A model generated the notes under the pieces. The model made no database searches. It was not told where the DNA came from and saw only the letters and a program-made list of their open reading frames with translations. Positions 1-64,000 of a DNA stretch of 64,000 nucleotides are shown piece by piece. Source of the DNA: a virus. The DNA is taken from positions 55,345 through 119,344 of IMG/VR virus record IMGVR_UViG_3300021424_000003, one strand, 5' to 3'. Made by a program: the position numbers and the translations under genes. Each line of letters starts with the position of its first letter. Positions within the stretch are counted from its first letter, which is position 1.

Positions 1-3000
1 TACTCATCCGAAATATCAAAGCGCGACAAAATAAAAGGTTCCGACAGATTCTCTTCAGGAAAAGCCATTACCCCAGAAGACAGACGCAAAAGAAGACATG
101 CTCCGCTGGGTACAACTGGAGAATTTGACCTTCCAGACGAAGTTGCCACAAGAAATAAGCACGAAGAGTTTGTAGCAGAATTTAGAAAAAACAACGGATT
201 TTGGCTGGATATCCCAAGAGAGGGAACCGTCGCTTCAATGAATACGTCGGAGGAGTGGCAGAGGGCTAGAGAAATAGCAACAAACGTCGGGATTCTTGAG
301 TGGCAGGAAAATGAAAGAAATAGAAGGCCGAAGGGTTTTAGCGAAAAAGCGCGTTCGTCCATGGACTACCTAACATGGTTCGGTGGATATACAAAGCGCC
401 TTGGTGACTATCTCGATAGGGAAGAGTCCAGTGAAAATGTAACCGATGACGAACTTGCTGGTGCAAGGGCGGCAGTACTAGATGCATTGGCATTCAGAAT
501 GGCAACGCCAACTGGTCCAGAAAGCCAAAATACGCTTGCGGCAATGCTCGCAGACGCCGGATTCGGTCCAAATGGAAAACACGAAAAAGCATTCGGTGGG
601 CGCAAGAAATCCAGCGTTGTTGGATTCTCTTCTGGTCGCGGAAACAGAGTAGACACTCGAGTGCTAGACCAACTTATGAACGATGGTAAAGAGGTCAGCG
701 ACGATGACGTGAAGGCAATACTTATGCCTAACGCCGGCATATTGATGCATCCAGAATATAACGACAGAACCGGCGAGGTATCTCTTGGCTGGAAGAACGT
801 CCTAGAATCCTCATTAGAGGACAGGAGTTTCAATAGGGGTTCCCAGAGGGCGATGATTCGCCTTGACGATGAGGGTTATCAAAAATTTACAGAGGCACTA
901 GAAGCAGCAAATGGAGAGCTGACCCCATCGGACGGCCTGCCATCTAGCTCAAGAAGCGTAAGGGACAGGGAATACCCATATTCATGGGGCAAGTCTCGAA
1001 TGGGGGCTTTTTCATCTGGGCGCAAGTATCCACCAGAAATAGAAGACGAGCTTGTATTCGATTCCGAACTGGGCGGCAATAGAGCAGCAGACAGAATCAA
1101 TACCGAAAATGTCGACATGGAGATAGTTCCATCTTCCGATATTGGCCTTGATGGTCCAGATGATGGAGCATGGACTGTTGTCGGCATGTACAGGGGAGAA
1201 GACTATGGCTCCGTCGACTACATCTATGAACTAGATACTTTTGATTCGGTAGAAGAAGCAAGACGCTTCATAGAGACATTTGACAGATTGATAGATGAGG
1301 AAATTAGACCTGGCGACCCAGATTTCTTCCTCGATATAGATAACTACAACAAAGACAACAAAATATCCCTGGATGATGACCTTGACTCCGCTATATCTAA
1401 GGCTGTTCAGTCAAGAAAAGATAGAGAGAACGACCCATACGACTATGGCAGTCTCCTGTCATCAGTTCTTTCCGACAGGTCATTAAACCTTTTTGGTGAT
1501 GGAGAATCAAGATTCTCTTCCGGAAGAAACAAAGCAGAAAGACGCCAATCTGTCAAGAGAGTCATGGCAGAAGATATGGCCGATAGAGAGGTCAATCTAG
1601 GAATACTTTCTCGCCGCATGAAGGGTGAAACCCTGGACGAAGTAGGTAGAGCATACGGAATAGACAGGGGAACAGTCCGCCAAATGGAGATGCGCGAGAT
1701 GAAGCGTCTCAGGGATGGAGCAACACCAAGCGAAATACTTGCCTACAGAATGACAGGCCTCACACTCGACGATATGGGCAGAATGCTCGGCATGTCCCGT
1801 GAAGAGGTTAGAAGAATCGAGTCTAGAGAAATAGCACGGATGAGACTCGGCGGTCGCGACGGAAGCGACGCGATATTCGAGGGTCGTAAAGCTGGTCTAA
1901 GCCGCAATTCAATCAAAAAGCTAACTGGCATGTCTATGGATGACATAGCGACTAAGGAAAGAAAAGGATTTGAGAGGGCCGTAACACGAGAAGATGTCTC
2001 TCATCAGATATTTGACAAATACGTAACTAGATTCGGCGAAGACGAACTAACTGATGCGGAACTTGCGGAGGAGCTAGGGGTTAGCGAAAGAATTGTTTCC
2101 GAAGTTCGCGCGGGGGCAAAGAAAGACATACTCGATGCCCGTCGTGGCATGGACGAACACTACAGCAGCCTTCCGGAGCCAACCGACGAAGAGCTTCAGG
2201 AGATGGCAGACTACTATGCAAATGATTTTGCTAGAGAGCAGGGTTTTGGCTCCTATGCGGAGTATAAGGATTATGTTTCCAGTGTCGGCAGGGAAGACGA
2301 TGGAGAGAGGCTGTCTTCTGGAGCAGGTAAGCGCGACCTTACATTTAGTCAAAAAGTTGGTCAAAGAGTATTTGAGGAAGCAGAAAAGATAGCCAAAGAA
2401 GACAATAGGGACATTTTCGACACCCTGGATTCGCTCGTCTTTGATAAGCGCATGGATTCAACGAATCGTAGAAAAGATTTCGATGTAGCAGAGATGTATT
2501 CTCACATTAATTCCCTTCTTTTCCCAGAGGGTGCTAGAGAAAGCAGGAAGCGCAGACTCTGGAGAAGAGAAAGACTCTCCTCTGGCAGAACCGGTAGAGG
2601 TCGGAAGAATCGGCGACAGGGCAAATCAAATCAGGGAGCATGGTCAGAAGAGGACCTTCAGAGATTCCGCGATAGAAATGTTCTACGCGCCAAAACTCGT
2701 CCCGGAAAGCGCAAGGATGGCCCATCAGCGGAAGAATTCTCTTCTGGACGCAAGAGAATAGATACGGCCGGTAGTTCAGCGCTGACTGGAGCATTCTACG
2801 ATGCCGACAACAAAAGGCTTGTTGTCGGATTCAACAAGGGTGGGGTATATGCCTATGACGGCGTAACCCCAGAAGACATAGAAGAGATGCACAATGCCGA
2901 AAGCAAAGGTGCAGCTATGGCTTCTATCAAGAAGAAGTACAAAGGCGTAAGACTTTCAGAAGCGGACGACAGCTTTAAGGCCACCAAACAGGGTGACGAA

Positions 3001-6000
3001 TGGGTTGTAAATCCAGATAACGAAACGACTTACTCAATATCCGAAGACGGTGGAGAGTTCTTTGTTCTGAGAACTTCTGGAAGCTACGCACGCGATGGCG
3101 GCCAGTCTGGAGATGAGTACTACCATCCAGAGTCGTTTAAGAATATGGACTCCGCGATGAAGTGGGTCGAGCAGGACTTCCTGCCATCAATAACTCCAGA
3201 ACCGTGGGACGAAGATGACTACGATGTAGACAGGCTTTCATCTGGTGGGCCAGCTCGCGCCGCAGCCCAGATGCAATTTGATACTCGTAGAAGTAGAAAA
3301 GCGACAGAAATGACATACGACCCGCAAGACGGTCGTGTTGGAATAACTTATAACGATGGAAAGCAGAGATTCTTCTCCGAGGTGCCTTACGAGGTTGCTA
3401 GGGCGGCAGGCAATCCATCAAAAGATATAGACAACTTCATTGATGACCTAGAGCGCGGGAAAGTGGGCAAGGAGGGCGGAAGATTTAGTTCCGGTGCAAG
3501 CTCGGTGCCTCGCACTGACTTTGATTACTCCTATCAGAAGTTCCCACCGACAGAAGAGCAGGCAGTCATTGCGGATGCGGTGGCGACTGGCGAGAACGTA
3601 ATTGTAAGAGCATTCGCCGGCACTGGCAAAACTTCTACTCTTGTAATGATTGCTGAGAGACTGAAGCGTCAGGACCCAAAGAAGAAAATCGTCTACATGG
3701 CGTTCAACAAGGACATCCAGCTTGAGGCTGAGGGAAAGTTCCCTGGTAATACAGAGTCACGAACAGGCGACTCCATATCGTGGAACTGGGTCAAGCAGAC
3801 AATGGGCGAAGCCTTCACGGACAGAATGAAGGGCAACCCACCAGAAAGAGTGAAGTCAAAGGGAACAAGAAACAAGGATATATCTATTCATTTCAAGATT
3901 AAACAAATGGAGCATCCGGACGGGCTAAAAGATGAGAAAACCGGAAACCCCATAGTCCTTGATGCTGTTGATGTTACAAAGCTTGTAAGAGAAGCGGTTA
4001 AAGAATTCCTTATTTCGGAAGACGATGAGATAGGCACACAGCACTTTAAGAAAATACAGAATGTTCCACCAGCTCTTTTGGGACATGCCAAAGCTATATG
4101 GGATGACATGAACGACCCTGATGGCGTGATGAAATTGGATAACTCCGTATTCACCAAGATGTGGGCACTATCTAGGCCTCAGCTCAGTGACGGTGTCGGT
4201 CTATTCAAAGGAAAGCCATCAGTAATATTCTTTGACGAAGCTCAGGACATAAACCCAGTAATGGCAAAAGTCATGCGGGAACAGAACATCCAAGTTATAT
4301 TTGTTGGAGATAGTTACCAGGCTATTTACGGATTCCGTGGAGCATCGGACAGTCTCGAGAAAGCGGAAGCCACATATGACTTGCCTCTCACTGGGTCATG
4401 GAGATTCGACAGCAAGATAGCTGGATACGCAAACAGATTCCTAGCGTACATGGGTTCAAAAGATAGAATTCGTGGCGTAGGAAAGCCGGGTGATGGTGTT
4501 GTTGAACCAGAGTCGATGGTTGACCCAGATGCAATTCTGACAAGAAGTAACGGTGGGGCGCTACGTGCAGTTGTTGAGCAAATAAAAAACGGAAGAATCG
4601 TAGGGACTTCGGAAAACTTCAAGAAAGACCTAACGAAATTCGCATGGCACGCAATAAGTCTCAAGGCCGATAAGCCAGTAAAAAATCCACATCCAGAACT
4701 AGAGGAATTCTCTTCATGGCAGGAGGTTACAGATGCAGCCAACGCCGAGGATGCAAGCCCTCGACTAAGAATGCTTGTACAGCTATTCAATGACACACCA
4801 AACATTATCGAGATACTGGACCAAGTCGTTGTCGGTGGCAAGCTCAGGGGGGAATCTGGTGGAGGCTCCGGCAAGAGGATTCTTCCTAGCGAAGTAACAG
4901 ATGGCTTTGAGATGTCCATAGACCCAAGCAGTCTGGGTAAATGGGCAGGAGACAAAAAGACATCCGTTTTGTACAAAAATGGAAAACTGTTCTTTCAGTT
5001 GCCATACACAGCAAAAGGCTCATCTGGTGATGACAGCAAAAAGAGCTGGATTAAAGAAAACTTAGGAAAAATCAATCGCTTTGAGTATGGCAAGCCAGAA
5101 GAGACTGGCGGCAAGTTTGCAGTATTCGTAGACGCAACACCAGAACAGGCTGCAAAACTTCTCTCCGGAATAACATCGGGTGATGCTCAGGAAGTAGACG
5201 TCATGGTAATGACGGCACACAGGTCAAAGGGTCTTGAGTTCGGAAAAGTTCAGCTTTACGGAGACTTCCCAAGACCAAGAAAGAACAAGAATACCGGTGA
5301 GATGGAGTACCCAGCTCCGGAAGAGCAAAGACTTCAGTACGTTGCATCAACTAGGGCCATACGCGAACTAGACCCAGGCCCAACTTCATGGATATATAAC
5401 GAAACATCTGAAGATGACGAAAGCCCAGGCGTACCTAGTGGTTTCTCGTCTGGCGCAAAAGGTAACCCAATGCCGAGCGCCATTGGTAAGGACATGGTTC
5501 TAGAAGACGGCGGCACATACGAAGACAACATGTTTAGGGGCACGTACGTTGCCGACTTTAATGGCGGGAAGATGGTAATCCAGCCGGCAGGCAGGGATTC
5601 GTGGGCTGTTTACAGGGCAGACTTTATGGGCGGCGAAGATGGGCCTTCTTACAACTTCAGCTATGGTCCACCAACGGACGAGTCTGAGTTCAGTTCACTC
5701 GCAGACGCATACGAGCATGTTCTCAATTATGTAAAAGACAACGACATAACGCTTGACCAGATGGATGGAAGTCGCCGCTCAAAGGGGAGTGAGTCCTTCT
5801 CGGTGGCAAAAATCGGAAACTCCGGTTCTGGAATATCTGAAAGATTTAGCTCAGGTCGCAAGAATGCCGATAAAAGATTAAAGGCAGCTAGAAAATTTTC
5901 AAGGGGGGGAGATGCCGATGATGATGGTCGTCTGTCTTCTGGAAAGAGAGATTCTGACGAAGGGTTCGCATCGGGCCGAATACTGTCTCGACTTCGCGGC

Positions 6001-9000
6001 CGAGAAGAAACCACTCAGAAAGAAGCAGATGAACTCTATAAATGGGCGGCGGAAGCAAGCAAGAAGCGTCCCGACGACGAATACTTGAGTCGCGTTGTTG
6101 GTAAGGGCTCAGAATACGGAGAAGGTCTAGACGAAAAAGACTTCGAATACATACGCCAACAACAGCTCATTGATTTTATAGTCGATAACGACCTGCACCT
6201 ACGCGACCCGGAAGGAGCTGGTCGAATATTAGATATATGGACCGGTGAAAGCCGGGGAAGAATTAAAGATAAAGACTGGGAGGCCCTGTCGGAACTCCGA
6301 TACCGGCGCCAACAGAGAGAGGACGACGCATTTAATCGTGAAGCATTAAAGGACGTTGCCGAATCGCAAGGCATGCCACGTGACGACCAGCAAAAACTTG
6401 CCATTTTTGCGTGGGCGGCTTCTCGATTTGGGAAATATCCACTGGTAGAAGACGTCGTGAGAGGTGGGAGAACAAACATCCCAAACAGCCTCGACGACAG
6501 AGAATGGAAATTTCTTAAAACCGAATGGCTCAACAGCGACGCTCCAGACCCACAACCACTCAACACTAGAATGACCAATGGTGACATGGGCCCAGATAGG
6601 TATCTAGAACAAGACTATCTAGCGTACATGCGCGAGAGCGGTATGACCGGCTTGCTGGAAAAGTACCAGACGCGAGGTGGACTGACCGGCAAAGATTGGG
6701 CTTATGTAAAGAAGTTACACGACGACCTTGGCCCAAGGGGATGGCGAAATCCAAAGAGTGCCTCATACAGGGGAATAACTAGAAAAGAAAGAAGGGAAAT
6801 TGACAAAAAAACTGGACGCCTGAGTGATTGGGATGTTCTGACCGAGGCACAAAGAGCTTCACTAGAGAAGCGCAAGGAAAAATTCAACCTTACAGAATCA
6901 ATGGCCAACGCGCTTTCTTCAGGCCGTACCACCCCGAATAAGCCCAAACAGGATGATGGTCGTTTGTCTTCTGGCGGTGACCCTACTCCTGAACAGATTG
7001 AAGCGGAAGACAGAGAAAATAGGGCTGACTTCTACAAGAACAGCTCTGGTCTTTATGAAAATGAACTTGCCGAATGGCTGGATGCAAATCCAAGCAAGAC
7101 AGAAAAAGACTATGAGTCAAGCCCTGAATTTGCAGAGAGACTTGACGATATGGACAGCATCATGGGCGATTTCGCCGATGCTGAGGCAGAACGTCGTCTA
7201 GATGATTATGCAAATCGCATGTCGTCCGGGGGAAAGCCACCCCGTTATCCACGACCCCCCACGCTCGGAGCGTTTCTCGGTTCTACGGATGACTTATTCA
7301 AAAATGTAGATTCATGGGAAGATTTCAGGAATATATACAACGACCAAGAAATCATATTTTTTGATTACGAAACTACCGGTTTAGTATTTGATGAATTCGG
7401 CAGAGCGACTAGCAACGGAGCACCAGTTCAGTTTGGTGCAGTAAAAATTAAAAACGGCAAAGAAATAGGCCGAATAAACCTATTCATGAACCCCGGCGAG
7501 TCGCTCGGAGAATGGTCGCGAAACAATCTCAAAGACATAGACGGAAATCCACTAACAGATGACTGGCTTGGTGGACAGATTTCCGTTGAAGATGCTCACA
7601 AACAGCTAATCGAGTTCGCTGGGGCTGATGCAATATTCGGAGTTCAAAATGCAACGTTTGATAAAGCTGTTTTGGACGATGTGTTATCAAAAATGAAATC
7701 GGACTGGAGGCCGTCAGGCTACATAGATACACGAGAGCTCGCAAGCCTTGTGCTCCCCAGATGGACACCAGAAACAGAAGATGGGCCATTTCAGACAAAC
7801 AAAGATGGTGAAAAGGTCCCTTCCTCAAGTCTTGCCGCAATTACTGAATATCTTGACGTTGAGCTTGGAGATGGCCACCACAACGCAGATGTTGATGCTT
7901 TCGCAGCAAGCGAAGTAATGAGAAAAATGATTGATGGGGCAATCGAAAATGATTGGTCGCGAGATGCCCTATCAAAAGAAAAACGTGATTCTCGTCATGC
8001 GGAAACGATTGCAAAATTTGAAGAGAGCGTTCGGCAATTTGAGTCAGAATTAAGCCAGTATGGTCTATCTTCTGGGCGCCGCCAGCGGCCATCTGATGAG
8101 GAGATTTATAACCTCAGAATGTCTGGCCCAACCCTAGAGGAAGTCGGGGAGAAGTATGGAATGACGCGCCAAGAAGTGCGCGCTGCAGAAATGCGCCATA
8201 TCAGGAAAATGCGTGATGCCGACTTTGAGGCAACTGGGGCACAGACATCTAGAAGAGAGCGTCGTCTATCTTCTGGAGGGAGACCCACACGCGCCGGTTC
8301 AGCAAAACAAAGAGGGAAAGTAGTCCTCACAAGCCAAGAACCAGGCGGTAAGTGGACTGACGTACCAGAAAACCAACTAAGTCGAAAAGACGATTTCTTT
8401 GACAATGAAACAGCTTCAAGAATATTGGATAACCCACTAGAGAATTACAACGACCAAACCGGCTGGCCAGTAGCTGCTAGGGATTTCTTCCAAAGCCTAG
8501 TTTTGCAGCAAGAAGGAAGAGACATTCCTGTAATGGATGAAGATGGAAGGTTCACGCCTGAAGGACGCAACCAAGTCAAGAAGATGCTTTTCGGCTCTAA
8601 TGAAGCAAGGGAAAAATTCCTAGACCAAATAGAGTCAGGCGATGTATCTCATATGCAGGCCGTTGCGGCTATCACAATTCTCGAAAAGCTTGGCGACGAT
8701 AATACAAAACTGGGCCCAAGGGGTGCTTCAGACCACATGTTGGAAACATTTGGGTTTAAGTCTGCACCAGTCTGGGTTTCTGGCCTGGATTCAAGAGACC
8801 CCGACTACGACCTTATAAGAGGAGAGGTCAACTGGACTCCGTTGTCCGAAGAGCAGTGGCTTGATGAGGTCAAGCAGGCGTATGTTGATAACAAAAACAT
8901 AACCAACTATGTTGGAAATAGAAGAGATTGGGTTACAAAGAATAAGGGCAAGTCTGAAAAAGACTACGAATCAAGTCCTGAATTCATCGCAGACGCTAAG

Positions 9001-12000
9001 CGCGCATACTTGGAGAACAAGAACACCATTGGTCCTGCAGAAGTCTACTCTCACCCATTCACACATTTCTATGGGATGCGTGAAGAGCAAAAAGATACAG
9101 TCAAGAAGAATTGGCTTTCCCAGAACCCTGGCAAAACAGACGCTGATTACGACAAAGCAATGTCGTGGGACGGAGAGGGTGACCCTGACAAGTCAACGGA
9201 AGCTGGAAGTTGGGGATTTGGAGACCCACGCAGTCTTGGTGGGAAACCATCTACACAGGCAGATGGTGCTTCTAGTAAGAGGCCGACTTCAGCACGGGGT
9301 ACGACTAAGAGGCCGACTTCAGCACGGGGTACGACTACTTCTTCATTGCCGCCGGAAACGACACAGAAGCTATTCCAAGCCATAAAGCTCGATACGATTC
9401 TGTCGGCGCTTGGTATAAAAGACGATGTTACCAGAGAAGAACAAAGAAAGAAGCTTTCTGAACTTATTGGATTTACGATAACGGAGGACTCATTCAAGGG
9501 CTACAAGCGCACGGGTCCGAGGCCAAGAATTATTCTGGAACTTCTACGCAGGGGTCACATTAAGGACCTAGATTCGCTACGCGAAGCCGACAGGACAGAT
9601 GCAAACCTGGGGAACCTTGTCAATCAAGCAAGAGACTCAGTTTTCATTGCTACCGCATACGGAAGACTGCGTGAAGCAGCAAGAGGTGCTGGTTTGTCTG
9701 AGGATTCATTTGGAGCAAGGCTTTGGGGGAGACTCGGGAAAGAATACGAAGACCATGTTATTAATGGTAAGGGGCAGCCAAGAAGCAGGATGGCTGACGG
9801 TGCAATTCCAAAAACGTTTAACCTAAGCAAACTAGACCTTATTGGGGAAACGGAACTGTCAGAACTTGTTGACGGCCTAAATGCAATGGCTGAATCAGAG
9901 GGCTCTTCTGCTCGGTTTACGATTGACGATATATTCCCCAAGAACGATAGAGGTTACATCGATGCATTCGGTGAATCAAAGATAAGAATGAGCAGCGGAA
10001 AACCATCTACGCAAAAGGGACAGAGATTCGTTGCCAAGCCTAAGGGGAATAGGCTAACCAGTGCTGCAAATGACACTGCTGAAATGAGATTCTCCTCGGC
10101 GGCTAGACCAACGTACAGAACACCTGGCGGAGGAATCGACAAAGATGCAATGTCTGCAGATATTGAAGATGCGATTCGCGGTCCTCGACTTGGCGCTGTT
10201 GCAATAACTTCTGCAAATGCAGAAACGGTCGGCAGAGAGCAAGTAGATAATCTCACTAGAGCCATAACTCTTCGTCAGCACATAGCAGACATGTTCCCAA
10301 GCGTTGTTAACGATAGAACACAGGTCTCCTACGATATAGAGCCTCTCCTGACGGAGCAAGGCATAAGTCCAAAAGATGCAGAAAAACTGACAGACCTAGT
10401 TAACGACCTAGATGAATACATCGACGGGATAGTTAAGCAGTTCGAGGACGAGGGTGACAAGCTAGAAAGCGGTCTGCGCGAAATGACAGACATGCTCGAC
10501 GAGGTATCTGAGCTACGTAAGTATCGCAAAGAGACAATCGACAAGTATGGCGAAGATGACGCAAGAAACTTGATAGACAGACTTGACGAAAAGATAAATA
10601 AACTTACGACATCAATTGATGACAAGTATCAGGCTACCATAGGTAGCAACAGAACAAACATGGCAAAACTTCGCGATGAAGCGCTTGCCTTGGTTGACGA
10701 AAATCCAGGGTTTGACAGGCCAAAGAAGGGCGGCGACAAGCCGCGCCTATCAAGCGGCGCCAACTCCCTGTCGTCGAAGCTGATAGGCATTGAAATGGCC
10801 ATGGGCCGAGCCGAAGAAGGCGGTCTACCTAAATACAAGCCGGTCAGCAAGATGGACATGAACCTTCCAAACGGAACGCGCCTGTCTTCTGGCAAGGCTG
10901 ACGAATGGTACGAGAACCTGACAGCGAAGCTTGTAGAGCAGATTGAAAAGATTCAGGCATCGGGCGGGGACAAGTGGGAATTCCCATGGCATCGAACTGG
11001 GGCCATGCCGAAGAACGCAATCAGCGGCCACGTTTTCTCTGGTATGAACCCATTTGTCCTGTTGCTTGCTGCTGATGAAAAGGGTTACTCAACACACCGC
11101 TGGGCTACATACAAGCAGTGGCAGAGCGTGGGTGGAAATGTAATGAAGAACGAAAAGGGCCAGACACTCCTGAAGCCAGTTTTCAAGAAGGTTAAGGACC
11201 CAGACACAGGTAAAGAAGAGACAAAGCTTGTCAACTGGAGCGCATATACCGTGTTCAACGTTGCCCAGGTGGAGGGAATAAATCCAGAAGATTACGACGA
11301 CAAGCCCAAAGACCTTCTTGATGAGGCAGCCAGAGTGGAGAGGGCCGAAAAAGCATTCGCCATAGTCGGTGCAGACATAGAAACCGGAGATGGCTCACGT
11401 GCTTACTACAGCCCGTCAAACGATAAGATAGTTATGCCGCCGTTTGCTTACTTCAAGACCCCAGAGGGCTACTACGCGACCCTTGGCCATGAGCTTGTTC
11501 ACTGGACTGGACACTCCTCCAGACTTGATAGGCCAAACATGAACCGCTTCGGCACCCCTGCATACGCTCGGGAGGAATTGGTTGCAGAGCTTGGCTCGGC
11601 TTTCTTGATGGCCAATTTCGGCATGGCTGCAGAGCCACGAGAAGACCACGCTCACTACCTGGCCAACTGGCTAAAGGTTTTGCGCGAGGAGCCAAAGGCC
11701 CTACAAGAAGCAGCAAGAGAGGCCCAAAAGGCGTCGAAGCTTCTCATCGAAAAGATGAGGGAAGTGCTTGAGGGTGCCGAAGTAGCCGAAGAAACGCTTG
11801 ATGATGTTGACGGGACGAAGAGCGCATGGGTCGGAATGTCTGACGACATTGGGAGAGAATCACTGCTCCAGGTTGCAGGCATTCTTCCCGCATACCTACG
11901 CATGGAGGTGGAAGCGGCCATTAAAAGCACCGCCCCAGGGGGACCCCTATCAACTAAGGTTATTAACAGAATTTCAAAAACAATTGAACTTCTAGAGACA

Positions 12001-12024
12001 TTCTCAAAGCAAAAAGGTATTTGA
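1..12024 (+). CDS. Giant multidomain polyvalent polyprotein (5'-truncated, >4007 aa): sigma70-R4-like HTHs, 2 KTSC, UvrD/SF1 helicase, DEDDh exonuclease, ArdC
   Basis: Frame is open from base 1 (YSSEISKRDKIKGSDRFSSG...), so ATG 238 is not the true start. Motifs: AFAGTGKT/FFDEAQD/GDSYQAIYGFRGA/TAHRSKGLEF/YVASTRA (SF1 helicase, ~3541-5400); FFDYETTG..NATFD..HNADVDA (DEDDh, ~7351-7930); PW..N..SG..FSGMN..W.TYKQW..VFNVAQ + HELVHWTGH..EELVAE (ArdC, ~10900-11760); KTSC ~2749-2950 and ~3270-3460. Confidence 0.9.
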   Translation, partial: YSSEISKRDKIKGSDRFSSGKAITPEDRRKRRHAPLGTTGEFDLPDEVATRNKHEEFVAEFRKNNGFWLDIPREGTVASMNTSEEWQRAREIATNVGILEWQENERNRRPKGFSEKARSSMDYLTWFGGYTKRLGDYLDREESSENVTDDELAGARAAVLDALAFRMATPTGPESQNTLAAMLADAGFGPNGKHEKAFGGRKKSSVVGFSSGRGNRVDTRVLDQLMNDGKEVSDDDVKAILMPNAGILMHPEYNDRTGEVSLGWKNVLESSLEDRSFNRGSQRAMIRLDDEGYQKFTEALEAANGELTPSDGLPSSSRSVRDREYPYSWGKSRMGAFSSGRKYPPEIEDELVFDSELGGNRAADRINTENVDMEIVPSSDIGLDGPDDGAWTVVGMYRGEDYGSVDYIYELDTFDSVEEARRFIETFDRLIDEEIRPGDPDFFLDIDNYNKDNKISLDDDLDSAISKAVQSRKDRENDPYDYGSLLSSVLSDRSLNLFGDGESRFSSGRNKAERRQSVKRVMAEDMADREVNLGILSRRMKGETLDEVGRAYGIDRGTVRQMEMREMKRLRDGATPSEILAYRMTGLTLDDMGRMLGMSREEVRRIESREIARMRLGGRDGSDAIFEGRKAGLSRNSIKKLTGMSMDDIATKERKGFERAVTREDVSHQIFDKYVTRFGEDELTDAELAEELGVSERIVSEVRAGAKKDILDARRGMDEHYSSLPEPTDEELQEMADYYANDFAREQGFGSYAEYKDYVSSVGREDDGERLSSGAGKRDLTFSQKVGQRVFEEAEKIAKEDNRDIFDTLDSLVFDKRMDSTNRRKDFDVAEMYSHINSLLFPEGARESRKRRLWRRERLSSGRTGRGRKNRRQGKSNQGAWSEEDLQRFRDRNVLRAKTRPGKRKDGPSAEEFSSGRKRIDTAGSSALTGAFYDADNKRLVVGFNKGGVYAYDGVTPEDIEEMHNAESKGAAMASIKKKYKGVRLSEADDSFKATKQGDEWVVNPDNETTYSISEDGGEFFVLRTSGSYARDGGQSGDEYYHPESFKNMDSAMKWVEQDFLPSITPEPWDEDDYDVDRLSSGGPARAAAQMQFDTRRSRKATEMTYDPQDGRVGITYNDGKQRFFSEVPYEVARAAGNPSKDIDNFIDDLERGKVGKEGGRFSSGASSVPRTDFDYSYQKFPPTEEQAVIADAVATGENVIVRAFAGTGKTSTLVMIAERLKRQDPKKKIVYMAFNKDIQLEAEGKFPGNTESRTGDSISWNWVKQTMGEAFTDRMKGNPPERVKSKGTRNKDISIHFKIKQMEHPDGLKDEKTGNPIVLDAVDVTKLVREAVKEFLISEDDEIGTQHFKKIQNVPPALLGHAKAIWDDMNDPDGVMKLDNSVFTKMWALSRPQLSDGVGLFKGKPSVIFFDEAQDINPVMAKVMREQNIQVIFVGDSYQAIYGFRGASDSLEKAEATYDLPLTGSWRFDSKIAGYANRFLAYMGSKDRIRGVGKPGDGVVEPESMVDPDAILTRSNGGALRAVVEQIKNGRIVGTSENFKKDLTKFAWHAISLKADKPVKNPHPELEEFSSWQEVTDAANAEDASPRLRMLVQLFNDTPNIIEILDQVVVGGKLRGESGGGSGKRILPSEVTDGFEMSIDPSSLGKWAGDKKTSVLYKNGKLFFQLPYTAKGSSGDDSKKSWIKENLGKINRFEYGKPEETGGKFAVFVDATPEQAAKLLSGITSGDAQEVDVMVMTAHRSKGLEFGKVQLYGDFPRPRKNKNTGEMEYPAPEEQRLQYVASTRAIRELDPGPTSWIYNETSEDDESPGVPSGFSSGAKGNPMPSAIGKDMVLEDGGTYEDNMFRGTYVADFNGGKMVIQPAGRDSWAVYRADFMGGEDGPSYNFSYGPPTDESEFSSLADAYEHVLNYVKDNDITLDQMDGSRRSKGSESFSVAKIGNSGSGISERFSSGRKNADKRLKAARKFSRGGDADDDGRLSSGKRDSDEGFASGRILSRLRGREETTQKEADELYKWAAEASKKRPDDEYLSRVVGKGSEYGEGLDEKDFEYIRQQQLIDFIVDNDLHLRDPEGAGRILDIWTGESRGRIKDKDWEALSELRYRRQQREDDAFNREALKDVAESQGMPRDDQQKLAIFAWAASRFGKYPLVEDVVRGGRTNIPNSLDDREWKFLKTEWLNSDAPDPQPLNTRMTNGDMGPDRYLEQDYLAYMRESGMTGLLEKYQTRGGLTGKDWAYVKKLHDDLGPRGWRNPKSASYRGITRKERREIDKKTGRLSDWDVLTEAQRASLEKRKEKFNLTESMANALSSGRTTPNKPKQDDGRLSSGGDPTPEQIEAEDRENRADFYKNSSGLYENELAEWLDANPSKTEKDYESSPEFAERLDDMDSIMGDFADAEAERRLDDYANRMSSGGKPPRYPRPPTLGAFLGSTDDLFKNVDSWEDFRNIYNDQEIIFFDYETTGLVFDEFGRATSNGAPVQFGAVKIKNGKEIGRINLFMNPGESLGEWSRNNLKDIDGNPLTDDWLGGQISVEDAHKQLIEFAGADAIFGVQNATFDKAVLDDVLSKMKSDWRPSGYIDTRELASLVLPRWTPETEDGPFQTNKDGEKVPSSSLAAITEYLDVELGDGHHNADVDAFAASEVMRKMIDGAIENDWSRDALSKEKRDSRHAETIAKFEESVRQFESELSQYGLSSGRRQRPSDEEIYNLRMSGPTLEEVGEKYGMTRQEVRAAEMRHIRKMRDADFEATGAQTSRRERRLSSGGRPTRAGSAKQRGKVVLTSQEPGGKWTDVPENQLSRKDDFFDNETASRILDNPLENYNDQTGWPVAARDFFQSLVLQQEGRDIPVMDEDGRFTPEGRNQVKKMLFGSNEAREKFLDQIESGDVSHMQAVAAITILEKLGDDNTKLGPRGASDHMLETFGFKSAPVWVSGLDSRDPDYDLIRGEVNWTPLSEEQWLDEVKQAYVDNKNITNYVGNRRDWVTKNKGKSEKDYESSPEFIADAKRAYLENKNTIGPAEVYSHPFTHFYGMREEQKDTVKKNWLSQNPGKTDADYDKAMSWDGEGDPDKSTEAGSWGFGDPRSLGGKPSTQADGASSKRPTSARGTTKRPTSARGTTTSSLPPETTQKLFQAIKLDTILSALGIKDDVTREEQRKKLSELIGFTITEDSFKGYKRTGPRPRIILELLRRGHIKDLDSLREADRTDANLGNLVNQARDSVFIATAYGRLREAARGAGLSEDSFGARLWGRLGKEYEDHVINGKGQPRSRMADGAIPKTFNLSKLDLIGETELSELVDGLNAMAESEGSSARFTIDDIFPKNDRGYIDAFGESKIRMSSGKPSTQKGQRFVAKPKGNRLTSAANDTAEMRFSSAARPTYRTPGGGIDKDAMSADIEDAIRGPRLGAVAITSANAETVGREQVDNLTRAITLRQHIADMFPSVVNDRTQVSYDIEPLLTEQGISPKDAEKLTDLVNDLDEYIDGIVKQFEDEGDKLESGLREMTDMLDEVSELRKYRKETIDKYGEDDARNLIDRLDEKINKLTTSIDDKYQATIGSNRTNMAKLRDEALALVDENPGFDRPKKGGDKPRLSSGANSLSSKLIGIEMAMGRAEEGGLPKYKPVSKMDMNLPNGTRLSSGKADEWYENLTAKLVEQIEKIQASGGDKWEFPWHRTGAMPKNAISGHVFSGMNPFVLLLAADEKGYSTHRWATYKQWQSVGGNVMKNEKGQTLLKPVFKKVKDPDTGKEETKLVNWSAYTVFNVAQVEGINPEDYDDKPKDLLDEAARVERAEKAFAIVGADIETGDGSRAYYSPSNDKIVMPPFAYFKTPEGYYATLGHELVHWTGHSSRLDRPNMNRFGTPAYAREELVAELGSAFLMANFGMAAEPREDHAHYLANWLKVLREEPKALQEAAREAQKASKLLIEKMREVLEGAEVAEETLDDVDGTKSAWVGMSDDIGRESLLQVAGILPAYLRMEVEAAIKSTAPGGPLSTKVINRISKTIELLETFSKQKGI
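9276..9337 (+). repeat. 30-bp tandem duplication inside the polyprotein (KRPTSARGTT x2)
   Basis: TAAGAGGCCGACTTCAGCACGGGGTACGAC occurs twice, exactly. Confidence 0.95.
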
Positions 12025-12111
12025 CATTAGCGGATATATGCCGCAATACATACTCGAATGATAGTTTAGAGTATAATTTTACGGCAGTGACAATATAGGA
12101 GACCGTCTTTT

Positions 12112-13689
12112 ATGGACAAAGAAATGCAGAACACTCTCAGTGTTGACGTCGACGGGAATGTACTTAAGTGCGCGAAGGGTGCCGACGTCTCTGCCTGCGG
12201 CTTCGAGGCCGACTCGAAAATATGCGGTAAATGCGGCGCTATTCCTGTTCAGGCCAAAATTGTACCAGTAGATGAAGAGATGCCAGAGGACGAGGAAGCA
12301 CAAGACGAGAAAGCATCTGAAGAGGAGTTGCCCGAGAACGAGGAAGACGAAGAAATGGACTCCGAAGAGGAAAAAATGATGGGTTCGTATAACCCTCCGT
12401 CCAAACTTCGTCGGAAACCCGCCAAGGGGATGCGTACCGACGGAGATATGTCGGAAGACGTAATGGAAGAGGAAGACGACTCTGAAGACGAGGAGTCGAT
12501 GAACGAGGAAAAGTACTCCTACTACAAGAAGTACGGCTTTGATAGGTATGTAAAGAAATATGGCAAGAAGCCTTGGGCTCCCGACATGGAGGACGAGGAA
12601 GAGGACATGGAAGAGGAAATGTCCAAGAAAGAAATGAACGAAGAGGACATGTCGGAGGATGACATGGACGAAGATGCCATGGACGACGAAGAGGACATGC
12701 AGTACGACGAAGATGAAGAGGAAGACGAAGACGAAGACGAAGACGAAGAGGATATGAAAGGCGCTATGGACCGTGCGTATAAGCGCCGCCTACAGACAAT
12801 GGGCATCAAATCAGCCGATATTGGCTCCTCCGGATATCTTTGCGCTCTTGACAGAAAGGCATATGCGGGACATATTCCCGTGTGTGACAACTGTGAGGGC
12901 GGTTGCGCTTCAGAAAAAGGTATGCCTGGTCTTATTCACGCCGAGGGAATGGCCGAAGAGATTATTGACGGCGTAACCGTGGCTTCTGGCTATTCAGTTC
13001 TTAACGATTTATTTGTCGTTGATGTTCAAAAGAAGTCGGGCAAGACATACGAGGTTTTCTACGAGGCTTCGACCGGGGAGCTACTGGGCTTCCATAAACT
13101 TGAGGACACCCTTAGTATCAAGTCAGCACTTGATGACCTGAGAGTAATTACTATGTTTGAGGCTGCTGATATTGCCGTAAAGGCGATTGACGGTCACGTA
13201 ATTGCGGTTGAGGGAGATTCATTCGAGGGAATAGATGCGTTTGCAGTAGAGGTTGACGGCTTTGATGGCAAATCATATGACGTTTTCGTTTCACTGGACG
13301 GCGAATTGCTTGGATATGACAAGTACGAGATGGATGAGGCTGAGGAAATTGAAGCAGAGGCTGCCGAAATTGCTTTGAAGCGCGCATTTAGCGATGATAA
13401 GAGACAGGCGATGGCCAAAGAGGGCACGGCAATGCCGGATGGTTCCTACCCAATAGCGGGTGAGGAAGACCTCAAGAATGCAATCCAGGCGTTTGGTCGA
13501 GCCAAAGATAAAGAAGCAACCAAGCGCCACATCATGAAGAGAGCTAAGGAAATGGGCAAAGAAAGCCTGATTCCTACAAACTGGGTGATGGGCGGAGACT
13601 CTGAGAAGAAGTCCTCTGAAGTTGACGCAGAGCTAATGGCATCGCTAATTGAGTTCGAGCTTCTTCAGGCCGAAACAGAAATCAACTAA
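12112..13689 (+). CDS. Acidic head-associated protein with Cys clusters, PepSY-like repeats and a C-terminal DUF6582-like domain
   Basis: AGGAGA RBS; long D/E/M tract; 'FEAADIAVKAIDGHVIAVE...YDVFVSLDGELLG' is PepSY-like; 'AMPDGSYPI..EDLKNAIQAFGRAK..KRHIMKRAKEMG'. Confidence 0.65.
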   Translation: MDKEMQNTLSVDVDGNVLKCAKGADVSACGFEADSKICGKCGAIPVQAKIVPVDEEMPEDEEAQDEKASEEELPENEEDEEMDSEEEKMMGSYNPPSKLRRKPAKGMRTDGDMSEDVMEEEDDSEDEESMNEEKYSYYKKYGFDRYVKKYGKKPWAPDMEDEEEDMEEEMSKKEMNEEDMSEDDMDEDAMDDEEDMQYDEDEEEDEDEDEDEEDMKGAMDRAYKRRLQTMGIKSADIGSSGYLCALDRKAYAGHIPVCDNCEGGCASEKGMPGLIHAEGMAEEIIDGVTVASGYSVLNDLFVVDVQKKSGKTYEVFYEASTGELLGFHKLEDTLSIKSALDDLRVITMFEAADIAVKAIDGHVIAVEGDSFEGIDAFAVEVDGFDGKSYDVFVSLDGELLGYDKYEMDEAEEIEAEAAEIALKRAFSDDKRQAMAKEGTAMPDGSYPIAGEEDLKNAIQAFGRAKDKEATKRHIMKRAKEMGKESLIPTNWVMGGDSEKKSSEVDAELMASLIEFELLQAETEIN

Positions 13690-13705
13690 AGAAAGCGGAC
13701 CCCAA

Positions 13706-16700
13706 ATGGCGGGTACGTTTACGCACAAGACGAGAACACTTGTTTCTCCACGTTTTGTATCTCCACTTGCAGGAAGAAAAAACTTTATAGAGTCTGCTCA
13801 ATCGTTCAGACTCTCGATTGGTGCCTCTTCAAAAACACTCACTCTTGACCCGGACTATGCAGTCAAGGCTGCTATGGCTGGTGGTATGGCCCTGCCCGGC
13901 CAAACTGACGATAAGAAGCGGGAGAATAAGGGGGGGCCGCCGGGAATGAAGCATGAGGTCGACGGTTACAGGTTGATGCCTAACGAAACTGCTGGCCCGG
14001 GAAAAGTTCTTCGTTTATTTCCATCATTTGAATCAAGGAATTCAGCGAAGATGGAGCCCAACTTCGGCTTTCTGCCAAAATCTAAACCAGTTTCCGTGGA
14101 GGAAATGAAGCGAAAGCTTGCAGAATCTCCGCTTATTCGCATGGAGAAGTATCAAATAAATCCAAGAAACGGAGAAAAAATAGAGGGTTCAGAGAAACTG
14201 ATGGACCCACTGTACTTCAATAGGGAACTAGATAGAGACAGAAATCCAGACCTCGATGGCATCGAAGGTAAAAGTCTTGGTGACTCGATAGGCAAAATCG
14301 CTCGCGGGAATAGCCTCATTGGCAGAGTTGCGCAGGGTATAGGTGTGGTCTTTGACGAATTAGGTAAAATGAGATGTCCTCCGGGCACTCCAGCCGCTAA
14401 CCAATTTACTGACGCAAACGGTTCTAACTGCTTCGGCGTGAGCCTCCCGAAGCTTGTTGGCAAACTTGTTGAACTAGCTAGGGAAGCCGCGCCAGAGGGT
14501 GAAGAAAGAAGAAGCGCAAAAAGTCTCCAAAAGAGAATTGCCAATTTTATATTTGACTTCGATAACAGCAGATTCGGCAGAGTTTCGTGGTATGACGAAA
14601 ACGGCAAGCGAATGGGTTTCGGCGAGTACAGAAAGTACCGCGACAAGGGCGGGGTTGCAGAGGGCGAGCGCTGGTTCGTCAATGCAATGGTTCGAGCCGA
14701 GGAGGAGTTTAGACGTCAAGGCGAAAGAGTAAGGGAGCTCCAGGAAAGGCTAGGAATAGATTCCTCTGATGCCAAAAGAGCAACAAACGCAGACCTCGTA
14801 GAGACAATCGACAAACTCCGAGAAAATGGGGTCATTAATACAAGACTAAAAAACAGAGATACTCCCGACATTGTCGAGGCAAGAATCAGGGCTCGACTGG
14901 AAGCTGACCCAACATACAAGTCCTTGTCAAGAGAGGATAAAGAGATTCTTGTTAAGGGTGACATAGCTAGGTATTACGAGACAGAAAGAGCCTCACTCGA
15001 GGCGTTCATAGACGAGGTAATCAAAAACCCGGAGCACATAAAGGACGTAATTGACTCCATCAGTTATGTCAATGGTAGAGATGAGGACGACGGAGCTTTC
15101 TCTATAGGAGGAATAGTTGGCGGAGAAAAGCTTTTAGGGAACATAGACCTAGATATAACCCACATGATGGGCAGACAAGAAAGCGAAATGCCCAATCTTA
15201 AAACGAATGAGCGCTTAAGAATATATGCAGAAGGTGGAAAAACTGAAGCAGAGAGAGTTGCACATCTGCACGACTTTTTAGTTAACTCAAATGCTTTTGC
15301 CACCAATATGGCATGCATGGTTGAGGGGCCTTCTGGCATAGGTCGCCATACGATGAAGCACGAAATAGCGCACTCAATACAAGCCAAAGCACTTCACGAA
15401 TACGTTAAGAACATGCTTGCTACTGGTGGAAGCATCAAGATTGGAAGAAGGGAAATAACCGACCCGTCAAAGCTCACGGCCGGAGATATACTCAAAATAA
15501 TGCGGGGGGAGACAAGCGTTCCTCTCGACGCAATTAAGGGCCTCCAGACCAGGGGTGAAGCAGTCTCCTTCCTGGCTGGAAGATATATATGGGAAGCAAA
15601 CCCAGAAGGCACGTCAAGCCGCTCGATGGAGATAGGCGCGGAGCTATGGGCTCTCAGAAGCCTTGGTCTTATTTTTGGAGATGACGTAGACGCCGCACTT
15701 GAGTACATGGACGACTTCGCCTATGGAAAAACTTTCTCAGATAGGGCCGCATCTGACGCTGATGCCATTAGAGCGGTGGCTGATTCCTATTATGACGCCG
15801 GTAGCAGAATAGCTAGAGATAGGGCTGAAAGAGTAAAAGAGCGCTATATAGAGGCCAAGAATGACGAGATAAAGCGTCTAAAAGAGCGTGCAAAAACGAT
15901 GTCAGAAGACGACATTATCGACATGCTTCTCACTCTGAACGAAGACCTCAATGTGATGGATGAGGCGCTTGAAGGGTCTGACGAGACTGCAGACTCACTG
16001 TGGCGCGAGGTAGCGGATAGAGACGCCGCAATAAGAATGATTCACGAACTGACAAAGGCTTGGGCCAAGAGGTTTACCGTCTTGCCATCACGTGAGGCAA
16101 TGGAAAGGCTCGAAGAGCTTCTTGCCGACAAGATGGCAGATAGGGGAACTCTTCCTCCTGACAAGGTTAAAGAGCGCGCAGAGGCAGTTTTCATGGAGAC
16201 CATCAGGACCGATGCCTCGTCTATGTCCATGGACGACCTGGTCAATGCATTCGTAGACGCTGAGCTTTCTAGGAAAGCGGAAGGCTTGTCTACCGAAGAG
16301 CGCGATGTCCTAAAGAAAATGGCAGGAATATATAGGGACGAGTACATAAAGAGAAGAACATCCGGAGTTGACTCAGTTGACAGAGAGGATGCTGTAAAAG
16401 AGCTAAAGGGAAAACTCAAGGAAAAATCAAAGCCAGAAACTATCGGTGGAGATGAAAGTGGTGGTTTTTCCGGAACAGGGCCAAAGAAGAAAAAGCCAGC
16501 AAAGAAATTTGACTCCCATAATGGGAAAAATGGTGCGCGCACTCATGCAATAAGCGAAAGAGAAAAACTTCTCGAGCAGGCAACTGCCGCCGAAAGGGAT
16601 GCTCTCGTTGAGATGGGCGACGCTGAAAACGACACCGGGAAACTCCTAGACCCAGAAACTGTCATGGGGGCAATTGCTGCCATAGCCAGAAGACGCAGAA

Positions 16701-19700
16701 GAGCGCAAAAGCTCGGAATTAAAGATGACCCAAAGAATAGATACATAGCAGACCTTGAGCAGCAGCTAGAAAATATATTGATTCCGTTCCTGGAGTTGAT
16801 GGATAAATCATCACTTTCCGAGACCATAGAAATAGAGGCAACAGAAGGAATACCTGATGAGATAATTCAGGAAATACTCAGGGGAGAATTAACTGAGCTA
16901 GAGCACAGCCTGTTGACTGGCCGAGTTCCTACGTCGTCTAATCCAGTTGGCCCTGGAAAGGTAGTAATTCGCGTACCGGAGGGAAGCAAGGGCATTTATC
17001 CTGACTGGTCATTTGATAAGGAAAAGGACGACGGGATACAAAGGATAGTCCTTCCAAGTGGAGATGTCCGTGTTGCAGAAATAAGAGAAGACGGCACCAT
17101 TGTTCTAGAGGTAGTTTCTCAGAAAGATACAGAAGCAGCCCTGGACGACCTAGTTAAGAGCGTAGCCCCTGGAGATGGAAGTCCTGATACTAAGGATTGG
17201 GCGCAACGCAAGGGCGCAGAAAAGAAGATAAAGAGAGTCGTTGATAAGCACATCAACAAGCGGCGTGAAGAAGGGCGGTACTCAGAACCAAGAGTTGCCG
17301 AGCCAGAAAAGACACGCATAGAAGACGACAACGATTCCGTATTGGATATATTCGATTTTCCTGATGAGCCTTCAGATTCAGACCCATCTCCAGATAAACC
17401 AAAGCCGAAGCCCAGCAACCCATCTGGCGGCGGGGGTTCTGCTGGTGAAGAAAAGCCGTTTTCGTGGGAAGATTTTGGTAAACCAAAACCAAAACCGGAA
17501 ACTCCAAAGCCAAAGAACAGGCCTTCATATGGCAGGGAAAGAAGAAATTCAACGGCAGCGATTAATAGAGTTGTCGAAGCCGGTAAGAGAGATAGATTTC
17601 CGGGCCCTGGCTCTGTTGCTAGAGATGAACTGCAAAGAATACAGGAACAACTAGACGGCACAAGATACACAAATTACAGTTCTTCCGCAAGAAAAGTCAC
17701 CTCGTTGATGAGGGAAAAGTTTGGTACGGACCAATTATCGGACCTTACTGATGAACAGTTAAGCGAACTGATAGATGATGTCAAAAAAATTGCTGATGGT
17801 ATCACTGGGGACAAGAGGTCGAGAAGCGGAGAAATATCACTAAACCAAAAGCAGTCAATGAGTAGACTTGCATCTTCGCTGCATGACTTTTTGGACATAC
17901 GCAGCATGATAAAGAACAATAACTATTCGGACCCATACGAAGGTCCTTCTCGCGGTTATCTGATTGACTGGGACAACATCCCAGAGATTAAGCCATATAT
18001 GGGTGGCGGGGACAGAATGTCATCCGGGAAAAAATGGGGCTCTGCTCCTTCCGGCGAAGTGTTAAACAGGGCGAAAAAGTCATCAAGAACTGACGAGCTA
18101 GATGAAATTTTTGGCATGCCTCAAAGCCGGACCGAAAGAATAGGAATGATGCATGAACAAAGAAACAGCGTCCTGGCTTCTTTGAGAGACATGCTAGACA
18201 GGGTTCCGGGAGCAGAAGAAGAGCTCGGCCTTAACTCCGGCGGAATAGACCCAGTAGTTCTCGATTTGATTAAAAATTCTTCCGATGAAGAAATTTCTGA
18301 AATTCTAAATACGGCTGCCAAGAGGTTCCATTCCCAGATTGACTCAAGACCGAGAGTCAGGATGCGTACAGAAGAGCTTGACGCATTTGTTGATAATGGT
18401 AGATATGGAAGAGAATCAAGATTTAGTTCTGGAGGAAAATCACGCCCAGATATAGCCGGAGTTGTGCTAAAGGGCGGACTAAAGAAGAGAGCAAAAGACG
18501 CAGCCATCAGCAAGGTCATAGAGAGATTCGACCTTAGCGAGGAAGAGCGCGATGTTGCTGAGATAATTCTTGATACAACCCTAAACCTGAGATATGGGCC
18601 ACAAGCAGCTCTTACTGGTTTGGCCATAGAACTAGCAAGACGAGGTGGCAGAGAAGTAGCGGAAAGAACGCTAGACAAGCTTGTAGAGAACGGAAAAATC
18701 ACTAGAGCTCAAGCTGATTCTGTTCTTTCAAAGATAGGCAGAATTGCTCCAGATGGACTGCCGGATAGGGCTGTTGATGCTGCGGTCGACAGCCTAAAGA
18801 GGGCAACAGAGAAAGCCAAAGAGCTAGCCGAAAGTGACTCCGTTAGGGCTGCTGGAGAGAAAGCCAAAGAAGTTGCTGGTGCAGCTGGAGATAAAGCGCG
18901 GGATGCCGCCAGTGCGGCGCGCGACAAAACCAGAAGTGTTGTTGGCAGATTGAGCAGGAGGGCCAAGGGCGACCGCTCGGTGGCAGACATAGAGGCTCTT
19001 GATTCACCAGAAACCGCCTTCACAGTTGGCGACGTAATAGATGACCCGTTTGGTTTACCCCCATCAGATAGTTCAAGATTCTCATCTGGGGCAACTAGGC
19101 GCAAGGTTAAAAATGGTTCTGTAAACAAAGAAACAGAAACTCTAACGACACCAGTTCTTAGCGATACAACTGATGATGTTTATGGCATTAGAACTCAGAA
19201 AAGATTTTCCTACCCGGTACACACAATAGACGGTCAAAAAGTTTCATTTGGTGGCCCCAAGGAGGGTATTGCTGATGATGTGGAAAGATTACCGATAAAC
19301 CCATATGCCATAAGTGGTTTAGACAGAACGACAAAAGAAGGTCGCGATATGGCTAGAAAATGGATTACTGCAAGGGCATATCACAGAGAGTATGGGGATA
19401 AAAATACCGAACCAACATACGTAGACGCCCTCCTATATGCGGCATCGCGAGGAGACAGCGACGCAGCAAAAGAATTGGATGAACTATCAGAAGCTGGTGA
19501 AAAAATAATAGCGAGAATGAAAGGGGAACAAAAAGAATTCCAACTTTCTCGCTTCTCAGACCAGGCGTCAAGCGCTAGAGCTTTTGGAGCAAAGAAAGAA
19601 GACCTATTTTTCGTACATGCCGTACCAGCAAAGTTTGAACCAGAAGAAGACGAAGCCGGAAATGTAATAATTCGTCCGCTCGGCGACCATGAGCTAAAGA

Positions 19701-20290
19701 AGGTGGACGGCACCCCTGGCGAGCACCACAGAGGAACTATTCACTTTGCGGTAAATCATTATGTAGGTGGACACGAAGAAAGAACGGGTGGAGCTTCTAC
19801 GGTAATCATCGTTCCAATGACGGAAATGATTGATTCAAATCCAGACTCTCTTGAAAACCTATATCCAATAGATTCGTGGATGGTCCCACCGCCTGGTTCC
19901 GGTCTTAAGGTTCCAAAAGGAAAATTTAAAATAGTTAAAACAAATGGAGACAATGGCGACCAGAAAATAGTTGACGATGCTCTCGTTGAGATGGGGATGA
20001 AGCACCCCATAGAGCCGGGAAGGCTAGAAACAAATACTCGTGGAGCCGCTAAAGCGCTTAATGACATCGCAGCTGAGCTTGGGGCAACCTCCGGGATACA
20101 CAATGGTGCGAGTGTCTCTTCAATGTACGAGGGGGTTACGTTCGATAATGGCTACCCTCTTTATATTTCCCTAGAGGAAATTTCCCGGATAAGCCCGAAC
20201 GGCTCCATAAGAATTGCTGATGGTGATAGATGGACGTCAGCAAAGCCGGCAGATATAACAGAGAACACAAGAGGGGGGATTGATTTCTGA
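13706..20290 (+). CDS. Large multidomain virion/cargo protein: zincin HEXXH domain, degenerate ART-like domain, three [FM]SSG motifs
   Basis: ATG 13706 follows the upstream stop; KHEIAH (15359) with downstream EIGAE; RCPPGTPAANQFTD; RMSSG and RFSSG x2. Confidence 0.75.
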   Translation: MAGTFTHKTRTLVSPRFVSPLAGRKNFIESAQSFRLSIGASSKTLTLDPDYAVKAAMAGGMALPGQTDDKKRENKGGPPGMKHEVDGYRLMPNETAGPGKVLRLFPSFESRNSAKMEPNFGFLPKSKPVSVEEMKRKLAESPLIRMEKYQINPRNGEKIEGSEKLMDPLYFNRELDRDRNPDLDGIEGKSLGDSIGKIARGNSLIGRVAQGIGVVFDELGKMRCPPGTPAANQFTDANGSNCFGVSLPKLVGKLVELAREAAPEGEERRSAKSLQKRIANFIFDFDNSRFGRVSWYDENGKRMGFGEYRKYRDKGGVAEGERWFVNAMVRAEEEFRRQGERVRELQERLGIDSSDAKRATNADLVETIDKLRENGVINTRLKNRDTPDIVEARIRARLEADPTYKSLSREDKEILVKGDIARYYETERASLEAFIDEVIKNPEHIKDVIDSISYVNGRDEDDGAFSIGGIVGGEKLLGNIDLDITHMMGRQESEMPNLKTNERLRIYAEGGKTEAERVAHLHDFLVNSNAFATNMACMVEGPSGIGRHTMKHEIAHSIQAKALHEYVKNMLATGGSIKIGRREITDPSKLTAGDILKIMRGETSVPLDAIKGLQTRGEAVSFLAGRYIWEANPEGTSSRSMEIGAELWALRSLGLIFGDDVDAALEYMDDFAYGKTFSDRAASDADAIRAVADSYYDAGSRIARDRAERVKERYIEAKNDEIKRLKERAKTMSEDDIIDMLLTLNEDLNVMDEALEGSDETADSLWREVADRDAAIRMIHELTKAWAKRFTVLPSREAMERLEELLADKMADRGTLPPDKVKERAEAVFMETIRTDASSMSMDDLVNAFVDAELSRKAEGLSTEERDVLKKMAGIYRDEYIKRRTSGVDSVDREDAVKELKGKLKEKSKPETIGGDESGGFSGTGPKKKKPAKKFDSHNGKNGARTHAISEREKLLEQATAAERDALVEMGDAENDTGKLLDPETVMGAIAAIARRRRRAQKLGIKDDPKNRYIADLEQQLENILIPFLELMDKSSLSETIEIEATEGIPDEIIQEILRGELTELEHSLLTGRVPTSSNPVGPGKVVIRVPEGSKGIYPDWSFDKEKDDGIQRIVLPSGDVRVAEIREDGTIVLEVVSQKDTEAALDDLVKSVAPGDGSPDTKDWAQRKGAEKKIKRVVDKHINKRREEGRYSEPRVAEPEKTRIEDDNDSVLDIFDFPDEPSDSDPSPDKPKPKPSNPSGGGGSAGEEKPFSWEDFGKPKPKPETPKPKNRPSYGRERRNSTAAINRVVEAGKRDRFPGPGSVARDELQRIQEQLDGTRYTNYSSSARKVTSLMREKFGTDQLSDLTDEQLSELIDDVKKIADGITGDKRSRSGEISLNQKQSMSRLASSLHDFLDIRSMIKNNNYSDPYEGPSRGYLIDWDNIPEIKPYMGGGDRMSSGKKWGSAPSGEVLNRAKKSSRTDELDEIFGMPQSRTERIGMMHEQRNSVLASLRDMLDRVPGAEEELGLNSGGIDPVVLDLIKNSSDEEISEILNTAAKRFHSQIDSRPRVRMRTEELDAFVDNGRYGRESRFSSGGKSRPDIAGVVLKGGLKKRAKDAAISKVIERFDLSEEERDVAEIILDTTLNLRYGPQAALTGLAIELARRGGREVAERTLDKLVENGKITRAQADSVLSKIGRIAPDGLPDRAVDAAVDSLKRATEKAKELAESDSVRAAGEKAKEVAGAAGDKARDAASAARDKTRSVVGRLSRRAKGDRSVADIEALDSPETAFTVGDVIDDPFGLPPSDSSRFSSGATRRKVKNGSVNKETETLTTPVLSDTTDDVYGIRTQKRFSYPVHTIDGQKVSFGGPKEGIADDVERLPINPYAISGLDRTTKEGRDMARKWITARAYHREYGDKNTEPTYVDALLYAASRGDSDAAKELDELSEAGEKIIARMKGEQKEFQLSRFSDQASSARAFGAKKEDLFFVHAVPAKFEPEEDEAGNVIIRPLGDHELKKVDGTPGEHHRGTIHFAVNHYVGGHEERTGGASTVIIVPMTEMIDSNPDSLENLYPIDSWMVPPPGSGLKVPKGKFKIVKTNGDNGDQKIVDDALVEMGMKHPIEPGRLETNTRGAAKALNDIAAELGATSGIHNGASVSSMYEGVTFDNGYPLYISLEEISRISPNGSIRIADGDRWTSAKPADITENTRGGIDF

Positions 20291-20490
20291 TGGATAACAA
20301 AATACCATCAACCCCAGAAGACGTTCCATTTGGCGACTGGAATCCATTCACAGTGTCTTCAGAGCCGTCGGGGGCTTCTTCACGGAGACTTGACAGAAGA
20401 ACAGCATTCAAGAATCCCAAAAAAGAAATTCGCAAAAGGAAAGGAATGGTGGCCAAAAGGACATCGTTCACTGGTAACAAAGATGACTGA
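20290..20490 (+). CDS. Small hypothetical protein (66 aa), translationally coupled
   Basis: TGATG overlap with the upstream gene; purine-rich RBS. Confidence 0.55.
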   Translation: MDNKIPSTPEDVPFGDWNPFTVSSEPSGASSRRLDRRTAFKNPKKEIRKRKGMVAKRTSFTGNKDD

Positions 20491-21478
20491 GTACATAAGG
20501 AAGAGATACGAGTCAAGACTCGGCATACCGGATGGGGCCCCAGACGAACTAAGACCAGTTATCGGCTATGTGCGCAATAAGTCAAACGACAAAAAAGTTG
20601 AGTCGAACGCAAAAAGAGACACCAATCCGTGGAGTACTGCCCCAATAGAAGAGGGGGATATTTCACCAAATGGTGAAGTCACGCTTCAGGGCGAAATAGA
20701 AGTAATACTGAAGCCAGAAATTTCTGGAAGAACAGCCTACATGCGCGGCGACAGCATGGAAACTGGCGGAAGACCAGTGGCGATGCGTTCGGAAGATTCT
20801 GAAGAAATACTCGACGCCCTAATACATGACGATGGCGCAGACTCTAAGAAGAATATGGCTAGAACAATTATCGGACTGCTAAAGGCGTCTATCGACGATG
20901 ACTTCTCTGGTCTAAATGCCCTCCCCGACAAAGAGGGAAGAATGCCACCGGTAGGCAAAGATGACCCATCTAAAGACAGAGCGCATGAAACCTACGAAGC
21001 ACAAATACTTGGCGGCTTCCTTAAAGAAGACGTTCAGGGAATACACTTCCCCTATACGAAAGTTTCTCAAATAGCGGAATCATTGGACATATCAGATTTC
21101 GCTAATGACAAGTTGTTCATGGACAGGGCAAAGCGTCTAGCCCCATCAATAGAGCCATCACTCATAGTTTCGGCCATAACCGAAAAGGGTCCAATAAACA
21201 CCCCTTCTATGCAGAAGTTGCGTGAATATAGAACAGCCAGAAACGTACGGAAAAAGTATGAAAAGTCTGGAATTGGCTATATCAAGTTTTCGCACCCGGA
21301 GGGTAGAAATATAGAGGACCCTAGAAACTACGACAAAATGGCTAGACCGTCAGACGACGTAGAGACAATCATCAAGTCCTTGATAGTCAAGGAGATTGAC
21401 GACATGATTAAAAGCTCCATATCCAAGGGGTTTGGCTTTGAAGGCAAAGTAAAAAAACCAGAAGGGGCTAAGAAATGA
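20483..21478 (+). CDS. DUF3626-like (ART-fold) protein, C-terminal part of the domain
   Basis: R..YE..LG..RPVIGY, GEIEVILK..RTAY..GDS, YEAQILGG..DV..I; ATG overlaps the previous stop region. Confidence 0.6.
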   Translation: MTEYIRKRYESRLGIPDGAPDELRPVIGYVRNKSNDKKVESNAKRDTNPWSTAPIEEGDISPNGEVTLQGEIEVILKPEISGRTAYMRGDSMETGGRPVAMRSEDSEEILDALIHDDGADSKKNMARTIIGLLKASIDDDFSGLNALPDKEGRMPPVGKDDPSKDRAHETYEAQILGGFLKEDVQGIHFPYTKVSQIAESLDISDFANDKLFMDRAKRLAPSIEPSLIVSAITEKGPINTPSMQKLREYRTARNVRKKYEKSGIGYIKFSHPEGRNIEDPRNYDKMARPSDDVETIIKSLIVKEIDDMIKSSISKGFGFEGKVKKPEGAKK

Positions 21479-21921
21479 ACAAAGTTTTAGTCGCTTATGT
21501 CGGTGATTCAAAGCTCTACTACATAGTCGGCACTAGTCCAGGAGAAAAGGATGGCTCCCTCGTCGGCAGGGACGGCAAGAGTAAGGATGTAAACGTATTT
21601 TCTTACCTATCGAAGACATCGGGGATAACCAAAATCTCTTCCTCCCCTTTTCATAAGTTCTTCTGGGATGGTGATTCTGACCCAAGGAAACGCGCGATGT
21701 GGAAAGAGGTGTTTGTCCTCAAAATAGAAGACATACCAAAAGAGATGCTTGAAGGGGTAGTCGTATCAGACGGCAAGTCGCAAAAAAGAAAAGCCGTCAT
21801 AGACAAAAAGGCCGCAGACTTTGCCAACGGGAATATCCGTGTTCTCGTTAATGACAGACTAATATCGTCTAAAATGATTAAATCAGAAGTTTTACGCTCG
21901 GAAAATATGAGGCGGGACTAA
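21475..21921 (+). CDS. Hypothetical protein
   Basis: ATGA overlap, operon context. Confidence 0.7.
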   Translation: MNKVLVAYVGDSKLYYIVGTSPGEKDGSLVGRDGKSKDVNVFSYLSKTSGITKISSSPFHKFFWDGDSDPRKRAMWKEVFVLKIEDIPKEMLEGVVVSDGKSQKRKAVIDKKAADFANGNIRVLVNDRLISSKMIKSEVLRSENMRRD

Positions 21922-22560
21922 ATGTCAATAGAATTTGAGAAAAAGGCACCCGGCGAAGGGGTGCTCCCAGATTTCATCCCGCAGGAGCTCATAACCGGCG
22001 ACATTCTGAGGGGCTACGGTCCTCGCCGTGGGAATCTAGAGAGACTTCTCCGCTATTGGAGACCAATCATGAGAAAACCTGGCGGGTTCCGCAGGTGCAG
22101 GGTCATTCTCGCGAACCATCCTGAACTATATCCACTAGAAAGAATTTGCGCCTGGCTCCACCACGAAACAACTGGACTTTGGCCAAATGAGGGCTGTCAC
22201 CACCCGGGGATGAAGAATTGTAAAGGCAAACTAAGGAAGAGGAACTGGGGTAATGCCCAGTTTAATGCCCGTCTAAGGAAGCTCAGGGGCGGCAAAAAGA
22301 AGGACGCATTCGGGGAGGAGATGTTCTTTTCCGACTTCTACGAATACAAGAGCGACGAAATGCAAAATTACGTTGTAACAGAGGCGGATTTTAAGCATGC
22401 CATTTCTGTTCTTCTTGACTTTGTGGAACTTGAACCGGTATTTGTGAAAGAACTACGCGATGTTTCTAACTGGGAAATTGAGGCAGAATTAGACAACGGC
22501 GAATTTAAAATTCTGCCATTCGATTACGAAATGATTGAAGACTGCTGCGATGAAAAATGA
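21922..22560 (+). CDS. Head-module hypothetical protein (RYW..FRRC..CAWLH..TGLWP Cys/His domain)
   Basis: Motif resembles domains in actinophage head/maturation proteins; operon context. Confidence 0.6.
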   Translation: MSIEFEKKAPGEGVLPDFIPQELITGDILRGYGPRRGNLERLLRYWRPIMRKPGGFRRCRVILANHPELYPLERICAWLHHETTGLWPNEGCHHPGMKNCKGKLRKRNWGNAQFNARLRKLRGGKKKDAFGEEMFFSDFYEYKSDEMQNYVVTEADFKHAISVLLDFVELEPVFVKELRDVSNWEIEAELDNGEFKILPFDYEMIEDCCDEK

Positions 22561-24583
22561 GGACTTCTCGGAATGTTGCGGAGAAAAGCCTGCAACTATA
22601 ACAAGATTTATAGTCGCTGACCTTTCGAAAAAGGCACTTAACGTTTTTAAGGACGTTGCCTCGTCGAATAAGTCAGTAGTCGAATATAAGGCTTCCGTTA
22701 ACCGGTCTAGCTCAATGCGTTCGTACTCCAGAAAAACTATTACCGCAGAGTCTGGGATAGAGACGAAAATTACAGCGCGGCAGGTTGGCCGCTCTATTGT
22801 CTCCACAATAATTCCGGGCGACGTTAGCCCAATTCGTTCACCAATCCGCTCCGCAGTGTGGAGAACAATCACCCCAGGACTACCTGGTGGTGGTGGAGGG
22901 GGAACTGTTCCTGGCCGCAATAGGGGGTACAGATGTCCCGAGGGATATCAGTACGGTGGAAGGTTTACCGACTCAAGACTTTCAACATGCGGCGCAAAGC
23001 TATTTGACATACCTTCACCATTGGGGTTGGCGTTATCTGCGGTCAGGAGAGCAATTCGTGGCCCTGCAGCAATGCCGGGAGTCACTGGTGAAATATTGGG
23101 GGGCGCTCCATCTCCAGGGAACATAATAGTTTCACGCGACCCTAATACGGTTATTCCTAAAGTTTCTGCCTATAACCAAAAAGCGGCGCTCGCCCGTATA
23201 AAAGAGATGGTAGAAGGTCTATCTAACCATAGGTCTCGAGCCGCAAGAATGGTTAGAAGAGATGGTTTTGTTCTTGAGCCAGTAGTGCCAGCAAGAGTTC
23301 TTCGCTCCGTCCCGGACAACAGGGATATGGAGGGGGCTACCTATCTCCTATCTGCCTTTTCCGCCAAGGATTTTGGCAACGACGAAATGGGGCTCCTATC
23401 CAACACTGGGATTAGTTCAGTGATGTATGTAATGCCCGGGGGTTCTGTAATTTCCCTATCTAAAGCCCGTGAATTGACTGTTGGGGAAAGAAGAAAACTG
23501 GGCAAAACAATCAAGGTTGCCGAACGCATGATTAATAGCAAAGACCCAGCAGCACGCCTCAAGTATGTTGCTGATGAAATGGGCGACGGTATTTCCTATT
23601 CTGAAAAGTTCGTCGGAATAAAAAATCCAAACGAAATAATAAACGGCAAGCCAAATTGGACAAAATACGCATTTGATATGTCCAGGATGAAGTCTCCCAA
23701 AAAGGCTCCCAACTTTGAGTCAACGAAAGATACAGATAGTGCGAGGGCTGCCGGTTCAAAAATAAAATCTGTTGATGAAGCGCTTGAGCATGTAGCAAAT
23801 GGCGGCTCCCTATCGGATATTGATTCTTCAATACTGGGAACTGTTCTCGCTAAATCAGACACCATAGCTAAACAGCGAATAGATGCGAAGCAAACAGTTG
23901 TAGTGGTAGGCAATAGAAAGTACGTTTTCTATACAAGACCTGACTATAAATTCCAGCACCTTGCTGAGCGTTTTGCTTCAGACGTACAGCAGCATCTTGG
24001 ACTCGAGTCTCCAGATGTTCTTTTTGTTGGTAAGGCTGGTGACAGGAGGCAGTACCTAAGAGAAGATATAGAAACATCTATACCTGGGGCAACATTCAAC
24101 CCAAATGCAAAAATGTCAGATTTTAAACCGCAAGACGTAGCAAGAATGATGATTTCTGACATTCTTACAGACCAGCGCGGCAGGCCGATGACTTCAGTTT
24201 ATGGAGTAACAACAATGGACGGCGAAGTACCGGTCCTTGCGCAGAACTTCACTTCCGGTCTCGTTGACTTAAGCAAAATAGAAATTACAAAACGCATGAA
24301 GCTAGGAATAGCTGGTCTTTATGGCGTAGAGGGCACAGTTGACTACTCTAAATACTATAAAGAACTAAAAATAGAGCAACAAATAGTCTTCAGAAAATTC
24401 CTTGATTCGCTCATCAGGAGAGCAAGAGAGTTTGAAGTAAGAGAACTAAGGAGAAAACTAAATATCGGGGGCCTATCGGACGGGGAGAAACAGCATCTTG
24501 AGATAATCGGAAAAATATACGCTATAAGACTCGATTTATTGACCTCGAGCAAGCGCTCAATTATTGATTATTTGCGAGGATAA
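22550..24583 (+). CDS. Multidomain head-module protein with RCPxG..GRFTD motif, degenerate JAB-like and HipA/PI3K-kinase-like regions
   Basis: RCPEGYQYGGRFTD; AERFASDVQQHLGLESP..DILTDQRGR (kinase fold lacking DRHxxN). Confidence 0.6.
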   Translation: MKNEDFSECCGEKPATITRFIVADLSKKALNVFKDVASSNKSVVEYKASVNRSSSMRSYSRKTITAESGIETKITARQVGRSIVSTIIPGDVSPIRSPIRSAVWRTITPGLPGGGGGGTVPGRNRGYRCPEGYQYGGRFTDSRLSTCGAKLFDIPSPLGLALSAVRRAIRGPAAMPGVTGEILGGAPSPGNIIVSRDPNTVIPKVSAYNQKAALARIKEMVEGLSNHRSRAARMVRRDGFVLEPVVPARVLRSVPDNRDMEGATYLLSAFSAKDFGNDEMGLLSNTGISSVMYVMPGGSVISLSKARELTVGERRKLGKTIKVAERMINSKDPAARLKYVADEMGDGISYSEKFVGIKNPNEIINGKPNWTKYAFDMSRMKSPKKAPNFESTKDTDSARAAGSKIKSVDEALEHVANGGSLSDIDSSILGTVLAKSDTIAKQRIDAKQTVVVVGNRKYVFYTRPDYKFQHLAERFASDVQQHLGLESPDVLFVGKAGDRRQYLREDIETSIPGATFNPNAKMSDFKPQDVARMMISDILTDQRGRPMTSVYGVTTMDGEVPVLAQNFTSGLVDLSKIEITKRMKLGIAGLYGVEGTVDYSKYYKELKIEQQIVFRKFLDSLIRRAREFEVRELRRKLNIGGLSDGEKQHLEIIGKIYAIRLDLLTSSKRSIIDYLRG

Positions 24584-24586
24584 ATT

Positions 24587-25318
24587 ATGAAACTTTTCTC
24601 ACTTATTTATGACCCGATAACATCGTCGCCATTCGCAGTAATGATTAAGTCGTCACCAAACGATGAATCAATACTTGCGATAACAGATAGAGCTAAAGAG
24701 ACATATTTTTCCTATGGTTACTCTTTTGTTCCAGAGGGAATGGTAAAGACTCCATATGGACCGCTAACGGCGAAAGCTCAAGAAAAAGTCTCATCCATGA
24801 TTGCCGGCGATGATTTTTTTCCCCTTTCGGAAATTAGAGAAATGCTAAGTCCCACATATGTGTATGTTGGTAGAAAAATGACGAACATTACAGCGAACGA
24901 GAAATCGGTGAACTTCAAAAGGAATAGTCATGGATTCTCGCAGGGCAGCCTCGATTATAGAACTACGCTATTTATCACTCATAGCAAGCAAATTTCAGCA
25001 TTGTCACACATGAAAGCGTCGCATGTGTTCTTCGACCCCATAACAAATAGGCCTTCTGTTTTACCAAACGATGCTGGCTATGGATATGAAGGAGAGAGAA
25101 TAGAGACATCGGTTGGTCGGTCTTCTGCAAGAAGAATGGGGCTCGCATCAAAGAATTACCTGCCAGTCCCATACTCAACAAATAGCCGCATAAATCGAAG
25201 GGTAAAAAGTCTCATAGGTGTCGATTACGTCGTCGGACAGGGAAAATCGATACAGGCGAGAATCTTTGAATCAAAAATCGAATACTCCAGACGTAGGGGC
25301 AGAAATGGCCAGGGATAA
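24587..25318 (+). CDS. Hypothetical protein
   Basis: 243-aa ORF in operon. Confidence 0.7.
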   Translation: MKLFSLIYDPITSSPFAVMIKSSPNDESILAITDRAKETYFSYGYSFVPEGMVKTPYGPLTAKAQEKVSSMIAGDDFFPLSEIREMLSPTYVYVGRKMTNITANEKSVNFKRNSHGFSQGSLDYRTTLFITHSKQISALSHMKASHVFFDPITNRPSVLPNDAGYGYEGERIETSVGRSSARRMGLASKNYLPVPYSTNSRINRRVKSLIGVDYVVGQGKSIQARIFESKIEYSRRRGRNGQG

Positions 25319-25955
25319 GAACAAGAAGAAAAGAGTCCTTTCTGGCGATTTAGCTAAAAAGGAAGCAATCAGAATGGCCGAAATACTCGGATGTTCTGGA
25401 ATTCATCAGGACAAAAATGGAAACTGGGTGCCGTGCTCTTCTCATGAGGAATTACAGAAAATTTCTAACGCTGCTGAGTCTGACGAGACTTTCAAGGAAA
25501 ACAAGGACTCGGGATACGGCGGAAAATCCGAAAAACCAAAAAGATTCAGAAGAGGCAAAAAAGCAAGAAGAAGAGGTGACGACTGGGAGAACCTTGAGGA
25601 AAGGGGTCCAATATCAATTGACACGCTTCCCGGCGGGGGCCTTGTTTCCGGGGGCCTTGTCAGCAAGGCGGAATCTCGCAAGGGGCCGGAATATGTTAGA
25701 GACAACGACCCAGACGTATTTGTGGACCCGGAGTCGGCTAAATTCCGCTCGAGACAGCTTGGGTGTATAGGGATAAGCAGAAGAATATCCAAAACAGGCA
25801 GAGCAGTATGGATGCCATGCAGCAACATGAGCGACTATGCCCGTGTCGCAGGCTCAACTTCGTTGGGCAGGAGGGGAAGAGTGGCGGAATTTGAGCGTTC
25901 CGTGAGAACAATAGTCTCGCGAGAACTAGATAAGCGTAAGAAAAAAAATCGCTAA
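25305..25955 (+). CDS. Hypothetical protein with two LGCxG..W.PCS repeats
   Basis: LGCSGIHQ..WVPCS and LGCIGISRR..WMPCS; AGGGG RBS before ATG 25305. Confidence 0.7.
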   Translation: MARDKNKKKRVLSGDLAKKEAIRMAEILGCSGIHQDKNGNWVPCSSHEELQKISNAAESDETFKENKDSGYGGKSEKPKRFRRGKKARRRGDDWENLEERGPISIDTLPGGGLVSGGLVSKAESRKGPEYVRDNDPDVFVDPESAKFRSRQLGCIGISRRISKTGRAVWMPCSNMSDYARVAGSTSLGRRGRVAEFERSVRTIVSRELDKRKKKNR

Positions 25956-26012
25956 AAGATTTACACACAAAAGTTGTAAATTTAAGTAGTTACACTAATA
26001 GGTGTAAATCTC

Positions 26013-26021
26013 TGTTATGTT
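26013..26021 (+). promoter_or_regulatory. Extended -10 promoter for the major capsid gene
   Basis: TGtTATGTT in the intergenic region, preceded by two TTACA-N8/9-TGTAA inverted repeats. Confidence 0.45.
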
Positions 26022-26095
26022 TATCTAACAGCGCTGGGTGCTTACCTAAGCCGAAGCAAAAATCCACCCATCTCACTTCACAAGAGGTAAACACA

Positions 26096-27427
26096 ATGTC
26101 GCAAGACAAATCAAGAATCGATGAGCTCCAAGCAGCTCTCCGTCAGAAAATGTCAGACAACAAGGCAATCGCCGACTCCTTCAGAATCGAAGACGGCGCT
26201 GTTGTTGTTTCTGCTGAGCAGAAGTCAGCGTTCGACAAGAACATGGCCGACATCAAGGAAATCAAGAGCCTAATCTCTGGACTTGAGGACATGTCGCAGG
26301 TTACTGCGTGGTCAGCAGAGCCACAAGAGACAGTTTCCGGTGCATTTGCTGCCGCGCAAAGCGAAATGCAGCAACTCACATCACGCGAAATCAAGACCAT
26401 CGGTGAGATGTTCCTTGATTCACCAGAGTTCAAGTCACTGAACAATGGTCGTAATGGCGCAAACATGTCCGCTCCGTGGCAGGCTGGCGTTTCGCTGACC
26501 GGCTATAACGTCAAGGATGTCTTCTCGGCACTGCCGACTGGCACCCCTGGTTCATTCGGCACAATCCAGCGTGACCCGATGGTTACTCCTCCAATGCGCA
26601 CAAAGCGTGTTCGCGACCTGTTCCCAGTTCGCACCACGACCGCAGCGGTTATCGAGTACTTCCGTCAGCTCGGCTTCACTACCATTTCGGGGGGCGGCAC
26701 AAACAATGCTGCCGCAGTCGCTGAAAGAACCGGCGCCGCTTTTGCACTTAAGCCGCAGTCGTCGTTCCAGTTCGTTGGTGAGCAGGCTCCAGTTCGCACC
26801 CTTGCGCACTGGGAGGCAGCACACCGCAACGTTCTGGCTGATGAACCGCAGCTGCGTTCAATCATCGACAACGAGCTGATGTACGGTCTACGTCTCCTTG
26901 AGGACTCGCAAATTCTCAACGGCAGCGGCACCGGCGAGAACCTGACTGGTGTTCTTCAGACCTCAGGCATCCAGGAGTACGACTGGTCAGACGGTGCGTC
27001 AACTCCGGTTGCAGACACGAAAGCTGACGCTCTGCGTCGCGCGGCGACACTGTCGTTCCTCGCGTACTACGAGCCAACCGGCATCGTTCTTCACCCGAAC
27101 GACTGGGAAGACATCGAGCTAGCCAAGGATGCCAACGGCCAGTACCTCATCGCGGTTTCGGTCGCGTTGGGTGGCGAGCCGAAGGTTTGGCGTATGCCAA
27201 TCGTCGACACTCCGGCCATGACCGAGGGCACGGCTCTCGTCGGCGCCTTCGGCACCGGCGCTCAGCTGTACGACCGCGAGCAGGCAAGCATCCGAATCTC
27301 AGAGCAGCACTCGGACTTCTTCGTCCGTAACGCCATCGTCATCCTCGCGGAGCAAAGACTGGCACTCGCCGTCAAGCGCCCAGAGGCTTTCGTTAAGGTG
27401 ACGTTCGACGAGGCACCTGGGGCCTGA
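26096..27427 (+). CDS. Major capsid protein, HK97 fold
   Basis: N-terminal coiled-coil delta domain; VRDLF, AAVAE..KPQS, TLAHW, ILNGSGTGENLTG, LHPNDW..KDANGQY, F.RN..ILAEQRLALAVKRPEAF; strongly C-ending codons; GAGG RBS. Confidence 0.95.
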   Translation: MSQDKSRIDELQAALRQKMSDNKAIADSFRIEDGAVVVSAEQKSAFDKNMADIKEIKSLISGLEDMSQVTAWSAEPQETVSGAFAAAQSEMQQLTSREIKTIGEMFLDSPEFKSLNNGRNGANMSAPWQAGVSLTGYNVKDVFSALPTGTPGSFGTIQRDPMVTPPMRTKRVRDLFPVRTTTAAVIEYFRQLGFTTISGGGTNNAAAVAERTGAAFALKPQSSFQFVGEQAPVRTLAHWEAAHRNVLADEPQLRSIIDNELMYGLRLLEDSQILNGSGTGENLTGVLQTSGIQEYDWSDGASTPVADTKADALRRAATLSFLAYYEPTGIVLHPNDWEDIELAKDANGQYLIAVSVALGGEPKVWRMPIVDTPAMTEGTALVGAFGTGAQLYDREQASIRISEQHSDFFVRNAIVILAEQRLALAVKRPEAFVKVTFDEAPGA

Positions 27428-27443
27428 GCCTAAATAATTAATA

Positions 27444-27492
27444 GCGAGAGCCCCACCGAAGCTGAAAAGCGGAGGTGGGGCCTTTCGCATTT
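27444..27492 (+). terminator. Putative intrinsic terminator after the capsid gene
   Basis: GCCCCACC...GGTGGGGC stem followed by T-rich sequence. Confidence 0.6.
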
Positions 27493-27573
27493 ATGGGACA
27501 TTTATACTGATGTTTATGGGATAATGTTTTACCCGTGCACACCACTTAACGGTCATAGGCAGGAAGCGCTTCG

Positions 27574-28827
27574 ATGGATGATATAGATAGCGAAATAAAA
27601 GAGCTGGAATCCTTGAAGTTGATTACAGTTCGCGTTAAAACGGAAGAGGAAGAACTCTTTGCAGATTTCCCCATGCCGCAGATATGGGAAGACTATTCTG
27701 ATGAAGCTCTCTTTGGGGATGAGGATGGACTTGATGCCTATGATTCAAAATCCCTGAAACAGTGGTTTAAAGAGAAATGGGTAGACATTTCCAGGCCAAA
27801 GCCTGGCGGTGGGTTTGAGCCGTGTGGGAGAGATAAGGCCGGCAAGGGTAAATACCCCAAATGCGTTCCAGCATCACGAGCAGCAAAAATGAAGCCATCC
27901 GAGATTGCCTCAGCAGTAAGGCGCAAAAGAAAAGCGGAGTCCACCCAGCAAAGGGACGGGAAAAAGCCCATATATGTCTCGACAATGAAAAAAGACGCCA
28001 GAGGTGAGGATTTCGGTGAGAAGGCCGCTATTCCAACAAATAGGGCGCTTTACGAGAGAGTTAAGGCGGAAGCAAAAGCCAAGTTCGATGTTTACCCATC
28101 GGCCTATGCAAACGCCTGGCTTGTAAGAGAATATAAAAAGCGTGGTGGTGGGTACAGAGAAGGCGCAAAAGAAATGGACGCCGACTACGTGGATGAGGTG
28201 GAGGAATTAAGCGAAAAACAACTCTCTGACTTCATAGATTGGGTTGACGAAAAGGCAGCGAAGAGAAATCCTCGCTTAAAAGACCCCAAAGGTGGCCTCA
28301 CGGCGGCCGGTAGGGCGTACTTTAAGAGGACTCAAGGGGCAAACCTGAAACCGGGGGTTCGTGGACCGGCAGATACTCCGGAAAAAATGCGCCGTAAGGG
28401 TTCTTTTTTGACAAGATTTTTTACCAATCCTTCTGGCCCCATGGTCGACGATAAGGGCAGAGCCACTCGGCTTGCGCTATCTGCTGCGGCGTGGGGCGAA
28501 CCTGTTCCCAAGAACGCGGAGGATGCGGCTCGTCTAGCAGCAAAAGGCAGAAGGCTTCTAGACAGGTATGAGAATACAAAAAAACGTAAAAAAGACGACG
28601 CTCCCAATGTGGAACCTCAGTCAATTTCAATGTCCAACGAAGATATGGCTCAAAAATTCATAGACGGCCTATCCGACGATGATTTTGAGAAGATATTCCC
28701 AGAAGGTAGCGAGTGGGTAATACCGACAGAAGAAAAGTGGCTGTTTGACGTCGCAGGTGCATTTTTGCGTCGCAGCATAACCAACAGAAGGAAAAGGAAA
28801 CGCAAAAAGCGGAGAATGTTCCTATGA
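27574..28827 (+). CDS. Basic multidomain virion-associated protein (DUF5872/DUF6321-like modules)
   Basis: LKQWFKEKWVD..CGR..YPKCVP; LYERVK..PSAYANAWLVREYKKRGG; KDPKGGLTAAGR..RRKGSF. Confidence 0.6.
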   Translation: MDDIDSEIKELESLKLITVRVKTEEEELFADFPMPQIWEDYSDEALFGDEDGLDAYDSKSLKQWFKEKWVDISRPKPGGGFEPCGRDKAGKGKYPKCVPASRAAKMKPSEIASAVRRKRKAESTQQRDGKKPIYVSTMKKDARGEDFGEKAAIPTNRALYERVKAEAKAKFDVYPSAYANAWLVREYKKRGGGYREGAKEMDADYVDEVEELSEKQLSDFIDWVDEKAAKRNPRLKDPKGGLTAAGRAYFKRTQGANLKPGVRGPADTPEKMRRKGSFLTRFFTNPSGPMVDDKGRATRLALSAAAWGEPVPKNAEDAARLAAKGRRLLDRYENTKKRKKDDAPNVEPQSISMSNEDMAQKFIDGLSDDDFEKIFPEGSEWVIPTEEKWLFDVAGAFLRRSITNRRKRKRKKRRMFL

Positions 28828-29234
28828 GTAGCAGATTTTGGTATGGAGCGACCACGCTTGGGATTGTTGACGGTGACACAATAGACCTGATGATTGACCT
28901 TGGCTTCAATATCCACCACAAAATCAGAGTCCGGCTCTATGGCGTGAATGCCCCAGAATCAAGGACAAAAGACCTTGCCGAGAAAGAACTAGGTTTGAAA
29001 GCGAAAAAGTTCACCGAGGAATGGCTTACTCAGAACAAGTGGATTTATGTCAACACAATCCCAGACAAAAATGACAAATACGGAAGAATTCTGGCCAAAA
29101 TATATACAGACGAAAACATCTACAGACCAGAGGTGAAGTGCCTCAACGAGGACATCATTAAGTCGGGATTTGCCCGCGAGTACTACGGTGTTGGCGATAA
29201 AACGTGGGCAGAATTCAAGAAGAAAGGGTCGTAG
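28824..29234 (+). CDS. Thermonuclease (SNase-like) family nuclease
   Basis: VDGDTID, RVRLYGVNAPE, DKYGRILA. Confidence 0.9.
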   Translation: MSSRFWYGATTLGIVDGDTIDLMIDLGFNIHHKIRVRLYGVNAPESRTKDLAEKELGLKAKKFTEEWLTQNKWIYVNTIPDKNDKYGRILAKIYTDENIYRPEVKCLNEDIIKSGFAREYYGVGDKTWAEFKKKGS

Positions 29235-29992
29235 TGGAAGAGAAAAACATACTCGCAATGCTCATGTCTGGCATGCCTATTCGCATTGTTTCAGACAGCA
29301 AACCGGAACATCATTCGCTTGCCCCTGAAGAGAGAGAGCTTGCAGATTCGCTAGTGCGAATAGCCGAAAAATTCGGGAAATTCAACGAAGACGGCAAGGG
29401 AATCTGGGCTGGATACAAGCCCGCATCGAGCAACACCAAAGCCTCAATCGGGGTCAAATGCTCAAACTGTGTTCTTTATTTGGGCGGCGGCCAGTGCAGG
29501 ATAATACAAAATACCGTTGAGCCGGAAGGAAAGTGCCGTTTTGCTGTAATTCCAGACGGAGTTGTTGAGGGTTATAAATCAGCGGAGGACGGCATCGAGT
29601 ATAAAGTGGGCGACAAGTGCCCCACCGCCACACGCGACATAGCCGTAAACCTCAAGAATAGAGGTAAGGCAATCAAGACAGCAATGTATGGGCCCCTGAA
29701 TCCATCAGAAGAAAATAACGAATACTGGGCGAAGATTGGCTCAGAATGGGATGTCACTGCTGATGAGGCAAGAAAGCAGAGATGCGGAAATTGCGCCGTC
29801 TTTATAGTCACACCAGAAATGAAGGACTGTATCAAAACAGGCCTAACCGAAGAGAACAAAATGGACGATTGGGATTCAATTGACGCGGCGGGTGAACTTG
29901 GGTACTGCGAGGCTTTTGATTTTAAATGCGCATCCAAGAGGACATGTAGGGCCTGGGTCACGGGCGGACCAGTAACTCGGACTAAGAAGTAA
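29234..29992 (+). CDS. Protein with two Cys4 (HiPIP-like) domains
   Basis: CSNC..C..GKCRF and CGNC..GYC..TCRAW. Confidence 0.65.
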   Translation: MEEKNILAMLMSGMPIRIVSDSKPEHHSLAPEERELADSLVRIAEKFGKFNEDGKGIWAGYKPASSNTKASIGVKCSNCVLYLGGGQCRIIQNTVEPEGKCRFAVIPDGVVEGYKSAEDGIEYKVGDKCPTATRDIAVNLKNRGKAIKTAMYGPLNPSEENNEYWAKIGSEWDVTADEARKQRCGNCAVFIVTPEMKDCIKTGLTEENKMDDWDSIDAAGELGYCEAFDFKCASKRTCRAWVTGGPVTRTKK

Positions 29993-29994
29993 AC

Positions 29995-31920
29995 CTACTT
30001 AATTGGGCATGCCCCTGTAGCACAGTTCTCTGCATCGATATCTTCGCCGACTTTAGAAACGTAAAGCGGTACGGAGAAGTCGACTTTAGCAAGCATCTTT
30101 TCGTATGAATCTTTTGTTATTTCCTCATATGGAGCAAGAGCAAAATTGTGCTCTGAATGGAGAAGGAAAGAAACAGATTTAACGGAAGAGTCGTAGTTCT
30201 TCTCAAGCCATTCTTTTATGTCCGTTAGCTCCTCTTTTCGGTAGTAAACAGTCACAGAAACGGCGTTATCTGCCCACACGGTCTGCATCATCTTAACCCA
30301 CTCAAGTTGTTCAATTGCTGTCATTTCTGCTGCGAGCACCGCGTTCGCTGGAGACTCACACGGGAATTCGACGACGTACCTTGTGTGGTCTTCGCGGCCG
30401 TCAATACCAATATCCCACTGAACCCTGTATCCACGCTTGCGGCAAGCCTCAACCAGGGGGTCAGCCGAACCAAATCGAACTCTTCTTATGTAATACCTAG
30501 CGTAGGCTGGGTGCACCCCTGGAGTTATGCCCGGCAAGAGCGAAAGAGTTCCGGACGGCTGAACAGTAGTAAGCCTTACAGACTTGGGGAAATTATTTTC
30601 TTTTGAGTAATTCTCATCAAATTCGCGAAGGTTTCTATAAACGGAATCTAGCCATGAAGTCTGTTCTTCTGATGCCTGAAGAATGCCAGTTACTGACTGC
30701 CCCAGTCGTGCGTTCTGCTTAACAATATTGGTTGTCTTCTCATACGGGTAGTTCATTCGTGTTATCTGCTTCTGGACCTTATACAGCAGAATGCTTATTT
30801 CCTGAAACTGCTCAATCGAATCTATATTCGGCAAGAAAATTGTTGCAAGGTTGCAAGATTCACCATCGGCAAGACCTATTTCTGCGCAAGGGTTGAACCC
30901 GTCTACTGTGTTGTCTTGCCTCTTTTCACCTAGACGTCCATATGTACGCGCAAGGCGACGATTTAGCAGACCGTATGGTTCCCCCGAGCCATCATACCCC
31001 TTCCATAGTTCAGGCATTATTTCATCAAAATGGTCTGCATAAATACTGTTATTGGAATTAGCCCTCCATGCGGGGACGTTCCCTGATGACCAATTCTTTG
31101 CACGAAGGAAAAGAACGTCATCGGGGTCACCCATCGCTATTTGCGCTGACCGCCTTGACGAGCCGGAAACAACAATGCGACCAATAATGTTGCAAATATC
31201 CAAAACATCAACAGACCTCAATTTCTTGCCAATACGATTATCTAGAACTTTACAGATGTCAGTAATTCCTTCAATCAACGCACCAGGACCGGAAGCTGTG
31301 CCCCCGAATGTTTTTAGCGGAGCACCAAACTCTCTAATTAATAGCGTGGAATACGTGAAAGACCGTCCAGTATCAAAGTAAGACTTTAAAACACTATGTA
31401 GGAGTCGGCGCCACCCGGTTCGACTATCTGGAACAATAATATCTGCATCATTCGTGCGCTCATGCGCAATCACAACGCCAGCCTTGACTTTAGGGAGCTC
31501 GTGAATTTTCGAGCGCTCTACCGAAAACCCAACCCCGCCACCGAGCATGAGATAATCGAAAAGCATTTCGAAGTCCTCAATTTTTTCTATGTTTGTGAAG
31601 TAGCAGTTATTCAGCGATGTTGCATTGAATTTGTTAACGAGAGGCGTACCAAGCTGCCATAGCGAACGGCCGGAAAATGAGCACCGGAGATTAAAGCAAT
31701 GGTCAAACAGCTTCTCTGCTTCTTTCTCTGATAATGGGACTCCAATTTCAAGAGCGCCATTTATCACACGCTCAAGCGTTTCAGTCCATGTTTCATTATT
31801 TCCATTATCGTTCCGTCTGCTATATGTGCGAAGAAAAACTATTTCCCCCAAGCCGTTAAAGCCCCACGGGGGTGTTTTTAGGGAATATGAATCTACAAAA
31901 TCTCTTCCTAGCTGCATCAT
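29995..31920 (-). CDS. nrdJ: Class II (adenosylcobalamin-dependent) ribonucleotide reductase, monomeric RTPR type
   Basis: RTYSR, NNC, RRSA, NPCAEI, TVQPSGT, C-terminal CATGACPIK. Confidence 0.93.
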   Translation of the reverse strand: MMQLGRDFVDSYSLKTPPWGFNGLGEIVFLRTYSRRNDNGNNETWTETLERVINGALEIGVPLSEKEAEKLFDHCFNLRCSFSGRSLWQLGTPLVNKFNATSLNNCYFTNIEKIEDFEMLFDYLMLGGGVGFSVERSKIHELPKVKAGVVIAHERTNDADIIVPDSRTGWRRLLHSVLKSYFDTGRSFTYSTLLIREFGAPLKTFGGTASGPGALIEGITDICKVLDNRIGKKLRSVDVLDICNIIGRIVVSGSSRRSAQIAMGDPDDVLFLRAKNWSSGNVPAWRANSNNSIYADHFDEIMPELWKGYDGSGEPYGLLNRRLARTYGRLGEKRQDNTVDGFNPCAEIGLADGESCNLATIFLPNIDSIEQFQEISILLYKVQKQITRMNYPYEKTTNIVKQNARLGQSVTGILQASEEQTSWLDSVYRNLREFDENYSKENNFPKSVRLTTVQPSGTLSLLPGITPGVHPAYARYYIRRVRFGSADPLVEACRKRGYRVQWDIGIDGREDHTRYVVEFPCESPANAVLAAEMTAIEQLEWVKMMQTVWADNAVSVTVYYRKEELTDIKEWLEKNYDSSVKSVSFLLHSEHNFALAPYEEITKDSYEKMLAKVDFSVPLYVSKVGEDIDAENCATGACPIK

Positions 31921-32021
31921 TTCTTCCTTTGGAGACCGTGGGTGGCTTTAGAGATACGATTGTATCTCATTGGAAAATACTGAAACCGTCCAGTGTCCCC
32001 GGAAGTTTGACCGTTCAGTTT

Positions 32022-32360
32022 TTATAGAGATTTTGGATTCTTGACTATTCCAAGACGAAGTGCTTCAGAAAAGGGAACATACTTTCCCTTGCTGTGGATA
32101 AGAACATCTGCCTTAACGTATGGATTTATATGTCGCTCTTCATAAATGTCCTCTTCTACGAGAATCATCTGCGACTCCATTAATGTTTCGCTTATTCCTA
32201 GACCAAATATAATTTTCGGTGCAGACTCTTCTGAGCCGGGACAGTCCCCTGTTGGGTGTCCGCAAATCGGACATGGCCCTCTATCTCCGCTCAGGATTGT
32301 TGTGTCGGGGAATACCCTCCTGTTCCCCCCATCATTCGGCGTGTTATAAAAGGAATTCAT
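32022..32360 (-). CDS. Hypothetical protein (CPICGH..C)
   Basis: ORF in operon with nrdJ. Confidence 0.65.
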   Translation of the reverse strand: MNSFYNTPNDGGNRRVFPDTTILSGDRGPCPICGHPTGDCPGSEESAPKIIFGLGISETLMESQMILVEEDIYEERHINPYVKADVLIHSKGKYVPFSEALRLGIVKNPKSL

Positions 32361-32377
32361 TGGATAATTATACAGTA

Positions 32378-33013
32378 TTACATTTCCTGTACGAAAAATC
32401 CGTTCCTGACCATCGCCATCATCAACTCGTCGAAGGCCTCGGGTGGTAACTCTTCAGAATTTATATCCTGAGAAATGGCCATGCCAAGCATCTTGGGATA
32501 TGTGTATTCTCTCATAACTTTTTCCCCGCCGCCAGGGTGAATAAGCATGTCGAGCCATGTAATTTTCCTTCCCTCGCCATAGACGTACGGAACTGCAACA
32601 ACATCGACACGAGGCTCGCCATCTATGAGAGATGCGTGAGATATTGTCACACACTCATGAACTCCAGAAATACTGTCATCTGCAAATATTTTAGCTAGGT
32701 CTAATTCATGAGTTTTTTCTTTATCGAATGAGCAAAACCCCTCCGCGACCATTGTTATGTCCGTTGCGCCCCAGAATTTACGGAGCGCCACGCACAGGGA
32801 GCCGCATTGAGCCAGTCTGTCAGCCGGGGGCATTCTCATGTATTCCCTCTGAAGTTGAGCCACGATAGACAGACGACCGTCCGCCCAGCCAAAAAAATTG
32901 AAATTTAGGTCTTCGCCGAGCCCGTATTCCGTTACGGACAGGGCTTTTGCTAGTTGGGCAGACGTTACGGACAGCGCTATTTTACTAAAAATGTTGTCAT
33001 AATTTCCGTCCAT
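32378..33013 (-). CDS. Hypothetical protein
   Basis: 211-aa ORF. Confidence 0.7.
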   Translation of the reverse strand: MDGNYDNIFSKIALSVTSAQLAKALSVTEYGLGEDLNFNFFGWADGRLSIVAQLQREYMRMPPADRLAQCGSLCVALRKFWGATDITMVAEGFCSFDKEKTHELDLAKIFADDSISGVHECVTISHASLIDGEPRVDVVAVPYVYGEGRKITWLDMLIHPGGGEKVMREYTYPKMLGMAISQDINSEELPPEAFDELMMAMVRNGFFVQEM

Positions 33014-33090
33014 TTAAAAAATTCTAGTATATTTTTCCTACATTTCAGGACATCCCCTGGGGCCGCGCTTCTACTACTAATATTGGCGAT

Positions 33091-33492
33091 ATGAGCAACA
33101 CTAAGAAAAAAACAGTCAAAAAGACAACGGCCAAAAAAGCACCCGCGAAAAAGCAGGTAGCCAAAAAAGCCGCAGCACCCAAAGCCCCCGTGAAAAAGCA
33201 GGCGGCCAAGAAGGCTGCACCAGCTAAGAAGGCTGCACCGGCTAAGAAAAATAAAAACCTTATTGATTCAATCGAAAACAAAATTGAGGCAGCTACGGGC
33301 ATTGAAATTCCTCAGTCCGTAATTAAAGAAGTTAAAGAAATGCACAACGCTTTGAGCGAGATGGATATGCCAAAGTTTTCGACAACAAAAACCAGCAACG
33401 GCGATGTAAATGTAAGTGTGTCATTTTCTACTCCCCCATCGCTAAAAAAGCTCTCCTGGTTTAAAAGAATATTTGGTCCTAAAAAAAAGTAA
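33091..33492 (+). CDS. Histone-like Lys/Ala/Pro-repeat DNA-binding protein (leaderless)
   Basis: AKKAPAKK repeats; TAATAT -10 lies 7 nt before the ATG. Confidence 0.75.
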   Translation: MSNTKKKTVKKTTAKKAPAKKQVAKKAAAPKAPVKKQAAKKAAPAKKAAPAKKNKNLIDSIENKIEAATGIEIPQSVIKEVKEMHNALSEMDMPKFSTTKTSNGDVNVSVSFSTPPSLKKLSWFKRIFGPKKK

Positions 33493-33501
33493 ACTTCGCC
33501 C

Positions 33502-33906
33502 GTGACGACGGAGCACAGGAAAGCCCCAAGGCGGAAAATAGTATCCGTTAAAAGAACGGGCCGATGGGGTCAATATCAGCACGAGCACAGGCTTAGCTGC
33601 GGTCACGTTGAATTACGCCCAAGAAAAGCGTCTACCCCCACCCTCGCGTGCGCATGGTGCTATAGGGCGGCAAGGATGCAAATTGAACTTTCGTCGCTGG
33701 GAAAAAATGAACAGCAGCAACTTGACGAGGGCGATGACCCGACTGTAGAGTCGCGCATCAGTCAGATACGGGCATCAATAGCTGCGAGATTTTCTGTTCC
33801 GCTGGAAGCAGTGGACATAGTTTCGAGCATTGCGACTGGGGAAGTTGTTGTGAGTTATGCAACTGTTTTTCTTTCGCAAAACGACATACGCCGCATATCT
33901 GAGTAA
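33502..33906 (+). CDS. Hypothetical Zn-ribbon-like protein
   Basis: LSCGH..CAWC. Confidence 0.6.
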   Translation: MTTEHRKAPRRKIVSVKRTGRWGQYQHEHRLSCGHVELRPRKASTPTLACAWCYRAARMQIELSSLGKNEQQQLDEGDDPTVESRISQIRASIAARFSVPLEAVDIVSSIATGEVVVSYATVFLSQNDIRRISE

Positions 33907-33931
33907 AGCATCTACGGCATGGGTGGGAAAT

Positions 33932-34297
33932 TTGGGAGACAAATTCGATGAAGCACCAGAAAATGGGAGATGCAGCGGGGAAGACCCAAACATATGGTTC
34001 CCTGTATTCAGCAGGTCGCCAAGCAAGCGGGAACGCACGGCGGTAAACAAAAGAATAGCGATAGCAAAATCGTTCTGTTCAACCTGCGAGCACTCAGTCC
34101 AGTGTCTCGAATACTCCTTGCGTCACGAACCCCTAGGCATATGGGGGGGAATGACGGAGCTGGAGAGGGCCAAGTTGAGGTCAGCGCGCGGAATCAATCT
34201 CTCCCGTGAGGGTAGGATATTTTTTCCTGGTGTCGGCATGAGGAATGCCAACGGCACAAGTGCTAGCTACAGGGCAAAGATAGATATCGATGGCTAG
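33932..34297 (+). CDS. whiB: WhiB-family Fe-S transcription factor
   Basis: C..WFP..AK.FC..C..VQCLEY..GIWGG.TE.ER; start codon uncertain (33923 or 33932). Confidence 0.9.
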   Translation: MGDKFDEAPENGRCSGEDPNIWFPVFSRSPSKRERTAVNKRIAIAKSFCSTCEHSVQCLEYSLRHEPLGIWGGMTELERAKLRSARGINLSREGRIFFPGVGMRNANGTSASYRAKIDIDG

Positions 34298-36032
34298 CGC
34301 TCAATATAAACACACGCAAACGCTCCTCAGCAGACTCGTCGGTGTCAGGTCGACCCCTGCGGGGTGGGAGGCCTCATGCCCCTGCAGGGACGATGACAGG
34401 AATCCTTCCCTATCCGTGGCGGAGGGTGACGATGGGAAGGTATTGCTCCACTGTCACAGGGGGAACGGGTGCGATGTGGACAAAATATGCTCATCGATTG
34501 GCCTGACCACATCTGACCTATGGCCACCGAAAGAACCAGAGCCGATTAAAGAAAAAGACAAGCTTACTTTTGTCAAGTCTTACGACTATCTAGGCGAAGA
34601 CGGAAACTTACTGTTTCAAAAAGTTAGATATGTAAATCAATATGGGGTAAAAACATTTAGGCAACGAAAGCCGTCAGGAAGAGGAGAGTGGACCTATTCC
34701 TTGGGCGACACTCCAAAGGTTCTATATAACCTTCCGACGGTATTAAAAGCCGTTAAGGGCGGCGACCCAATCTGGATTGTCGAGGGCGAAAAGGATGCAG
34801 ACACCCTCACCGAGATGGGTGCGACAGCAACAACTGCCCCAGGTGGCGCCGGCAAGTGGCTAGACATACATACAGCAGCTCTTGCTGGTGCAACGATTGA
34901 CATAATTGCAGACAACGACACACCAGGGAAAGAGCATGCCGCACTCGTCTGCTCGGAGTTAGAAAAAGTCGGGTGCGACGTTCAGGTATGGATATGCCCA
35001 GACGTAAAAGACATTACAGAGCATCTTAATTCTGGTAAGGGCATAGATGACTTGGTTTTTTTTGATGTATCTACGGTGGAAAAAACAAATACATCAACTG
35101 GGCTGGACCAGGGCGAAGGAGCCAGCGATGGTGAGGTCGTATTATCGAAAATATCTACTCTTCTAAACAGGGACGACCTAACTATCGAACAGAAGATAGT
35201 CAAGGTGTCGAATGCTATTCATTCCTATTCCTCCACAGAATTAACGCTGGACGCTGGCCGCCTTGTTAATTGGGAGGAATTCCTAAAAGAGTCATCCAGT
35301 GATAATTATGACTGGGTAATACCGTGGCTTCTTGAAAAGTCGGAGCGAGTTATCGTTGTCGCAGCAGAGGGCGTTGGCAAAACAATGCTTGCGAGACAGG
35401 TCGCCATACTCACCGCGACTGGAATGCACCCTTTTACGTATCAAAGAATTAGTCCTGTCCGGACTCTTACCGTGGACCTGGAAAACCCAGAAAAAATTAT
35501 CAGACGAACCTCTCGGTCTATTCAGGCCCAAGCCCTCAGCTATGGATTCGAGAGAAAATCTCTGGCCGAGCTCTTTATTAAGCCATCTGGCATTGACCTG
35601 TTGAGAGTAAGCGACAGAATGCTTCTTGAGGAGCAGATAGAGAAAACTCAGCCGCAGATACTCGTAATGGGACCTCTTTATAAGTCATTTGTCGACCCTG
35701 GTGGAAGAACGTCGGAGGCGATAGCAGTTGAGGTGGCCAAGTATCTTGACTACATCAGAACCGTCTATGGGTGCGCATTGTGGCTGGAGCACCATGCCCC
35801 CCTCGGCCAGACTACGTCTACAAGAGACCTTAGGCCATTCGGCTCGGCAGTATGGTCTCGGTGGCCGGAATTTGGAATATCACTCCAGCCAGATTTCGGT
35901 GCTTCAACGCCATACACATATGATGTTCGACATTTCCGTGGTGCCAGAGATGAGCGCCCATGGCCTACTAAAATAAAGAGGGGTAAACGATTCCCGTTTG
36001 AGGTCATCGAATTCTCCGGAAGCTCCACATAG
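34290..36032 (+). CDS. DNA primase-helicase (Zn finger + TOPRIM + AAA_25/RecA-like)
   Basis: CPC.DD.NPSL, VEGEKDAD, ADND.PG, AAEGVGKT, DLEN, RPFGS. Confidence 0.88.
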   Translation: MASAQYKHTQTLLSRLVGVRSTPAGWEASCPCRDDDRNPSLSVAEGDDGKVLLHCHRGNGCDVDKICSSIGLTTSDLWPPKEPEPIKEKDKLTFVKSYDYLGEDGNLLFQKVRYVNQYGVKTFRQRKPSGRGEWTYSLGDTPKVLYNLPTVLKAVKGGDPIWIVEGEKDADTLTEMGATATTAPGGAGKWLDIHTAALAGATIDIIADNDTPGKEHAALVCSELEKVGCDVQVWICPDVKDITEHLNSGKGIDDLVFFDVSTVEKTNTSTGLDQGEGASDGEVVLSKISTLLNRDDLTIEQKIVKVSNAIHSYSSTELTLDAGRLVNWEEFLKESSSDNYDWVIPWLLEKSERVIVVAAEGVGKTMLARQVAILTATGMHPFTYQRISPVRTLTVDLENPEKIIRRTSRSIQAQALSYGFERKSLAELFIKPSGIDLLRVSDRMLLEEQIEKTQPQILVMGPLYKSFVDPGGRTSEAIAVEVAKYLDYIRTVYGCALWLEHHAPLGQTTSTRDLRPFGSAVWSRWPEFGISLQPDFGASTPYTYDVRHFRGARDERPWPTKIKRGKRFPFEVIEFSGSST

Positions 36033-36040
36033 TAGGAATA

Positions 36041-36685
36041 ATGACAAACGACAAAAACAAGCCCATATCTCGAGAATTCCTCAGTGAAAGAGATGCTCGC
36101 ATATTTAAGATGCGGCAGGCCGGAACATCGACTTCAGAAATAGCGAGACGGTTCGGGGTGACAACTAGGGCAGTCTCTAAGGCCATTCAGCGCCAGCTAG
36201 AGAAGATGAATCAAGAAACGATGATGGCATACCCAGAGGTCCTCAGAATGGAGCTAGAGCGCTTAGACAGCCTCCAGCAGGCAATATGGCCGATGACTCA
36301 GCATCGTAAGGTCAAAATGGACGACGGCTCAGAGGTGCCCGTTGAGCCGGATATGAAAGCGATTCAACAAGTTCTTTCTATTATGGATAGAAGAACGAAA
36401 TTGCTCGGTATGGACCACGTAAATCTAAACGTGCAGATGGATATGAACCAAATAAATTCCGACCCAATTAAGGTCACTCTTGCCGGTGCCCTGGGAAATC
36501 AGGAAAGCGAAAAATTTGACCCCGAATCGGAGGCCAAAAAACTGCTCGAACTTATGGGCGCTTCAGGGATACTCCCACCGGCTATGGTTAAGAAACTGCT
36601 TGATGGCGATAGCGATGTAATAGACGCAGACATCGTCGAAGACGAAATGGTCGCTGAGGGAGAATTAATAACTGAGGATGAGTGA
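36041..36685 (+). CDS. HTH protein, terminase-small-subunit-like
   Basis: R.AG.S.SEIARRFG; ELERLD.LQ.A.WP; VL.IMDRR.KLLG. Confidence 0.55.
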   Translation: MTNDKNKPISREFLSERDARIFKMRQAGTSTSEIARRFGVTTRAVSKAIQRQLEKMNQETMMAYPEVLRMELERLDSLQQAIWPMTQHRKVKMDDGSEVPVEPDMKAIQQVLSIMDRRTKLLGMDHVNLNVQMDMNQINSDPIKVTLAGALGNQESEKFDPESEAKKLLELMGASGILPPAMVKKLLDGDSDVIDADIVEDEMVAEGELITEDE

Positions 36686-37016
36686 GAAAAACTCTATGAG
36701 AAAAGCTATGGACAAGGTAGTTGGCGAAATGCCCAATCTATCCGTTGCACCAATGACCAAAGACGACGATGGGCCAGTAGACAAGCAGGTTCTAATCCGC
36801 GTAAACGAAAAAGACCGAGCGAAATGGAAAAAAGCAGCCGAAGTAAGCGGAGTGAATTTATCAACCTGGATTAGGCACGTTCTGAACGCAGCGGCCACCG
36901 ATTTGCTTGAGTGCGGACACCCCATTAATCGACGGAAATACTATCCATGGGCGGAGTTCTGCCTAGATTGTGGTATGCGTCTTTCCGAAAAGCGACCTTC
37001 CGCTAGCAAACTATAA
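36678..37016 (+). CDS. Ribbon-helix-helix DNA-binding protein with C-terminal Cys motif
   Basis: VLIRV..DRAKWKKAA..NLSTWIR..LN; CGH..CLDC. Confidence 0.7.
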   Translation: MSEKNSMRKAMDKVVGEMPNLSVAPMTKDDDGPVDKQVLIRVNEKDRAKWKKAAEVSGVNLSTWIRHVLNAAATDLLECGHPINRRKYYPWAEFCLDCGMRLSEKRPSASKL

Positions 37017-37038
37017 TTAAAAGTACAATGCATTCGTT

Positions 37039-38112
37039 ATGGAAAAAAACAATTCCGGCCAACCACGTCGCCGCAGCATAGTCTCCGTTGACCCGGAAGC
37101 CCCTCGAAGAAAAATAACCGGCAAAAGAATGCCGAATATCAATATTGAGAGAAAATCAATAGAACCATCTCTTATAAAAGCCTTAGATTCGGCCGAGAGG
37201 ACAGTCGCGCCGATAACTAGGCCGCCCCTCGCCGATGGACGGTCAATGTATTTTGGAATGACACCATCAGAGATATCAAAGATGTGTGTTCCTATGTCAA
37301 GAGACGAGCAATTTACCTCTCTGGTAAAGATGAATTCGCTCGATAAATCAAATAAAGAAATAATTGAACCGTTTAGAAAAAGATTCGATAAATGGGCAGA
37401 AAATAAGTCTAACGCCGTTGATTTTTCCACTGGCCCCCTATCGCAGCTGCGCACCGCAGTCGAAAGGGCACTACTGGAATCAAGCGAGTTTCTAAATGCC
37501 GTGCACAAATATGGCATGCCATCACTCGTTATTCGTTCTGAATCTGCAGAGAAAAGTTTGATGGAAACAGGATTTATCAAAGAACATCTTGATGCAGCAG
37601 AAAAATCAGACCAGAGCATTGATTTCGTTCATTCAGTATTTGACCCGTTTGGCAATGAAATAAGTTTTTCCCCCAAATCTCTAATACCGAGGGAGGCACT
37701 CGACGGCTCCCCAGAAAGCGGAGACATACAAATAGATTCGTCATTCTCTGGACACCTGCGTCATGAGTGGGGCCACTATTTGCACATAGCGGTCCTCAAT
37801 GACTCTGAAAGGTCTGTTGGCATAGGGTCGCTCAAGAACAGGGAAAGTTCTCGACTGCTTGAAATAGCGGAAAAATATTGCTCGAATCAACCGCTATCTA
37901 AATACAGGGCAATACCGTTCGGGGATACGCCGGATACGCCGAGAGCCATATCGCAGCTTTCTCACGAAAGTCTTCTGGAAATGTTTGCGGAGGGCATATC
38001 CGCCTACTTGCATCCAGACGCAGAAGTAGGGCGGAAATCAATCAACTCTGTTTTGCGTAAAGACATAGAAACTATTCTGGGAGTCGTCCCGGATGAGCCT
38101 GAAATTCAATAA
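37039..38112 (+). CDS. Stand-alone zincin-like metallopeptidase
   Basis: LRHEWGHYLH ... EMFAEG. Confidence 0.65.
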   Translation: MEKNNSGQPRRRSIVSVDPEAPRRKITGKRMPNINIERKSIEPSLIKALDSAERTVAPITRPPLADGRSMYFGMTPSEISKMCVPMSRDEQFTSLVKMNSLDKSNKEIIEPFRKRFDKWAENKSNAVDFSTGPLSQLRTAVERALLESSEFLNAVHKYGMPSLVIRSESAEKSLMETGFIKEHLDAAEKSDQSIDFVHSVFDPFGNEISFSPKSLIPREALDGSPESGDIQIDSSFSGHLRHEWGHYLHIAVLNDSERSVGIGSLKNRESSRLLEIAEKYCSNQPLSKYRAIPFGDTPDTPRAISQLSHESLLEMFAEGISAYLHPDAEVGRKSINSVLRKDIETILGVVPDEPEIQ

Positions 38113-38291
38113 TGACCATGCCACGCTTTGAGGATAGTGACGACCTCTACGATGAATACCAGCGCTATGCACAGGGGGCTCATGGTGAGCCGGAAGATTA
38201 CGACACGTGGCTTGAATCGGAATACGGCAGAACCAAGCGTAAACGCCCTAAAAAGCAAAAGCCCATAAGGTTTGATAGGGACGGTGACTAA
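38112..38291 (+). CDS. Small hypothetical protein (59 aa)
   Basis: TAATG overlap; translated by hand as MTMPRFEDSDDLYDEY... Confidence 0.55.
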   Translation: MTMPRFEDSDDLYDEYQRYAQGAHGEPEDYDTWLESEYGRTKRKRPKKQKPIRFDRDGD

Positions 38292-38294
38292 ACT

Positions 38295-38483
38295 ATGTCA
38301 ACAATTTTCGGCTCAACCAAGGAGCCAAACTCAACCGCCCTGATTCGAATACTGAACTCTCAAATGCTCAGACAAAACGACTCGCTGATGGACGCGATAG
38401 CCATCGACGAGAGCGAATCCAAGAGTAAGCTTCCATCTCGAGAAGAGCGACTTAAGATGTCCCTAACAGAGACAAAAGAGTAG
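38295..38483 (+). CDS. Hypothetical protein
   Basis: Operon context. Confidence 0.5.
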   Translation: MSTIFGSTKEPNSTALIRILNSQMLRQNDSLMDAIAIDESESKSKLPSREERLKMSLTETKE

Positions 38484-38493
38484 GAACTAAGTT

Positions 38494-38703
38494 CTACTTT
38501 TCTGCCTTCATTAGTTCCTTGAGTTCGGCCGCAAGAATATTCTCGTAGTCCTCTGGGTAACGATGCTGCAAAACGATGAGGGCACGGCGACGAGCCTCCT
38601 GTCGGATGGTCATGAGACGCTTCCGTTCGGCCCTTTCGCCTTCGGACAGCCTCGGCCGACCCCTGTGAAGCCCCTTGTTCTTGAGCTTGCTGTACTCGGA
38701 CAT
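38494..38703 (-). CDS. Small basic protein with GRPR (AT-hook-like) motif
   Basis: GGAGG RBS; RGRPRL. Confidence 0.7.
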   Translation of the reverse strand: MSEYSKLKNKGLHRGRPRLSEGERAERKRLMTIRQEARRRALIVLQHRYPEDYENILAAELKELMKAEK

Positions 38704-38803
38704 TGAAATTCCTCCGTTTTATGTAGGTGGTAAGAATATATGCCATCTAAATACCCGATGCAACCCCCAACCGAGATTTTTTTTCTACTAATATCTCGCT
38801 ACT

Positions 38804-38989
38804 ATGACTGAACTAGACAAATACCTAACAGAATTATCTGAAATGTATGTTTATGACCAATTCTTTAGAGTTTCTATCTCAAGTGTTATAGATAGGCTTT
38901 TGGAGATAAGAAACAGCCTAGAACAGAATGCGGTTGTAATGGACGGGGACGAAATGGTGAAGCATTTTAACCGAAAGGGCCCCAAATGA
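38804..38989 (+). CDS. Hypothetical protein
   Basis: TAATAT -10 upstream; overlaps the next gene. Confidence 0.55.
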   Translation: MTELDKYLTELSEMYVYDQFFRVSISSVIDRLLEIRNSLEQNAVVMDGDEMVKHFNRKGPK

Positions 38990-39216
38990 CAGAGTTGCAG
39001 TGGTCCTGGCTGCTCGCCGGGATGGGCGTTATGGGGATGTACTTCGTTGGGAAAAAGAGGTGGGAGGCATTTCTCTGGCTAATCGTTATGGAGTGCCTCT
39101 GGGTAGTCTTTGCCATACAAACCCGGACATATGGGTTTATATTGGGGTCAATTGCCTATATTCTCGTTTACCTGAGAAACGTCAAACACTGGAGGAGCGG
39201 TGGAACAGGTCGCTAA
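38986..39216 (+). CDS. Small membrane protein (PnuC-like half)
   Basis: Three hydrophobic helices, Trp-rich. Confidence 0.55.
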   Translation: MTELQWSWLLAGMGVMGMYFVGKKRWEAFLWLIVMECLWVVFAIQTRTYGFILGSIAYILVYLRNVKHWRSGGTGR

Positions 39217-39377
39217 TGTCTGGATTATATTTTTTCTCGCTGTTTTTTACCTGTTGATGAAGTCTTCGTCTGGCGATAGCTGGAAAGACTAGCGACCCTA
39301 CGGTGGGCTCTTCTTTTCCTATCGCTACTGAGGTGGGCGTAAGTTTCGTTTAGTAAAAATTCCATTGGACAATGGTA

Positions 39378-39406
39378 TTGAGAAGTGATAAACCACAGTG
39401 TAAGTT
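39378..39406 (+). promoter_or_regulatory. SigA-type promoter for the tRNA cluster
   Basis: TTGAGA-17-TAAGTT. Confidence 0.55.
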
Positions 39407-39424
39407 TCGTGTGACATGGCACAC

Positions 39425-39504
39425 GGGCTTGTGGCGGAACTGGCAGACGCGCAGGATTTAGGTTCCTGTTCTACGGAGTGAGGGTTCGACTCCCTCCAGG
39501 CCCA
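39425..39504 (+). tRNA. tRNA-Leu(TAG)
   Basis: Cloverleaf; CAGGA-TT TAG GT-TCCTG; variable arm; GGTTCGA. Confidence 0.93.
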
Positions 39505-39523
39505 CCGAACAATCAGAGGAACA

Positions 39524-39721
39524 ATGAGCGACAATTTCAAAGAAGAGACCTTCATCACGGAAGATGTGGAATGGCTTTCTGCAAGCCTTTACTTCTCAAA
39601 AAAAATAAAATCCCTTGAAGAGAGAATTAAAAGTCTTGAGTCGTCTCTTATGAATGCGAAAGATAGGGCCATAACGGCTGAAGAAATGATAAGAAAGATA
39701 GAGAGGGCCCTAAGTGAGTGA
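39524..39721 (+). CDS. Hypothetical coiled-coil protein
   Basis: GAGGA RBS. Confidence 0.6.
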   Translation: MSDNFKEETFITEDVEWLSASLYFSKKIKSLEERIKSLESSLMNAKDRAITAEEMIRKIERALSE

Positions 39722-39908
39722 ATACAGTATGGACGAGCTCGGAGAAGACCTTCGACTCTTAATTAAGGCCGGTCTTGTCGATATTTCGATTAAGGAAAAT
39801 GGCGATTGGGTGTACAGAGCCGTCGATGGGGTTTCCGATATTTCTACCGAACAAATTCTTGCGGCCATCAATGCAGTAATAGAAGAAGAAGAATCAGAAG
39901 GTGTTTAA
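39714..39908 (+). CDS. Hypothetical protein
   Basis: Overlapping start, GAGGG RBS. Confidence 0.55.
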   Translation: MSEYSMDELGEDLRLLIKAGLVDISIKENGDWVYRAVDGVSDISTEQILAAINAVIEEEESEGV

Positions 39909-39913
39909 TACGC

Positions 39914-39987
39914 CCGAACGTGGCGCAGCTTGGTAGCGCACCTGCTTTGGGAGCAGGGGGCCGCAGGTTCAAATCCTGCCGTTCGGA
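39914..39987 (+). tRNA. tRNA-Pro(TGG)
   Basis: CCGAACG/CGTTCGG acceptor; CCTGC-TT TGG GA-GCAGG. Confidence 0.93.
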
Positions 39988-39996
39988 CTGGCGCAA

Positions 39997-40070
39997 CCGA
40001 ACATAGCCCAATTGGCAGAGGCAGGGGACTTAAAATCCCCTCAGTGCAGGTTCGAGTCCTGCTGTTCGGA
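39997..40070 (+). tRNA. tRNA-Leu(TAA), short variable loop (actinobacterial type)
   Basis: GGGGA-CT TAA AA-TCCCC; 5-nt variable loop. Confidence 0.88.
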
Positions 40071-40095
40071 CACATGGCACGTAGAATGAACGCTG

Positions 40096-40401
40096 ATGAA
40101 TAACATAAAAGTCATCTTCATCTTTTTTGGGAAGATTTTTTTAGCCATTAAAACCATGTCCTCACCGTCCTATTGGACGCGCGCCAACACCCTGGAGGCA
40201 TGTGGATTTGCCACAAAAATTGCAATTATCTTTCCTGGTCTTCTATTTGGCAAACAGTTCTGGTGGATATACATTTTTGCAATTATTTCCAGCATTGCAC
40301 TCATCTGGACATCCACAGTAAAAACGCTCCCCACCATAATCATTTTCAACGTTTTATGGGTAGTCCTTGCTTCCACGGCAATAATAAAACATTTCTCCTA
40401 G
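40096..40401 (+). CDS. Small membrane protein
   Basis: Three hydrophobic segments. Confidence 0.6.
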   Translation: MNNIKVIFIFFGKIFLAIKTMSSPSYWTRANTLEACGFATKIAIIFPGLLFGKQFWWIYIFAIISSIALIWTSTVKTLPTIIIFNVLWVVLASTAIIKHFS

Positions 40402-40406
40402 CTCGA

Positions 40407-40479
40407 GCCCCTATAGCTCAGTTGGTAGAGCAGCGGACTTTTAATCCGTGGGTCGCAGGTTCGAGCCCTGCTGGGGGTA
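40407..40479 (+). tRNA. tRNA-Lys(TTT)
   Basis: GCGGA-CT TTT AA-TCCGT. Confidence 0.93.
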
Positions 40480-40583
40480 CAAAATAAAACATAAAATTGC
40501 TTATTATTCGGTTGAACTATCCTGATGAATAAGATATGGTTGCGTCGCTTGATGGGGAAATTTCGAACGTAAAAGCGAAAAGG

Positions 40584-40656
<73 letters not shown>

Positions 40657-40657
40657 C

Positions 40658-41356
40658 ATGAAAAATGAAAAAAACAACTGCATCTACATAGGCTCGTCGG
40701 GCTTTGTTCGGCTGGACGGCTGTATGGGCGATGACCTATCAGTGGTAAATGCTGCTCGCGTTTCCTTCGCAAAGCGTTCGGAAGAAATGACAACCGCAGA
40801 CATCGGATTAATAGGTTTTCTAATGCGTGAGCGTCACGGCACACCGTTCGAGCATAACGCCTTCAGATTTCACGTTCGATGCCCAATATTTGTCGCTCGT
40901 GAGTGGTTTAGGCATCGCATCGGCTCTTTCAATGAATTTTCTGGAAGATACTCAGAGATGACGGAGGATGCATACATGCCAGAGTATGAATACATAAGAA
41001 CTCAGACTGGGAAGCCTGGCGCATACAGTTTTGAGCCGATAACTGATGAAAATAAGTTACTTTCCATAAGTAGCGAAATCGAAAAATCGTACACTCAATC
41101 GTTTACGCATTACCGTCAATTACTCAGTATGGGCGTAGCGAAGGAATTGGCCAGAGTGGTGATACCGGTTGGTGCATATACTGAATTTTATTGGACAGTC
41201 AATGCAAGGTCACTAATGAACTTCCTATCTCTGAGAACGCATGAAACGGCCCAGCTAGAGATACGGGAATTCGCCAATGCGGCAGCATCTCTTTTTATGG
41301 AAGAAATGCCAATCACCCACAGCGAGTGGGTGAAGAATAATAAGACGGCGCCATGA
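40658..41356 (+). CDS. thyX: FAD-dependent thymidylate synthase
   Basis: AARVSF, HGTPFEH, RHRIGSFNEFSGRY, ELAR, AQLEIR. Confidence 0.95.
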   Translation: MKNEKNNCIYIGSSGFVRLDGCMGDDLSVVNAARVSFAKRSEEMTTADIGLIGFLMRERHGTPFEHNAFRFHVRCPIFVAREWFRHRIGSFNEFSGRYSEMTEDAYMPEYEYIRTQTGKPGAYSFEPITDENKLLSISSEIEKSYTQSFTHYRQLLSMGVAKELARVVIPVGAYTEFYWTVNARSLMNFLSLRTHETAQLEIREFANAAASLFMEEMPITHSEWVKNNKTAP

Positions 41357-41808
41357 AGGGTTTTGATATTTCCAATAAGGAGTTCAATTTTGACGAGGAC
41401 TTAAAGTTCGGTGAGATGGGGGAAGATTATGCTCGTTCTTTTCTTAGGGCAATAACAACCGGCGATTATGAAGTCAAAACAGATAGATACAGAAATGGTC
41501 GCATGGTCATAGAGACCAACCAAAACCCCAGAGGGATGCTCGACCAAAACGGACAAAGAATTTGGGTCCCGAGCGGAATTAATGTAACTACCTCTAAATG
41601 GTGGATTTATATATTTTCTTTAGATGGAGCATTTTTAATGCTCGAAGTTGCAAGATTAAAAAGATACTTAAAATTTAATAAAAAAGTCTTTAATGATGCT
41701 ACGAAAATATCTCTTGGAGGCCTTGACAATCCTGCCCGTGGATTCATACTATATCCAAAGCACGTCAGCGACTTGCTGGCTAGTAGCGAATATGACCTGG
41801 GAGGGTAG
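41353..41808 (+). CDS. Putative PD-(D/E)XK nuclease-fold protein
   Basis: DL.FGE.GE..YEVKTDR..IE..SGI..T. Confidence 0.5.
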   Translation: MKGFDISNKEFNFDEDLKFGEMGEDYARSFLRAITTGDYEVKTDRYRNGRMVIETNQNPRGMLDQNGQRIWVPSGINVTTSKWWIYIFSLDGAFLMLEVARLKRYLKFNKKVFNDATKISLGGLDNPARGFILYPKHVSDLLASSEYDLGG

Positions 41809-41865
41809 AAGATGCCCAATATTTGGCCTACTGAAATTTCAGAGCGAATATCCGCCTAACTCCGA

Positions 41866-41938
41866 GCCTTCGTAGCTCAGTGGTTAGAGCAGCACTCTTA
41901 TAAGGTGTTGGCCGTGGGTTCAATTCCCACCGGAGGCA
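41866..41938 (+). tRNA. tRNA-Ile(TAT)
   Basis: GCCTTCG/CGGAGGC acceptor; GCACT-CT TAT AA-GGTGT. Confidence 0.88.
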
Positions 41939-41950
41939 CTGAGAAAGGAA

Positions 41951-42730
41951 ATGATGTCATCCTTTAAATATCCAAAACATCCACTCGAACGTCTCAACTA
42001 TGAAGATGTCGTTAAGCAATACAAGACGATGAAATTGTCCAAGACACCGGAAACGCAGTGGGAAAAAGACGTTCGTGGCTACGTCCATCGTTCTCGTCTC
42101 ATAGGCTGCGACAGGGTTGTCCGCGCACCGCGCTTCAGCAAAAGCAATAGGGGAGAAACTGGGCCGATACCGAGAAACAGCACCTACTACAAGATGCTTA
42201 CTTCGTTCAATAAACTTAGGCGCAATAAAGTTCAAGCCAACTGGAACATCCCAGCATGGGGCTCATGGACTAACTACTGGTGCTCGCTTCCAGATTGCAG
42301 CGGGCCACGAATTACGCACTGGAAAGACCTGGGCAACGTAATAGGCACCGGTCTAATGTGGACGCAGGATTGGGAGCCGGTTCCAGATTCTATTGAATTC
42401 GATTGCATCAATGGGGCAACAGAAATTTTGATTAACGAGCTAACAGATATCGGTGTTTCCATCGGCATGGACATTACTGAGCATGATGGGTTTGATAGCG
42501 TAAATGTCATTTTCAGGGGCGATGGCGAAACATGCCTTGCTAAATGGGAGTGGACCGACCAAATGTTTACGGCTGAATGGATTGAACCAGAACCGATAGG
42601 CTCGGTAGTCAATGACATCTCTCGCTATTTGCCGAAATTTGCCCTAGAACGACCGCCATCAAGAACAATGATTCATTTCGAAGTTGTTGGAGACGTGGCC
42701 AAGTTCATCAAAGAAAACCAACTACCGTAG
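41951..42730 (+). CDS. Hypothetical protein
   Basis: GAAAGGA RBS; 259 aa. Confidence 0.7.
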   Translation: MMSSFKYPKHPLERLNYEDVVKQYKTMKLSKTPETQWEKDVRGYVHRSRLIGCDRVVRAPRFSKSNRGETGPIPRNSTYYKMLTSFNKLRRNKVQANWNIPAWGSWTNYWCSLPDCSGPRITHWKDLGNVIGTGLMWTQDWEPVPDSIEFDCINGATEILINELTDIGVSIGMDITEHDGFDSVNVIFRGDGETCLAKWEWTDQMFTAEWIEPEPIGSVVNDISRYLPKFALERPPSRTMIHFEVVGDVAKFIKENQLP

Positions 42731-42743
42731 AAGGACTAAAGAA

Positions 42744-43028
42744 ATGCCCAACAATAGAGGAACACTTGGCGAGATACACATCGGCGGAAACGATTATGAA
42801 GTTGTTTACGTCATTTGGCATACCACAGACCCGGTTGCTAGATGGTTTGTGACTATCGAGGAAACCGGCGAGAGAGCGATATTGAAATCTCTTGTCGACA
42901 GACGCCCTCACCCCGGAAATCTCGGATATACACAGGATGCATGGACATACAATATTGTTGATGAAAAGACATGGCTCAGAATGAACGCCGGGGGGCTTCC
43001 AATACCCCCAAAAAAGATGATTCCATAG
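42744..43028 (+). CDS. Hypothetical protein
   Basis: AAGGA RBS before ATG 42744. Confidence 0.6.
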   Translation: MPNNRGTLGEIHIGGNDYEVVYVIWHTTDPVARWFVTIEETGERAILKSLVDRRPHPGNLGYTQDAWTYNIVDEKTWLRMNAGGLPIPPKKMIP

Positions 43029-43046
43029 GGCGCCAGTAGAGTAGGT

Positions 43047-43265
43047 ATGGGGCCACGTGGCGGTGACTCCGTAAAAAAGTCTCTTCTAAAAACCACTACT
43101 TGGTATTTTACTGACCTTATTTTAACATTTACTATTGCATTTGCCATAACACGCGACTTAAAGCCATCTATTGCTATTGGCATTGCCCAGCAAACATGGG
43201 AACTACTTCTGTACTTCTTCCATGAGCGAGCGTGGGTAAAGTTTGGCAAAGACAAGGGCGCTTAG
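43047..43265 (+). CDS. DUF2061-like small membrane protein
   Basis: SLLKTTTW..LYFFHERAW. Confidence 0.65.
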   Translation: MGPRGGDSVKKSLLKTTTWYFTDLILTFTIAFAITRDLKPSIAIGIAQQTWELLLYFFHERAWVKFGKDKGA

Positions 43266-43327
43266 CTCAGCGGTAGAGCAACTCGTTTACACCGAGTAGG
43301 TCGGGGGTTCGAGACCCTCAGCGCCCA
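43256..43327 (+). tRNA. tRNA-Val(TAC)
   Basis: GGGCGCT/AGCGCCC; CTCG-TT TAC AC-CGAG. Confidence 0.92.
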
Positions 43328-43335
43328 CTTCACCC

Positions 43336-43364
43336 TTGACTTCTGGGGGCCCAGCCTGTAGCGT
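43336..43364 (+). promoter_or_regulatory. SigA-type promoter
   Basis: TTGACT-17-TAGCGT. Confidence 0.55.
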
Positions 43365-43408
43365 ACTGAGACATAGCTCGTCAATTGACGACGATAGAGA
43401 GGAGAACC

Positions 43409-43630
43409 GTGGGGGATGACCTGACAACGAGCGACATCATTACTCGGCTTAAAATTGGCGCCACGCTACTTGACGAAGAAGTCAATAATGATGCGTATAT
43501 TCGCAGGCTTTTGCCGCCGGCAGAAATTTGCCTTGCCGCCGTCAAAGAGCTTGAAAGTCTTCAGGCTCGCTGTGTAGCGTACGAGGAGACCATCCGTCAA
43601 TTGACGGCTGAGTTGAACAAAACCAGATAA
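43409..43630 (+). CDS. Hypothetical protein
   Basis: GAGGAG RBS before GTG. Confidence 0.6.
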   Translation: MGDDLTTSDIITRLKIGATLLDEEVNNDAYIRRLLPPAEICLAAVKELESLQARCVAYEETIRQLTAELNKTR

Positions 43631-43653
43631 ACAAACAACAGAAAAGGACAACA

Positions 43654-43845
43654 ATGAAGCCCATAAAAATACTCAAATCAACAACAATTCTTGCGGCGCT
43701 CGCTGGCTTGATTTTGAGCATCTCGCTCTTCTTCAGTGGTGACACCGAGGCAGACAAACTCAACGGCATCTACGTCGGCATCTGGGTGCCCTCAATTCTC
43801 GCCCTCGGTTGCTTCATGCTCACCATTAAGGACAGGGATTGGTGA
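43654..43845 (+). CDS. Small membrane protein (GIYVGIWVPSIL)
   Basis: AAAGGA RBS; 2 TM helices. Confidence 0.7.
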   Translation: MKPIKILKSTTILAALAGLILSISLFFSGDTEADKLNGIYVGIWVPSILALGCFMLTIKDRDW

Positions 43846-44042
43846 CCGTGTCTCAAGCAACTCTTTTTTGTTTTGGGGCGGTGATTTTTCTCGTAGCCTT
43901 CACGGGGGCAATTCTGTATGGCATGTCCGCCACCGAACAAAAGTTTATGAAAGATACGAATACGAAATCGGGAAACCCCAAGGCGTGGGAGGTTTCTGCT
44001 GGCGGCATCGTTTCGGCCAAACGAAAAGTGAGGAATAGGTGA
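43839..44042 (+). CDS. Small membrane protein
   Basis: One TM helix; overlapping start. Confidence 0.55.
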   Translation: MVTVSQATLFCFGAVIFLVAFTGAILYGMSATEQKFMKDTNTKSGNPKAWEVSAGGIVSAKRKVRNR

Positions 44043-44254
44043 CGAGCAGGGACACATACGACATAGAGGAGTACGCCAGAGAACAGGAGCGCGAGATGAA
44101 GCGCATAAATGTTCAGCCAGCGCTTCTCATAAAGCTCCTGATGGAGTCTGAGCCATGTCTGTTCTCGAATAAGTCGGAACCCATCCCCGTAAAAGAGGTG
44201 AGTTCCAGCATTAAGGTGCCCCAATTTGAGAATGTCATTTGGCGCGAAGAATGA
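44039..44254 (+). CDS. Hypothetical protein
   Basis: GTGA overlap; GAGGA RBS. Confidence 0.55.
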   Translation: MTSRDTYDIEEYAREQEREMKRINVQPALLIKLLMESEPCLFSNKSEPIPVKEVSSSIKVPQFENVIWREE

Positions 44255-44312
44255 GTAGCGCCCTCATGTTGGTCAGGCTCGACGGATAAGAGAGTCGTTC
44301 GGACACAAGTTC

Positions 44313-44385
<73 letters not shown>

Positions 44386-44491
44386 CTATGCAGGAAACAA
44401 AAGATTATTCAGGAGGGAAAATGCAGTTTCCATTCATCGGACTACACCTCCTAAAGCCAGATTCGGTTTCGCCAAAAGAGACACGCCAAGG

Positions 44492-44983
44492 ATGAAGCAT
44501 CGTAAAAAGATAAGGCCGAAGGATTACGGCCCTGACCCGGGGTTCGAGCTATACCCAATCGTCATTCGCCAGACTCGCTATAGCGGTCTGTACGAGGGCG
44601 GGGAGTGGGCGGCATTTCCCAACGTTTACACCACGCTCGATAATGCGGCATTTGGCGACGATAAGTCCTGTTCCGCCTACTGGTGCTCACCTGCCGCCAA
44701 GCGCGTAGGCCTAGGCAGCACGCCCCAGGAGGCCTACGAGGACCTCATCAGGAGAAACGCCTATATCTGGAAAAAGCCGCCCCAGCGCCGCATCCCCCGT
44801 TACGCTGCTCGATTCTGGCTAAAACATTCCCCCGAAGGCGTAAGCCCCAACGCGATTTTTTTTAAAAAGGGCCCTCTCGAACTGCATCAGTTCGAGATTG
44901 ACCAGGATGACGACCAAAATGTCGGACGATATTCCGCACCAAAGTACCCAGACCCAGGACACCCCAATCCCAAGTTCGGATAG
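44492..44983 (+). CDS. Hypothetical protein
   Basis: YPIVIRQTRYSG.YEGG.W.AF. Confidence 0.6.
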   Translation: MKHRKKIRPKDYGPDPGFELYPIVIRQTRYSGLYEGGEWAAFPNVYTTLDNAAFGDDKSCSAYWCSPAAKRVGLGSTPQEAYEDLIRRNAYIWKKPPQRRIPRYAARFWLKHSPEGVSPNAIFFKKGPLELHQFEIDQDDDQNVGRYSAPKYPDPGHPNPKFG

Positions 44984-44992
44984 ATTTATCCG
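44977..44992. promoter_or_regulatory. Palindromic operator-like site CGGATAGATTTATCCG (related copies at 45364, 45657, 50333)
   Basis: GATA-N4-TATC core found four times, mostly upstream of genes. Confidence 0.55.
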
Positions 44993-45071
44993 GAAACCAA
45001 CCCGAGCCTATATGTGTCAGCAAGGCTGATACTTGTAGACTCAAGATTCACCCATCCTGAAAGGACACCAA

Positions 45072-45359
45072 ATGAGGCCAAAGAAGCCACGCCAGGGATA
45101 CCCCATTAGCTCACCAGAAGTCGCCAGACACGCTCTGCGCTACATTCTGGGGTATGTGAAAGAAAACGGGTTTGCGCCCAGCGTACGCGAAGTGGGGGCC
45201 TGTGTGGGCTATACCAGCTCCTCTACGGCCCACCTACTCATCCAGCATCTCATAGATGAGGGTTATGTCGAGATGAACCCCAAGATTGCTCGCTCCATCC
45301 GGGCGACAAAAGGGGGCGTAAAGCTGGCAACTAAGCGACCGGCGGCCAAACGCCCGTAA
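45072..45359 (+). CDS. LexA-like N-terminal winged-helix DNA-binding protein (no peptidase domain)
   Basis: YI..YVKENGFAPSVREVG..VG.TS.STAH..I..L..EGY. Confidence 0.8.
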   Translation: MRPKKPRQGYPISSPEVARHALRYILGYVKENGFAPSVREVGACVGYTSSSTAHLLIQHLIDEGYVEMNPKIARSIRATKGGVKLATKRPAAKRP

Positions 45360-45370
45360 TTCCGATAGAT

Positions 45371-45787
45371 TTATCCACAGGAGCTGAAATATCTGTCAAA
45401 ATTCTATTTGCCACAACGGCTAGGAGACAAAAAATGACCTTACGTACACCAGAGGACAGAATCAAGACAGTTATCAGGCTGCTAAGGGAGTACAAAAACC
45501 CTATTGCGGATGCCTACATCTCTTACTACGAGAGAAATGGCGATTTGACACCCGAAATGCTCAATGGTGCAGAACGTCTGGAGCGAAATCTGGATAAGCA
45601 GCGACTAACCGGATGATGTCCGTTAAGCCAGAAACGAGAGTTTTCTAGGGGTGTTTGGATAAATCTAACAGAGAAAGTTTGGGGTCAAAAATTTGAAATT
45701 TGGCTCCCCCCCGTATTCTCAGTAAAACAGGAAAGTATGCGGGGCTCCCGAGGCAGTTATCCACAGTTATCCACAGGCTTATCCACA
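45371..45787 (+). promoter_or_regulatory. Four perfect DnaA boxes TTATCCACA (45371, 45757, 45767, 45779)
   Basis: Exact consensus matches; three in tandem within 31 bp. Confidence 0.8.
45434..45616 (+). CDS. Hypothetical protein
   Basis: AGGAG RBS. Confidence 0.6.
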   Translation: MTLRTPEDRIKTVIRLLREYKNPIADAYISYYERNGDLTPEMLNGAERLERNLDKQRLTG

Positions 45788-45809
45788 GGGTCAAACACCG
45801 TGGAAATGC

Positions 45810-45838
45810 TTGACTCGACCATTCCATTCGTGTACCGT
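45810..45838 (+). promoter_or_regulatory. SigA-type promoter driving the leaderless LysM gene
   Basis: TTGACT-17-TACCGT-7-ATG. Confidence 0.65.
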
Positions 45839-45845
45839 CGAAGGT

Positions 45846-46211
45846 ATGAGGACACACACCCTACACACCACCTACCACCCAACCACTCACCCACGGGCTA
45901 CCCGTATCAGGTGGGAAGCAACACCGAAGCACGCTCGCCGTCTCGCAGTTCGTCGCCGTCGCCGTATCGTGAAGGCGTTGCTCGCAGTCGCACTCGTTTA
46001 TTCATTCGTGTTCGTCATCGGCAAGGTAGTCGATAGCAAGTACGCCTATTCGTGTCCGTCTCTCACCGTGACCGTTCTAGGTGGCGACACACTTAGCAGT
46101 ATCACCGAAAGGTATTGCGAGGGACACACACTACAAGCGGCGTTCGACCTCGCAGACAAGCGAGGCTCGTCATTCATTCAGGTCGGCGACATTATCACGC
46201 TCGGCAACTAA
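45846..46211 (+). CDS. Membrane-anchored LysM protein (YneA/ChiZ/DivS-like architecture)
   Basis: Arg-rich N-terminus, one TM helix, VTV..GDTLSSI.ERY..IQVGD.I. Confidence 0.75.
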   Translation: MRTHTLHTTYHPTTHPRATRIRWEATPKHARRLAVRRRRRIVKALLAVALVYSFVFVIGKVVDSKYAYSCPSLTVTVLGGDTLSSITERYCEGHTLQAAFDLADKRGSSFIQVGDIITLGN

Positions 46212-46229
46212 GAGAGGTATGCTCGCACT

Positions 46230-46433
46230 ATGACTACACACACCGACACGCACGACAGGTTTCGCCAGTGCCCCCGTTGCCACGGTTTCATTCCGAACAA
46301 TGAGACACCGGGGGCATACCCCGGTGCTATCTCACGCCTAGACAACACGACCGAAGTGTGCTCATCGTGCGGTACGGAGGAAGCGATAGAACAATGGCAG
46401 GGGCAACTCGTGGACTGGCGTGCGACTAAGTGA
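46230..46433 (+). CDS. Zn-finger small protein
   Basis: CPRC..PGAISRLDN.TEVCSSCG.EEA. Confidence 0.7.
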   Translation: MTTHTDTHDRFRQCPRCHGFIPNNETPGAYPGAISRLDNTTEVCSSCGTEEAIEQWQGQLVDWRATK

Positions 46434-46984
46434 ACGACGCAGGCGACACGGGTACACCACGGGATACCCACACACCCACACCCCTACCCATCGACTTCAC
46501 TACCGATAACGATACGACACTCGACGCACTAGGCGCAGAAGTCGGCGGAGGCGTACGGGTATCTATTGGTTGGCGACACACTCGCACAGGTGACGCACCC
46601 GTATCAGTCACCATTTCACTACTAGATAGTGACGCACTAGGTACACCGTCACGCACTCGTGAACTCAACGGCAAGATACTACGCTCGCTAAGACTCGGCA
46701 CACTCATTCGTTCAGTCCGACGCAGTAGATACACACCACCAAGTATCACCGCAGGCAAGGTTGAGATACCCTCACACAAAGGTTCACGCACCACAGTTGA
46801 GATGCTCGCATACATAGCAACTCTTTATCGTGAGGCATACGCAAGAGGCGAACCGATACAGGCATACATAGCGAACCAAACAGGCAGACCACTATCTACC
46901 GCAGCGAAACTCATTATGAGAGCACGCAGGCAGGGACTACTAGGAGTCACCACCCGAGGCAGGTCAGGCGAGACAGAACTATGA
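46430..46984 (+). CDS. Putative DNA-binding protein (C-terminal HTH, DUF6214-like)
   Basis: A.LYREA..P.QA.IA..STA.KLIMRARRQGLLG. Confidence 0.55.
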   Translation: MNDAGDTGTPRDTHTPTPLPIDFTTDNDTTLDALGAEVGGGVRVSIGWRHTRTGDAPVSVTISLLDSDALGTPSRTRELNGKILRSLRLGTLIRSVRRSRYTPPSITAGKVEIPSHKGSRTTVEMLAYIATLYREAYARGEPIQAYIANQTGRPLSTAAKLIMRARRQGLLGVTTRGRSGETEL

Positions 46985-47319
46985 GAGATGAGGAAAGTGA
47001 AGCACACGACGAAACAGATGAGGAAAGTGAAGCACACGACGAAACAAAAGACAGACTGACTATCGAACTCACGATTAGGGAAGCCGAAGCATTAGAGGCA
47101 TTACTGAAAAGTCAGATGAGCGTTCTCAATAGGCGTATTCACGAAGGGCGACAGAAGCGTGACGGAAAGTATCTAATCTCACGCACGATACTGTCTAAGG
47201 TGAGTGACGCAGTAACCACACACAAGGCGGAAGAAATCATTAGTGGAAATGTCAATGACGCTATGTTACGCCTCGTAATGGAACTATGGTCGGAAGACGG
47301 CGGTATCTGGCGAGACTAA
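46981..47319 (+). CDS. Hypothetical protein with N-terminal duplication
   Basis: ATGA overlap. Confidence 0.6.
   Translation: MRDEESEAHDETDEESEAHDETKDRLTIELTIREAEALEALLKSQMSVLNRRIHEGRQKRDGKYLISRTILSKVSDAVTTHKAEEIISGNVNDAMLRLVMELWSEDGGIWRD
46986..47046 (+). repeat. 30-bp tandem duplication
   Basis: AGATGAGGAAAGTGAAGCACACGACGAAAC x2. Confidence 0.95.
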
Positions 47320-47489
47320 CGAATAGCAACAGAGGCGCACGGGTATCTACGGGTAAGTAACCAGTGCCACCGTTTCGCTAGTAGTACCACCACAACACCA
47401 CGCTAGTACCACCACCACCACACCATTAGGGGAAGCCACAGGCACCACGCAAGGATTAGAAGTCTGCCCGACACAAACATTCTCCAAGT

Positions 47490-47557
47490 AACGAAAGAGC
47501 CTCACCTATCGGAGTCTCGGGGGGCGAGACTACTACGATAGATGAGGCTTTTTCGTT
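47490..47557. terminator. Long hairpin / bidirectional terminator between convergent units
   Basis: AACGAAAGAGCCTCA..CTATCG..AGTCTCG / CGAGACT..CGATAG..TGAGGCTTTTTCGTT. Confidence 0.7.
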
Positions 47558-47603
47558 TCTCACCGTAGCACACTCTCGGGTATGCCGTGACGGTCAAAAC
47601 CGG

Positions 47604-48071
47604 TCAGAAAGGTTCGTCGTCTGGAACGTTCGCAACACTCGCCATCGCAGGGCGACGACGCTGACCACTCGACGGCTGACCGCCACGGGTATTCGTATTG
47701 CCACCCTCGTTGTCTTGACGCTTGCGACGCTCGATACTTTCTAGCGAGAGACTATTCACCGCAATAGTTTCGGCGACAAACTCAACGGTGGAACGCTTGT
47801 TGCCTTCCTTGTCCTCGTATGAGCGTTGTTCCCAGCGTCCGGTCACGACCGCACCAACACCCTTTTCCAAGACTCGTGCCCCTGCCTCAGCGATGAACCG
47901 CCACGCAACGATGTTGAAGTATGAAACTTTTTCTTGTTTCTCACCAGCGTTGTCGTACCAGACATAGTTACACGCAATGGAAAATCCGAGGCGTGCCTGA
48001 CCTGATGTTGTAAATGTTAGTTCGGGGTCTTGTGTAACATTCCCGACCAATACTCCTGAACTGTTGTTCAT
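47604..48071 (-). CDS. ssb: Single-stranded DNA-binding protein
   Basis: VGNVTQDPEL.FT, WR..AE..L.KG..V.V.GR.EQRSYE.KEG.KRS, C-terminal DDEPF. Confidence 0.92.
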   Translation of the reverse strand: MNNSSGVLVGNVTQDPELTFTTSGQARLGFSIACNYVWYDNAGEKQEKVSYFNIVAWRFIAEAGARVLEKGVGAVVTGRWEQRSYEDKEGNKRSTVEFVAETIAVNSLSLESIERRKRQDNEGGNTNTRGGQPSSGQRRRPAMASVANVPDDEPF

Positions 48072-48209
48072 TCTGTCTCTCTCCTTGTTTGAGGTACAGC
48101 CCCAACATACCAACCGTCGGTGACCAGCGCAACACGGGTTACCCACGGGTAACAATAAATCACCAGCGTTACGCGCGCGTATCAGTAAACGGGAGTAAGG
48201 TACGGGTCT

Positions 48210-48500
48210 ATGGCACAAACACCAGAAGAAATGACCAAAGAACAGAAAGCCGCTTTCCTTACGCTCGTGGAAGGGATAGCCAGTGGGTTCTACTACTTCC
48301 TCTTTGATGAAGAAACTATGGACGAAGAAGAAGGCACAGAACTAGGCGTAGATTGCGCTGAAATGGCGTTCCAAATCTGTCTCGCAATGGATGTCGACGT
48401 AATGGAAGTCAGGTCGGACACGGAGTTCGTCGTGAAGTTCGTTATGCCGGAGAACATAAATGACCACCTGAGCGAGAAGTTCGGCATAGGGTTCTTTTAG
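48210..48500 (+). CDS. Acidic hypothetical protein (leaderless)
   Basis: TAAGGT -10 shortly before the ATG. Confidence 0.65.
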   Translation: MAQTPEEMTKEQKAAFLTLVEGIASGFYYFLFDEETMDEEEGTELGVDCAEMAFQICLAMDVDVMEVRSDTEFVVKFVMPENINDHLSEKFGIGFF

Positions 48501-48652
48501 AAATCTCCCCGCAGGGGTTGTGGAGCCCCGTTCTAGGCACTAGGGTATGGGGAGGTGCCAAATACTCCATTCCATTTATGGTAGTATTGAGAAACACCTC
48601 ATAGCCCACCCGATGGTAGGGCAGTCCGTATCCGCCGAGGCTTGGAGACAAC

Positions 48653-49882
48653 TTGACGAACAGACACCTTTCTCTCATTCCTGCCCTTTTTATCCTCGTC
48701 ACCACCTACGGGTGGGGTCAGGTTCAGGCGAAGGAGGGAGAGGGGGTCAGTCCGAAAACACCTAAGGTCGCCGTTACGACTGCCACACCGTCCACGGGCG
48801 AGGTTCAGGGGCAGGAATACCCATTAGACCTAAGCCCCTCGACCATACGCAGTCAAGCGGTCAGGCGACCCCACGCCCTACCGACCGACTCATTCTGGGA
48901 CGAGCTGGCACAATGCGAAACAGCGCAGGACTGGCAGAACGGCGGGCGCTATGCGGGCGGTCTCGGGATTATGACTGCCAGTCAGTTCCCGAAAGCGTCT
49001 ATGGGTACTTGGGAGCGGTTCGGGGGCGAGGAGTTCGCACCGTCCCCCGACAAGGCGACCCGCGCCGAACAAATAGAAGTCGCCAACCGTATTGCCGTCA
49101 AGGGTTGGAGCACTATCCACCACCGAGATAAAGACTGGGCAAAACGAAAAGGCATACCCGTCGTATGGCACTACAAGCGACCAGCAGTGGGTCTTACGGG
49201 TTGGGGTTGCTACAAATCGAAGTTCACGGGCAAATACAGAATGGCAAAACCGAAGTTGTATTACTACATAGACCACGAGAAAGTGCCGTTGTTCCAGTTC
49301 TCGTGGGGCGAGCAGAGTCACGCAACTCACGACCTACAAGTGCTCATAGGGGGCGTGAAGGTGGACAGCGTGTATGGAGAGAAAACACGCCAAGCGCACA
49401 TCGCCTACCTCAAAAAACACGGACTCTCCCGTGAGGGCGTTCCAAGTAAGCCGAAAAAGGAATGGCGCACGGGTTCCGTATCAACACAGTCAGCAAGCGA
49501 GACAATAAAGCGTTGCCCCCAATGGGAAAGAGCACTAAAAAAGTACGGCCTTCCAGTTAGTCGGTTTTCCTACATTATGTGGAGAGAGAGCCGATGCGAG
49601 CCGAAGGTAATCGGGTGGAACTACAAACCGGGTACCGGCTATTGGAGTTGTAAGAGAGTGCCTGCCGATAGATACAAGAAGTGTTCAGCCATTCATTCTT
49701 ACGACAGTGGGCTTCTACAAATCAACAGTTCGTGGAAAACGGTGACAGCGCAAGTGTGCGGTTCTCGATGGGGCGACCTAACCGTTCTACTAACGGTGGA
49801 ATGTAATCTACGGGTTGCTTCGTATCTCTACAATGAGGGCGGAGGAATAGATAACTGGGCAGCAACCAGCGGTCGCAACTAA
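48653..49882 (+). CDS. Secreted muralytic protein: Rpf-like transglycosylase + PG-binding-like region + SLT domain
   Basis: Signal peptide; WDELAQCE..W..GGL..TWERFGG..P..ATRAEQI.VA; IMWRESRC..DSGLLQIN..W..NL.VA.YLY. Confidence 0.8.
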   Translation: MTNRHLSLIPALFILVTTYGWGQVQAKEGEGVSPKTPKVAVTTATPSTGEVQGQEYPLDLSPSTIRSQAVRRPHALPTDSFWDELAQCETAQDWQNGGRYAGGLGIMTASQFPKASMGTWERFGGEEFAPSPDKATRAEQIEVANRIAVKGWSTIHHRDKDWAKRKGIPVVWHYKRPAVGLTGWGCYKSKFTGKYRMAKPKLYYYIDHEKVPLFQFSWGEQSHATHDLQVLIGGVKVDSVYGEKTRQAHIAYLKKHGLSREGVPSKPKKEWRTGSVSTQSASETIKRCPQWERALKKYGLPVSRFSYIMWRESRCEPKVIGWNYKPGTGYWSCKRVPADRYKKCSAIHSYDSGLLQINSSWKTVTAQVCGSRWGDLTVLLTVECNLRVASYLYNEGGGIDNWAATSGRN

Positions 49883-50079
49883 ATGTGTCCAGCGTCTATT
49901 GCGACGCAGTAGTCAGCAACCGCCTGATACCTACGGGCTTCATCGTACAATGCGAGAGCGTCACGTAGTTTCTCTCGTCTGTAACCGTGAAGGACGACGA
50001 CCGTCTCGTCGTACTCCTCTAACTCACTTAGTAGTAATGAGTCATACAGTGCTTCGGCAGCATCTTTCCATTTGTCCAT
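49879..50079 (-). CDS. Hypothetical protein
   Basis: MDKWKDAAEALY..., start approximate. Confidence 0.5.
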   Translation of the reverse strand: MDKWKDAAEALYDSLLLSELEEYDETVVVLHGYRREKLRDALALYDEARRYQAVADYCVAIDAGHI

Positions 50080-50099
50080 AGACAAACGATACACTTTTG

Positions 50100-50187
50100 C
50101 GGAGAGAGAGGGATTTGAACCCCCGGTGGGCTACAAACCCACGCCTGTTTTCAAGACAGGTGCTTTCAGCCACTCAGCCATCTCTCC
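50100..50187 (-). tRNA. tRNA-Ser(TGA)
   Basis: GGAGAGA acceptor; CCTGT-CT TGA AA-ACAGG; long variable arm. Confidence 0.92.
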
Positions 50188-50217
50188 CGTCGCCGTTCTC
50201 GGGCGGGTCTATTTTAG

Positions 50218-50289
50218 AGCCCAGAGTCAGGATTGAACTGACGACCTACCGCTTACAAGGCGGTTGCTCTACCACTGAGCTATCGGGGC
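50218..50289 (-). tRNA. tRNA-Thr(TGT)
   Basis: CCGC-CT TGT AA-GCGG; one acceptor-stem mismatch. Confidence 0.85.
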
Positions 50290-50295
50290 TTCGTG

Positions 50296-50324
50296 TTGCC
50301 AAACTGTCCCTAGTAGGCTATCAT
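50296..50324 (+). promoter_or_regulatory. SigA-type promoter with a GATAAATCTATC site near +1
   Basis: TTGCCA-17-TATCAT; palindrome at 50333-50344. Confidence 0.6.
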
Positions 50325-50368
50325 TCGTTTCAGATAAATCTATCAGAACCGCAAGGAGGAGGCACACG

Positions 50369-51394
50369 ATGTCTCACGATTTGGAAATGGACGCAAAAGG
50401 GTTCGCAAGAATGGCTTATGCCGACAGGGAGATACCGTGGCACAGGCTCGGTACGCCAATGAAGGGACTACAAACAGCCGAGGCGATGCTGGCGGCGGCA
50501 CAGGCAGATTTCGATGTTGTTATCACGAATGTCGCAGCCGTGGACGCAGACGGGAACTTCATTCGCAACCCCGACGGTACGCCCGTACTGGTCAGAGATA
50601 GTCGGGCAACGGTACGGGTAAATCCTGACGGCTCTTTTGACGGTCTAGCGACAGTTGGCACACGGTATGTCGTTCAGCAGAACAGAGAGTGCTTGGACTA
50701 CGCCATCGCAGTTGTTGGGGCTTCTCGGGGTGACGCAGTAGTAGATACTGCCGGCGTGCTCGACGGGGGGAGGGAGTTCTTTTCCTCCCTTGACCTCGGC
50801 TCCCTGATTATCGACCCGAAAGGTATCAACGACAAAATCGAACGGTATTTGTTGGTGCGCAACGGTCACAACGGTAAAACTGCCATTACTTTCGCCAATA
50901 CAAGCATTCGTGCCGTATGTAAGAACACGGTACTGGCAGGAATAAACAACGCACAACGAGTGTTCACGGCTCGCCACACACGAAATGCGGAATACGCAAT
51001 AGAGGAGGCGCAGAATGTTCTGAACATCTCTACCGAATGGGCTAAGGACTTTGCTAATGCTGCCGAGAAAATGCTTTCCGTCTCTATGCCGAATGGAGCA
51101 ACACGCTTTGATTACTTCGTCAAGTCTATGTTTCCGGAAAAACCACAAGAAACAGATAGACAAAGGCGGAATAGGCAAAACAACGCCTCAATAGTCCGTG
51201 CCCTTTACGCCAATGAGCGCAACGGCGAGGGGTACGGGTACAACGGGTGGTCGGCATACAACGCCTATGTGGAATACCTTGACCATTACAGAGACGCAGG
51301 GGCAACAGAGCGAGCAATAGCATCTATGGACTCGAACTCGTCCACTACGCAAAAGAAACTGAAAGCACAGGAGTTCATACTTTCTTTCGCTTGA
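50369..51394 (+). CDS. DUF932/DUF945 (TIGR03299-like) phage/plasmid protein
   Basis: PWHRLG, VG.RY.VVQN.E, TAGVL.GGR, N.HNG..IR.VC.NT, W.AYNA.VEY.DH; AGGAGG RBS. Confidence 0.85.
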   Translation: MSHDLEMDAKGFARMAYADREIPWHRLGTPMKGLQTAEAMLAAAQADFDVVITNVAAVDADGNFIRNPDGTPVLVRDSRATVRVNPDGSFDGLATVGTRYVVQQNRECLDYAIAVVGASRGDAVVDTAGVLDGGREFFSSLDLGSLIIDPKGINDKIERYLLVRNGHNGKTAITFANTSIRAVCKNTVLAGINNAQRVFTARHTRNAEYAIEEAQNVLNISTEWAKDFANAAEKMLSVSMPNGATRFDYFVKSMFPEKPQETDRQRRNRQNNASIVRALYANERNGEGYGYNGWSAYNAYVEYLDHYRDAGATERAIASMDSNSSTTQKKLKAQEFILSFA

Positions 51395-51460
51395 CATTTG
51401 ATGTTGATTTGTGCGGTTATTATTGTGTTGCCGACATTCGACAGGAACGGGGGCGAGAAA

Positions 51461-51889
51461 ATGGACTTTGATGACGAGTTTGATGAAAGTCCGCCGAATA
51501 GTCCTGATGAGATGGCTATTTGGCTCAGCGAGTTTATGAACGCTGCCGATAGTGCTGCCGATGTTTATCGGAACCACGTCGTTACTCTTATTGCGAACAA
51601 GGTCTACACGGATTTTGGTTATGAAGGCTTTTGCGAACTGATGGTTGCTATGGATAAAAAGGCTGGGTGGATTTCCGACATAATCATCGAGAACTCCGAC
51701 CTAGACGACATTATGTTCCAGAAGTACGGAACCTACGACCATCGTGTAATACACAAGGCTCGCAGTACCGAGGCTATTCAGGAACTAAATAAAAAAATCT
51801 GGCGTTTGCGCCGCAAATACGCTAGGGCAATAGTGGACGAACTTATGGTGGGCATAGAAAATCCCGGAGACACAACTCCCGCTTCCTAG
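51461..51889 (+). CDS. Hypothetical protein
   Basis: Own promoter TTGATG-17-TATTGT. Confidence 0.65.
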   Translation: MDFDDEFDESPPNSPDEMAIWLSEFMNAADSAADVYRNHVVTLIANKVYTDFGYEGFCELMVAMDKKAGWISDIIIENSDLDDIMFQKYGTYDHRVIHKARSTEAIQELNKKIWRLRRKYARAIVDELMVGIENPGDTTPAS

Positions 51890-53802
51890 ATACCCATTAG
51901 GTCAAGTATGAGTTTGATAGCCCCGTCGTCGTCGTCTGCCATTACGCCATCGACGGCTGCGTTCACAACGCTACGCTTTCTCTCAATGAGGCTGTAAATC
52001 TCCTCGTCTATCGTCCCCTCGGTGAGTGCGTATGTAACGGTGACGCTTCCTTTCTGTCCGAGTCTATGTAGCCTCGAAAATGTCTGGTCTAAATCTGCTG
52101 GTGTCCACGGAAGTTCTACAAACAAAATGTCTTGTGCTGCTGTGAGTGTGTGTCCAGTTTTGGCAGCCTGAATAGAAAGGACTATGACGGGTGCTTCCTC
52201 GACCGAAAGTTCCTGAAACTTTCTTTTCTGTTCTTCTATCTCAGAAACTTCCATACCGCCCTGTATCCGTAAGTTCCCGAACTTACGAGCCAGTTCATCA
52301 ACAATGTCTCGATGGTGTGCTGCTATCACAACCTTTTTGCCGTCGCTCACTCGCAACTGTACCCATTCCTCAACACTCGCCATTTTCGCTTTTGCGGATA
52401 ACCGTCGTAGAACAGAAAGTCTCACCAATGTTTCGTTACTCTCTGCTTTTATTCTTGCCACTACCGCCGCCGAACGGGGTGACTGTCCGAGTTCTTTCGC
52501 TATCTGCTTCGCTCGTTCGACCAGATAATCAACTATGTCCCTTTCTGCCTTGCGATACTCCGCCATAGAGTTTGCGTTCCCCTCGACCAGCACAGGGCTG
52601 TGTATTACTGGGGGCAACTCGGATAGAACTTGGTCTTTCGTTCTCCGTATGTAGCAAGTTCCCCGTAGTCTGTCGTTGAGTTCGTCTAAGTGTGAGTGAC
52701 CGCTTATGTTCCATTGACCGTAACTATCCTGAAATGCGTTACAGTACCTACGATAAAACCCCCATAAGCCGCCGAACTCTTTGAGTTTGCCCAGTATTTC
52801 CAACTGAGATGCGTACTCCGCTGGTCTATTCGTAACTGGCGTTCCGGTTAGACACAGAACTAAACCGTCTTTTGCGGCGCTTTTGGCTACCCTCTGAGCG
52901 GACTTCGTTCGCTTCGCCGTAGTCGTCTTACAGTAGTGGCTCTCGTCGAAAACATACGAGCGATGCTTCGACAGTTGCTTTTCCCACTTAGTTAGGTTGC
53001 TGTAACCAACTACCAACACGTCGTAGGTGCCCTGTTCGGGTACTTCCTTTGCCCCTGGGCGTATGACCTCAACCCTGCGTTCGGGTAGCCAACGGTTGTA
53101 TTCGGCTTTCCAGTTGAGAACGAGACTCGGTGGGCAAACAACTACTGCCGGATAACTGTCCCACACGTGCTCAATAGTCGCTATCGCTTGGAGAGTCTTA
53201 CCCAACCCCATCTCGTCGGCTATGAATACTCTCTTGGCATTGGATGCGTAGGCTACGCCAGCCCTCTGATACGGGAGAAGTTCCGCTCTGAGGCTCGGTA
53301 TCACAATCTCTGCGTCGGTGGAACGTGACGCTTCTATGAGCTTCCCGACCTCTTTCTTGACCGACTCCGAGTACGCTCGTATCTCGTCGTCTAGCGGGAT
53401 AGAGAAATGCTCCGCCCACGCGATTACCTCAGCAACTGAGGACTTTGGAGCCATCCACGCCTTTTTCGTGGAACTCCAAGTTATTCCGGGAACCTGCTTG
53501 ACCGACTTGATAATGACTCTCTCGTATGGGAACTCCAAATACAACCAGTCGCCGTCCATTGAGACATTCCTTCCAGTCCGCTTCTTGGGGACTGGAAACG
53601 TGAGAACTTCGTTTTCTATGATAAACCCGTGCCGTACAGCGAAAAATCGAGCGTCCTCTATCGAGGTAACGGGCAGTCGCCATACCCTCGAAATCTTGTC
53701 CCATTTGGAGCCGGTAATCCGTTTTATCTCGTCTACCTGCTCTTTGTCGTACGGAAAGTCCAGAACAAGATGGTCGTTCACTATTCGCAAGGTAGAACTC
53801 AT
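51886..53802 (-). CDS. SNF2/SWI2 helicase with two N-terminal HARP-like domains (SMARCAL1-like)
   Basis: FPY..IK..G..W..K.W x2; ADEMGLGKT, DESHYCK, LTGTP..N, Q..SRLHRLGQ; leaderless TAGCAT-6-ATG. Confidence 0.88.
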   Translation of the reverse strand: MSSTLRIVNDHLVLDFPYDKEQVDEIKRITGSKWDKISRVWRLPVTSIEDARFFAVRHGFIIENEVLTFPVPKKRTGRNVSMDGDWLYLEFPYERVIIKSVKQVPGITWSSTKKAWMAPKSSVAEVIAWAEHFSIPLDDEIRAYSESVKKEVGKLIEASRSTDAEIVIPSLRAELLPYQRAGVAYASNAKRVFIADEMGLGKTLQAIATIEHVWDSYPAVVVCPPSLVLNWKAEYNRWLPERRVEVIRPGAKEVPEQGTYDVLVVGYSNLTKWEKQLSKHRSYVFDESHYCKTTTAKRTKSAQRVAKSAAKDGLVLCLTGTPVTNRPAEYASQLEILGKLKEFGGLWGFYRRYCNAFQDSYGQWNISGHSHLDELNDRLRGTCYIRRTKDQVLSELPPVIHSPVLVEGNANSMAEYRKAERDIVDYLVERAKQIAKELGQSPRSAAVVARIKAESNETLVRLSVLRRLSAKAKMASVEEWVQLRVSDGKKVVIAAHHRDIVDELARKFGNLRIQGGMEVSEIEEQKRKFQELSVEEAPVIVLSIQAAKTGHTLTAAQDILFVELPWTPADLDQTFSRLHRLGQKGSVTVTYALTEGTIDEEIYSLIERKRSVVNAAVDGVMADDDDGAIKLILDLMGI

Positions 53803-53833
53803 AGATGTATGCTAGGGCAACGGAGGTGTCGCT

Positions 53834-54070
53834 ATGGATAATGCAGAAGAACGAATACTCGGTCTGGAAAAGACGGTAATGACCCTTATCGGGCAGATAG
53901 ACGCTCTTCGTCGCAGGCTGGATAAGCTCGAGCATCCGTCTAAGTCCGTTGTCGTCGAGATGAGCCCTGCTGGCTCCCTCGGCAGGACACATAAAAGCCT
54001 CAGCGACCTGTCCACTTCCGGTAGCCCTATCCCCCGCCACCCCGGCCCATACGGCGGTGACGCCGCGTAA
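53834..54070 (+). CDS. Hypothetical protein
   Basis: GGAGG RBS. Confidence 0.6.
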   Translation: MDNAEERILGLEKTVMTLIGQIDALRRRLDKLEHPSKSVVVEMSPAGSLGRTHKSLSDLSTSGSPIPRHPGPYGGDAA

Positions 54071-54114
54071 GCGGGGCCCAGGACGGGGTGAGCGAGTGAC
54101 CCACCCACTATGGA

Positions 54115-54300
54115 TTAGTAGTCGTCGCCCCCGAAATACCCGTAGTCCTCGTCGGTTCCCCATCCCGCACTAGCGAGAGCGTCGGCATCCGCCCAAACGT
54201 CATCCTCCCACGGCTCGGTGTCGTCGTCGTCGTACTCGTAACAAACGTCATCCTCCTCACGGATGTCGTCGTCATCTTGGATTTCGTGGTCGCTGTTCAT
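54115..54300 (-). CDS. Highly acidic small early protein
   Basis: Leaderless behind a motif promoter; DADALASAGWGTDEDYG. Confidence 0.75.
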   Translation of the reverse strand: MNSDHEIQDDDDIREEDDVCYEYDDDDTEPWEDDVWADADALASAGWGTDEDYGYFGGDDY

Positions 54301-54640
54301 AAGTAGAACAATAACGAAGGGGGGTAAGAGTCTCCCCGACCCGTTCGGCGGTTCCCTCTCCCCTCATGAGCCGAGAGCCCCCATTGGGGGCGAAGCGGAA
54401 CCCGGGGCTCCCGCCATAAACAAGAACCCCCTCCCCGAATGATGTGCGGTGGGGAGAGGGCTCCTGCGACCCCAGCCTAGTCCACGTGGAGTTTCTTGCG
54501 ACACCAAGCACAACGCATACCGTCCCACAGTCGGGGGTCGCCCTCGTAGATAGGTTCGGGGGCTGTTACCTGCTTGTCGGAGCACCTAAGGCAGTTGATG
54601 TGCCTGCCTGTTGCCCACGCAGCCTTTCGGCGGTTCTCGC

Positions 54641-54820
54641 TCATCGGTACCATTCGGGGTCGTAGGTAAGTTCCCCGTCCTCGTCCTCAGAGGACGAGAA
54701 AAGGGGGACGTTCGCACGTACCCACTTCACCACGGTCACAAGACCAATGGCGAAGATACCGAAGCCGGCCATCTTCACAAGGAAGCCAATGACGATGATG
54801 AATGCTTGCGCTGTTTCCAT
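54641..54820 (-). CDS. Small membrane early protein
   Basis: Leaderless ATG 7 nt after TAAGGT. Confidence 0.65.
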   Translation of the reverse strand: METAQAFIIVIGFLVKMAGFGIFAIGLVTVVKWVRANVPLFSSSEDEDGELTYDPEWYR

Positions 54821-54938
54821 GAGGTGAACCTTACCGAAGGGGGGTAATAGTTCCCCGGGGGCTAATGCCAACTTCGTTCAGTCTCTCATTCATAATCCAA
54901 CCCTATCATTCCGGCAAACGGGGCTCCAAACGGGATTT

Positions 54939-55070
54939 TCAGTCCTCGCTTTCGCAGTCGTGACCGTAGAACCATTCGTTCGCTTCGTCCTCGTCCAGTA
55001 GGCGAAACACACGCCCACACTCAACACACTTGGCCTCGCTGTGAGAGGCGTACACGCTTCTCTCGCTCAT
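54939..55070 (-). CDS. Small Zn-binding protein (CVEC..HDCE)
   Basis: Coupled to the upstream stop. Confidence 0.6.
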   Translation of the reverse strand: MSERSVYASHSEAKCVECGRVFRLLDEDEANEWFYGHDCESED

Positions 55071-55312
55071 CAGTAATCCTCGTCCTCGTCGTCCTCGTCG
55101 GCCTCGTCCTTGTCCACCGAGAACCACGCCATAACGGTTCTCAACAGGTTGTCGTAGTCGCCCGAGGTTGCTTCCGATACGAAAGTGTCCACCTCGTCTC
55201 GCAAGCCGTTCCGCTCCATCTCCCTCGTACACCGTGCGAGGATAGAGAAAGCGTTTCCGTCCTCACCGACAAGGCGAATGGAAATGTCTGGGTATTTGGT
55301 CGATGTGTTCAT
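55070..55312 (-). CDS. Conserved-looking phage small protein (LVGEDGNAFSI..SGDYDNLL) with acidic tail
   Basis: Leaderless behind a motif promoter. Confidence 0.75.
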   Translation of the reverse strand: MNTSTKYPDISIRLVGEDGNAFSILARCTREMERNGLRDEVDTFVSEATSGDYDNLLRTVMAWFSVDKDEADEDDEDEDY

Positions 55313-55377
55313 ACCCCCAACATACGCAGAGGGGGTAAGAGTTTCCGAGAGGGCTTTCCCGAGCCCCGTTTCCCCAT

Positions 55378-55587
55378 TCACCACGGCAGGCTTGTCTTTC
55401 CGAAACGGTGCGCCCAGATGCGCTTAGTACGCCACGACCTCCGCAGGTCGCATAGCCGAACTGTCTCCCTCGGGTCGCCGTGGCAGTCCTCGATGTTCTC
55501 CGCTATGAGTCTCGACAGTCTGGCTAGTTGGCTGTCGCACTCCTCGACGGTGGGCAGTTGGGCTACCCAGTCTCTCCGAGCCATCAC
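55378..55587 (-). CDS. Hypothetical early protein
   Basis: Overlaps the upstream stop. Confidence 0.5.
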   Translation of the reverse strand: MMARRDWVAQLPTVEECDSQLARLSRLIAENIEDCHGDPRETVRLCDLRRSWRTKRIWAHRFGKTSLPW

Positions 55588-55844
55588 TTGTTCCAGCGAC
55601 TATTCCAGTTGCTAGGAAGCCCCCACGGTGTGAGGGTTGCTTCTATCGCTTCCTCGACCGCCTGTATGGCTCTACGTGCGTGACCGTACTTGTGAACGAG
55701 GGCGAGAATGTCGGAGTGCTCGGCTCCTAGTGCGTTCTCGAACCCGTGAGACCTAAGAGCCTTCTCCATAGCCCTTAGGGTCTCGTCGATAGCGTCGAGC
55801 GCCATCGCTGCTGAATGAATAGTGAAAGTGTCGCTGTTGTTCAT
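55584..55844 (-). CDS. Hypothetical early protein
   Basis: Leaderless behind a motif promoter. Confidence 0.7.
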   Translation of the reverse strand: MNNSDTFTIHSAAMALDAIDETLRAMEKALRSHGFENALGAEHSDILALVHKYGHARRAIQAVEEAIEATLTPWGLPSNWNSRWNK

Positions 55845-55963
55845 GCCTGAACTGTACCTAAGGGGGGTAACAGTTCCCCCGACCCCTACCCGTGGGCGAC
55901 ACGAAATCCGGGGCTCAGAGCCCCTGTTAGAAACTCTTACCCCCCTGCCGTATTATCCCCCCC

Positions 55964-56332
55964 GTGGATAGCGACAAGAAAGGAACCACAGTGGCAGACA
56001 GCGACTTCATCTTCCGTGTTCGGGAGGCGTTGGAGGGGAGGAAGATAATCCCAGACGGGCACACCATCTTTGCCCCCTCTTTCTACTTCCCACACTTCAC
56101 GGAGGAACAACTAGCAGAGGCGAAACTAATCCGTCGTCACAAGAGCGATGGCACTTGGAAGGGAAGCATTACGACAAACGGCGAGCCCGTGGACGAGTGT
56201 GAAGGGGTCTACAACCTTTCGTTCCTCTACTGGGTGGCTAGCGAGCTCGGAGTTACCGAGTCGGTACAAGCCTCAGGGCGTGGCTTCCAAGCACAAGAGT
56301 TGGTCGGCTACATCACCGACGCTCTGGCCTAA
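55964..56332 (+). CDS. Hypothetical early protein
   Basis: Motif promoter; start is 55964 (leaderless) or 55991 (AAAGGA RBS). Confidence 0.7.
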   Translation: MDSDKKGTTVADSDFIFRVREALEGRKIIPDGHTIFAPSFYFPHFTEEQLAEAKLIRRHKSDGTWKGSITTNGEPVDECEGVYNLSFLYWVASELGVTESVQASGRGFQAQELVGYITDALA

Positions 56333-56472
56333 GGAGTCGGGCTGGCCTAAGGGGTCGGGTCGCTCACGGGTTCCGGCCCGTGGGTGCCCCTCACCCCCCT
56401 CCCGAGCCCCGTTTTGGAGGTTTCGGGGGTTGTCTGAGGAAACTGATACCCCCCGGTGGTACATTCCTACCT

Positions 56473-56628
56473 ATGGAAAGCGACAGCGCACCGAGCATCA
56501 AAGACGAACCGTGGTACGACGAATGGCTCGACCACGAAGCCAGCCGAGCCGAGGCTTACCTCTGTGAGACAGAGCCCGAGAAGCCTGAGCCCGATTTCCC
56601 CGACTACGAAGACGACGGAGTCTTCTAA
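56473..56628 (+). CDS. Acidic small early protein
   Basis: Leaderless ATG 7 nt after TACATT. Confidence 0.65.
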   Translation: MESDSAPSIKDEPWYDEWLDHEASRAEAYLCETEPEKPEPDFPDYEDDGVF

Positions 56629-56861
56629 TGACCTACGAAGATTTTGAGATGCTCGTCCGGTCATCGTTCCCCGATGACGGCGACATTCGGTATGGACAGC
56701 ATTGGTTCAACACTCTGTATTCGGTGAAGCCCGAGGTTGCTGACCGCATCAGGGGGACACTCCACGACCCTTTCCACCGGGAGAAAGTTTCAGAGCAGGC
56801 ACAAGGCGTTGCTCGTACTCTCTGGAACGACATTCGTGCTCACGACAGGGTGAGTGAGTAA
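56628..56861 (+). CDS. Hypothetical protein (RYGQ..FN.L..DPF)
   Basis: TAATG coupling. Confidence 0.7.
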   Translation: MTYEDFEMLVRSSFPDDGDIRYGQHWFNTLYSVKPEVADRIRGTLHDPFHREKVSEQAQGVARTLWNDIRAHDRVSE

Positions 56862-57046
56862 TGGGGCTTATCTCTTCTGTCGTCGCCTACAAGGTCGGCA
56901 AGAGGCGTGGTGAACGCCGGGCGGAACGACGCAACAGCGGAGCTCCCGATGGTCCTTACGACCCACGCTGCGACAACTATCATTACTGTAAGGCGCGACA
57001 GGTTTGTAGTGGCGACTGTACTTATGAGGACTTAGAAGATGAGTGA
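56861..57046 (+). CDS. Small Cys-rich protein
   Basis: TAATG coupling. Confidence 0.6.
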   Translation: MGLISSVVAYKVGKRRGERRAERRNSGAPDGPYDPRCDNYHYCKARQVCSGDCTYEDLEDE

Positions 57047-57152
57047 AGAAAAGCCGAAAGAAAAGAAAGTCATCATTGGCGGCGAGAAGAAGCCCCGTTC
57101 CGCCAAGATACAAACTAGGCGTGTCCGGAAAAAGTGTTGCCGGGGTTGAGCA

Positions 57153-57419
57153 TTACTGTCTTATGGGGCGAACGAAAATAGGTGTCTGCTCTCCGACCCA
57201 AGCACCGACAACATTGAACTCGATGTATTCGATAGCCTCGTCGTATGTCATTCCGTCTCTGAACATCAAAACATCGACGATTTTGTTGTAGTCATAAACA
57301 GCAAGTAGTGGTTCGTTTATCCGTTGTGCGAACCCTATGAGTGCGTCTTCAAACCCGTCAGCCAAAAGAGCTGACTCTCCGATGTCGTTGAGGTATTGGT
57401 CTATGTCGTCTCTCGTCAT
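57153..57419 (-). CDS. Conserved-looking phage protein (ADGFEDALIG..AVYD..EA.EY.EFN..GAWVGE.TPIF)
   Basis: Leaderless TATTCT-6-ATG. Confidence 0.75.
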   Translation of the reverse strand: MTRDDIDQYLNDIGESALLADGFEDALIGFAQRINEPLLAVYDYNKIVDVLMFRDGMTYDEAIEYIEFNVVGAWVGEQTPIFVRPIRQ

Positions 57420-57423
57420 ACGG

Positions 57424-57615
57424 TCAGAATAGCGTAGGGTCGTTGTCTTTACCAGGGGCAAGACAAAACTCGTGGGCGTACCTAAACTCTTCCTCAACCA
57501 CAGAATGAACTGTCCTGCCACTTCCTTTGAGCCACACTACTGCTCTCCGGACTGTTGAGTTGGACTTTCTATCTAGGGGGTATCCACACTTTTCGCAGAA
57601 GAACAAATCGGTCAT
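57424..57615 (-). CDS. Small Zn-finger protein
   Basis: CEKC..HEFC; leaderless TATGAT-6-ATG. Confidence 0.65.
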   Translation of the reverse strand: MTDLFFCEKCGYPLDRKSNSTVRRAVVWLKGSGRTVHSVVEEEFRYAHEFCLAPGKDNDPTLF

Positions 57616-57737
57616 AAACCAATCATACCGGGGCTTCGGGGGAGGAAAAAACAAGGGAAGTGGGTACAGCGACGAAACCCACTTCCCTCTAACCGTCTCA
57701 ACCGATGTCTGGAAATACCGGGAGCCGGAGTTCTTGC

Positions 57738-58271
57738 CTAATCGAAAGGGTCGTACCCTCTTGTGTTGTAGGGCGGTTGTCCCTTGATGTTCGGAATGGC
57801 ATCGCCGATGTTCTCGCCGATGTTCTCCCAACCTAAGTAGAGAATACGCTTCACGAAAAACTGAATACTGGAACGGACATAGTTGTCCACCATCGCTTCG
57901 GTTAGAAGTCTAGAAACCTGACTTCCATTTTTCTTTCGGTCTTGAAGCGTCTTTACGACTTTTTCTGTGACGTGCTGAGAAATGAAAGCACCTCTGTCTC
58001 GTCTGAGGCCGAGGTCTATCTCTAAGCCTTCTGATAGAACCGAGATGATGGTCTCGCCTATCAGCGTCGTCACTTTGTCGAGAGTTCTCTTGGGGTGGTA
58101 GACCCCCGGCAGAACGCCGTTCCAGTCCTCTACTGAGTATTTGCCTCTACGCTCATAGAGAACGTGAGACACGCCGTAGTCCTGTGATGTCGCCCACGCA
58201 AGGTCGGCCTCTGAGAAACGCAGTCTCAGGGTCACGTACCTCGGCGGTGCGGAAATGGTGTCGCTGTTCAT
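57738..58271 (-). CDS. Hypothetical early protein
   Basis: ATGA coupling; starts ATGAACAGCGAC. Confidence 0.65.
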   Translation of the reverse strand: MNSDTISAPPRYVTLRLRFSEADLAWATSQDYGVSHVLYERRGKYSVEDWNGVLPGVYHPKRTLDKVTTLIGETIISVLSEGLEIDLGLRRDRGAFISQHVTEKVVKTLQDRKKNGSQVSRLLTEAMVDNYVRSSIQFFVKRILYLGWENIGENIGDAIPNIKGQPPYNTRGYDPFD

Positions 58272-58621
58272 ACAGTCGAATGCCCTAAGCGGGTTATTTC
58301 ACCGGGAGTAAGACGGTCGATAGCGATAGAGGCAGTCTCTAACAGTCGGCAACCTTTCATGTATGCCTCAGCGTCAGGGCCGTAATGGTCATACCCGTTC
58401 GACCACCAATAGGCCGGGAGTTCATACCCCTTGGCGGCTGGCGACATTAGTTTTAGTTGGTCATCGCTTAGCCCATTCAGCCAACGCTCACGCCAGAGTG
58501 GGTCGTTCCACTCGTCACTGTAAGGGTGTGGAAACTGACGGCTTTCGGGCTCCCAGAGCTCCTCATCTCCCGCGCTGTATGGGTAGGCAATGACCTGTTC
58601 GCTGTTGTGTTCGCTGTTCAT
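58268..58621 (-). CDS. Hypothetical early protein
   Basis: Leaderless behind a motif promoter. Confidence 0.7.
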   Translation of the reverse strand: MNSEHNSEQVIAYPYSAGDEELWEPESRQFPHPYSDEWNDPLWRERWLNGLSDDQLKLMSPAAKGYELPAYWWSNGYDHYGPDAEAYMKGCRLLETASIAIDRLTPGEITRLGHSTV

Positions 58622-58734
58622 AGGTGTAAATGTATCACCGGGGGGTAAGAGTTTCCTATGGGGCTTTCTGACGAGGCGCCCGGGGCTTCTGACCCTCCGA
58701 GAGAGAGGGGGGCTTCTCTCTCGGAGGAGGGGGG

Positions 58735-59061
58735 CTACGGGTGGAACTTGTAGAGGAAGGGGAATGAAGGGTGAGACTTGCGGGATTTCCTACGAAGGCT
58801 CTCTATCTCGTTGCGAGCCCACACGGTCGCTAGGGTCGCCACACAAGACGACGCAACCGTGAGAACAAGCCCGAGAACGAGGTCAAAAAGTCTGCCCGTG
58901 AAGTGTGACCTCACGGTACTGATGGTGCCTGCCAGAGCACACGCCCAGAGAGCCCAAGCAACGAAATGGTAGGGAGCCGTGGGGTACTTCTGGTCTAGCC
59001 ATCGGCTCATACGAGCGTCCCACCTGTCTAGAAGGTTGATGATGTTTCTGTCGCTGTTCAT
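58735..59061 (-). CDS. Membrane early protein (2 TM)
   Basis: Leaderless behind a motif promoter. Confidence 0.7.
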   Translation of the reverse strand: MNSDRNIINLLDRWDARMSRWLDQKYPTAPYHFVAWALWACALAGTISTVRSHFTGRLFDLVLGLVLTVASSCVATLATVWARNEIESLRRKSRKSHPSFPFLYKFHP

Positions 59062-59208
59062 ACGGGTTACCTTACAGAGGGGGGGTAAGAGTTTCCGAGG
59101 GACACCCCGGGGCTCCGATGTGAGAAAGACAAGGGGAGACAGGTCGAGGGGGCGACCTTCTCAACCCTTGCCTTTCTCTCTCTGTCTGCCAGCGACAGAC
59201 AGACAGAA

Positions 59209-59493
59209 CTAGACGACTGTCCTCATTGGGATAATCGGTCGGGGGATACCGTGAGGGTCGCAGTCGTCCTCGTTGGTCTCTTGCTGTGGGCAGTATCGAG
59301 GGTCAATGCCCCAAGTGTCCTGCCACACTTTCGCAAGTGCGTAAGCCTGCCCCACCGTGAGACACGGAATGGAGAAGCGGTGGCTGTCGCTACTGTCCCC
59401 AGTCGGGCTGGATAGCCAAACCGTGAGAGTGGTGTCCACTACTTGTAGTGCTATGGGTGTGCCCTTGTAAGAGGCGTATTTGGTTGTTTCCAT
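59209..59493 (-). CDS. Hypothetical early protein
   Basis: Leaderless behind a motif promoter. Confidence 0.7.
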   Translation of the reverse strand: METTKYASYKGTPIALQVVDTTLTVWLSSPTGDSSDSHRFSIPCLTVGQAYALAKVWQDTWGIDPRYCPQQETNEDDCDPHGIPRPIIPMRTVV

Positions 59494-59743
59494 AGGGTGA
59501 ACATTAGTGAAGGGGGGTAAGAGTTCCCAAGCCTCGCCATTATCCCCATTCAGAACCCAGAGGCGAGCCCCGTATTCATAGGTTGTAACACATCACTATC
59601 CGTTGCAGTCGGCAAACGGGGCTCACCCTCACGGTTCGACTCTTGGGGGTAGGGCAGGCGGGGAGCCTGTCGGCAGGATTACGGGTCACCCGATTTACCT
59701 TGCCGATTAGCGTTATTGGGGCACTCTTCAGTCCCCACCCGCC

Positions 59744-59917
59744 CTACGACCTGTTTGCGCCTACTGGCACGACATCACCCGTACCGCAGTCGGCGCAGTC
59801 CTCGCCATCAAAGTACCAATAGTCGCCCTCGACCGCCATTTCGCCTTTCAGGACTTGCCCACAGACGGCGCAGGCGTAGCGGGGGGTCTTGGTGGTCTTG
59901 GTGTCGCTGTTCTTCAT
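59744..59917 (-). CDS. Small Zn-finger early protein (CAVC..CADC)
   Basis: Leaderless ATG 6 nt after TATGTT. Confidence 0.7.
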   Translation of the reverse strand: MKNSDTKTTKTPRYACAVCGQVLKGEMAVEGDYWYFDGEDCADCGTGDVVPVGANRS

Positions 59918-60081
59918 ACGGACAACATAACAAGGGGGGGTAAGAGTTCCCCGCCTATCGCTCTCCCTGCCGAGCCCCGGGTGCTTCGATACGGGTACAC
60001 AAGTGTTTGCCCTGAATGTCGGCAAACGGGGCTTTGCTGTAAGGCTAATGGTTGCGCTGTACCTTGCCATTCCCGGCCTCC

Positions 60082-60450
60082 CTACTTCCAAGTGCCGGCG
60101 TTCCAGACGATTTCCGACAGTCCGAAACAGTCCACGTCTTGCGCCTCGTACTCGTTCACCACGGTTCCACGCAGTTCGCCACGGTTCACCAGACGGACAC
60201 GGCGCACGTTGTAGTAGTCCAGAAAGTTCAGCACGATTTCCACCGCACGGCTCTCACCGCAGAACAGGAGAACGCCCACGGTGTCGCCGTAGTCGTCACG
60301 GATAGCCGTCCACCGGCCTCCGCAGGTGGCGAGGAAGGTGGGCGCACCCATCTGCCTGATGACCTCTTGGGGGTCGCACGCACGGAACCCGGTACGGTCA
60401 CGGGCGAGAAGGTGGATGAGGGTTGCTTGGGTCTTGGTCGCTGTTGCCAT
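60082..60450 (-). CDS. Hypothetical early protein
   Basis: Leaderless behind a motif promoter. Confidence 0.75.
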   Translation of the reverse strand: MATATKTQATLIHLLARDRTGFRACDPQEVIRQMGAPTFLATCGGRWTAIRDDYGDTVGVLLFCGESRAVEIVLNFLDYYNVRRVRLVNRGELRGTVVNEYEAQDVDCFGLSEIVWNAGTWK

Positions 60451-60627
60451 AGGTGAGACATTACGGGAGGGGGGTAACAGTTCCCGCAGGCTCTCTCTCT
60501 CGAGCCCCGCGTTCCGTGTCGCCCCCGAAGGGGGCTAACGGCTCAGGAGGGACGGGGTGGGTCGGGGGAAACTTCTACCCCCTCCACCTAGTGTCTACTC
60601 AACAGCGACGACCTGAGGAGGTTCCTA

Positions 60628-60879
60628 ATGGGCTGGTATGGCGGCGAGTGGGTCAATGGCCCGTGCGAGGACGCTCCGTGTTGTGGGTGCTGTGGCCCCT
60701 CTCTCGACCGAGCCGACGACCTGTATTGGGAGGAGCGCTCTCGCTACGAGGACGACGACCCGGACGCAGGGTGGGAGGACGACGACGAGGACGAGGACGA
60801 CGACCCGGACGACGAGAACGGGGACTACTGGCAGGCCGAGGACTCGGCCTTAGAGTCATCACTATTTGGGGACTGCTGA
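60628..60879 (+). CDS. Highly acidic early protein with CEDAPCCGCC
   Basis: Motif promoter, short leader, GAGGAGG RBS. Confidence 0.75.
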   Translation: MGWYGGEWVNGPCEDAPCCGCCGPSLDRADDLYWEERSRYEDDDPDAGWEDDDEDEDDDPDDENGDYWQAEDSALESSLFGDC

Positions 60880-61127
60880 CCGCAGGGGGGCGAGGCTCGG
60901 GCTTCTCCCCTCACGGGAGCCCCGGTCTCTGTCTGTTTCTTGCGGAACTTTAGGGTTTGGCATGGAAACACGGGGCTCCTAGGGGTATTAGTGCCGGAAC
61001 TCTGCCCACGGGTCACGGCCTGCCGCTAGTTCCTCTTGCTCCCAAAAGATGAGGTCATACGCCCAATGGTCGCACTCGTAGCACGGACACTTGCTCTCGT
61101 GTCCTTCCGGCTGCTCGGGTCTCGGCC

Positions 61128-61619
61128 TCATACCGTGAACGCTCTCTGCTTCGCCCCTATGAGGGCTGCCTTCTCCGGGTCACCCACTCGTCGCCCCTCT
61201 CGGAACCCGACAGGATTACGGAGGCCTTCGGGGAGAACCCACAAGTGGTATTGGTTGGCCTCGTCCACTAGGTCACTCTCCGGAGGGTAAATCTCGACGG
61301 CCTCTCTCTCGTCGCCCATTAGTTCGCTCTTGATGCGTTGGAGATGCCGCCAATCGTGAACGGCCTTCTTGTCTCGCCTCTTGATGGACAGCCATACCCA
61401 CACTCCCTCCTCCCTCTCAATCGGGATACAGGACACTTGGTAAATGTTGTTGATGAAAGTGGTGGAGTGCTGCCGGTACTCGGCTAGGCCATTCAGCTCG
61501 TCCTCGGGTAACCCGGCGGCAAGTAATCTGCTGCGTGTCTTCTCGAAGGGCGGCAGTACGGCCTGCTCCCACTCGCCCCACTCTCTCGGTGCGGTGCGAC
61601 CGTTCTTCTTCTTGGTCAT
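61128..61619 (-). CDS. Conserved-looking phage protein (WLSIKR..HDWR.LQRIK..EA.E.YP..LVD.AN.YHLW)
   Basis: ATGA coupling to the upstream ORF. Confidence 0.75.
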   Translation of the reverse strand: MTKKKNGRTAPREWGEWEQAVLPPFEKTRSRLLAAGLPEDELNGLAEYRQHSTTFINNIYQVSCIPIEREEGVWVWLSIKRRDKKAVHDWRHLQRIKSELMGDEREAVEIYPPESDLVDEANQYHLWVLPEGLRNPVGFREGRRVGDPEKAALIGAKQRAFTV

Positions 61620-61768
61620 AGCCAGTCCACCAAGTCGCCATCGGCAATCTCGGAGTAGTCAAGGTCATTGGCATCGGCAATCGCCTGCCATACGGCCTCT
61701 TCCGTGAGGGGCACGTCCCAATCGATGTAGTCGTGCCATGTCTTTGTCTTTTTCGGGTCGCTGGTCAT
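61616..61768 (-). CDS. Acidic 50-aa early protein (not in the ORF track)
   Basis: MTSDPKKTKTWHDYIDWD..DGDLVDWL; leaderless behind a motif promoter. Confidence 0.7.
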   Translation of the reverse strand: MTSDPKKTKTWHDYIDWDVPLTEEAVWQAIADANDLDYSEIADGDLVDWL

Positions 61769-61962
61769 GGGTAGGAATGTAGCAGAGGGGGGTAAGAGTT
61801 CCGAAACGCTCGCGAGCCCCGATGTCCGGGTAAGCCCTGCTTGCTACCGCAAACTAGCGCTAGCAAGAGCAAGCATAGAAGTCGAGAGAACGAGGCTGGG
61901 GTAGCCTAGGAAACTGTTACCCCCCTTCGGTATTATCCAGCCATAGCCGAGGGGGTGAAATA

Positions 61963-62130
61963 ATGAAAAGAGTCTACCGGGTATCCCTGTGGACCTCCAT
62001 TGAGGTTGAGGCAGATAACGAAGATGACGCTAGTGATAAAGCGTTCGGGCTTCTCCCCTTCCAGCGCCGACGTAACTTTGATGTTGAGACCCAAGAACTC
62101 AACCAAGACGGGCCCCAAGACCAAGCCTAA
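61963..62130 (+). CDS. 55-aa early protein (not in the ORF track)
   Basis: MKRVYRVSLWTSIEVEADNEDDA...; motif promoter and GAGGGGG RBS. Confidence 0.7.
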   Translation: MKRVYRVSLWTSIEVEADNEDDASDKAFGLLPFQRRRNFDVETQELNQDGPQDQA

Positions 62131-62358
62131 GGTCAGGGAGGTCCCTTAGGGAGAGGGGAACCGTACCCCGAGAGTTCCCCTCTCCCCTCCTCCCTGCAAC
62201 TGGGCGGGATGAGTGTCTGTGTTACCACAGCACCGAGAGGAACCTAGCACCGTGAAGCCCCGTTCTAGTGGAACTGCGAGTTGGTAGCTCGGGGCTCCCC
62301 CGCAGTCACCGCCCCCCATCGGTCGGCTCGTGGTCGGCTCGGTGGCAGTAGCAGCACT

Positions 62359-62589
62359 TCATTTGGCAGCACTCCCGTCGTTGTCCGGCTTCTCGTCCAT
62401 CGTCTGAATGATGCGCCCGTCCGCGTCCGTGAGCGTTATCGCTCCGCGTGCCCACAATGCGACATTTGGATAAGCGAGGGACAACACGCGGAATGTCCCG
62501 GTGAGTATCGCGTCGGCATCGTCGGTCGCGTGAACGGTGACCGACTTGCGGTGGCCGTCCAGTTCGGCAGTGAGTGTGTAGGTGTTCAT
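62359..62589 (-). CDS. Hypothetical early protein
   Basis: MNTYTLTAELDG... Confidence 0.6.
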   Translation of the reverse strand: MNTYTLTAELDGHRKSVTVHATDDADAILTGTFRVLSLAYPNVALWARGAITLTDADGRIIQTMDEKPDNDGSAAK

Positions 62590-62647
62590 TAGAAACCTGC
62601 CTCGCCACAGGCGTAGCACTGGTAGCGACCGGCGAACCTGTCCTCGC

Positions 62648-62827
62648 TCACCAGTCACCCTCCAACAGTTCACGGGCATCTTCGGCTGTGCCGATTTCCA
62701 GTTCACCACCGAGGTATCGCTTCTTCGGGCACCGAGCCTTGTGCGTGGACAGTTCACGCTGGGCCGTGTAGCCGTCGTAGGTGAATGTCTGCTCGCAATA
62801 CGGGCAGGTGAGTGTCTCCTGGCTCAT
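62648..62827 (-). CDS. Small Zn-finger protein (CPYC..H..C)
   Basis: TGATG coupling. Confidence 0.65.
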   Translation of the reverse strand: MSQETLTCPYCEQTFTYDGYTAQRELSTHKARCPKKRYLGGELEIGTAEDARELLEGDW

Positions 62828-63087
62828 CACCAGCCTCCCAGTTCGTCGAGGTAATCCTGCTCGTCTTCCCAACGGGCGAGAGCCTCCCATTCGGGAGTAC
62901 CGAACTCGGGTCGGTCAGAGGGGCGCTCCTCGCCATCACCCTCGGGGGCTGAAAGGTAACCCGCCCGATGAGCAATACCCGACTGCCAAGCACGGTCGGC
63001 ATCGGCAGAGCGTCCACCGCCCGAAACCCAAGAAGAAACGAACTCTGCGTAAGCCAGTCCCTCGTCCTCGTAATCCTCGTAATCCAT
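62827..63087 (-). CDS. Acidic early protein
   Basis: GAGGGA RBS; leader contains ACAGCGAC. Confidence 0.7.
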   Translation of the reverse strand: MDYEDYEDEGLAYAEFVSSWVSGGGRSADADRAWQSGIAHRAGYLSAPEGDGEERPSDRPEFGTPEWEALARWEDEQDYLDELGGW

Positions 63088-63251
63088 TTCCCTCTCGCTT
63101 TCTTGTCGCTGTTGTGATTAGGAACCTAAACATAACAAGAGGGGGTAAGAGTTTCCGGAGGGGCTCGCTGCTGAGCCCCGTGGTACGACATTTGGTATCA
63201 GCTCAGCCGGGGCTCCACCGCGAGTAGGGGCAAGGCGTTCGGTTCGGTTGG

Positions 63252-63572
63252 TCAGGCTAGTTTGTAGTGACCGCCTCGTGCCTCGTAGCGGGTCGTTGCC
63301 TCGTCGAGAGTGGCGCAGTAGTCGCCACAGGAGAAAGACCAACCCCTATCAGGGTGGTCAATGGCGTCCCACACGGCGAACGGGTGGTAAGCGTTGTGAG
63401 GTAGATGGCACAGGACAACCCAACAAGCGTAAGTGTCCACGTCGCTCGGACTCATGAGCCAGCAGGCTAGAACGGTCACGGGGTCGCTCATACTTGCCGA
63501 CTGCACGACCTCGCTCACGGACAATGTACGCATAGGGTAGGTGTCGGTTGGGGATTTGGAAGTGTTGGTCAT
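63252..63572 (-). CDS. Hypothetical early protein
   Basis: Leaderless behind a motif promoter. Confidence 0.7.
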   Translation of the reverse strand: MTNTSKSPTDTYPMRTLSVSEVVQSASMSDPVTVLACWLMSPSDVDTYACWVVLCHLPHNAYHPFAVWDAIDHPDRGWSFSCGDYCATLDEATTRYEARGGHYKLA

Positions 63573-64000
63573 AGGTAGGAATGTAGCACGAGAGGGTAAT
63601 AGTTTCGCTAGTGGATAGTTTCAGAGTCAATAAGCGGGGCTTCTCGGGGCAAGAAGAAAGACCCCTCGCCCACCCTCCGAAACTGGGGCTAGCACCCACC
63701 GATACAGAGGGCTGTATCAGAGGAGGACGGTCGATAGCCGGAGGGAGTGTCGCGGTGACTAGTACACCGGAGGGACTGTCGCGGTTCGGAGCCTTATCCA
63801 GAAGGGAGCCGTGTATTCAGTTGTCTCGGAGGGGAGGCGAGGAGCCTCTCTCACAAGGGACACATTACGGGAGGGGGGTAAGAGTTCCAAGGGTCGCCAG
63901 TATGAGTCGTTTCGGAGCCCCGGGTGTCCCCCTTCGGTGCTAAGCACCATCGGGGCTCGGCAGAGAGTGAGAGTGTCCCCCTGCCCCCTGCCCCCTGCCA

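Follow-up and report, generated by a model that had tools for sequence, protein, structure and literature searches.

A short serine motif delimits the modules of a protease-led polyvalent phage protein and is a candidate processing signal

A 4736-aa protein encoded in the head module of an uncultured phage is punctuated by some 20 copies of a short serine motif, [FLM]SSG, which lie at the borders of its modules. We propose with moderate confidence, based on sequence evidence, that these motifs are processing sites, probably cut by the S78 protease encoded in cis, and that their cleavage would release effectors that are packaged in the virion and ejected from it. We infer that the protein is packaged into virions and cut there, and by which enzyme, as well as the delivery of the modules into the recipient cell with the DNA, the latter from the head-module position, the fusion to the prohead protease, and the cysteine depletion that the protein shares with the tape measure protein.

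The window, i.e., the entire stretch of 64,000 nt that was analyzed, opens within this gene. While the giant open frame reported by the first-pass annotation at positions 1-12024 was borne out, the 5' end of the window is mid-gene, and the full gene (record positions 53158-67368, 4736 aa) starts 2187 nt upstream. The portal gene (PF04860, 1.5e-46) lies directly upstream of it, and the gene of the major capsid protein (MCP; PF05065, 2.4e-43) is found downstream in the same strand block. The order portal, protease-led gene, MCP was seen in 4 of 4 sufficiently complete records: the record under study (G000) and the related records G002, G003, and G005, which represent other motif lineages; G004 is a further motif-bearing record. 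At the N-terminus of the protein lie the S78 domain and a conserved stretch of approximately 500-750 aa; the first 745 aa are free of the motif. Approximately 20 modules follow, which comprise sigma-like HTHs, KTSC, a UvrD helicase, a DEDDh exonuclease, ArdC-N with a zincin peptidase, and many uncharacterized ones. Since Sigma70_r4, KTSC, UvrD, RNase_T, ArdC-N, and MPTase-PolyVal occur together in this single 4736-aa ORF between portal and MCP, both domain content and location agree with the earlier proposal of a polyvalent head-module protein. ArdC-N (PF08401, 8.3e-24) is followed by the MPTase (PF18818, 2e-44), in whose HELVH sequence H500, E501, and H504 are invariant across 31 sequences; the AF2 model of this part has pLDDT values of mostly 70-90. 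The gene and its domains are as follows (coordinates refer to the window unless stated otherwise):

1..12024, + strand: protease-led polyvalent protein gene, C-terminal 4007 aa (frame-1 translation, no stop)
Full-protein aa 28-172, upstream of the window, + strand: S78 prohead protease domain (PF04586)
1603..1830, + strand: Sigma70_r4/HTH repeats (Pfam, window translation aa 535-610)
2773..2922, + strand: KTSC domain (Pfam, window translation aa 925-974)
3553..5370, + strand: UvrD/SF1 helicase module (Pfam, window translation aa 1185-1790)
7354..7917, + strand: DEDDh/RNase_T exonuclease module (Pfam, window translation aa 2452-2639)
10906..11256, + strand: ArdC-N ssDNA-binding domain (Pfam, window translation aa 3636-3752)
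11338..11718, + strand: MPTase-PolyVal zincin metallopeptidase, HELVH intact (Pfam, window translation aa 3780-3906)

A regular expression search of the translation returned exactly 20 copies of [FLM]SSG in the window ORF, the number counted by the first-pass annotation, compared to a mean of 0.29 and a maximum of 3 in 5000 composition-preserving shuffles, a comparison that it had suggested as a check. Arg, said to be usual in the preceding position, was found there in 14 of the 20 copies, and the variants FASG (nt 5962) and FSSA (nt 10087) were both recovered. The junction consensus is x-R-[FLM]-S-S-G-[RKAG], located in predicted disordered linkers, and the individual copies are:

49..60, + strand: motif copy 1, R-FSSG-K, the first copy, right after the conserved N-terminal region
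625..636, + strand: motif copy 2, G-FSSG-R (regex)
1009..1020, + strand: motif copy 3, A-FSSG-R (regex)
1513..1524, + strand: motif copy 4, R-FSSG-R, ahead of the HTH cluster
2311..2322, + strand: motif copy 5, R-LSSG-A (regex)
2575..2586, + strand: motif copy 6, R-LSSG-R, opening a very basic module of 54 aa
2737..2748, + strand: motif copy 7, E-FSSG-R, ahead of KTSC
3235..3246, + strand: motif copy 8, R-LSSG-G (regex)
3484..3495, + strand: motif copy 9, R-FSSG-A, ahead of the helicase
5443..5454, + strand: motif copy 10, G-FSSG-A, after the helicase
5845..5856, + strand: motif copy 11, R-FSSG-R (regex)
5932..5943, + strand: motif copy 12, R-LSSG-K (regex)
6913..6924, + strand: motif copy 13, A-LSSG-R (regex)
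6964..6975, + strand: motif copy 14, R-LSSG-G (regex)
7219..7230, + strand: motif copy 15, R-MSSG-G, ahead of the exonuclease
8065..8076, + strand: motif copy 16, G-LSSG-R (regex)
8266..8277, + strand: motif copy 17, R-LSSG-G (regex)
9988..9999, + strand: motif copy 18, R-MSSG-K (regex), within the AF2-modelled C-terminal part
10747..10758, + strand: motif copy 19, R-LSSG-A, low-confidence coil in the AF2 model
10882..10893, + strand: motif copy 20, R-LSSG-K, at the end of a 22-residue coil preceding the first ArdC-N helix

It should be noted that the motif coordinates of the first-pass annotation are all 3 nt lower than the [FLM] codon starts, because it counted from the preceding 'x' residue.

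The serine codons vary freely, as had been noted before: the 20 sites are encoded by 19 distinct 12-nt strings using both TCN and AGY, which suggests that the motif is under selection at the protein level. Its core four residues are invariant, and the flanking residues vary. None of the 20 sites falls within the six Pfam-covered stretches (1164 of 4007 aa; probability by chance 0.001), in line with the earlier remark that no recognizable module contains a copy. Furthermore, the flanks of the motif are polar, with a hydrophobic fraction of 0.165 compared to 0.267 and a disorder score of 0.207 compared to 0.123 (TOP-IDP scale), which 0 of 10000 random sets reached. An AF2 model of the C-terminal 677 aa places four sites (3 canonical and 1 FSSA) within low-confidence coil or at its margin. 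Some copies are spaced just 17-45 aa apart. Across the whole record, 25 of 27 copies are found in the 4736-aa protein, a 2213-aa protein, and the tape measure protein.

At least 197 giant relatives were identified in metagenomes. Among 50,697 phage records in public deposits there is none: of the 95 that match, 0 cover >=80% of the first 520 aa, and no cultured member was found. Since recruitment of the relatives went through the region of the protease, the presence of S78 in all of them is partly a selection effect. Whether modules are swapped between motifs, a check proposed with the original observation, could be answered in the affirmative, as gain, loss, and reordering occur precisely at the motifs: the order of modules differs among relatives, and proteins that are 81% identical over the first 760 aa can differ by the presence of entire modules. 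For relatives of the SSG class, N-terminal module edges are located within 3 aa of a motif in 108 of 155 cases (random positions, 5 of 155) and C-terminal edges in 70 of 107 (random positions, 2 of 107). The last module begins approximately 5 aa before the N-terminus of standalone ArdC-MPTase proteins from unrelated phages, and the ArdC-MPTase module, flanked by RLSSG in G000, also occurs in another giant protein encoded by G002, where SSRS flanks it at aa 1526 and 1875. A scan of the cultured relatives ChisanaKitsune and Cantare revealed no enrichment of the motif, the sole in-frame copy in a structural gene being at the MCP boundary of ChisanaKitsune.

Distant lineages carry their own variants of the motif, namely G-L-A-S, G-M-R-S-R, S-S-R-S, and G-F-S-S-T. 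Within G000, [FLM]SSG is present in 27 copies compared to 3.2 by shuffling; the corresponding observed and expected numbers are 29 and 2.6 for G[FLM]AS in G003, 18 and 0.1 for SSRS.[RK] in G002, and, in G005, 10 and 0.23 for G[FLM]SS[ST] as well as 16 and 2.35 for G[FLM]AS. Each genome's variant is at background level in the other genomes. Large ORFs with the genome's own variant number 3 (G000), 6 (G003), 6 (G002), and 3 (G005) and are mostly encoded in the portal-MCP interval. One of them is the second giant head-module ORF of the window:

13649..20290, + strand: second giant head-module ORF, 2213 aa, no Pfam/PHROG family

It contains three R-[FM]SSG copies at aa 1457, 1592, and 1811 (nt 18017, 18422, and 19079), and the G000 tape measure protein contains two motif copies. 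At a homologous site around aa 39, the tape measure proteins read RLSSG (G000), GLASST (G005), GLATT (G003), and ARSLG (G002); the canonical motif of the own genome is thus found in only 2 of the 4 proteins (G000 and G005), and ARSLG is at best a remote variant. Since other giant head-module proteins and the first ~39 aa of the tape measure protein bear the same code, the motif would serve throughout the genome as a processing signal on proteins destined to exit the virion. Moreover, motif-bearing proteins, including the tape measure protein, contain 0-0.18% cysteine compared to 0.95-1.25% in ORFs <1000 aa, which points to a common physical fate and not to cleavage specifically. No Pfam family was detected for the neighboring head-module ORFs (525, 2213, 382, 148, 212, 682, and 243 aa), and a PHROG scan of the same seven yielded only phrog_6439 (unknown function) for the 212-aa ORF. 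For the additional giant ORFs of G003 and G005, the domain scan yielded only NUDIX, DUF3626, and DUF2510.

The N-terminal domain matches PF04586 at aa 28-172 (E 6e-10, 39.9 bits compared to a cut-off of 21) and phrog_80, 'head maturation protease' (3e-25). Each of the 46 distinct relatives compared retains H66 (VWGHNW), S130 (EWSIGY), and H162, and the conserved His and Ser fall in the alignment blocks of HK97 gp4 H65 and S114, which we take to be the catalytic pair of that enzyme, with a MAFFT offset of a few columns. By these features, the S78 domain looks active. The AF2 model of the protease region has mean pLDDT values of approximately 60-83 in blocks of 10 residues, and Foldseek returned no PDB match at E<=0.001; among the weak rows, herpesvirus proteases recur at E 0.07-0.5 (1o6e, 0.066; 1at3, 0.093; 4cx8; 8bq1; 5v5e). 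The identity of the S78 domain is 75-94% across lineages with differing motifs, which leaves little room for altered specificity. At position 53 of the protease, K is found in all proteins of the SSG class (85 of 85) and the xAS class (8 of 8), and E in all of the SRS class (5 of 5) and most of the xRS class (9 of 11); this charge swap appears to track Arg at motif position +1, a lead that is weak because it is confounded by phylogeny.

Taken as a mechanism, the proposed processing would start with the chain entering the prohead by its protease-bearing N-terminal end, by analogy with HK97 gp4. After assembly, the protease would cut each motif, most likely as [FLM]-S|S-G. The predicted cut lies just ahead of the Ser at position +2, which is present in every variant, and is placed by analogy with HK97 gp5, which is cut at K|S, and with herpesvirus assemblin sites, which are cut at A|S. 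The freed modules would then remain in the head and be ejected with the DNA as an anti-defense and takeover kit. More tentatively, the motif may represent a lineage-programmable proteolytic punctuation code, i.e., a signal of 4-6 residues ([FLM]SSG, GLAS, GMRSR, SSRS, and others) that co-evolves with the prohead protease fused to the cargo chain and marks all proteins leaving the virion, head cargo as well as the tape measure protein, with K53/E53 as a candidate specificity determinant. Modules flanked by such a signal would be packaged and released, which would make the protein a plug-and-play delivery platform, and this in turn would explain the rapid turnover of anti-defense cassettes among near-identical phages. 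Autocatalytic cleavage at Ser by an N-to-O acyl shift was considered as well and set aside, because the sites are in disordered linkers and not in a folded self-processing domain.

Two further observations sit uneasily with cleavage by the S78 protease. A prohead-confined protease should not meet tail proteins, and the copies in the tape measure protein, a tail component, are therefore awkward for a purely intra-capsid protease. The second concerns the capsid protein:

26096..27427, + strand: HK97-fold MCP, 443 aa, with an N-terminal delta-like region of ~140 aa
26513..26527, + strand: K-D-V-F-S, MCP aa 140-144, candidate delta-domain maturation site

This candidate site, placed by its spacing to the conserved core and by the HK97 maturation cut, presumably K103|S104, in a region that MAFFT aligns differently, reads KDV[FY]S[AG]LP in 5 of 5 lineages compared and shares only [FY]-S with the cargo motif. 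Covariation of the two, expected at the delta-domain boundary, was rejected, as the site is unchanged where cargo motifs differ, which weighs against the protease model in its simplest version. The G000 MCP contains no [FLM]SSG, and the Gordonia phage ChisanaKitsune, a distant cultured relative, has KDVFSSG at the candidate site. A complex predicted between aa 176-746 of the protease-led protein and the delta region of the MCP (its aa 1-160) scored 0.00 and is evidence neither way.

The lack of covariation and the copies in a tape measure protein that is ejected but not head-matured would both be expected if the motif were an uncut short linear motif, serving in capsid or DNA docking or packing, as a chaperone or ejection hand-hold, or as a modification site. 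Strict conservation within disordered linkers and the cysteine depletion common to motif-bearing proteins fit this reading too, and R-x-S-S resembles a basophilic kinase site. We nevertheless regard it as unlikely, since no kinase or other modifying enzyme was identified in the head module, a protease domain leads the motif-bearing chain, and the copies bracket units equal to standalone proteins elsewhere, some of them 17-45 aa apart. Furthermore, a docking peptide is normally terminal and single; the encapsulin-like docking peptide offered by the first-pass annotation is a poor fit because the copies are internal, number approximately 20 per chain, and also occur in a tail protein. Together, the N-terminal S78 domain, the lineage variants, and the tape measure copies favor a code that is recognized or cut in trans rather than a peptide that docks to the capsid.

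We consider it improbable that the motifs are cleavage sites of another enzyme, either the C-terminal MPTase-PolyVal, acting in the head or after ejection, or a host protease. An intact HELVH domain is present at the C-terminus of the same chain, the MPTase is found in cis in 75 of the 83 homologs, among 120 giant ones, whose top-enriched tripeptide is part of [FLM]SSG, and cutting after ejection would explain the motif in the likewise ejected tape measure protein; passages of Iyer et al. (PMC5512222) argue that the MPTase releases the domains of polyvalent proteins. However, an MPTase in cis is missing from 11 of 11 xRS-class and 5 of 5 SRS-class giant proteins, and a search for PF18818 in the five motif-bearing records failed to detect it in G003, G005, and G004 (estimated completeness 88%, 79%, and 47%), which leaves S78 as the only protease common to all. 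That the MPTase is the universal protease is made less likely by the presence of PF18818 in only 2 of the 5 records, which are incomplete. Four different motif variants in phages with MCPs that are 72-78% identical would be difficult to explain by a host protease.

That the motif is a by-product of construction, a linker cassette copied with the modules in recombination and devoid of a recognition role, would account for shuffling, gain, and loss of modules at the motif points, but is very improbable given that 19 of 20 codings are distinct and draw on both serine codon families, leaving no shared DNA for recombination, that the core is invariant between variable flanks, and that unlinked genes of one genome share a variant while related genomes have another.

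Polyvalent proteins are thought to be cut after delivery, with the cleavage signal undefined, and this family offers an explicit and abundant candidate site, natural specificity variants, and a candidate protease in cis, so that a long-standing inference becomes testable at the bench. The motif provides a sequence rule that delimits approximately 20 modules per protein, mostly of unknown function, in hundreds of uncultured phages. If the proposed processing is true, a single chain of 4.7 kaa would load approximately 20 effectors into a capsid at fixed stoichiometry, counter-defense cassettes could be exchanged among phages without re-evolving packaging signals, and HK97-type shells could be loaded with foreign proteins on the same design principle.

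Both polyvalent proteins and the processing of cargo by head proteases are already known, and the system described here appears to be a variant of both. For polyvalent proteins, Iyer, Burroughs, Anand, de Souza, and Aravind (2017) propose, in the part of PMC5512222 considered here, that embedded peptidases release the domains in analogy to RNA-virus polyproteins; its main text names no cleavage motif (0 occurrences each of 'SSG' and 'linker'). In the literature searched, including parts of PMC5512222 and PMC7824862, neither the motif, earlier believed to be undescribed, nor a polyvalent protein with an N-terminal prohead protease was found, and the PMC5512222 supplement might list such architectures. 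Like these proteins, the one described here combines unrelated effector domains (ArdC-N with MPTase-PolyVal, helicase, nuclease, HTH) in one giant chain among virion genes; unlike them as described, it carries a lineage-specific motif common to other virion proteins.

T4 gp21 cuts internal proteins after L/I-x-E, and phiKZ gp175 and SPN3US gp245 cut inner-body and ejection proteins after S/A/G-x-E. As in these systems, one short motif is common to several head-module proteins. However, their cargos are separate gene products with their own propeptides and a separate gp21-type protease, compared to one chain led by S78 here, and their motif is Glu-based, whereas the present one is Ser-based, lineage-variable, and found in the tape measure protein as well. 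In further contrast to this type, the cargo motif is not at the candidate maturation site of the capsid protein. In systems of this type, many head-internal ejected proteins are cut at one short motif by the prohead protease, and phages like SPN3US contain ejection proteins in large mass (PMC5694885, PMC7411985, PMC10052503).

The PF04586 match, the equivalent conserved His/Ser blocks, the portal-MCP location, and the delta-like MCP region are all shared with HK97 gp4. Known sites of HK97 gp4 and of herpesvirus assemblin have Ser at P1', and Ser is likewise present at position +2 of every variant motif. HK97 gp4, with 225 aa, degrades both itself and the delta domain, and the resulting small peptides exit from the shell; here, by contrast, approximately 4,000 aa of modules follow the protease. 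Finally, the motif resembles encapsulin cargo-loading peptides in being a short conserved peptide tied to the cargo of an HK97-fold shell. Each encapsulin cargo has a single loading peptide at a terminus, whereas approximately 20 internal copies per chain bracket exchangeable modules here and recur in a tail protein.

Frame 1 of window positions 1-12024 is open over 4007 codons, and it contains exactly the 20 [FLM]SSG copies listed by the first-pass annotation at the places it named, its coordinates being those of the residue preceding the motif. Arg precedes 14 of the 20 copies. Among 5000 same-residue shuffles, the mean count was 0.29 and the maximum 3. Furthermore, the 20 sites use 19 distinct 12-nt codings, with Ser drawn from both the TCN and AGY families, and the conservation that had been proposed from freely varying serine codons therefore lies at the protein level. 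A wider consensus from 25 sites in three proteins reads: polar/Gly-rich, R (19/25), [L12 F10 M3], S, S, G, [R/A/K/G], [K/R]. The original observation is confirmed, and is stronger than had been stated.

The window represents the 3' 64 kb of a 119,344-bp IMG/VR virus record with an estimated completeness of 79%, and the ORF extends 2.2 kb upstream of it to a full length of 4736 aa, the first 745 of which are devoid of motif copies. At residues 28-172 the protein matches peptidase family S78, the Caudovirus prohead serine proteases (PF04586, 39.9 bits with a cut-off of 21; phrog_80, 3e-25), and H66, S130 (WSIGY), and H162 are invariant in 46/46 distinct relatives. Within the window, Pfam domains of the polyprotein comprise Sigma70_r4/HTH, KTSC, a UvrD helicase, an RNase_T exonuclease, ArdC-N, and an MPTase-PolyVal zincin peptidase. 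Because these effector domains occur together in one chain, it is a polyvalent protein as defined by Iyer et al. 2017, headed by a capsid maturation protease. The portal gene adjoins directly upstream; other features referred to here are as follows.

Record 31964-36931 (upstream of the window), minus strand: tape measure gene, Cys-depleted and motif-bearing
Window 13649-20290: second giant head-module ORF, 2213 aa, also Cys-depleted
Window 25218-25955: DUF3721 protein of 245 aa, shortly before the capsid gene
Window 26096-27427: HK97-fold major capsid protein (MCP), 14 kb downstream of the polyprotein gene
Window 27574-28827: 417-aa protein with DUF6321 and DUF5872, directly past the capsid gene
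Window 28824-29234: 136-aa staphylococcal-nuclease homologue, after the 417-aa protein

An AF2 model of the N-terminal 746 aa (33-row alignment, mean pLDDT 60) placed the protease at approximately aa 25-160, followed by two small alpha/beta domains (aa 265-325 and 375-458), a long disordered stretch, and a confident helical hairpin (aa 650-741) that ends 5 residues ahead of the first motif. Foldseek searches with this model returned weak rows only, with herpesvirus proteases recurrent among them.

The polyprotein has no Cys in its 4007 aa within the window and 3 in the full 4736 aa. Across four genomes, Cys accounts for 0-0.18% of residues in motif-bearing giant and tape measure proteins, compared to 0.95-1.25% in ORFs below 1000 aa, and this depletion is a signature common to proteins that probably leave the virion. 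The 2213-aa ORF, for which no Pfam or PHROG match was found, carries three motif copies, all in its last third, and its conservation in other lineages (about 30%) is limited to the first ~290 aa. The DUF3721 protein is free-standing in this genome (G000), while it is homologous to part of motif-bearing giants in three related virus records (2741 aa in G002, 806 aa in G003, and 1087 aa in G005), which suggests that head-module genes are fused or split between lineages. Inside a 1448-aa ORF directly downstream of the G002 capsid gene, a 33-aa stretch (L087/L091; G002:C1:96080-96178) is 50% identical to capsid aa 139-170, the candidate maturation-site region. At window positions 52000-64000, G+C reaches 0.57-0.60 in the last ~10 kb, compared to about 0.47 in the structural region, and these last ~10 kb encode many short ORFs on both strands.

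The proposal that the motifs bracket modules and fall inside none was borne out, with 0/20 copies lying within Pfam envelopes (P=0.001). The 24-residue motif flanks have a hydrophobic fraction of 0.165, compared to 0.267, and are more disorder-prone on the TOP-IDP scale, the observed value being reached by 0/10,000 random site sets. The C-terminal 677 aa were also modelled with AF2 (mean pLDDT 71). Low-confidence coil in this model contains or borders the sites at residues 1-3, 34-37 (FSSA), 253-256, and 298-301, and the last of these sits immediately before the first ArdC-N helix. Moreover, standalone ArdC-MPTase proteins from unrelated phages have their N-terminus 2-6 residues ahead of where their alignment with the last module of the polyprotein starts, a few residues past RLSSG. 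A cut at this RLSSG would free a product very like a natural free-standing protein.

Pattern matching in IMG/VR yielded 313 stretches, and 301 of them code for a protein related to the N-terminal 760 aa; 80 were kept. A protease-led ORF with 2-18 [FLM]SSG copies was found at 19/80 loci, all close relatives (identity at least 56%), and at 4 more close loci the ORF is incomplete or broken ahead of the first site. The remaining 57 loci are more distant and have 0 or 1 copies. A large protein collection added at least 197 relatives of 2604-8288 aa, all metagenomic, for which the sole name is 'HK97 family phage prohead protease'. Among 95 matching records of deposited phages, none covered at least 80% of the first 520 aa, and thus the giant form was not found there. 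The closest cultured capsids belong to actinobacteriophages, namely Brevibacterium phage Cantare and the Gordonia Chidieberevirus group (~48% identity).

Splitting the polyprotein at its motifs into 21 modules and searching each against relatives revealed the expected exchange of domains between motifs, with modules gained, lost, and reordered there. In the relative L007 (81% identical over the first 760 aa), all shared modules start and end at a motif, two motifs enclose an extra 51-aa unit, and the protein lacks modules 11-13 and 15, the exonuclease among them. In other relatives the module order varies; for example, the 54-aa module 6 follows the helicase instead of preceding it, bracketed to the residue by two motifs. 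Over 119 giant homologues, 108/155 N-edges and 70/107 C-edges of modules lay within 3 residues of a motif, compared to 5/155 and 2/107 at random, a count restricted to targets with at least 6 copies, excluding module 0, and partly helped by the 'SSG' that starts each query module. Module 6 itself (window 2578-2739) is very basic, has a motif on each side, and is kept in 53 SSG-class relatives at varying chain positions; processing might release it as a DNA-condensing or core peptide.

An unsupervised k-mer scan revealed that distant relatives are also punctuated, at similar spacing, by recurring peptides of their own: G-[MFL]-R-S-R-S-G, G-F-A-S-[ST]-S, G-L-A-S-[TS]-S, G-L-R-S, G-F-S-S-S-T, and S-S-R-S-[KR]-[RK]. 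Past residue 450, 109/120 giant homologues have 5 or more copies belonging to one of four motif classes (SSG 85, xRS 11, xAS 8, SRS 5, none 11).

Copies of motif variants in all called ORFs of G000 and three further whole records, with shuffle means
G000: [FLM]SSG, 27 copies (mean 3.2)
G003: G[FLM]AS, 29 copies (mean 2.6)
G002: SSRS.[RK], 18 copies (mean 0.1)
G005: G[FLM]SS[ST], 10 copies (mean 0.23); G[FLM]AS, 16 copies (mean 2.35)

All remaining combinations of these genomes and variants were at background level. Several giant ORFs per genome share the copies, nearly all of them in the portal-capsid interval; G000 and G003 also have copies in the tape measure protein. The ArdC-MPTase module is bracketed by RLSSG in G000 and by SSRS in G002, where it resides in a different giant protein, and capsid proteins of sister genomes with differing variants are 72-78% identical. 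A passive linker would hardly account for one variant in unlinked genes and another in sister genomes, a pattern expected of a phage-encoded recognition system that acts in trans. Two further giant ORFs outside the portal-capsid interval carry the motif of their own genome: a 3112-aa ORF with NUDIX and DUF3626 domains (G003, L093:9355-18690; 10 copies) and a 3222-aa ORF (G005, L108:9560-19225; 4 copies).

Judged from sequence, the best-supported reading is that the polyprotein is packaged and processed at the motifs. Among the motif-bearing genomes compared, no protease other than the S78 domain was found in every one, a universality that is partly circular because all relatives were recruited via the protease region; the zincin peptidase was found in 2/5 records searched. 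Ser occupies motif position +2 (the second Ser of [FLM]SSG) in every variant, which is partly built into the class patterns, and also in each top-enriched tripeptide. HK97 gp5 is cut at K|S and herpesvirus assemblin sites at A|S; by analogy, the cut would fall just before the +2 Ser, i.e., [FLM]-S|S-G. The protease has Lys at position 53 where +1 is Ser or Ala, and Glu in the Arg-at-+1 classes (SRS 5/5, xRS 9/11), a possible lead to specificity that is confounded by phylogeny.

Several findings count against the S78 enzyme. Judging by distance to the conserved core, the MCP is likely matured at KDVFS (aa 140-144); this site reads KDV[FY]S[AG]LP in 5/5 lineages and does not change with the cargo motif. 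Gordonia phage ChisanaKitsune has KDVFSSG at the equivalent MCP position, and no motif enrichment was found elsewhere in this phage. The protease domain is, moreover, 75-94% identical across motif classes. Finally, the tape measure protein carries motifs at aa ~39 and ~682, and its homologous N-terminal site reads RLSSG in G000, GLASST in G005, GLATT in G003, and ARSLG in G002, and a prohead-confined protease should not meet a tail protein. The tape measure N-terminus is head-proximal, and this placement, cutting after ejection, or a different enzyme could possibly reconcile these copies with processing. Weighing these points, we consider cleavage at the motifs by some protease likely, and give the S78 enzyme a slightly better than even chance of performing it.

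Iyer et al. 2017 (PMC5512222) defined polyvalent proteins and proposed that embedded peptidases release domains; the main text describes the assemblin-like peptidase as always C-terminal and gives no site motif, whereas the protease described here is N-terminal. In T4, phiKZ, and SPN3US (PMC5694885, PMC7411985, and PMC10052503), head proteases are known to cut many ejected head proteins at one motif; each of these cargos is a protein of its own and the protease belongs to another family, whereas the cargo here is one chain behind S78. A literature search for the motif strings and the protease-led polyvalent concept, covering main-text passages of PMC5512222, found no description of either. The polyprotein represents a widespread, uncultured family in which the protease stands at the head of its cargo and exchangeable modules are set apart by a signal specific to each lineage.

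Follow-up and report, generated by a model that had tools for sequence, protein, structure and literature searches.

Why do early genes of unrelated families in one stretch of phage DNA begin with almost the same eight nucleotides? The window analysed here is the final 64 kb (64,000 nucleotides) of a 119,344-base record from an uncultured lake phage of actinobacteria; a WhiB gene was found in the lake actinophage record. Its GC-rich island, at 53.8-64 kb of the window, carries 17 copies of a single promoter type, defined as ACTCTTACCCCCC (up to three mismatches) followed by 5 nt and TANNNT. The -35 position of these units is GGAAAC, and the spacing of their elements, other than the tag described below, is fixed to the base. 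At 14 of the 17 promoters an ATG or GTG lies 6-7 nt past the -10, and the messages are therefore predicted to be leaderless, the +1 being itself predicted from the -10 position for all island promoters.

The window holds 12 copies of the 8-mer ACAGCGAC, hereafter the tag, where 2.21 would be expected; none of 100 shuffles reached 12. The whole record holds 13 exact copies, ten of which fall between 53,800 and 64,000 of the window. The earlier note had placed the motif just inside the transcripts, and this position is indeed enriched: a tag with at most one mismatch lies 7-16 nt past the -10 at 12 of 17 promoters, as compared to 1.4% of random windows. The best match in the 37 nt downstream of each -10 was exact at seven promoters and differed by one base at five, by two at one and by three at four, while among 50,000 windows of 37 nt drawn at random elsewhere in the genome, 0.05% contained an exact match and 1.3% a one-mismatch match. 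The offsets from the -10 are 7, 11, 12, 13 and 16 nt. Relative to the start codon, the 14 start-proximal copies range from 26 nt before it to 15 nt after it; all of them point in the direction of transcription, and 13 have a promoter within 16 nt (-10 to tag). Variation is mostly confined to positions 1, 2 and 8, with the core AGCGA retained. The edges of the 8-mer are sharp in a motif-anchored alignment, and the 9-mer (A)ACAGCGAC carries close to the approximately 14 bits required to specify 13 sites in this genome; the alignment was made from best matches, so that its information content is overstated.

The individual modules are listed in the table. All positions given in the earlier note proved real, those at 55968, 56477 and 61757 as one-base variants, the duplication near 58600 as two one-base variants, the copy near 54810 as a two-base variant and the rest as exact copies; the copy at P3 is additional. 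Tandem or second copies occur at P5, P6 and P7, and the untagged promoters are P9, P14, P16 and P17. Two copies are reverse-oriented, one exact (in the loop of the terminator of the P7 operon) and one a near-copy, which has 10 nt complementary to the 5' end of the P8 message.

Table. Promoter modules, tag copies and related features of the island (window coordinates; +1 and leaderless starts are predictions)
Feature	Span (strand)	Promoter and start	Tag	Frame, protein start or context
P1	54289..54331 (-)	core 54319-54331; -10 TATTGT 54308-54313; ATG 54298-54300	exact ACAGCGAC 54289-54296 (-)	AAC AGC GAC, MNSD
P2	54807..54851 (-)	promoter, ATG	ACAGCGCA 54807-54814, two mismatches	ACA GCG, METAQ
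P3	55299..55342 (-)	promoter, ATG	ACATCGAC 55299-55306, one mismatch	ACA TCG ACC, MNTST
P4	55830..55874 (-)	promoter, ATG AAC	exact 55830-55837	MNNSD
P5	55933..56005 (+)	promoter, GTG 55964	variant ATAGCGAC 55968-55975; exact second copy 55998-56005 (+), 30 nt beyond first	MDSD; second copy ADSD
P6	56442..56490 (+)	promoter, ATG 56473	variant AAAGCGAC 56477-56484; second variant ACAGCGCA 56483-56490 (+), overlapping first	MESD
P7	58598..58652 (-)	promoter, ATG	ACAGCGAA twice, 58610-58617 and 58598-58605, 12 nt apart	MNSEHNSE
P7b	58260..58271 (-)	no promoter upstream; ATG overlapping P7 stop (ATGA)	exact 58260-58267	second cistron, MNSD
P8	59050..59092 (-)	promoter, ATG	exact 59050-59057	MNSD
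P9	59491..59524 (-)	same promoter type, leaderless ATG	untagged (best match three mismatches)	METTK
P10	59903..59947 (-)	promoter, ATG AAG	exact 59903-59910	MKNSD
P11	60437..60481 (-)	promoter, ATG GCA	exact 60437-60444, out of frame	ACA GCG ACC, MATAT
P12	60571..60630 (+)	promoter; ATG 60628	exact 60602-60609, starting 7 nt past -10 (at or adjoining predicted +1)	tag, then GAGGAGG
P13	61757..61799 (-)	promoter, ATG	variant CCAGCGAC 61757-61764	MTSD
P14	61913..61965 (+)	same promoter type; ATG 61963	untagged	leader with GAGGGGGTG, then ATG
P15	63085..63152 (-)	promoter; ATG 63085-63087	exact 63105-63112, 16 nt past -10	in leader, immediately 5' of GAGAGGG
P16	63570..63603 (-)	diverged promoter copy, leaderless ATG	untagged	MTNTS
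P17	63852..63885 (-)	promoter; GTG 7 nt past -10	untagged	drives strongly structured stretch of ~250 nt
Terminator hairpin	57653..57689 (-)		exact complement in loop (ACAGCGAC on +, 57666-57673)	after P7 operon; 11-nt loop UUCGUCGCUGU
Reverse near-copy	59189..59196 (-)		CCAGCGAC on +	hairpin apex, 3' region of P9

The start-proximal copies are read as AGC GAC in nine cases and as ACA GCG or ACA TCG in three (P2, P3 and P11), and two are untranslated, in the 5' leaders of P12 and P15, where they end 18 and 17 nt before the ATG. The serine codon is AGC in all nine in-frame copies, as compared to 26 of 110 (23.6%) in the island gene bodies, and the chance of this outcome is 0.236^9, or about 2e-6. 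Given the two frames, the two leaders and the uniform codon, the signal acts on nucleotides, in line with the earlier proposal of a nucleic-acid signal that overrides protein sequence. That proposal is further backed by the rewriting of two gene starts and by the promoter units themselves. The P3 gene begins with ATG AAC ACA TCG ACC AAA TAC CCA GAC, while its orthologue in L198 reads ATG AAA GAA CCA AAG TAT CCC GAT (MKEPKYPD). P11 begins with MATATKT, whereas its homologues of 59-62% identity begin with MK[APL]T[KN]T (ATG AAA GCA ACG AAA ACC in L344), those in IMG/VR relatives being leadered. These comparisons show that both gene starts were remodelled in the lineage of this phage, creating the tag. 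Furthermore, pairwise identity among the 17 modules is 0.21-0.40 at neutral positions (upstream of the core, the 5-nt spacer, the free -10 positions and the discriminator) against 0.256 expected, but near 1.0 in the core. Since the neutral positions are fully randomised, the tag is selected and not inherited.

The tag is specific to this phage lineage and is known from one genome only. Sister phages have similar leaderless arrays, and among the 123 unique leaderless starts in 24 of their loci the exact tag occurs at none and a one-mismatch tag at three. Four promoters of the same type in G001, including that of its one leaderless gene, are likewise untagged.

The explanation that we prefer, with a confidence just short of even, is that (A)ACAGCGAC is a docking site for a phage-specific trans-acting factor with joint control of the early set. 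The factor would be a protein or an RNA, with RNA slightly more probable than DNA as its target; of the functions offered in the earlier note, a shut-off operator or an RNA tag read by such a factor may apply. The tag lies within the footprint of the initiating ribosome on RNA, which runs from about -26 to about +15 relative to the start codon, and also within that of RNA polymerase on DNA, which extends to about +20; from this location, an occupant would switch the whole tagged set together. T4 RegA and RegB follow the same logic: a phage-encoded repressor or nuclease recognises early messages by a short mark in the region where translation begins. The T4 marks are situated at or around the Shine-Dalgarno sequence and are unrelated in sequence to the tag.

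The closest likeness is to the start-associated sequences of Cluster K mycobacteriophages (Pope et al. 2011, PMC3203893). As described there, these are also short, asymmetric, phage-specific actinophage repeats of about a dozen copies tied to gene starts, restricted to the non-structural part of the genome, preceding genes of unrelated families and nearly uniform in orientation, with a rare reversed copy away from starts. A 2025 survey still asks for experimental verification of their role (PMC12699233). They are, however, 13 bp long (GGGATAGGAGCCC), lie 3-7 bp upstream of the start and include the Shine-Dalgarno core (PMC3203893), whereas our tag has 8-9 nt and no such core, and lies behind the AUG of predicted leaderless messages or, in two leaders, 17-18 nt before the ATG, and is hence written into codons in two frames. 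The tag is in effect a start-associated sequence shifted behind the AUG, because most tagged messages are predicted to be leaderless, to within the first ~20 predicted transcribed bases of early cassette genes. The stoperators of Cluster A phages (L5 type), at which a monomeric repressor halts RNA polymerase, are likewise numerous asymmetric actinophage sites whose orientation follows transcription (PMC9283540). The uniform orientation of the tag therefore does not imply an RNA target, as oriented DNA sites have this precedent. Stoperators are described as 13-mers spread genome-wide in short intergenic spaces of temperate phages with a known repressor (PMC9283540), unlike our 8-9-nt tag, which is confined to a 10-kb island and lies inside 5' coding ends. 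Neither a repressor nor the NusG, Sigma70_r2 or integrase families were found in the record, and Pfam searches of 30 island proteins returned a single family above cut-off, DUF7694, and no candidate tag reader.

Alternatively, the host ribosome itself may read the tag within an open, A/C-rich 5' end, increasing 70S initiation on the leaderless messages of a GC-rich gene set; in the two messages with leaders, it would act from immediately 5' of the Shine-Dalgarno sequence. We consider this unlikely, although several observations fit it. All 14 start-proximal copies keep to the vicinity of the start codon, one exact copy sits at the translationally coupled, promoterless internal start of P7b, and three more coupled starts read ATG/GTG AGC GAG. 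Taken as a whole, the 36 nt that follow the AUG lack structure and are rich in A and C (in 13 leaderless genes, the opening 36 nt have A 0.40 and C 0.32 and a mean folding energy of -1.6 kcal/mol, versus -7.4 for 502 internal windows; p = 3e-8), so that part of the signal is a general translation-related bias. In sister phages, too, A exceeds background (30-82% versus 28%) at nearly all positions from +4 to +30, and G is below it at most of them. CA-rich downstream enhancers, or the "downstream box" (Martin-Farmer and Janssen 1999, as cited in PMC9031893), similarly lie right after the start codon in an A/C-rich context, and CA repeats there boost leadered and leaderless translation in E. coli (PMC9031893). 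Those enhancers, as described, are repeats of low specificity that work via the host ribosome (PMC9031893), whereas the tag, specific to one phage lineage, is an exact 8-mer with two G residues retained, a far narrower specification than "open and A/C-rich". A ribosomal reading is also at odds with the absence of the tag from the 123 sister-phage starts and from the leaderless gene of G001, and with the lack of a conserved 16S complement among 64 16S sequences. In mycobacteria, moreover, a +1 RTG is reported to suffice with no need for a downstream motif, and randomised downstream sequence had no motif or composition effect (PMC4633059). The leaderless-translation enhancer suggested earlier is weakened by these results.

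The tag could also be a passive legacy, the 3' end of a promoter-start unit spread by duplication or recombination, which we think quite improbable. Comparable units are known from T4-type phages as PeSL (promoter-early stem-loop) cassettes (Arbiol et al. 2010, PMC2839356), where repeated early promoter units and stem-loops also flank small genes, many without known homologues, in a plastic region whose units show signs of having been rearranged with one another. PeSLs run up to a Shine-Dalgarno sequence and the start codon, and their -35 matches the sigma70 consensus (PMC2839356), unlike the island units, which are mostly leaderless by prediction, carry GGAAAC at that position and have a separate conserved element past the start codon. 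Sequence shared beyond the tag agrees with such a spread: AGCGACAAGAAAG is common to P5 (coding) and P15 (leader), GCGACACCA to P7b and P10, and AGGTTCCTAAT occurs before the P12 ATG and within the P15 leader. Contigs from four lake runs connect 56628 with 62652 in opposite strand orientation, representing a rearranged relative, and homologues in the 24 sister loci exist for one of 12 tagged first cistrons (P3) versus two of three untagged ones tested (P9 and P16, but not P14). However, unselected descent cannot give seven exact and five one-off copies in units whose neutral positions are random, and in P3 and P11 the tag arose through local changes to a gene start that was already there, and not through the arrival of a copied block in the usual frame.

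A DNA element in the initial transcribed sequence, +1 to +15, that tunes promoter escape or open-complex lifetime is very doubtful. The proximity of 13 of the 14 start-proximal copies to a -10 and their common orientation agree with it; a rigid downstream promoter element, as suggested in the earlier note, fits poorly with the offset of 7-16 nt among promoter elements otherwise fixed to the base, with the exact copy at an internal start that has no promoter, and with the absence of the tag from four promoters here and four in G001. Finally, a peptide of the form Met-(x)-Ser-Asp/Glu that matters for, e.g., stability or processing is highly improbable: nine of the 14 start-proximal copies encode x-Ser-Asp/Glu, and three of five P7b homologues (54-98% identical) start with MNSD or MAMNSD and two with MDSQ or METM, so that here the N-terminus may be conserved for its protein sequence, but the invariant AGC and the three out-of-frame and two untranslated copies argue against it.

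Returning to the docking site, we infer factor binding, an RNA over a DNA target, and repression as the outcome: with the factor bound, the tagged set would most plausibly be shut off once the early phase ends, and P9, P14, P16 and P17, as well as the four G001 promoters, would be spared. The same eight letters stand in most early messages, in any reading frame, and mark these messages as one set.

The GC-rich last part of the window (53,800-64,000), which we call the island, carries the early cassette genes behind 17 promoter-like units (P1-P17), 13 directed leftward and four rightward. Each is composed of ACTCTTACCCCCC with 0-3 mismatches, exactly five variable bases and TANNNT. The TANNNT is invariant and fixed in place in 17/17 units, while the -35 position holds GGAAAC or GGGAAC rather than TTGACA; the block GGAAACTCTTACCCCCC is invariant at the -35/spacer place of the 17 sites (54,331-63,885). 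An ATG or GTG lies 6 or 7 bases past the -10 in 14 of the 17 units, and their messages are predicted to have the 5' end at the start codon or right beside it, i.e. to be leaderless. In the other three, a leader containing a Shine-Dalgarno sequence precedes the start. Downstream of most units come one to four short genes, with frequent ATGA overlaps, and then a stable hairpin. Stable hairpins are predicted in the 3' regions ahead of most promoters, many of them built on a common half, CGGGGCTC, which often lies 20-35 nt upstream of the promoter as the 5' half of the hairpin. A consensus promoter scan returned two sites and a scan for built-in terminators further sites, in neither case above shuffles. 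Sigma70_r2, Phage_integrase, Recombinase and NusG domains were not found in the record, which is estimated to be 79% complete.

The tag, (A)ACAGCGAC, lies near the starts of these early genes. The window contains 12 copies of the 8-mer ACAGCGAC, where 2.2 are expected, and the record 13, ten of them in the island; the three exact copies outside it match chance. In the 37 bases past the -10 of the 17 promoters, the best match is exact in seven, off by one in five, off by two in one and off by three in four, whereas one mismatch or fewer is reached by only 1.4% of 50,000 windows drawn at random from elsewhere in the genome. The offset of the tag from the -10 is 7, 11, 12, 13 or 16 bases. Fourteen copies are start-proximal (eight exact, five with one mismatch and one with two), and all 14 are in the sense orientation, on both island strands. 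Twelve of them begin 5-8 nt into the coding sequence, spanning positions within +5 to +15, and two end 17-18 nt before the ATG. P5, P6 and P7 bear second copies. The variants fall mostly at positions 1, 2 and 8, with the central AGCGA kept; the motif alignment was made from best matches, so that its information values are inflated. Every tag coordinate in the earlier note was recovered in the sequence, and one copy is added to its list (Table). In contigs from four lake-water runs, none of the differences shown fell in a tag, in a population that is nearly clonal and too little varied to gauge conservation.

Positions of the tag copies, promoters and accompanying features (window coordinates unless a locus is named)
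Feature	Position	Unit or locus	Remark
Exact tag copy	58260	P7b, second cistron of the P7 operon	after the ATG; no promoter
One-mismatch tag copy	55299-55306	P3	addition to the earlier list
Units with a Shine-Dalgarno leader	60571+, 61913+, 63152-		
Promoter of the present type in the separate record G001	162, 1752, 2444, 2512	L015/L342	
Dual-start units of sister phages	6694, 12257, 12580	L191, L203	
Dual-start unit of a sister phage	5193	L202	
Dual-start unit of a sister phage	12167	L190	
Dual-start unit of a sister phage	9758	L198	
Structured stretch	63,610-63,860 (-)	P17	candidate non-coding RNA
tRNA-Leu (aag) call	56,318-56,390 (+)	end of gene P5	73 nt
Lower-GC two-gene segment	57,153-57,615 (-)		
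59-residue protein	62648-62827 (-)		C-x2-C...H-x4-C
Extremely acidic early proteins	54,115-54,300; 56,473-56,628; 60,628-60,879; 62,827-63,087		
Inverted joint	56,628 and 62,652		opposite strands
Difference clusters beside the joint points	56,659-56,819; 62,690-62,720		
tRNAs (10)	39,425-50,289		outside the island

The earlier note had claimed a nucleic-acid signal that overrides protein sequence, and the reading of the copies bears this out: the tag is found in two frames as well as in leaders, and the serine of the in-frame copies is always AGC. Nine start-proximal copies read AAC, GAT, GAA or ACC followed by AGC-GAC (or GAA), three read ACA-GCG or ACA-TCG, and two are untranslated. AGC encodes the serine in 9/9 in-frame copies, as compared to 26 of 110 serines in the bodies of these genes. 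The P3 gene starts with ATG AAC ACA TCG ACC AAA TAC CCA GAC, and its relative in the sister phage locus L198 (66% identical) with ATG AAA GAA CCA AAG TAT CCC GAT. Likewise, P11 starts with MATATKT (ATG GCA ACA GCG ACC AAG ACC), while its homologues of 59-62% identity start with MK[APL]T[KN]T behind a leader, as in L344 (ATG AAA GCA ACG AAA ACC). By these comparisons, the first codons of P3 and P11 were altered in the present lineage, creating the 8-mer or a one-off copy in the unusual frame. In other lake phages with P11 relatives (L344-L358), a conserved GTGTGACAA(C/A)(T/C)GCCAC lies about 60-75 nt upstream of the leadered start of the P11 homologue, and is a possible operator in that lineage. 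In the P7b family, compared as protein only, the homologues start with MNSD (98%), MDSQ (79%), METM (76%), MNSD (58%) and MAMNSD (54%), and the N-terminus seems to be partly kept as protein. Neither P7b nor P11 had a match in GenBank phages, and no P7b relatives were found in IMG/VR.

When the 17 units were aligned on the promoter, the pairwise identity per column was 0.9-1.0 in the promoter core and 0.21-0.40 (expected 0.256) upstream of the core, in the 5-base spacer, at the three free -10 positions and in the discriminator. Identity at the unconstrained positions is thus random, and common descent, if any, has been erased there; therefore, seven exact and five one-off tags require purifying or convergent selection. 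The tag is a genuine feature, subject to selection and active at the nucleotide level. It is laid over a broader bias. The first 36 nt of 13 leaderless genes contain A, C, G and T at 0.40, 0.32, 0.16 and 0.10, as compared to 0.22, 0.27, 0.31 and 0.20 in the gene bodies, and they fold at a mean of -1.6 kcal/mol versus -7.4 for 502 internal windows (p = 3e-8). In the sister phages, 24 loci found through the neighbouring SNF2 gene (62-90% identity in that gene), 77 non-redundant leaderless starts have A in 82% at +4 and then above the 28% background (30-65%) at almost every one of the next 26 positions, with G under background at most positions after +4. The A/C-rich, open 5' end reflects ordinary selection for an open initiation region; the exact 8-mer, in which two G residues are conserved, forms a second layer over this bias.

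In the sister phages, whose G+C content is 46-51%, leaderless promoters also form large arrays but are built differently (GGTTGT, a 17-nt, partly phage-specific spacer, TANNNT, 6 nt and ATG). At 123 unique leaderless starts of these phages, no exact tag and three one-off copies were found. Several of their units carry a 5'-terminal ATG followed by an in-frame GGAGGTGAAAATG, so that a leaderless AUG and a Shine-Dalgarno-led AUG stand 18-21 nt apart on one message. Pattern scans of viral and metagenome contigs for relatives with the promoter of the present record gave almost only single chance matches among the matches listed; among these, the 18.4-kb virus record G001 is the only other one with this promoter, in four copies, three leadered and one leaderless. 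G001 contained no tag and showed no similarity to the present record at the protein level (tblastx). Of the 12 first cistrons with a tag, P3 alone is homologous to a gene in the sister loci; of the untagged ones behind the same promoter, P9 and P16 have a homologue there and P14 does not. Fourteen loci found with the DUF7694 protein belong to other phages, and the four ACAGCGAC copies in one of them (L341) are not near starts. Because the tag is absent from the sister starts and from G001, and the tagged genes mostly lack sister homologues, the comparison indicates that the tag singles out a GC-rich gene set that is lineage-specific and mostly orphan, rather than this promoter or leaderless genes in general.

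The nearest described counterpart, with the same logic, is the start-associated sequence (SAS) of Cluster K mycobacteriophages, a 13-bp asymmetric repeat with the consensus GGGATAGGAGCCC, which contains AGGAG. Each genome has 11-19 copies, located 3-7 bp upstream of start codons in its non-structural half and sharing one orientation except for a single reversed copy (PMC3203893). A 2025 survey still asks that the role of SAS be verified by experiment (PMC12699233). Like SAS, the tag is short and asymmetric, with 14 sense copies at starts and one exact reversed copy away from them. However, it does not occupy the ribosome-binding-site position, none of its copies contains AGGAG, and its consensus, (A)ACAGCGAC, differs. 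The Cluster A stoperators are asymmetric sites oriented with transcription, located in short intergenic spaces genome-wide and bound by a monomeric two-domain repressor (PMC9283540). The orientation of the tag also follows transcription (14/14), but 10/13 exact tags are confined to one 10-kb island, mostly within 5' coding ends. The tag is a new form of start-associated regulatory repeat, which stands apart from SAS in position and sequence and from stoperators in distribution.

The units themselves recall the PeSL cassettes, for which the description in PMC2839356 gives an early sigma70-type promoter, with -35 and -10, next to a stem-loop terminator, the unit ending at a Shine-Dalgarno sequence and start codon, and recombination between units with gene gain or loss and mini-circles. 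Stem-loops are likewise predicted next to most of the present promoters; however, 14/17 units are leaderless and the conserved tag extends past the start codon. As regards recombination between units, one inverted joint was observed, at which contigs of all four lake runs connect two island points on opposite strands, with clusters of differences beside both. The joint points to a co-occurring relative with both cassettes adjacent in inverted order.

As to how the tag works, 14 bits are needed to pick 13 sites from this genome, which is about the information content of the tag. Because of this match, the edge-tolerant core and the tandem copies, we infer that the tag resembles a binding site. 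We tentatively favour a phage-specific reader of the tag, an explanation that we hold to be possible rather than probable; both the reader and the outcome are put forward conditionally. A reader on RNA would cover the AUG-proximal codons or, in the two tagged leaders, the bases immediately 5' of the Shine-Dalgarno sequence, whereas a reader on DNA would sit at +1 to +20, ahead of RNA polymerase. With either kind of binding, the tagged set would be switched together. The uniform orientation of the tag does not decide between the two targets: the stoperators are DNA sites with the same property (PMC9283540).

Two of the functions proposed in the earlier note fare less well. A leaderless-translation enhancer, i.e. 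a signal intrinsic to the ribosome, would fit the location of 12/14 tags just after the start codon and within the ribosome footprint, as for the downstream box or a CA-rich enhancer. This explanation is weakened by the absence of the tag in relatives; unlike in the original downstream-box idea, moreover, no conserved site pairing with at least 7/8 bases was found in 64 16S rRNA sequences, and the best matches lie in variable regions. In addition, work on mycobacteria shows a +1 RTG to be necessary and sufficient, with no effect of downstream motif or composition (PMC4633059). A rigid downstream promoter element is unlikely, given that the offset of the tag varies, unlike the placing of all other elements, which is exact to the base. 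A Chi-like recombination signal leaves the tie to gene starts unexplained, and as to a sigma-dependent or elemental pause, the tag lacks the T needed for one of the -10-like kind, while G-10 would come to lie upstream of the transcript.

The reversed copies bear on reading at the RNA level. The sole exact reversed tag lies away from starts. It occupies the 11-nt loop of a strong terminator hairpin that follows the P7 operon, so that the transcript displays UUCGUCGCUGU; a second, near-exact reversed copy forms the apex of a hairpin downstream of P9, with complementarity to 10 nt at the 5' end of P8. The four reversed CAGCGAC copies comprise this terminator loop, this hairpin apex, one copy within a coding region and one that is maybe sense in a plus-strand ORF (53834-54070), and about 0.2-0.3 reversed 7-mers are expected in 2,687 noncoding bases. 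Found post hoc, the copies in hairpins are a suggestive lead only. It seems unlikely, on balance, that the tag is read on RNA as a regulon mark for leaderless messages, with a small island-encoded protein or the P7-terminator loop UUCGUCGCUGU as the reader. If the loop were the reader, base-pairing of the 3' end of one early transcript with the 5' ends of others would set the time of their shut-off. Such RNA reading would parallel, for leaderless messages, the control of early messages in T4, which centres on the Shine-Dalgarno sequence. Antisense pairing as a general reader is unsupported; wobble keeps pairing for just one of the seven variant bases (C to T in P5). Right after the terminator with the reversed tag, a lower-GC two-gene segment within the island, kept in sister phages (up to 65% identity) has its own, distinct promoter-like site (TATGAT, 6 nt, ATG).

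Among 30 island proteins searched against Pfam, DUF7694 alone was over its cut-off, and no repressor or reader was identified. In a 59-residue island-specific protein with a C-x2-C...H-x4-C arrangement, residues 1-30 are predicted, at a pLDDT of about 90, to form two strands and a helix, as in a beta-beta-alpha zinc finger. Among solved folds the protein comes nearest to C2H2 and UBZ zinc fingers, at a non-significant E of 0.6 or worse. By this model it may be a candidate for the tag reader, nothing more. CxxC pairs are also present in several other island proteins, and two more small proteins specific to the island (54939-55070 and 59744-59917) are zinc-finger-like. Four early proteins are extremely acidic, with long Asp/Glu runs and Trp/Tyr, a composition that we take to resemble that of DNA-mimic anti-restriction proteins.

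The stretch driven by P17 folds at -94.4 kcal/mol (z = -3.2 versus shuffles) with a long closing helix, and holds two copies of the direct repeat ACCGCGACA[G/C]TCCCTCCGG, both one base from the tag and both with CCUCC. By this folding, the stretch is a candidate structured non-coding RNA, and it had no match in Rfam. Over 53,500-64,000, Rfam gave no matches at E up to 1. ARAGORN called a tRNA-Leu overlapping the end of gene P5, where Rfam found no tRNA at E up to 1; the call is probably false or a tRNA-like hairpin cluster, the lack of a long extra arm being odd for a Leu tRNA.

The window comprises the terminal 64,000 bases of the 119,344-base IMG/VR virus record, which is classed as linear. 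A gene of the WhiB family, scoring above the cut-off at 54 bits, points to an actinobacterial phage; DNA of the record recurs in lake-water metagenomes, and no RNA run was listed as containing it. The window has mostly about 47% G+C and its last 10 kb 57-60%, and the third-codon G+C (GC3) is 0.69 in island genes versus 0.44 in long ORFs elsewhere. The early island is thus compositionally foreign to the rest, and the early regions of the sister phages have 46-51% G+C. Ten tRNAs outside the island all read A/U-ending codons. Because the island G+C and GC3 are high and the tRNAs serve A/U-ending codons, the composition suggests that the early genes may be tuned to a GC-richer host and the phage tRNAs to later genes.

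Leaderless messages are common in actinobacteria, and in the accepted view a 5'-terminal AUG suffices for them. This phage overlays a high-information 8-mer on the first codons of about 12 unrelated early genes, at the cost of fixed N-termini. The tag is small and portable and, if functional, could be a control handle for leaderless expression in actinobacteria. It bears on the role of the still unexplained mycobacteriophage SAS, and offers a clean system for asking whether a dedicated factor can address leaderless messages, or their promoters, as a group.
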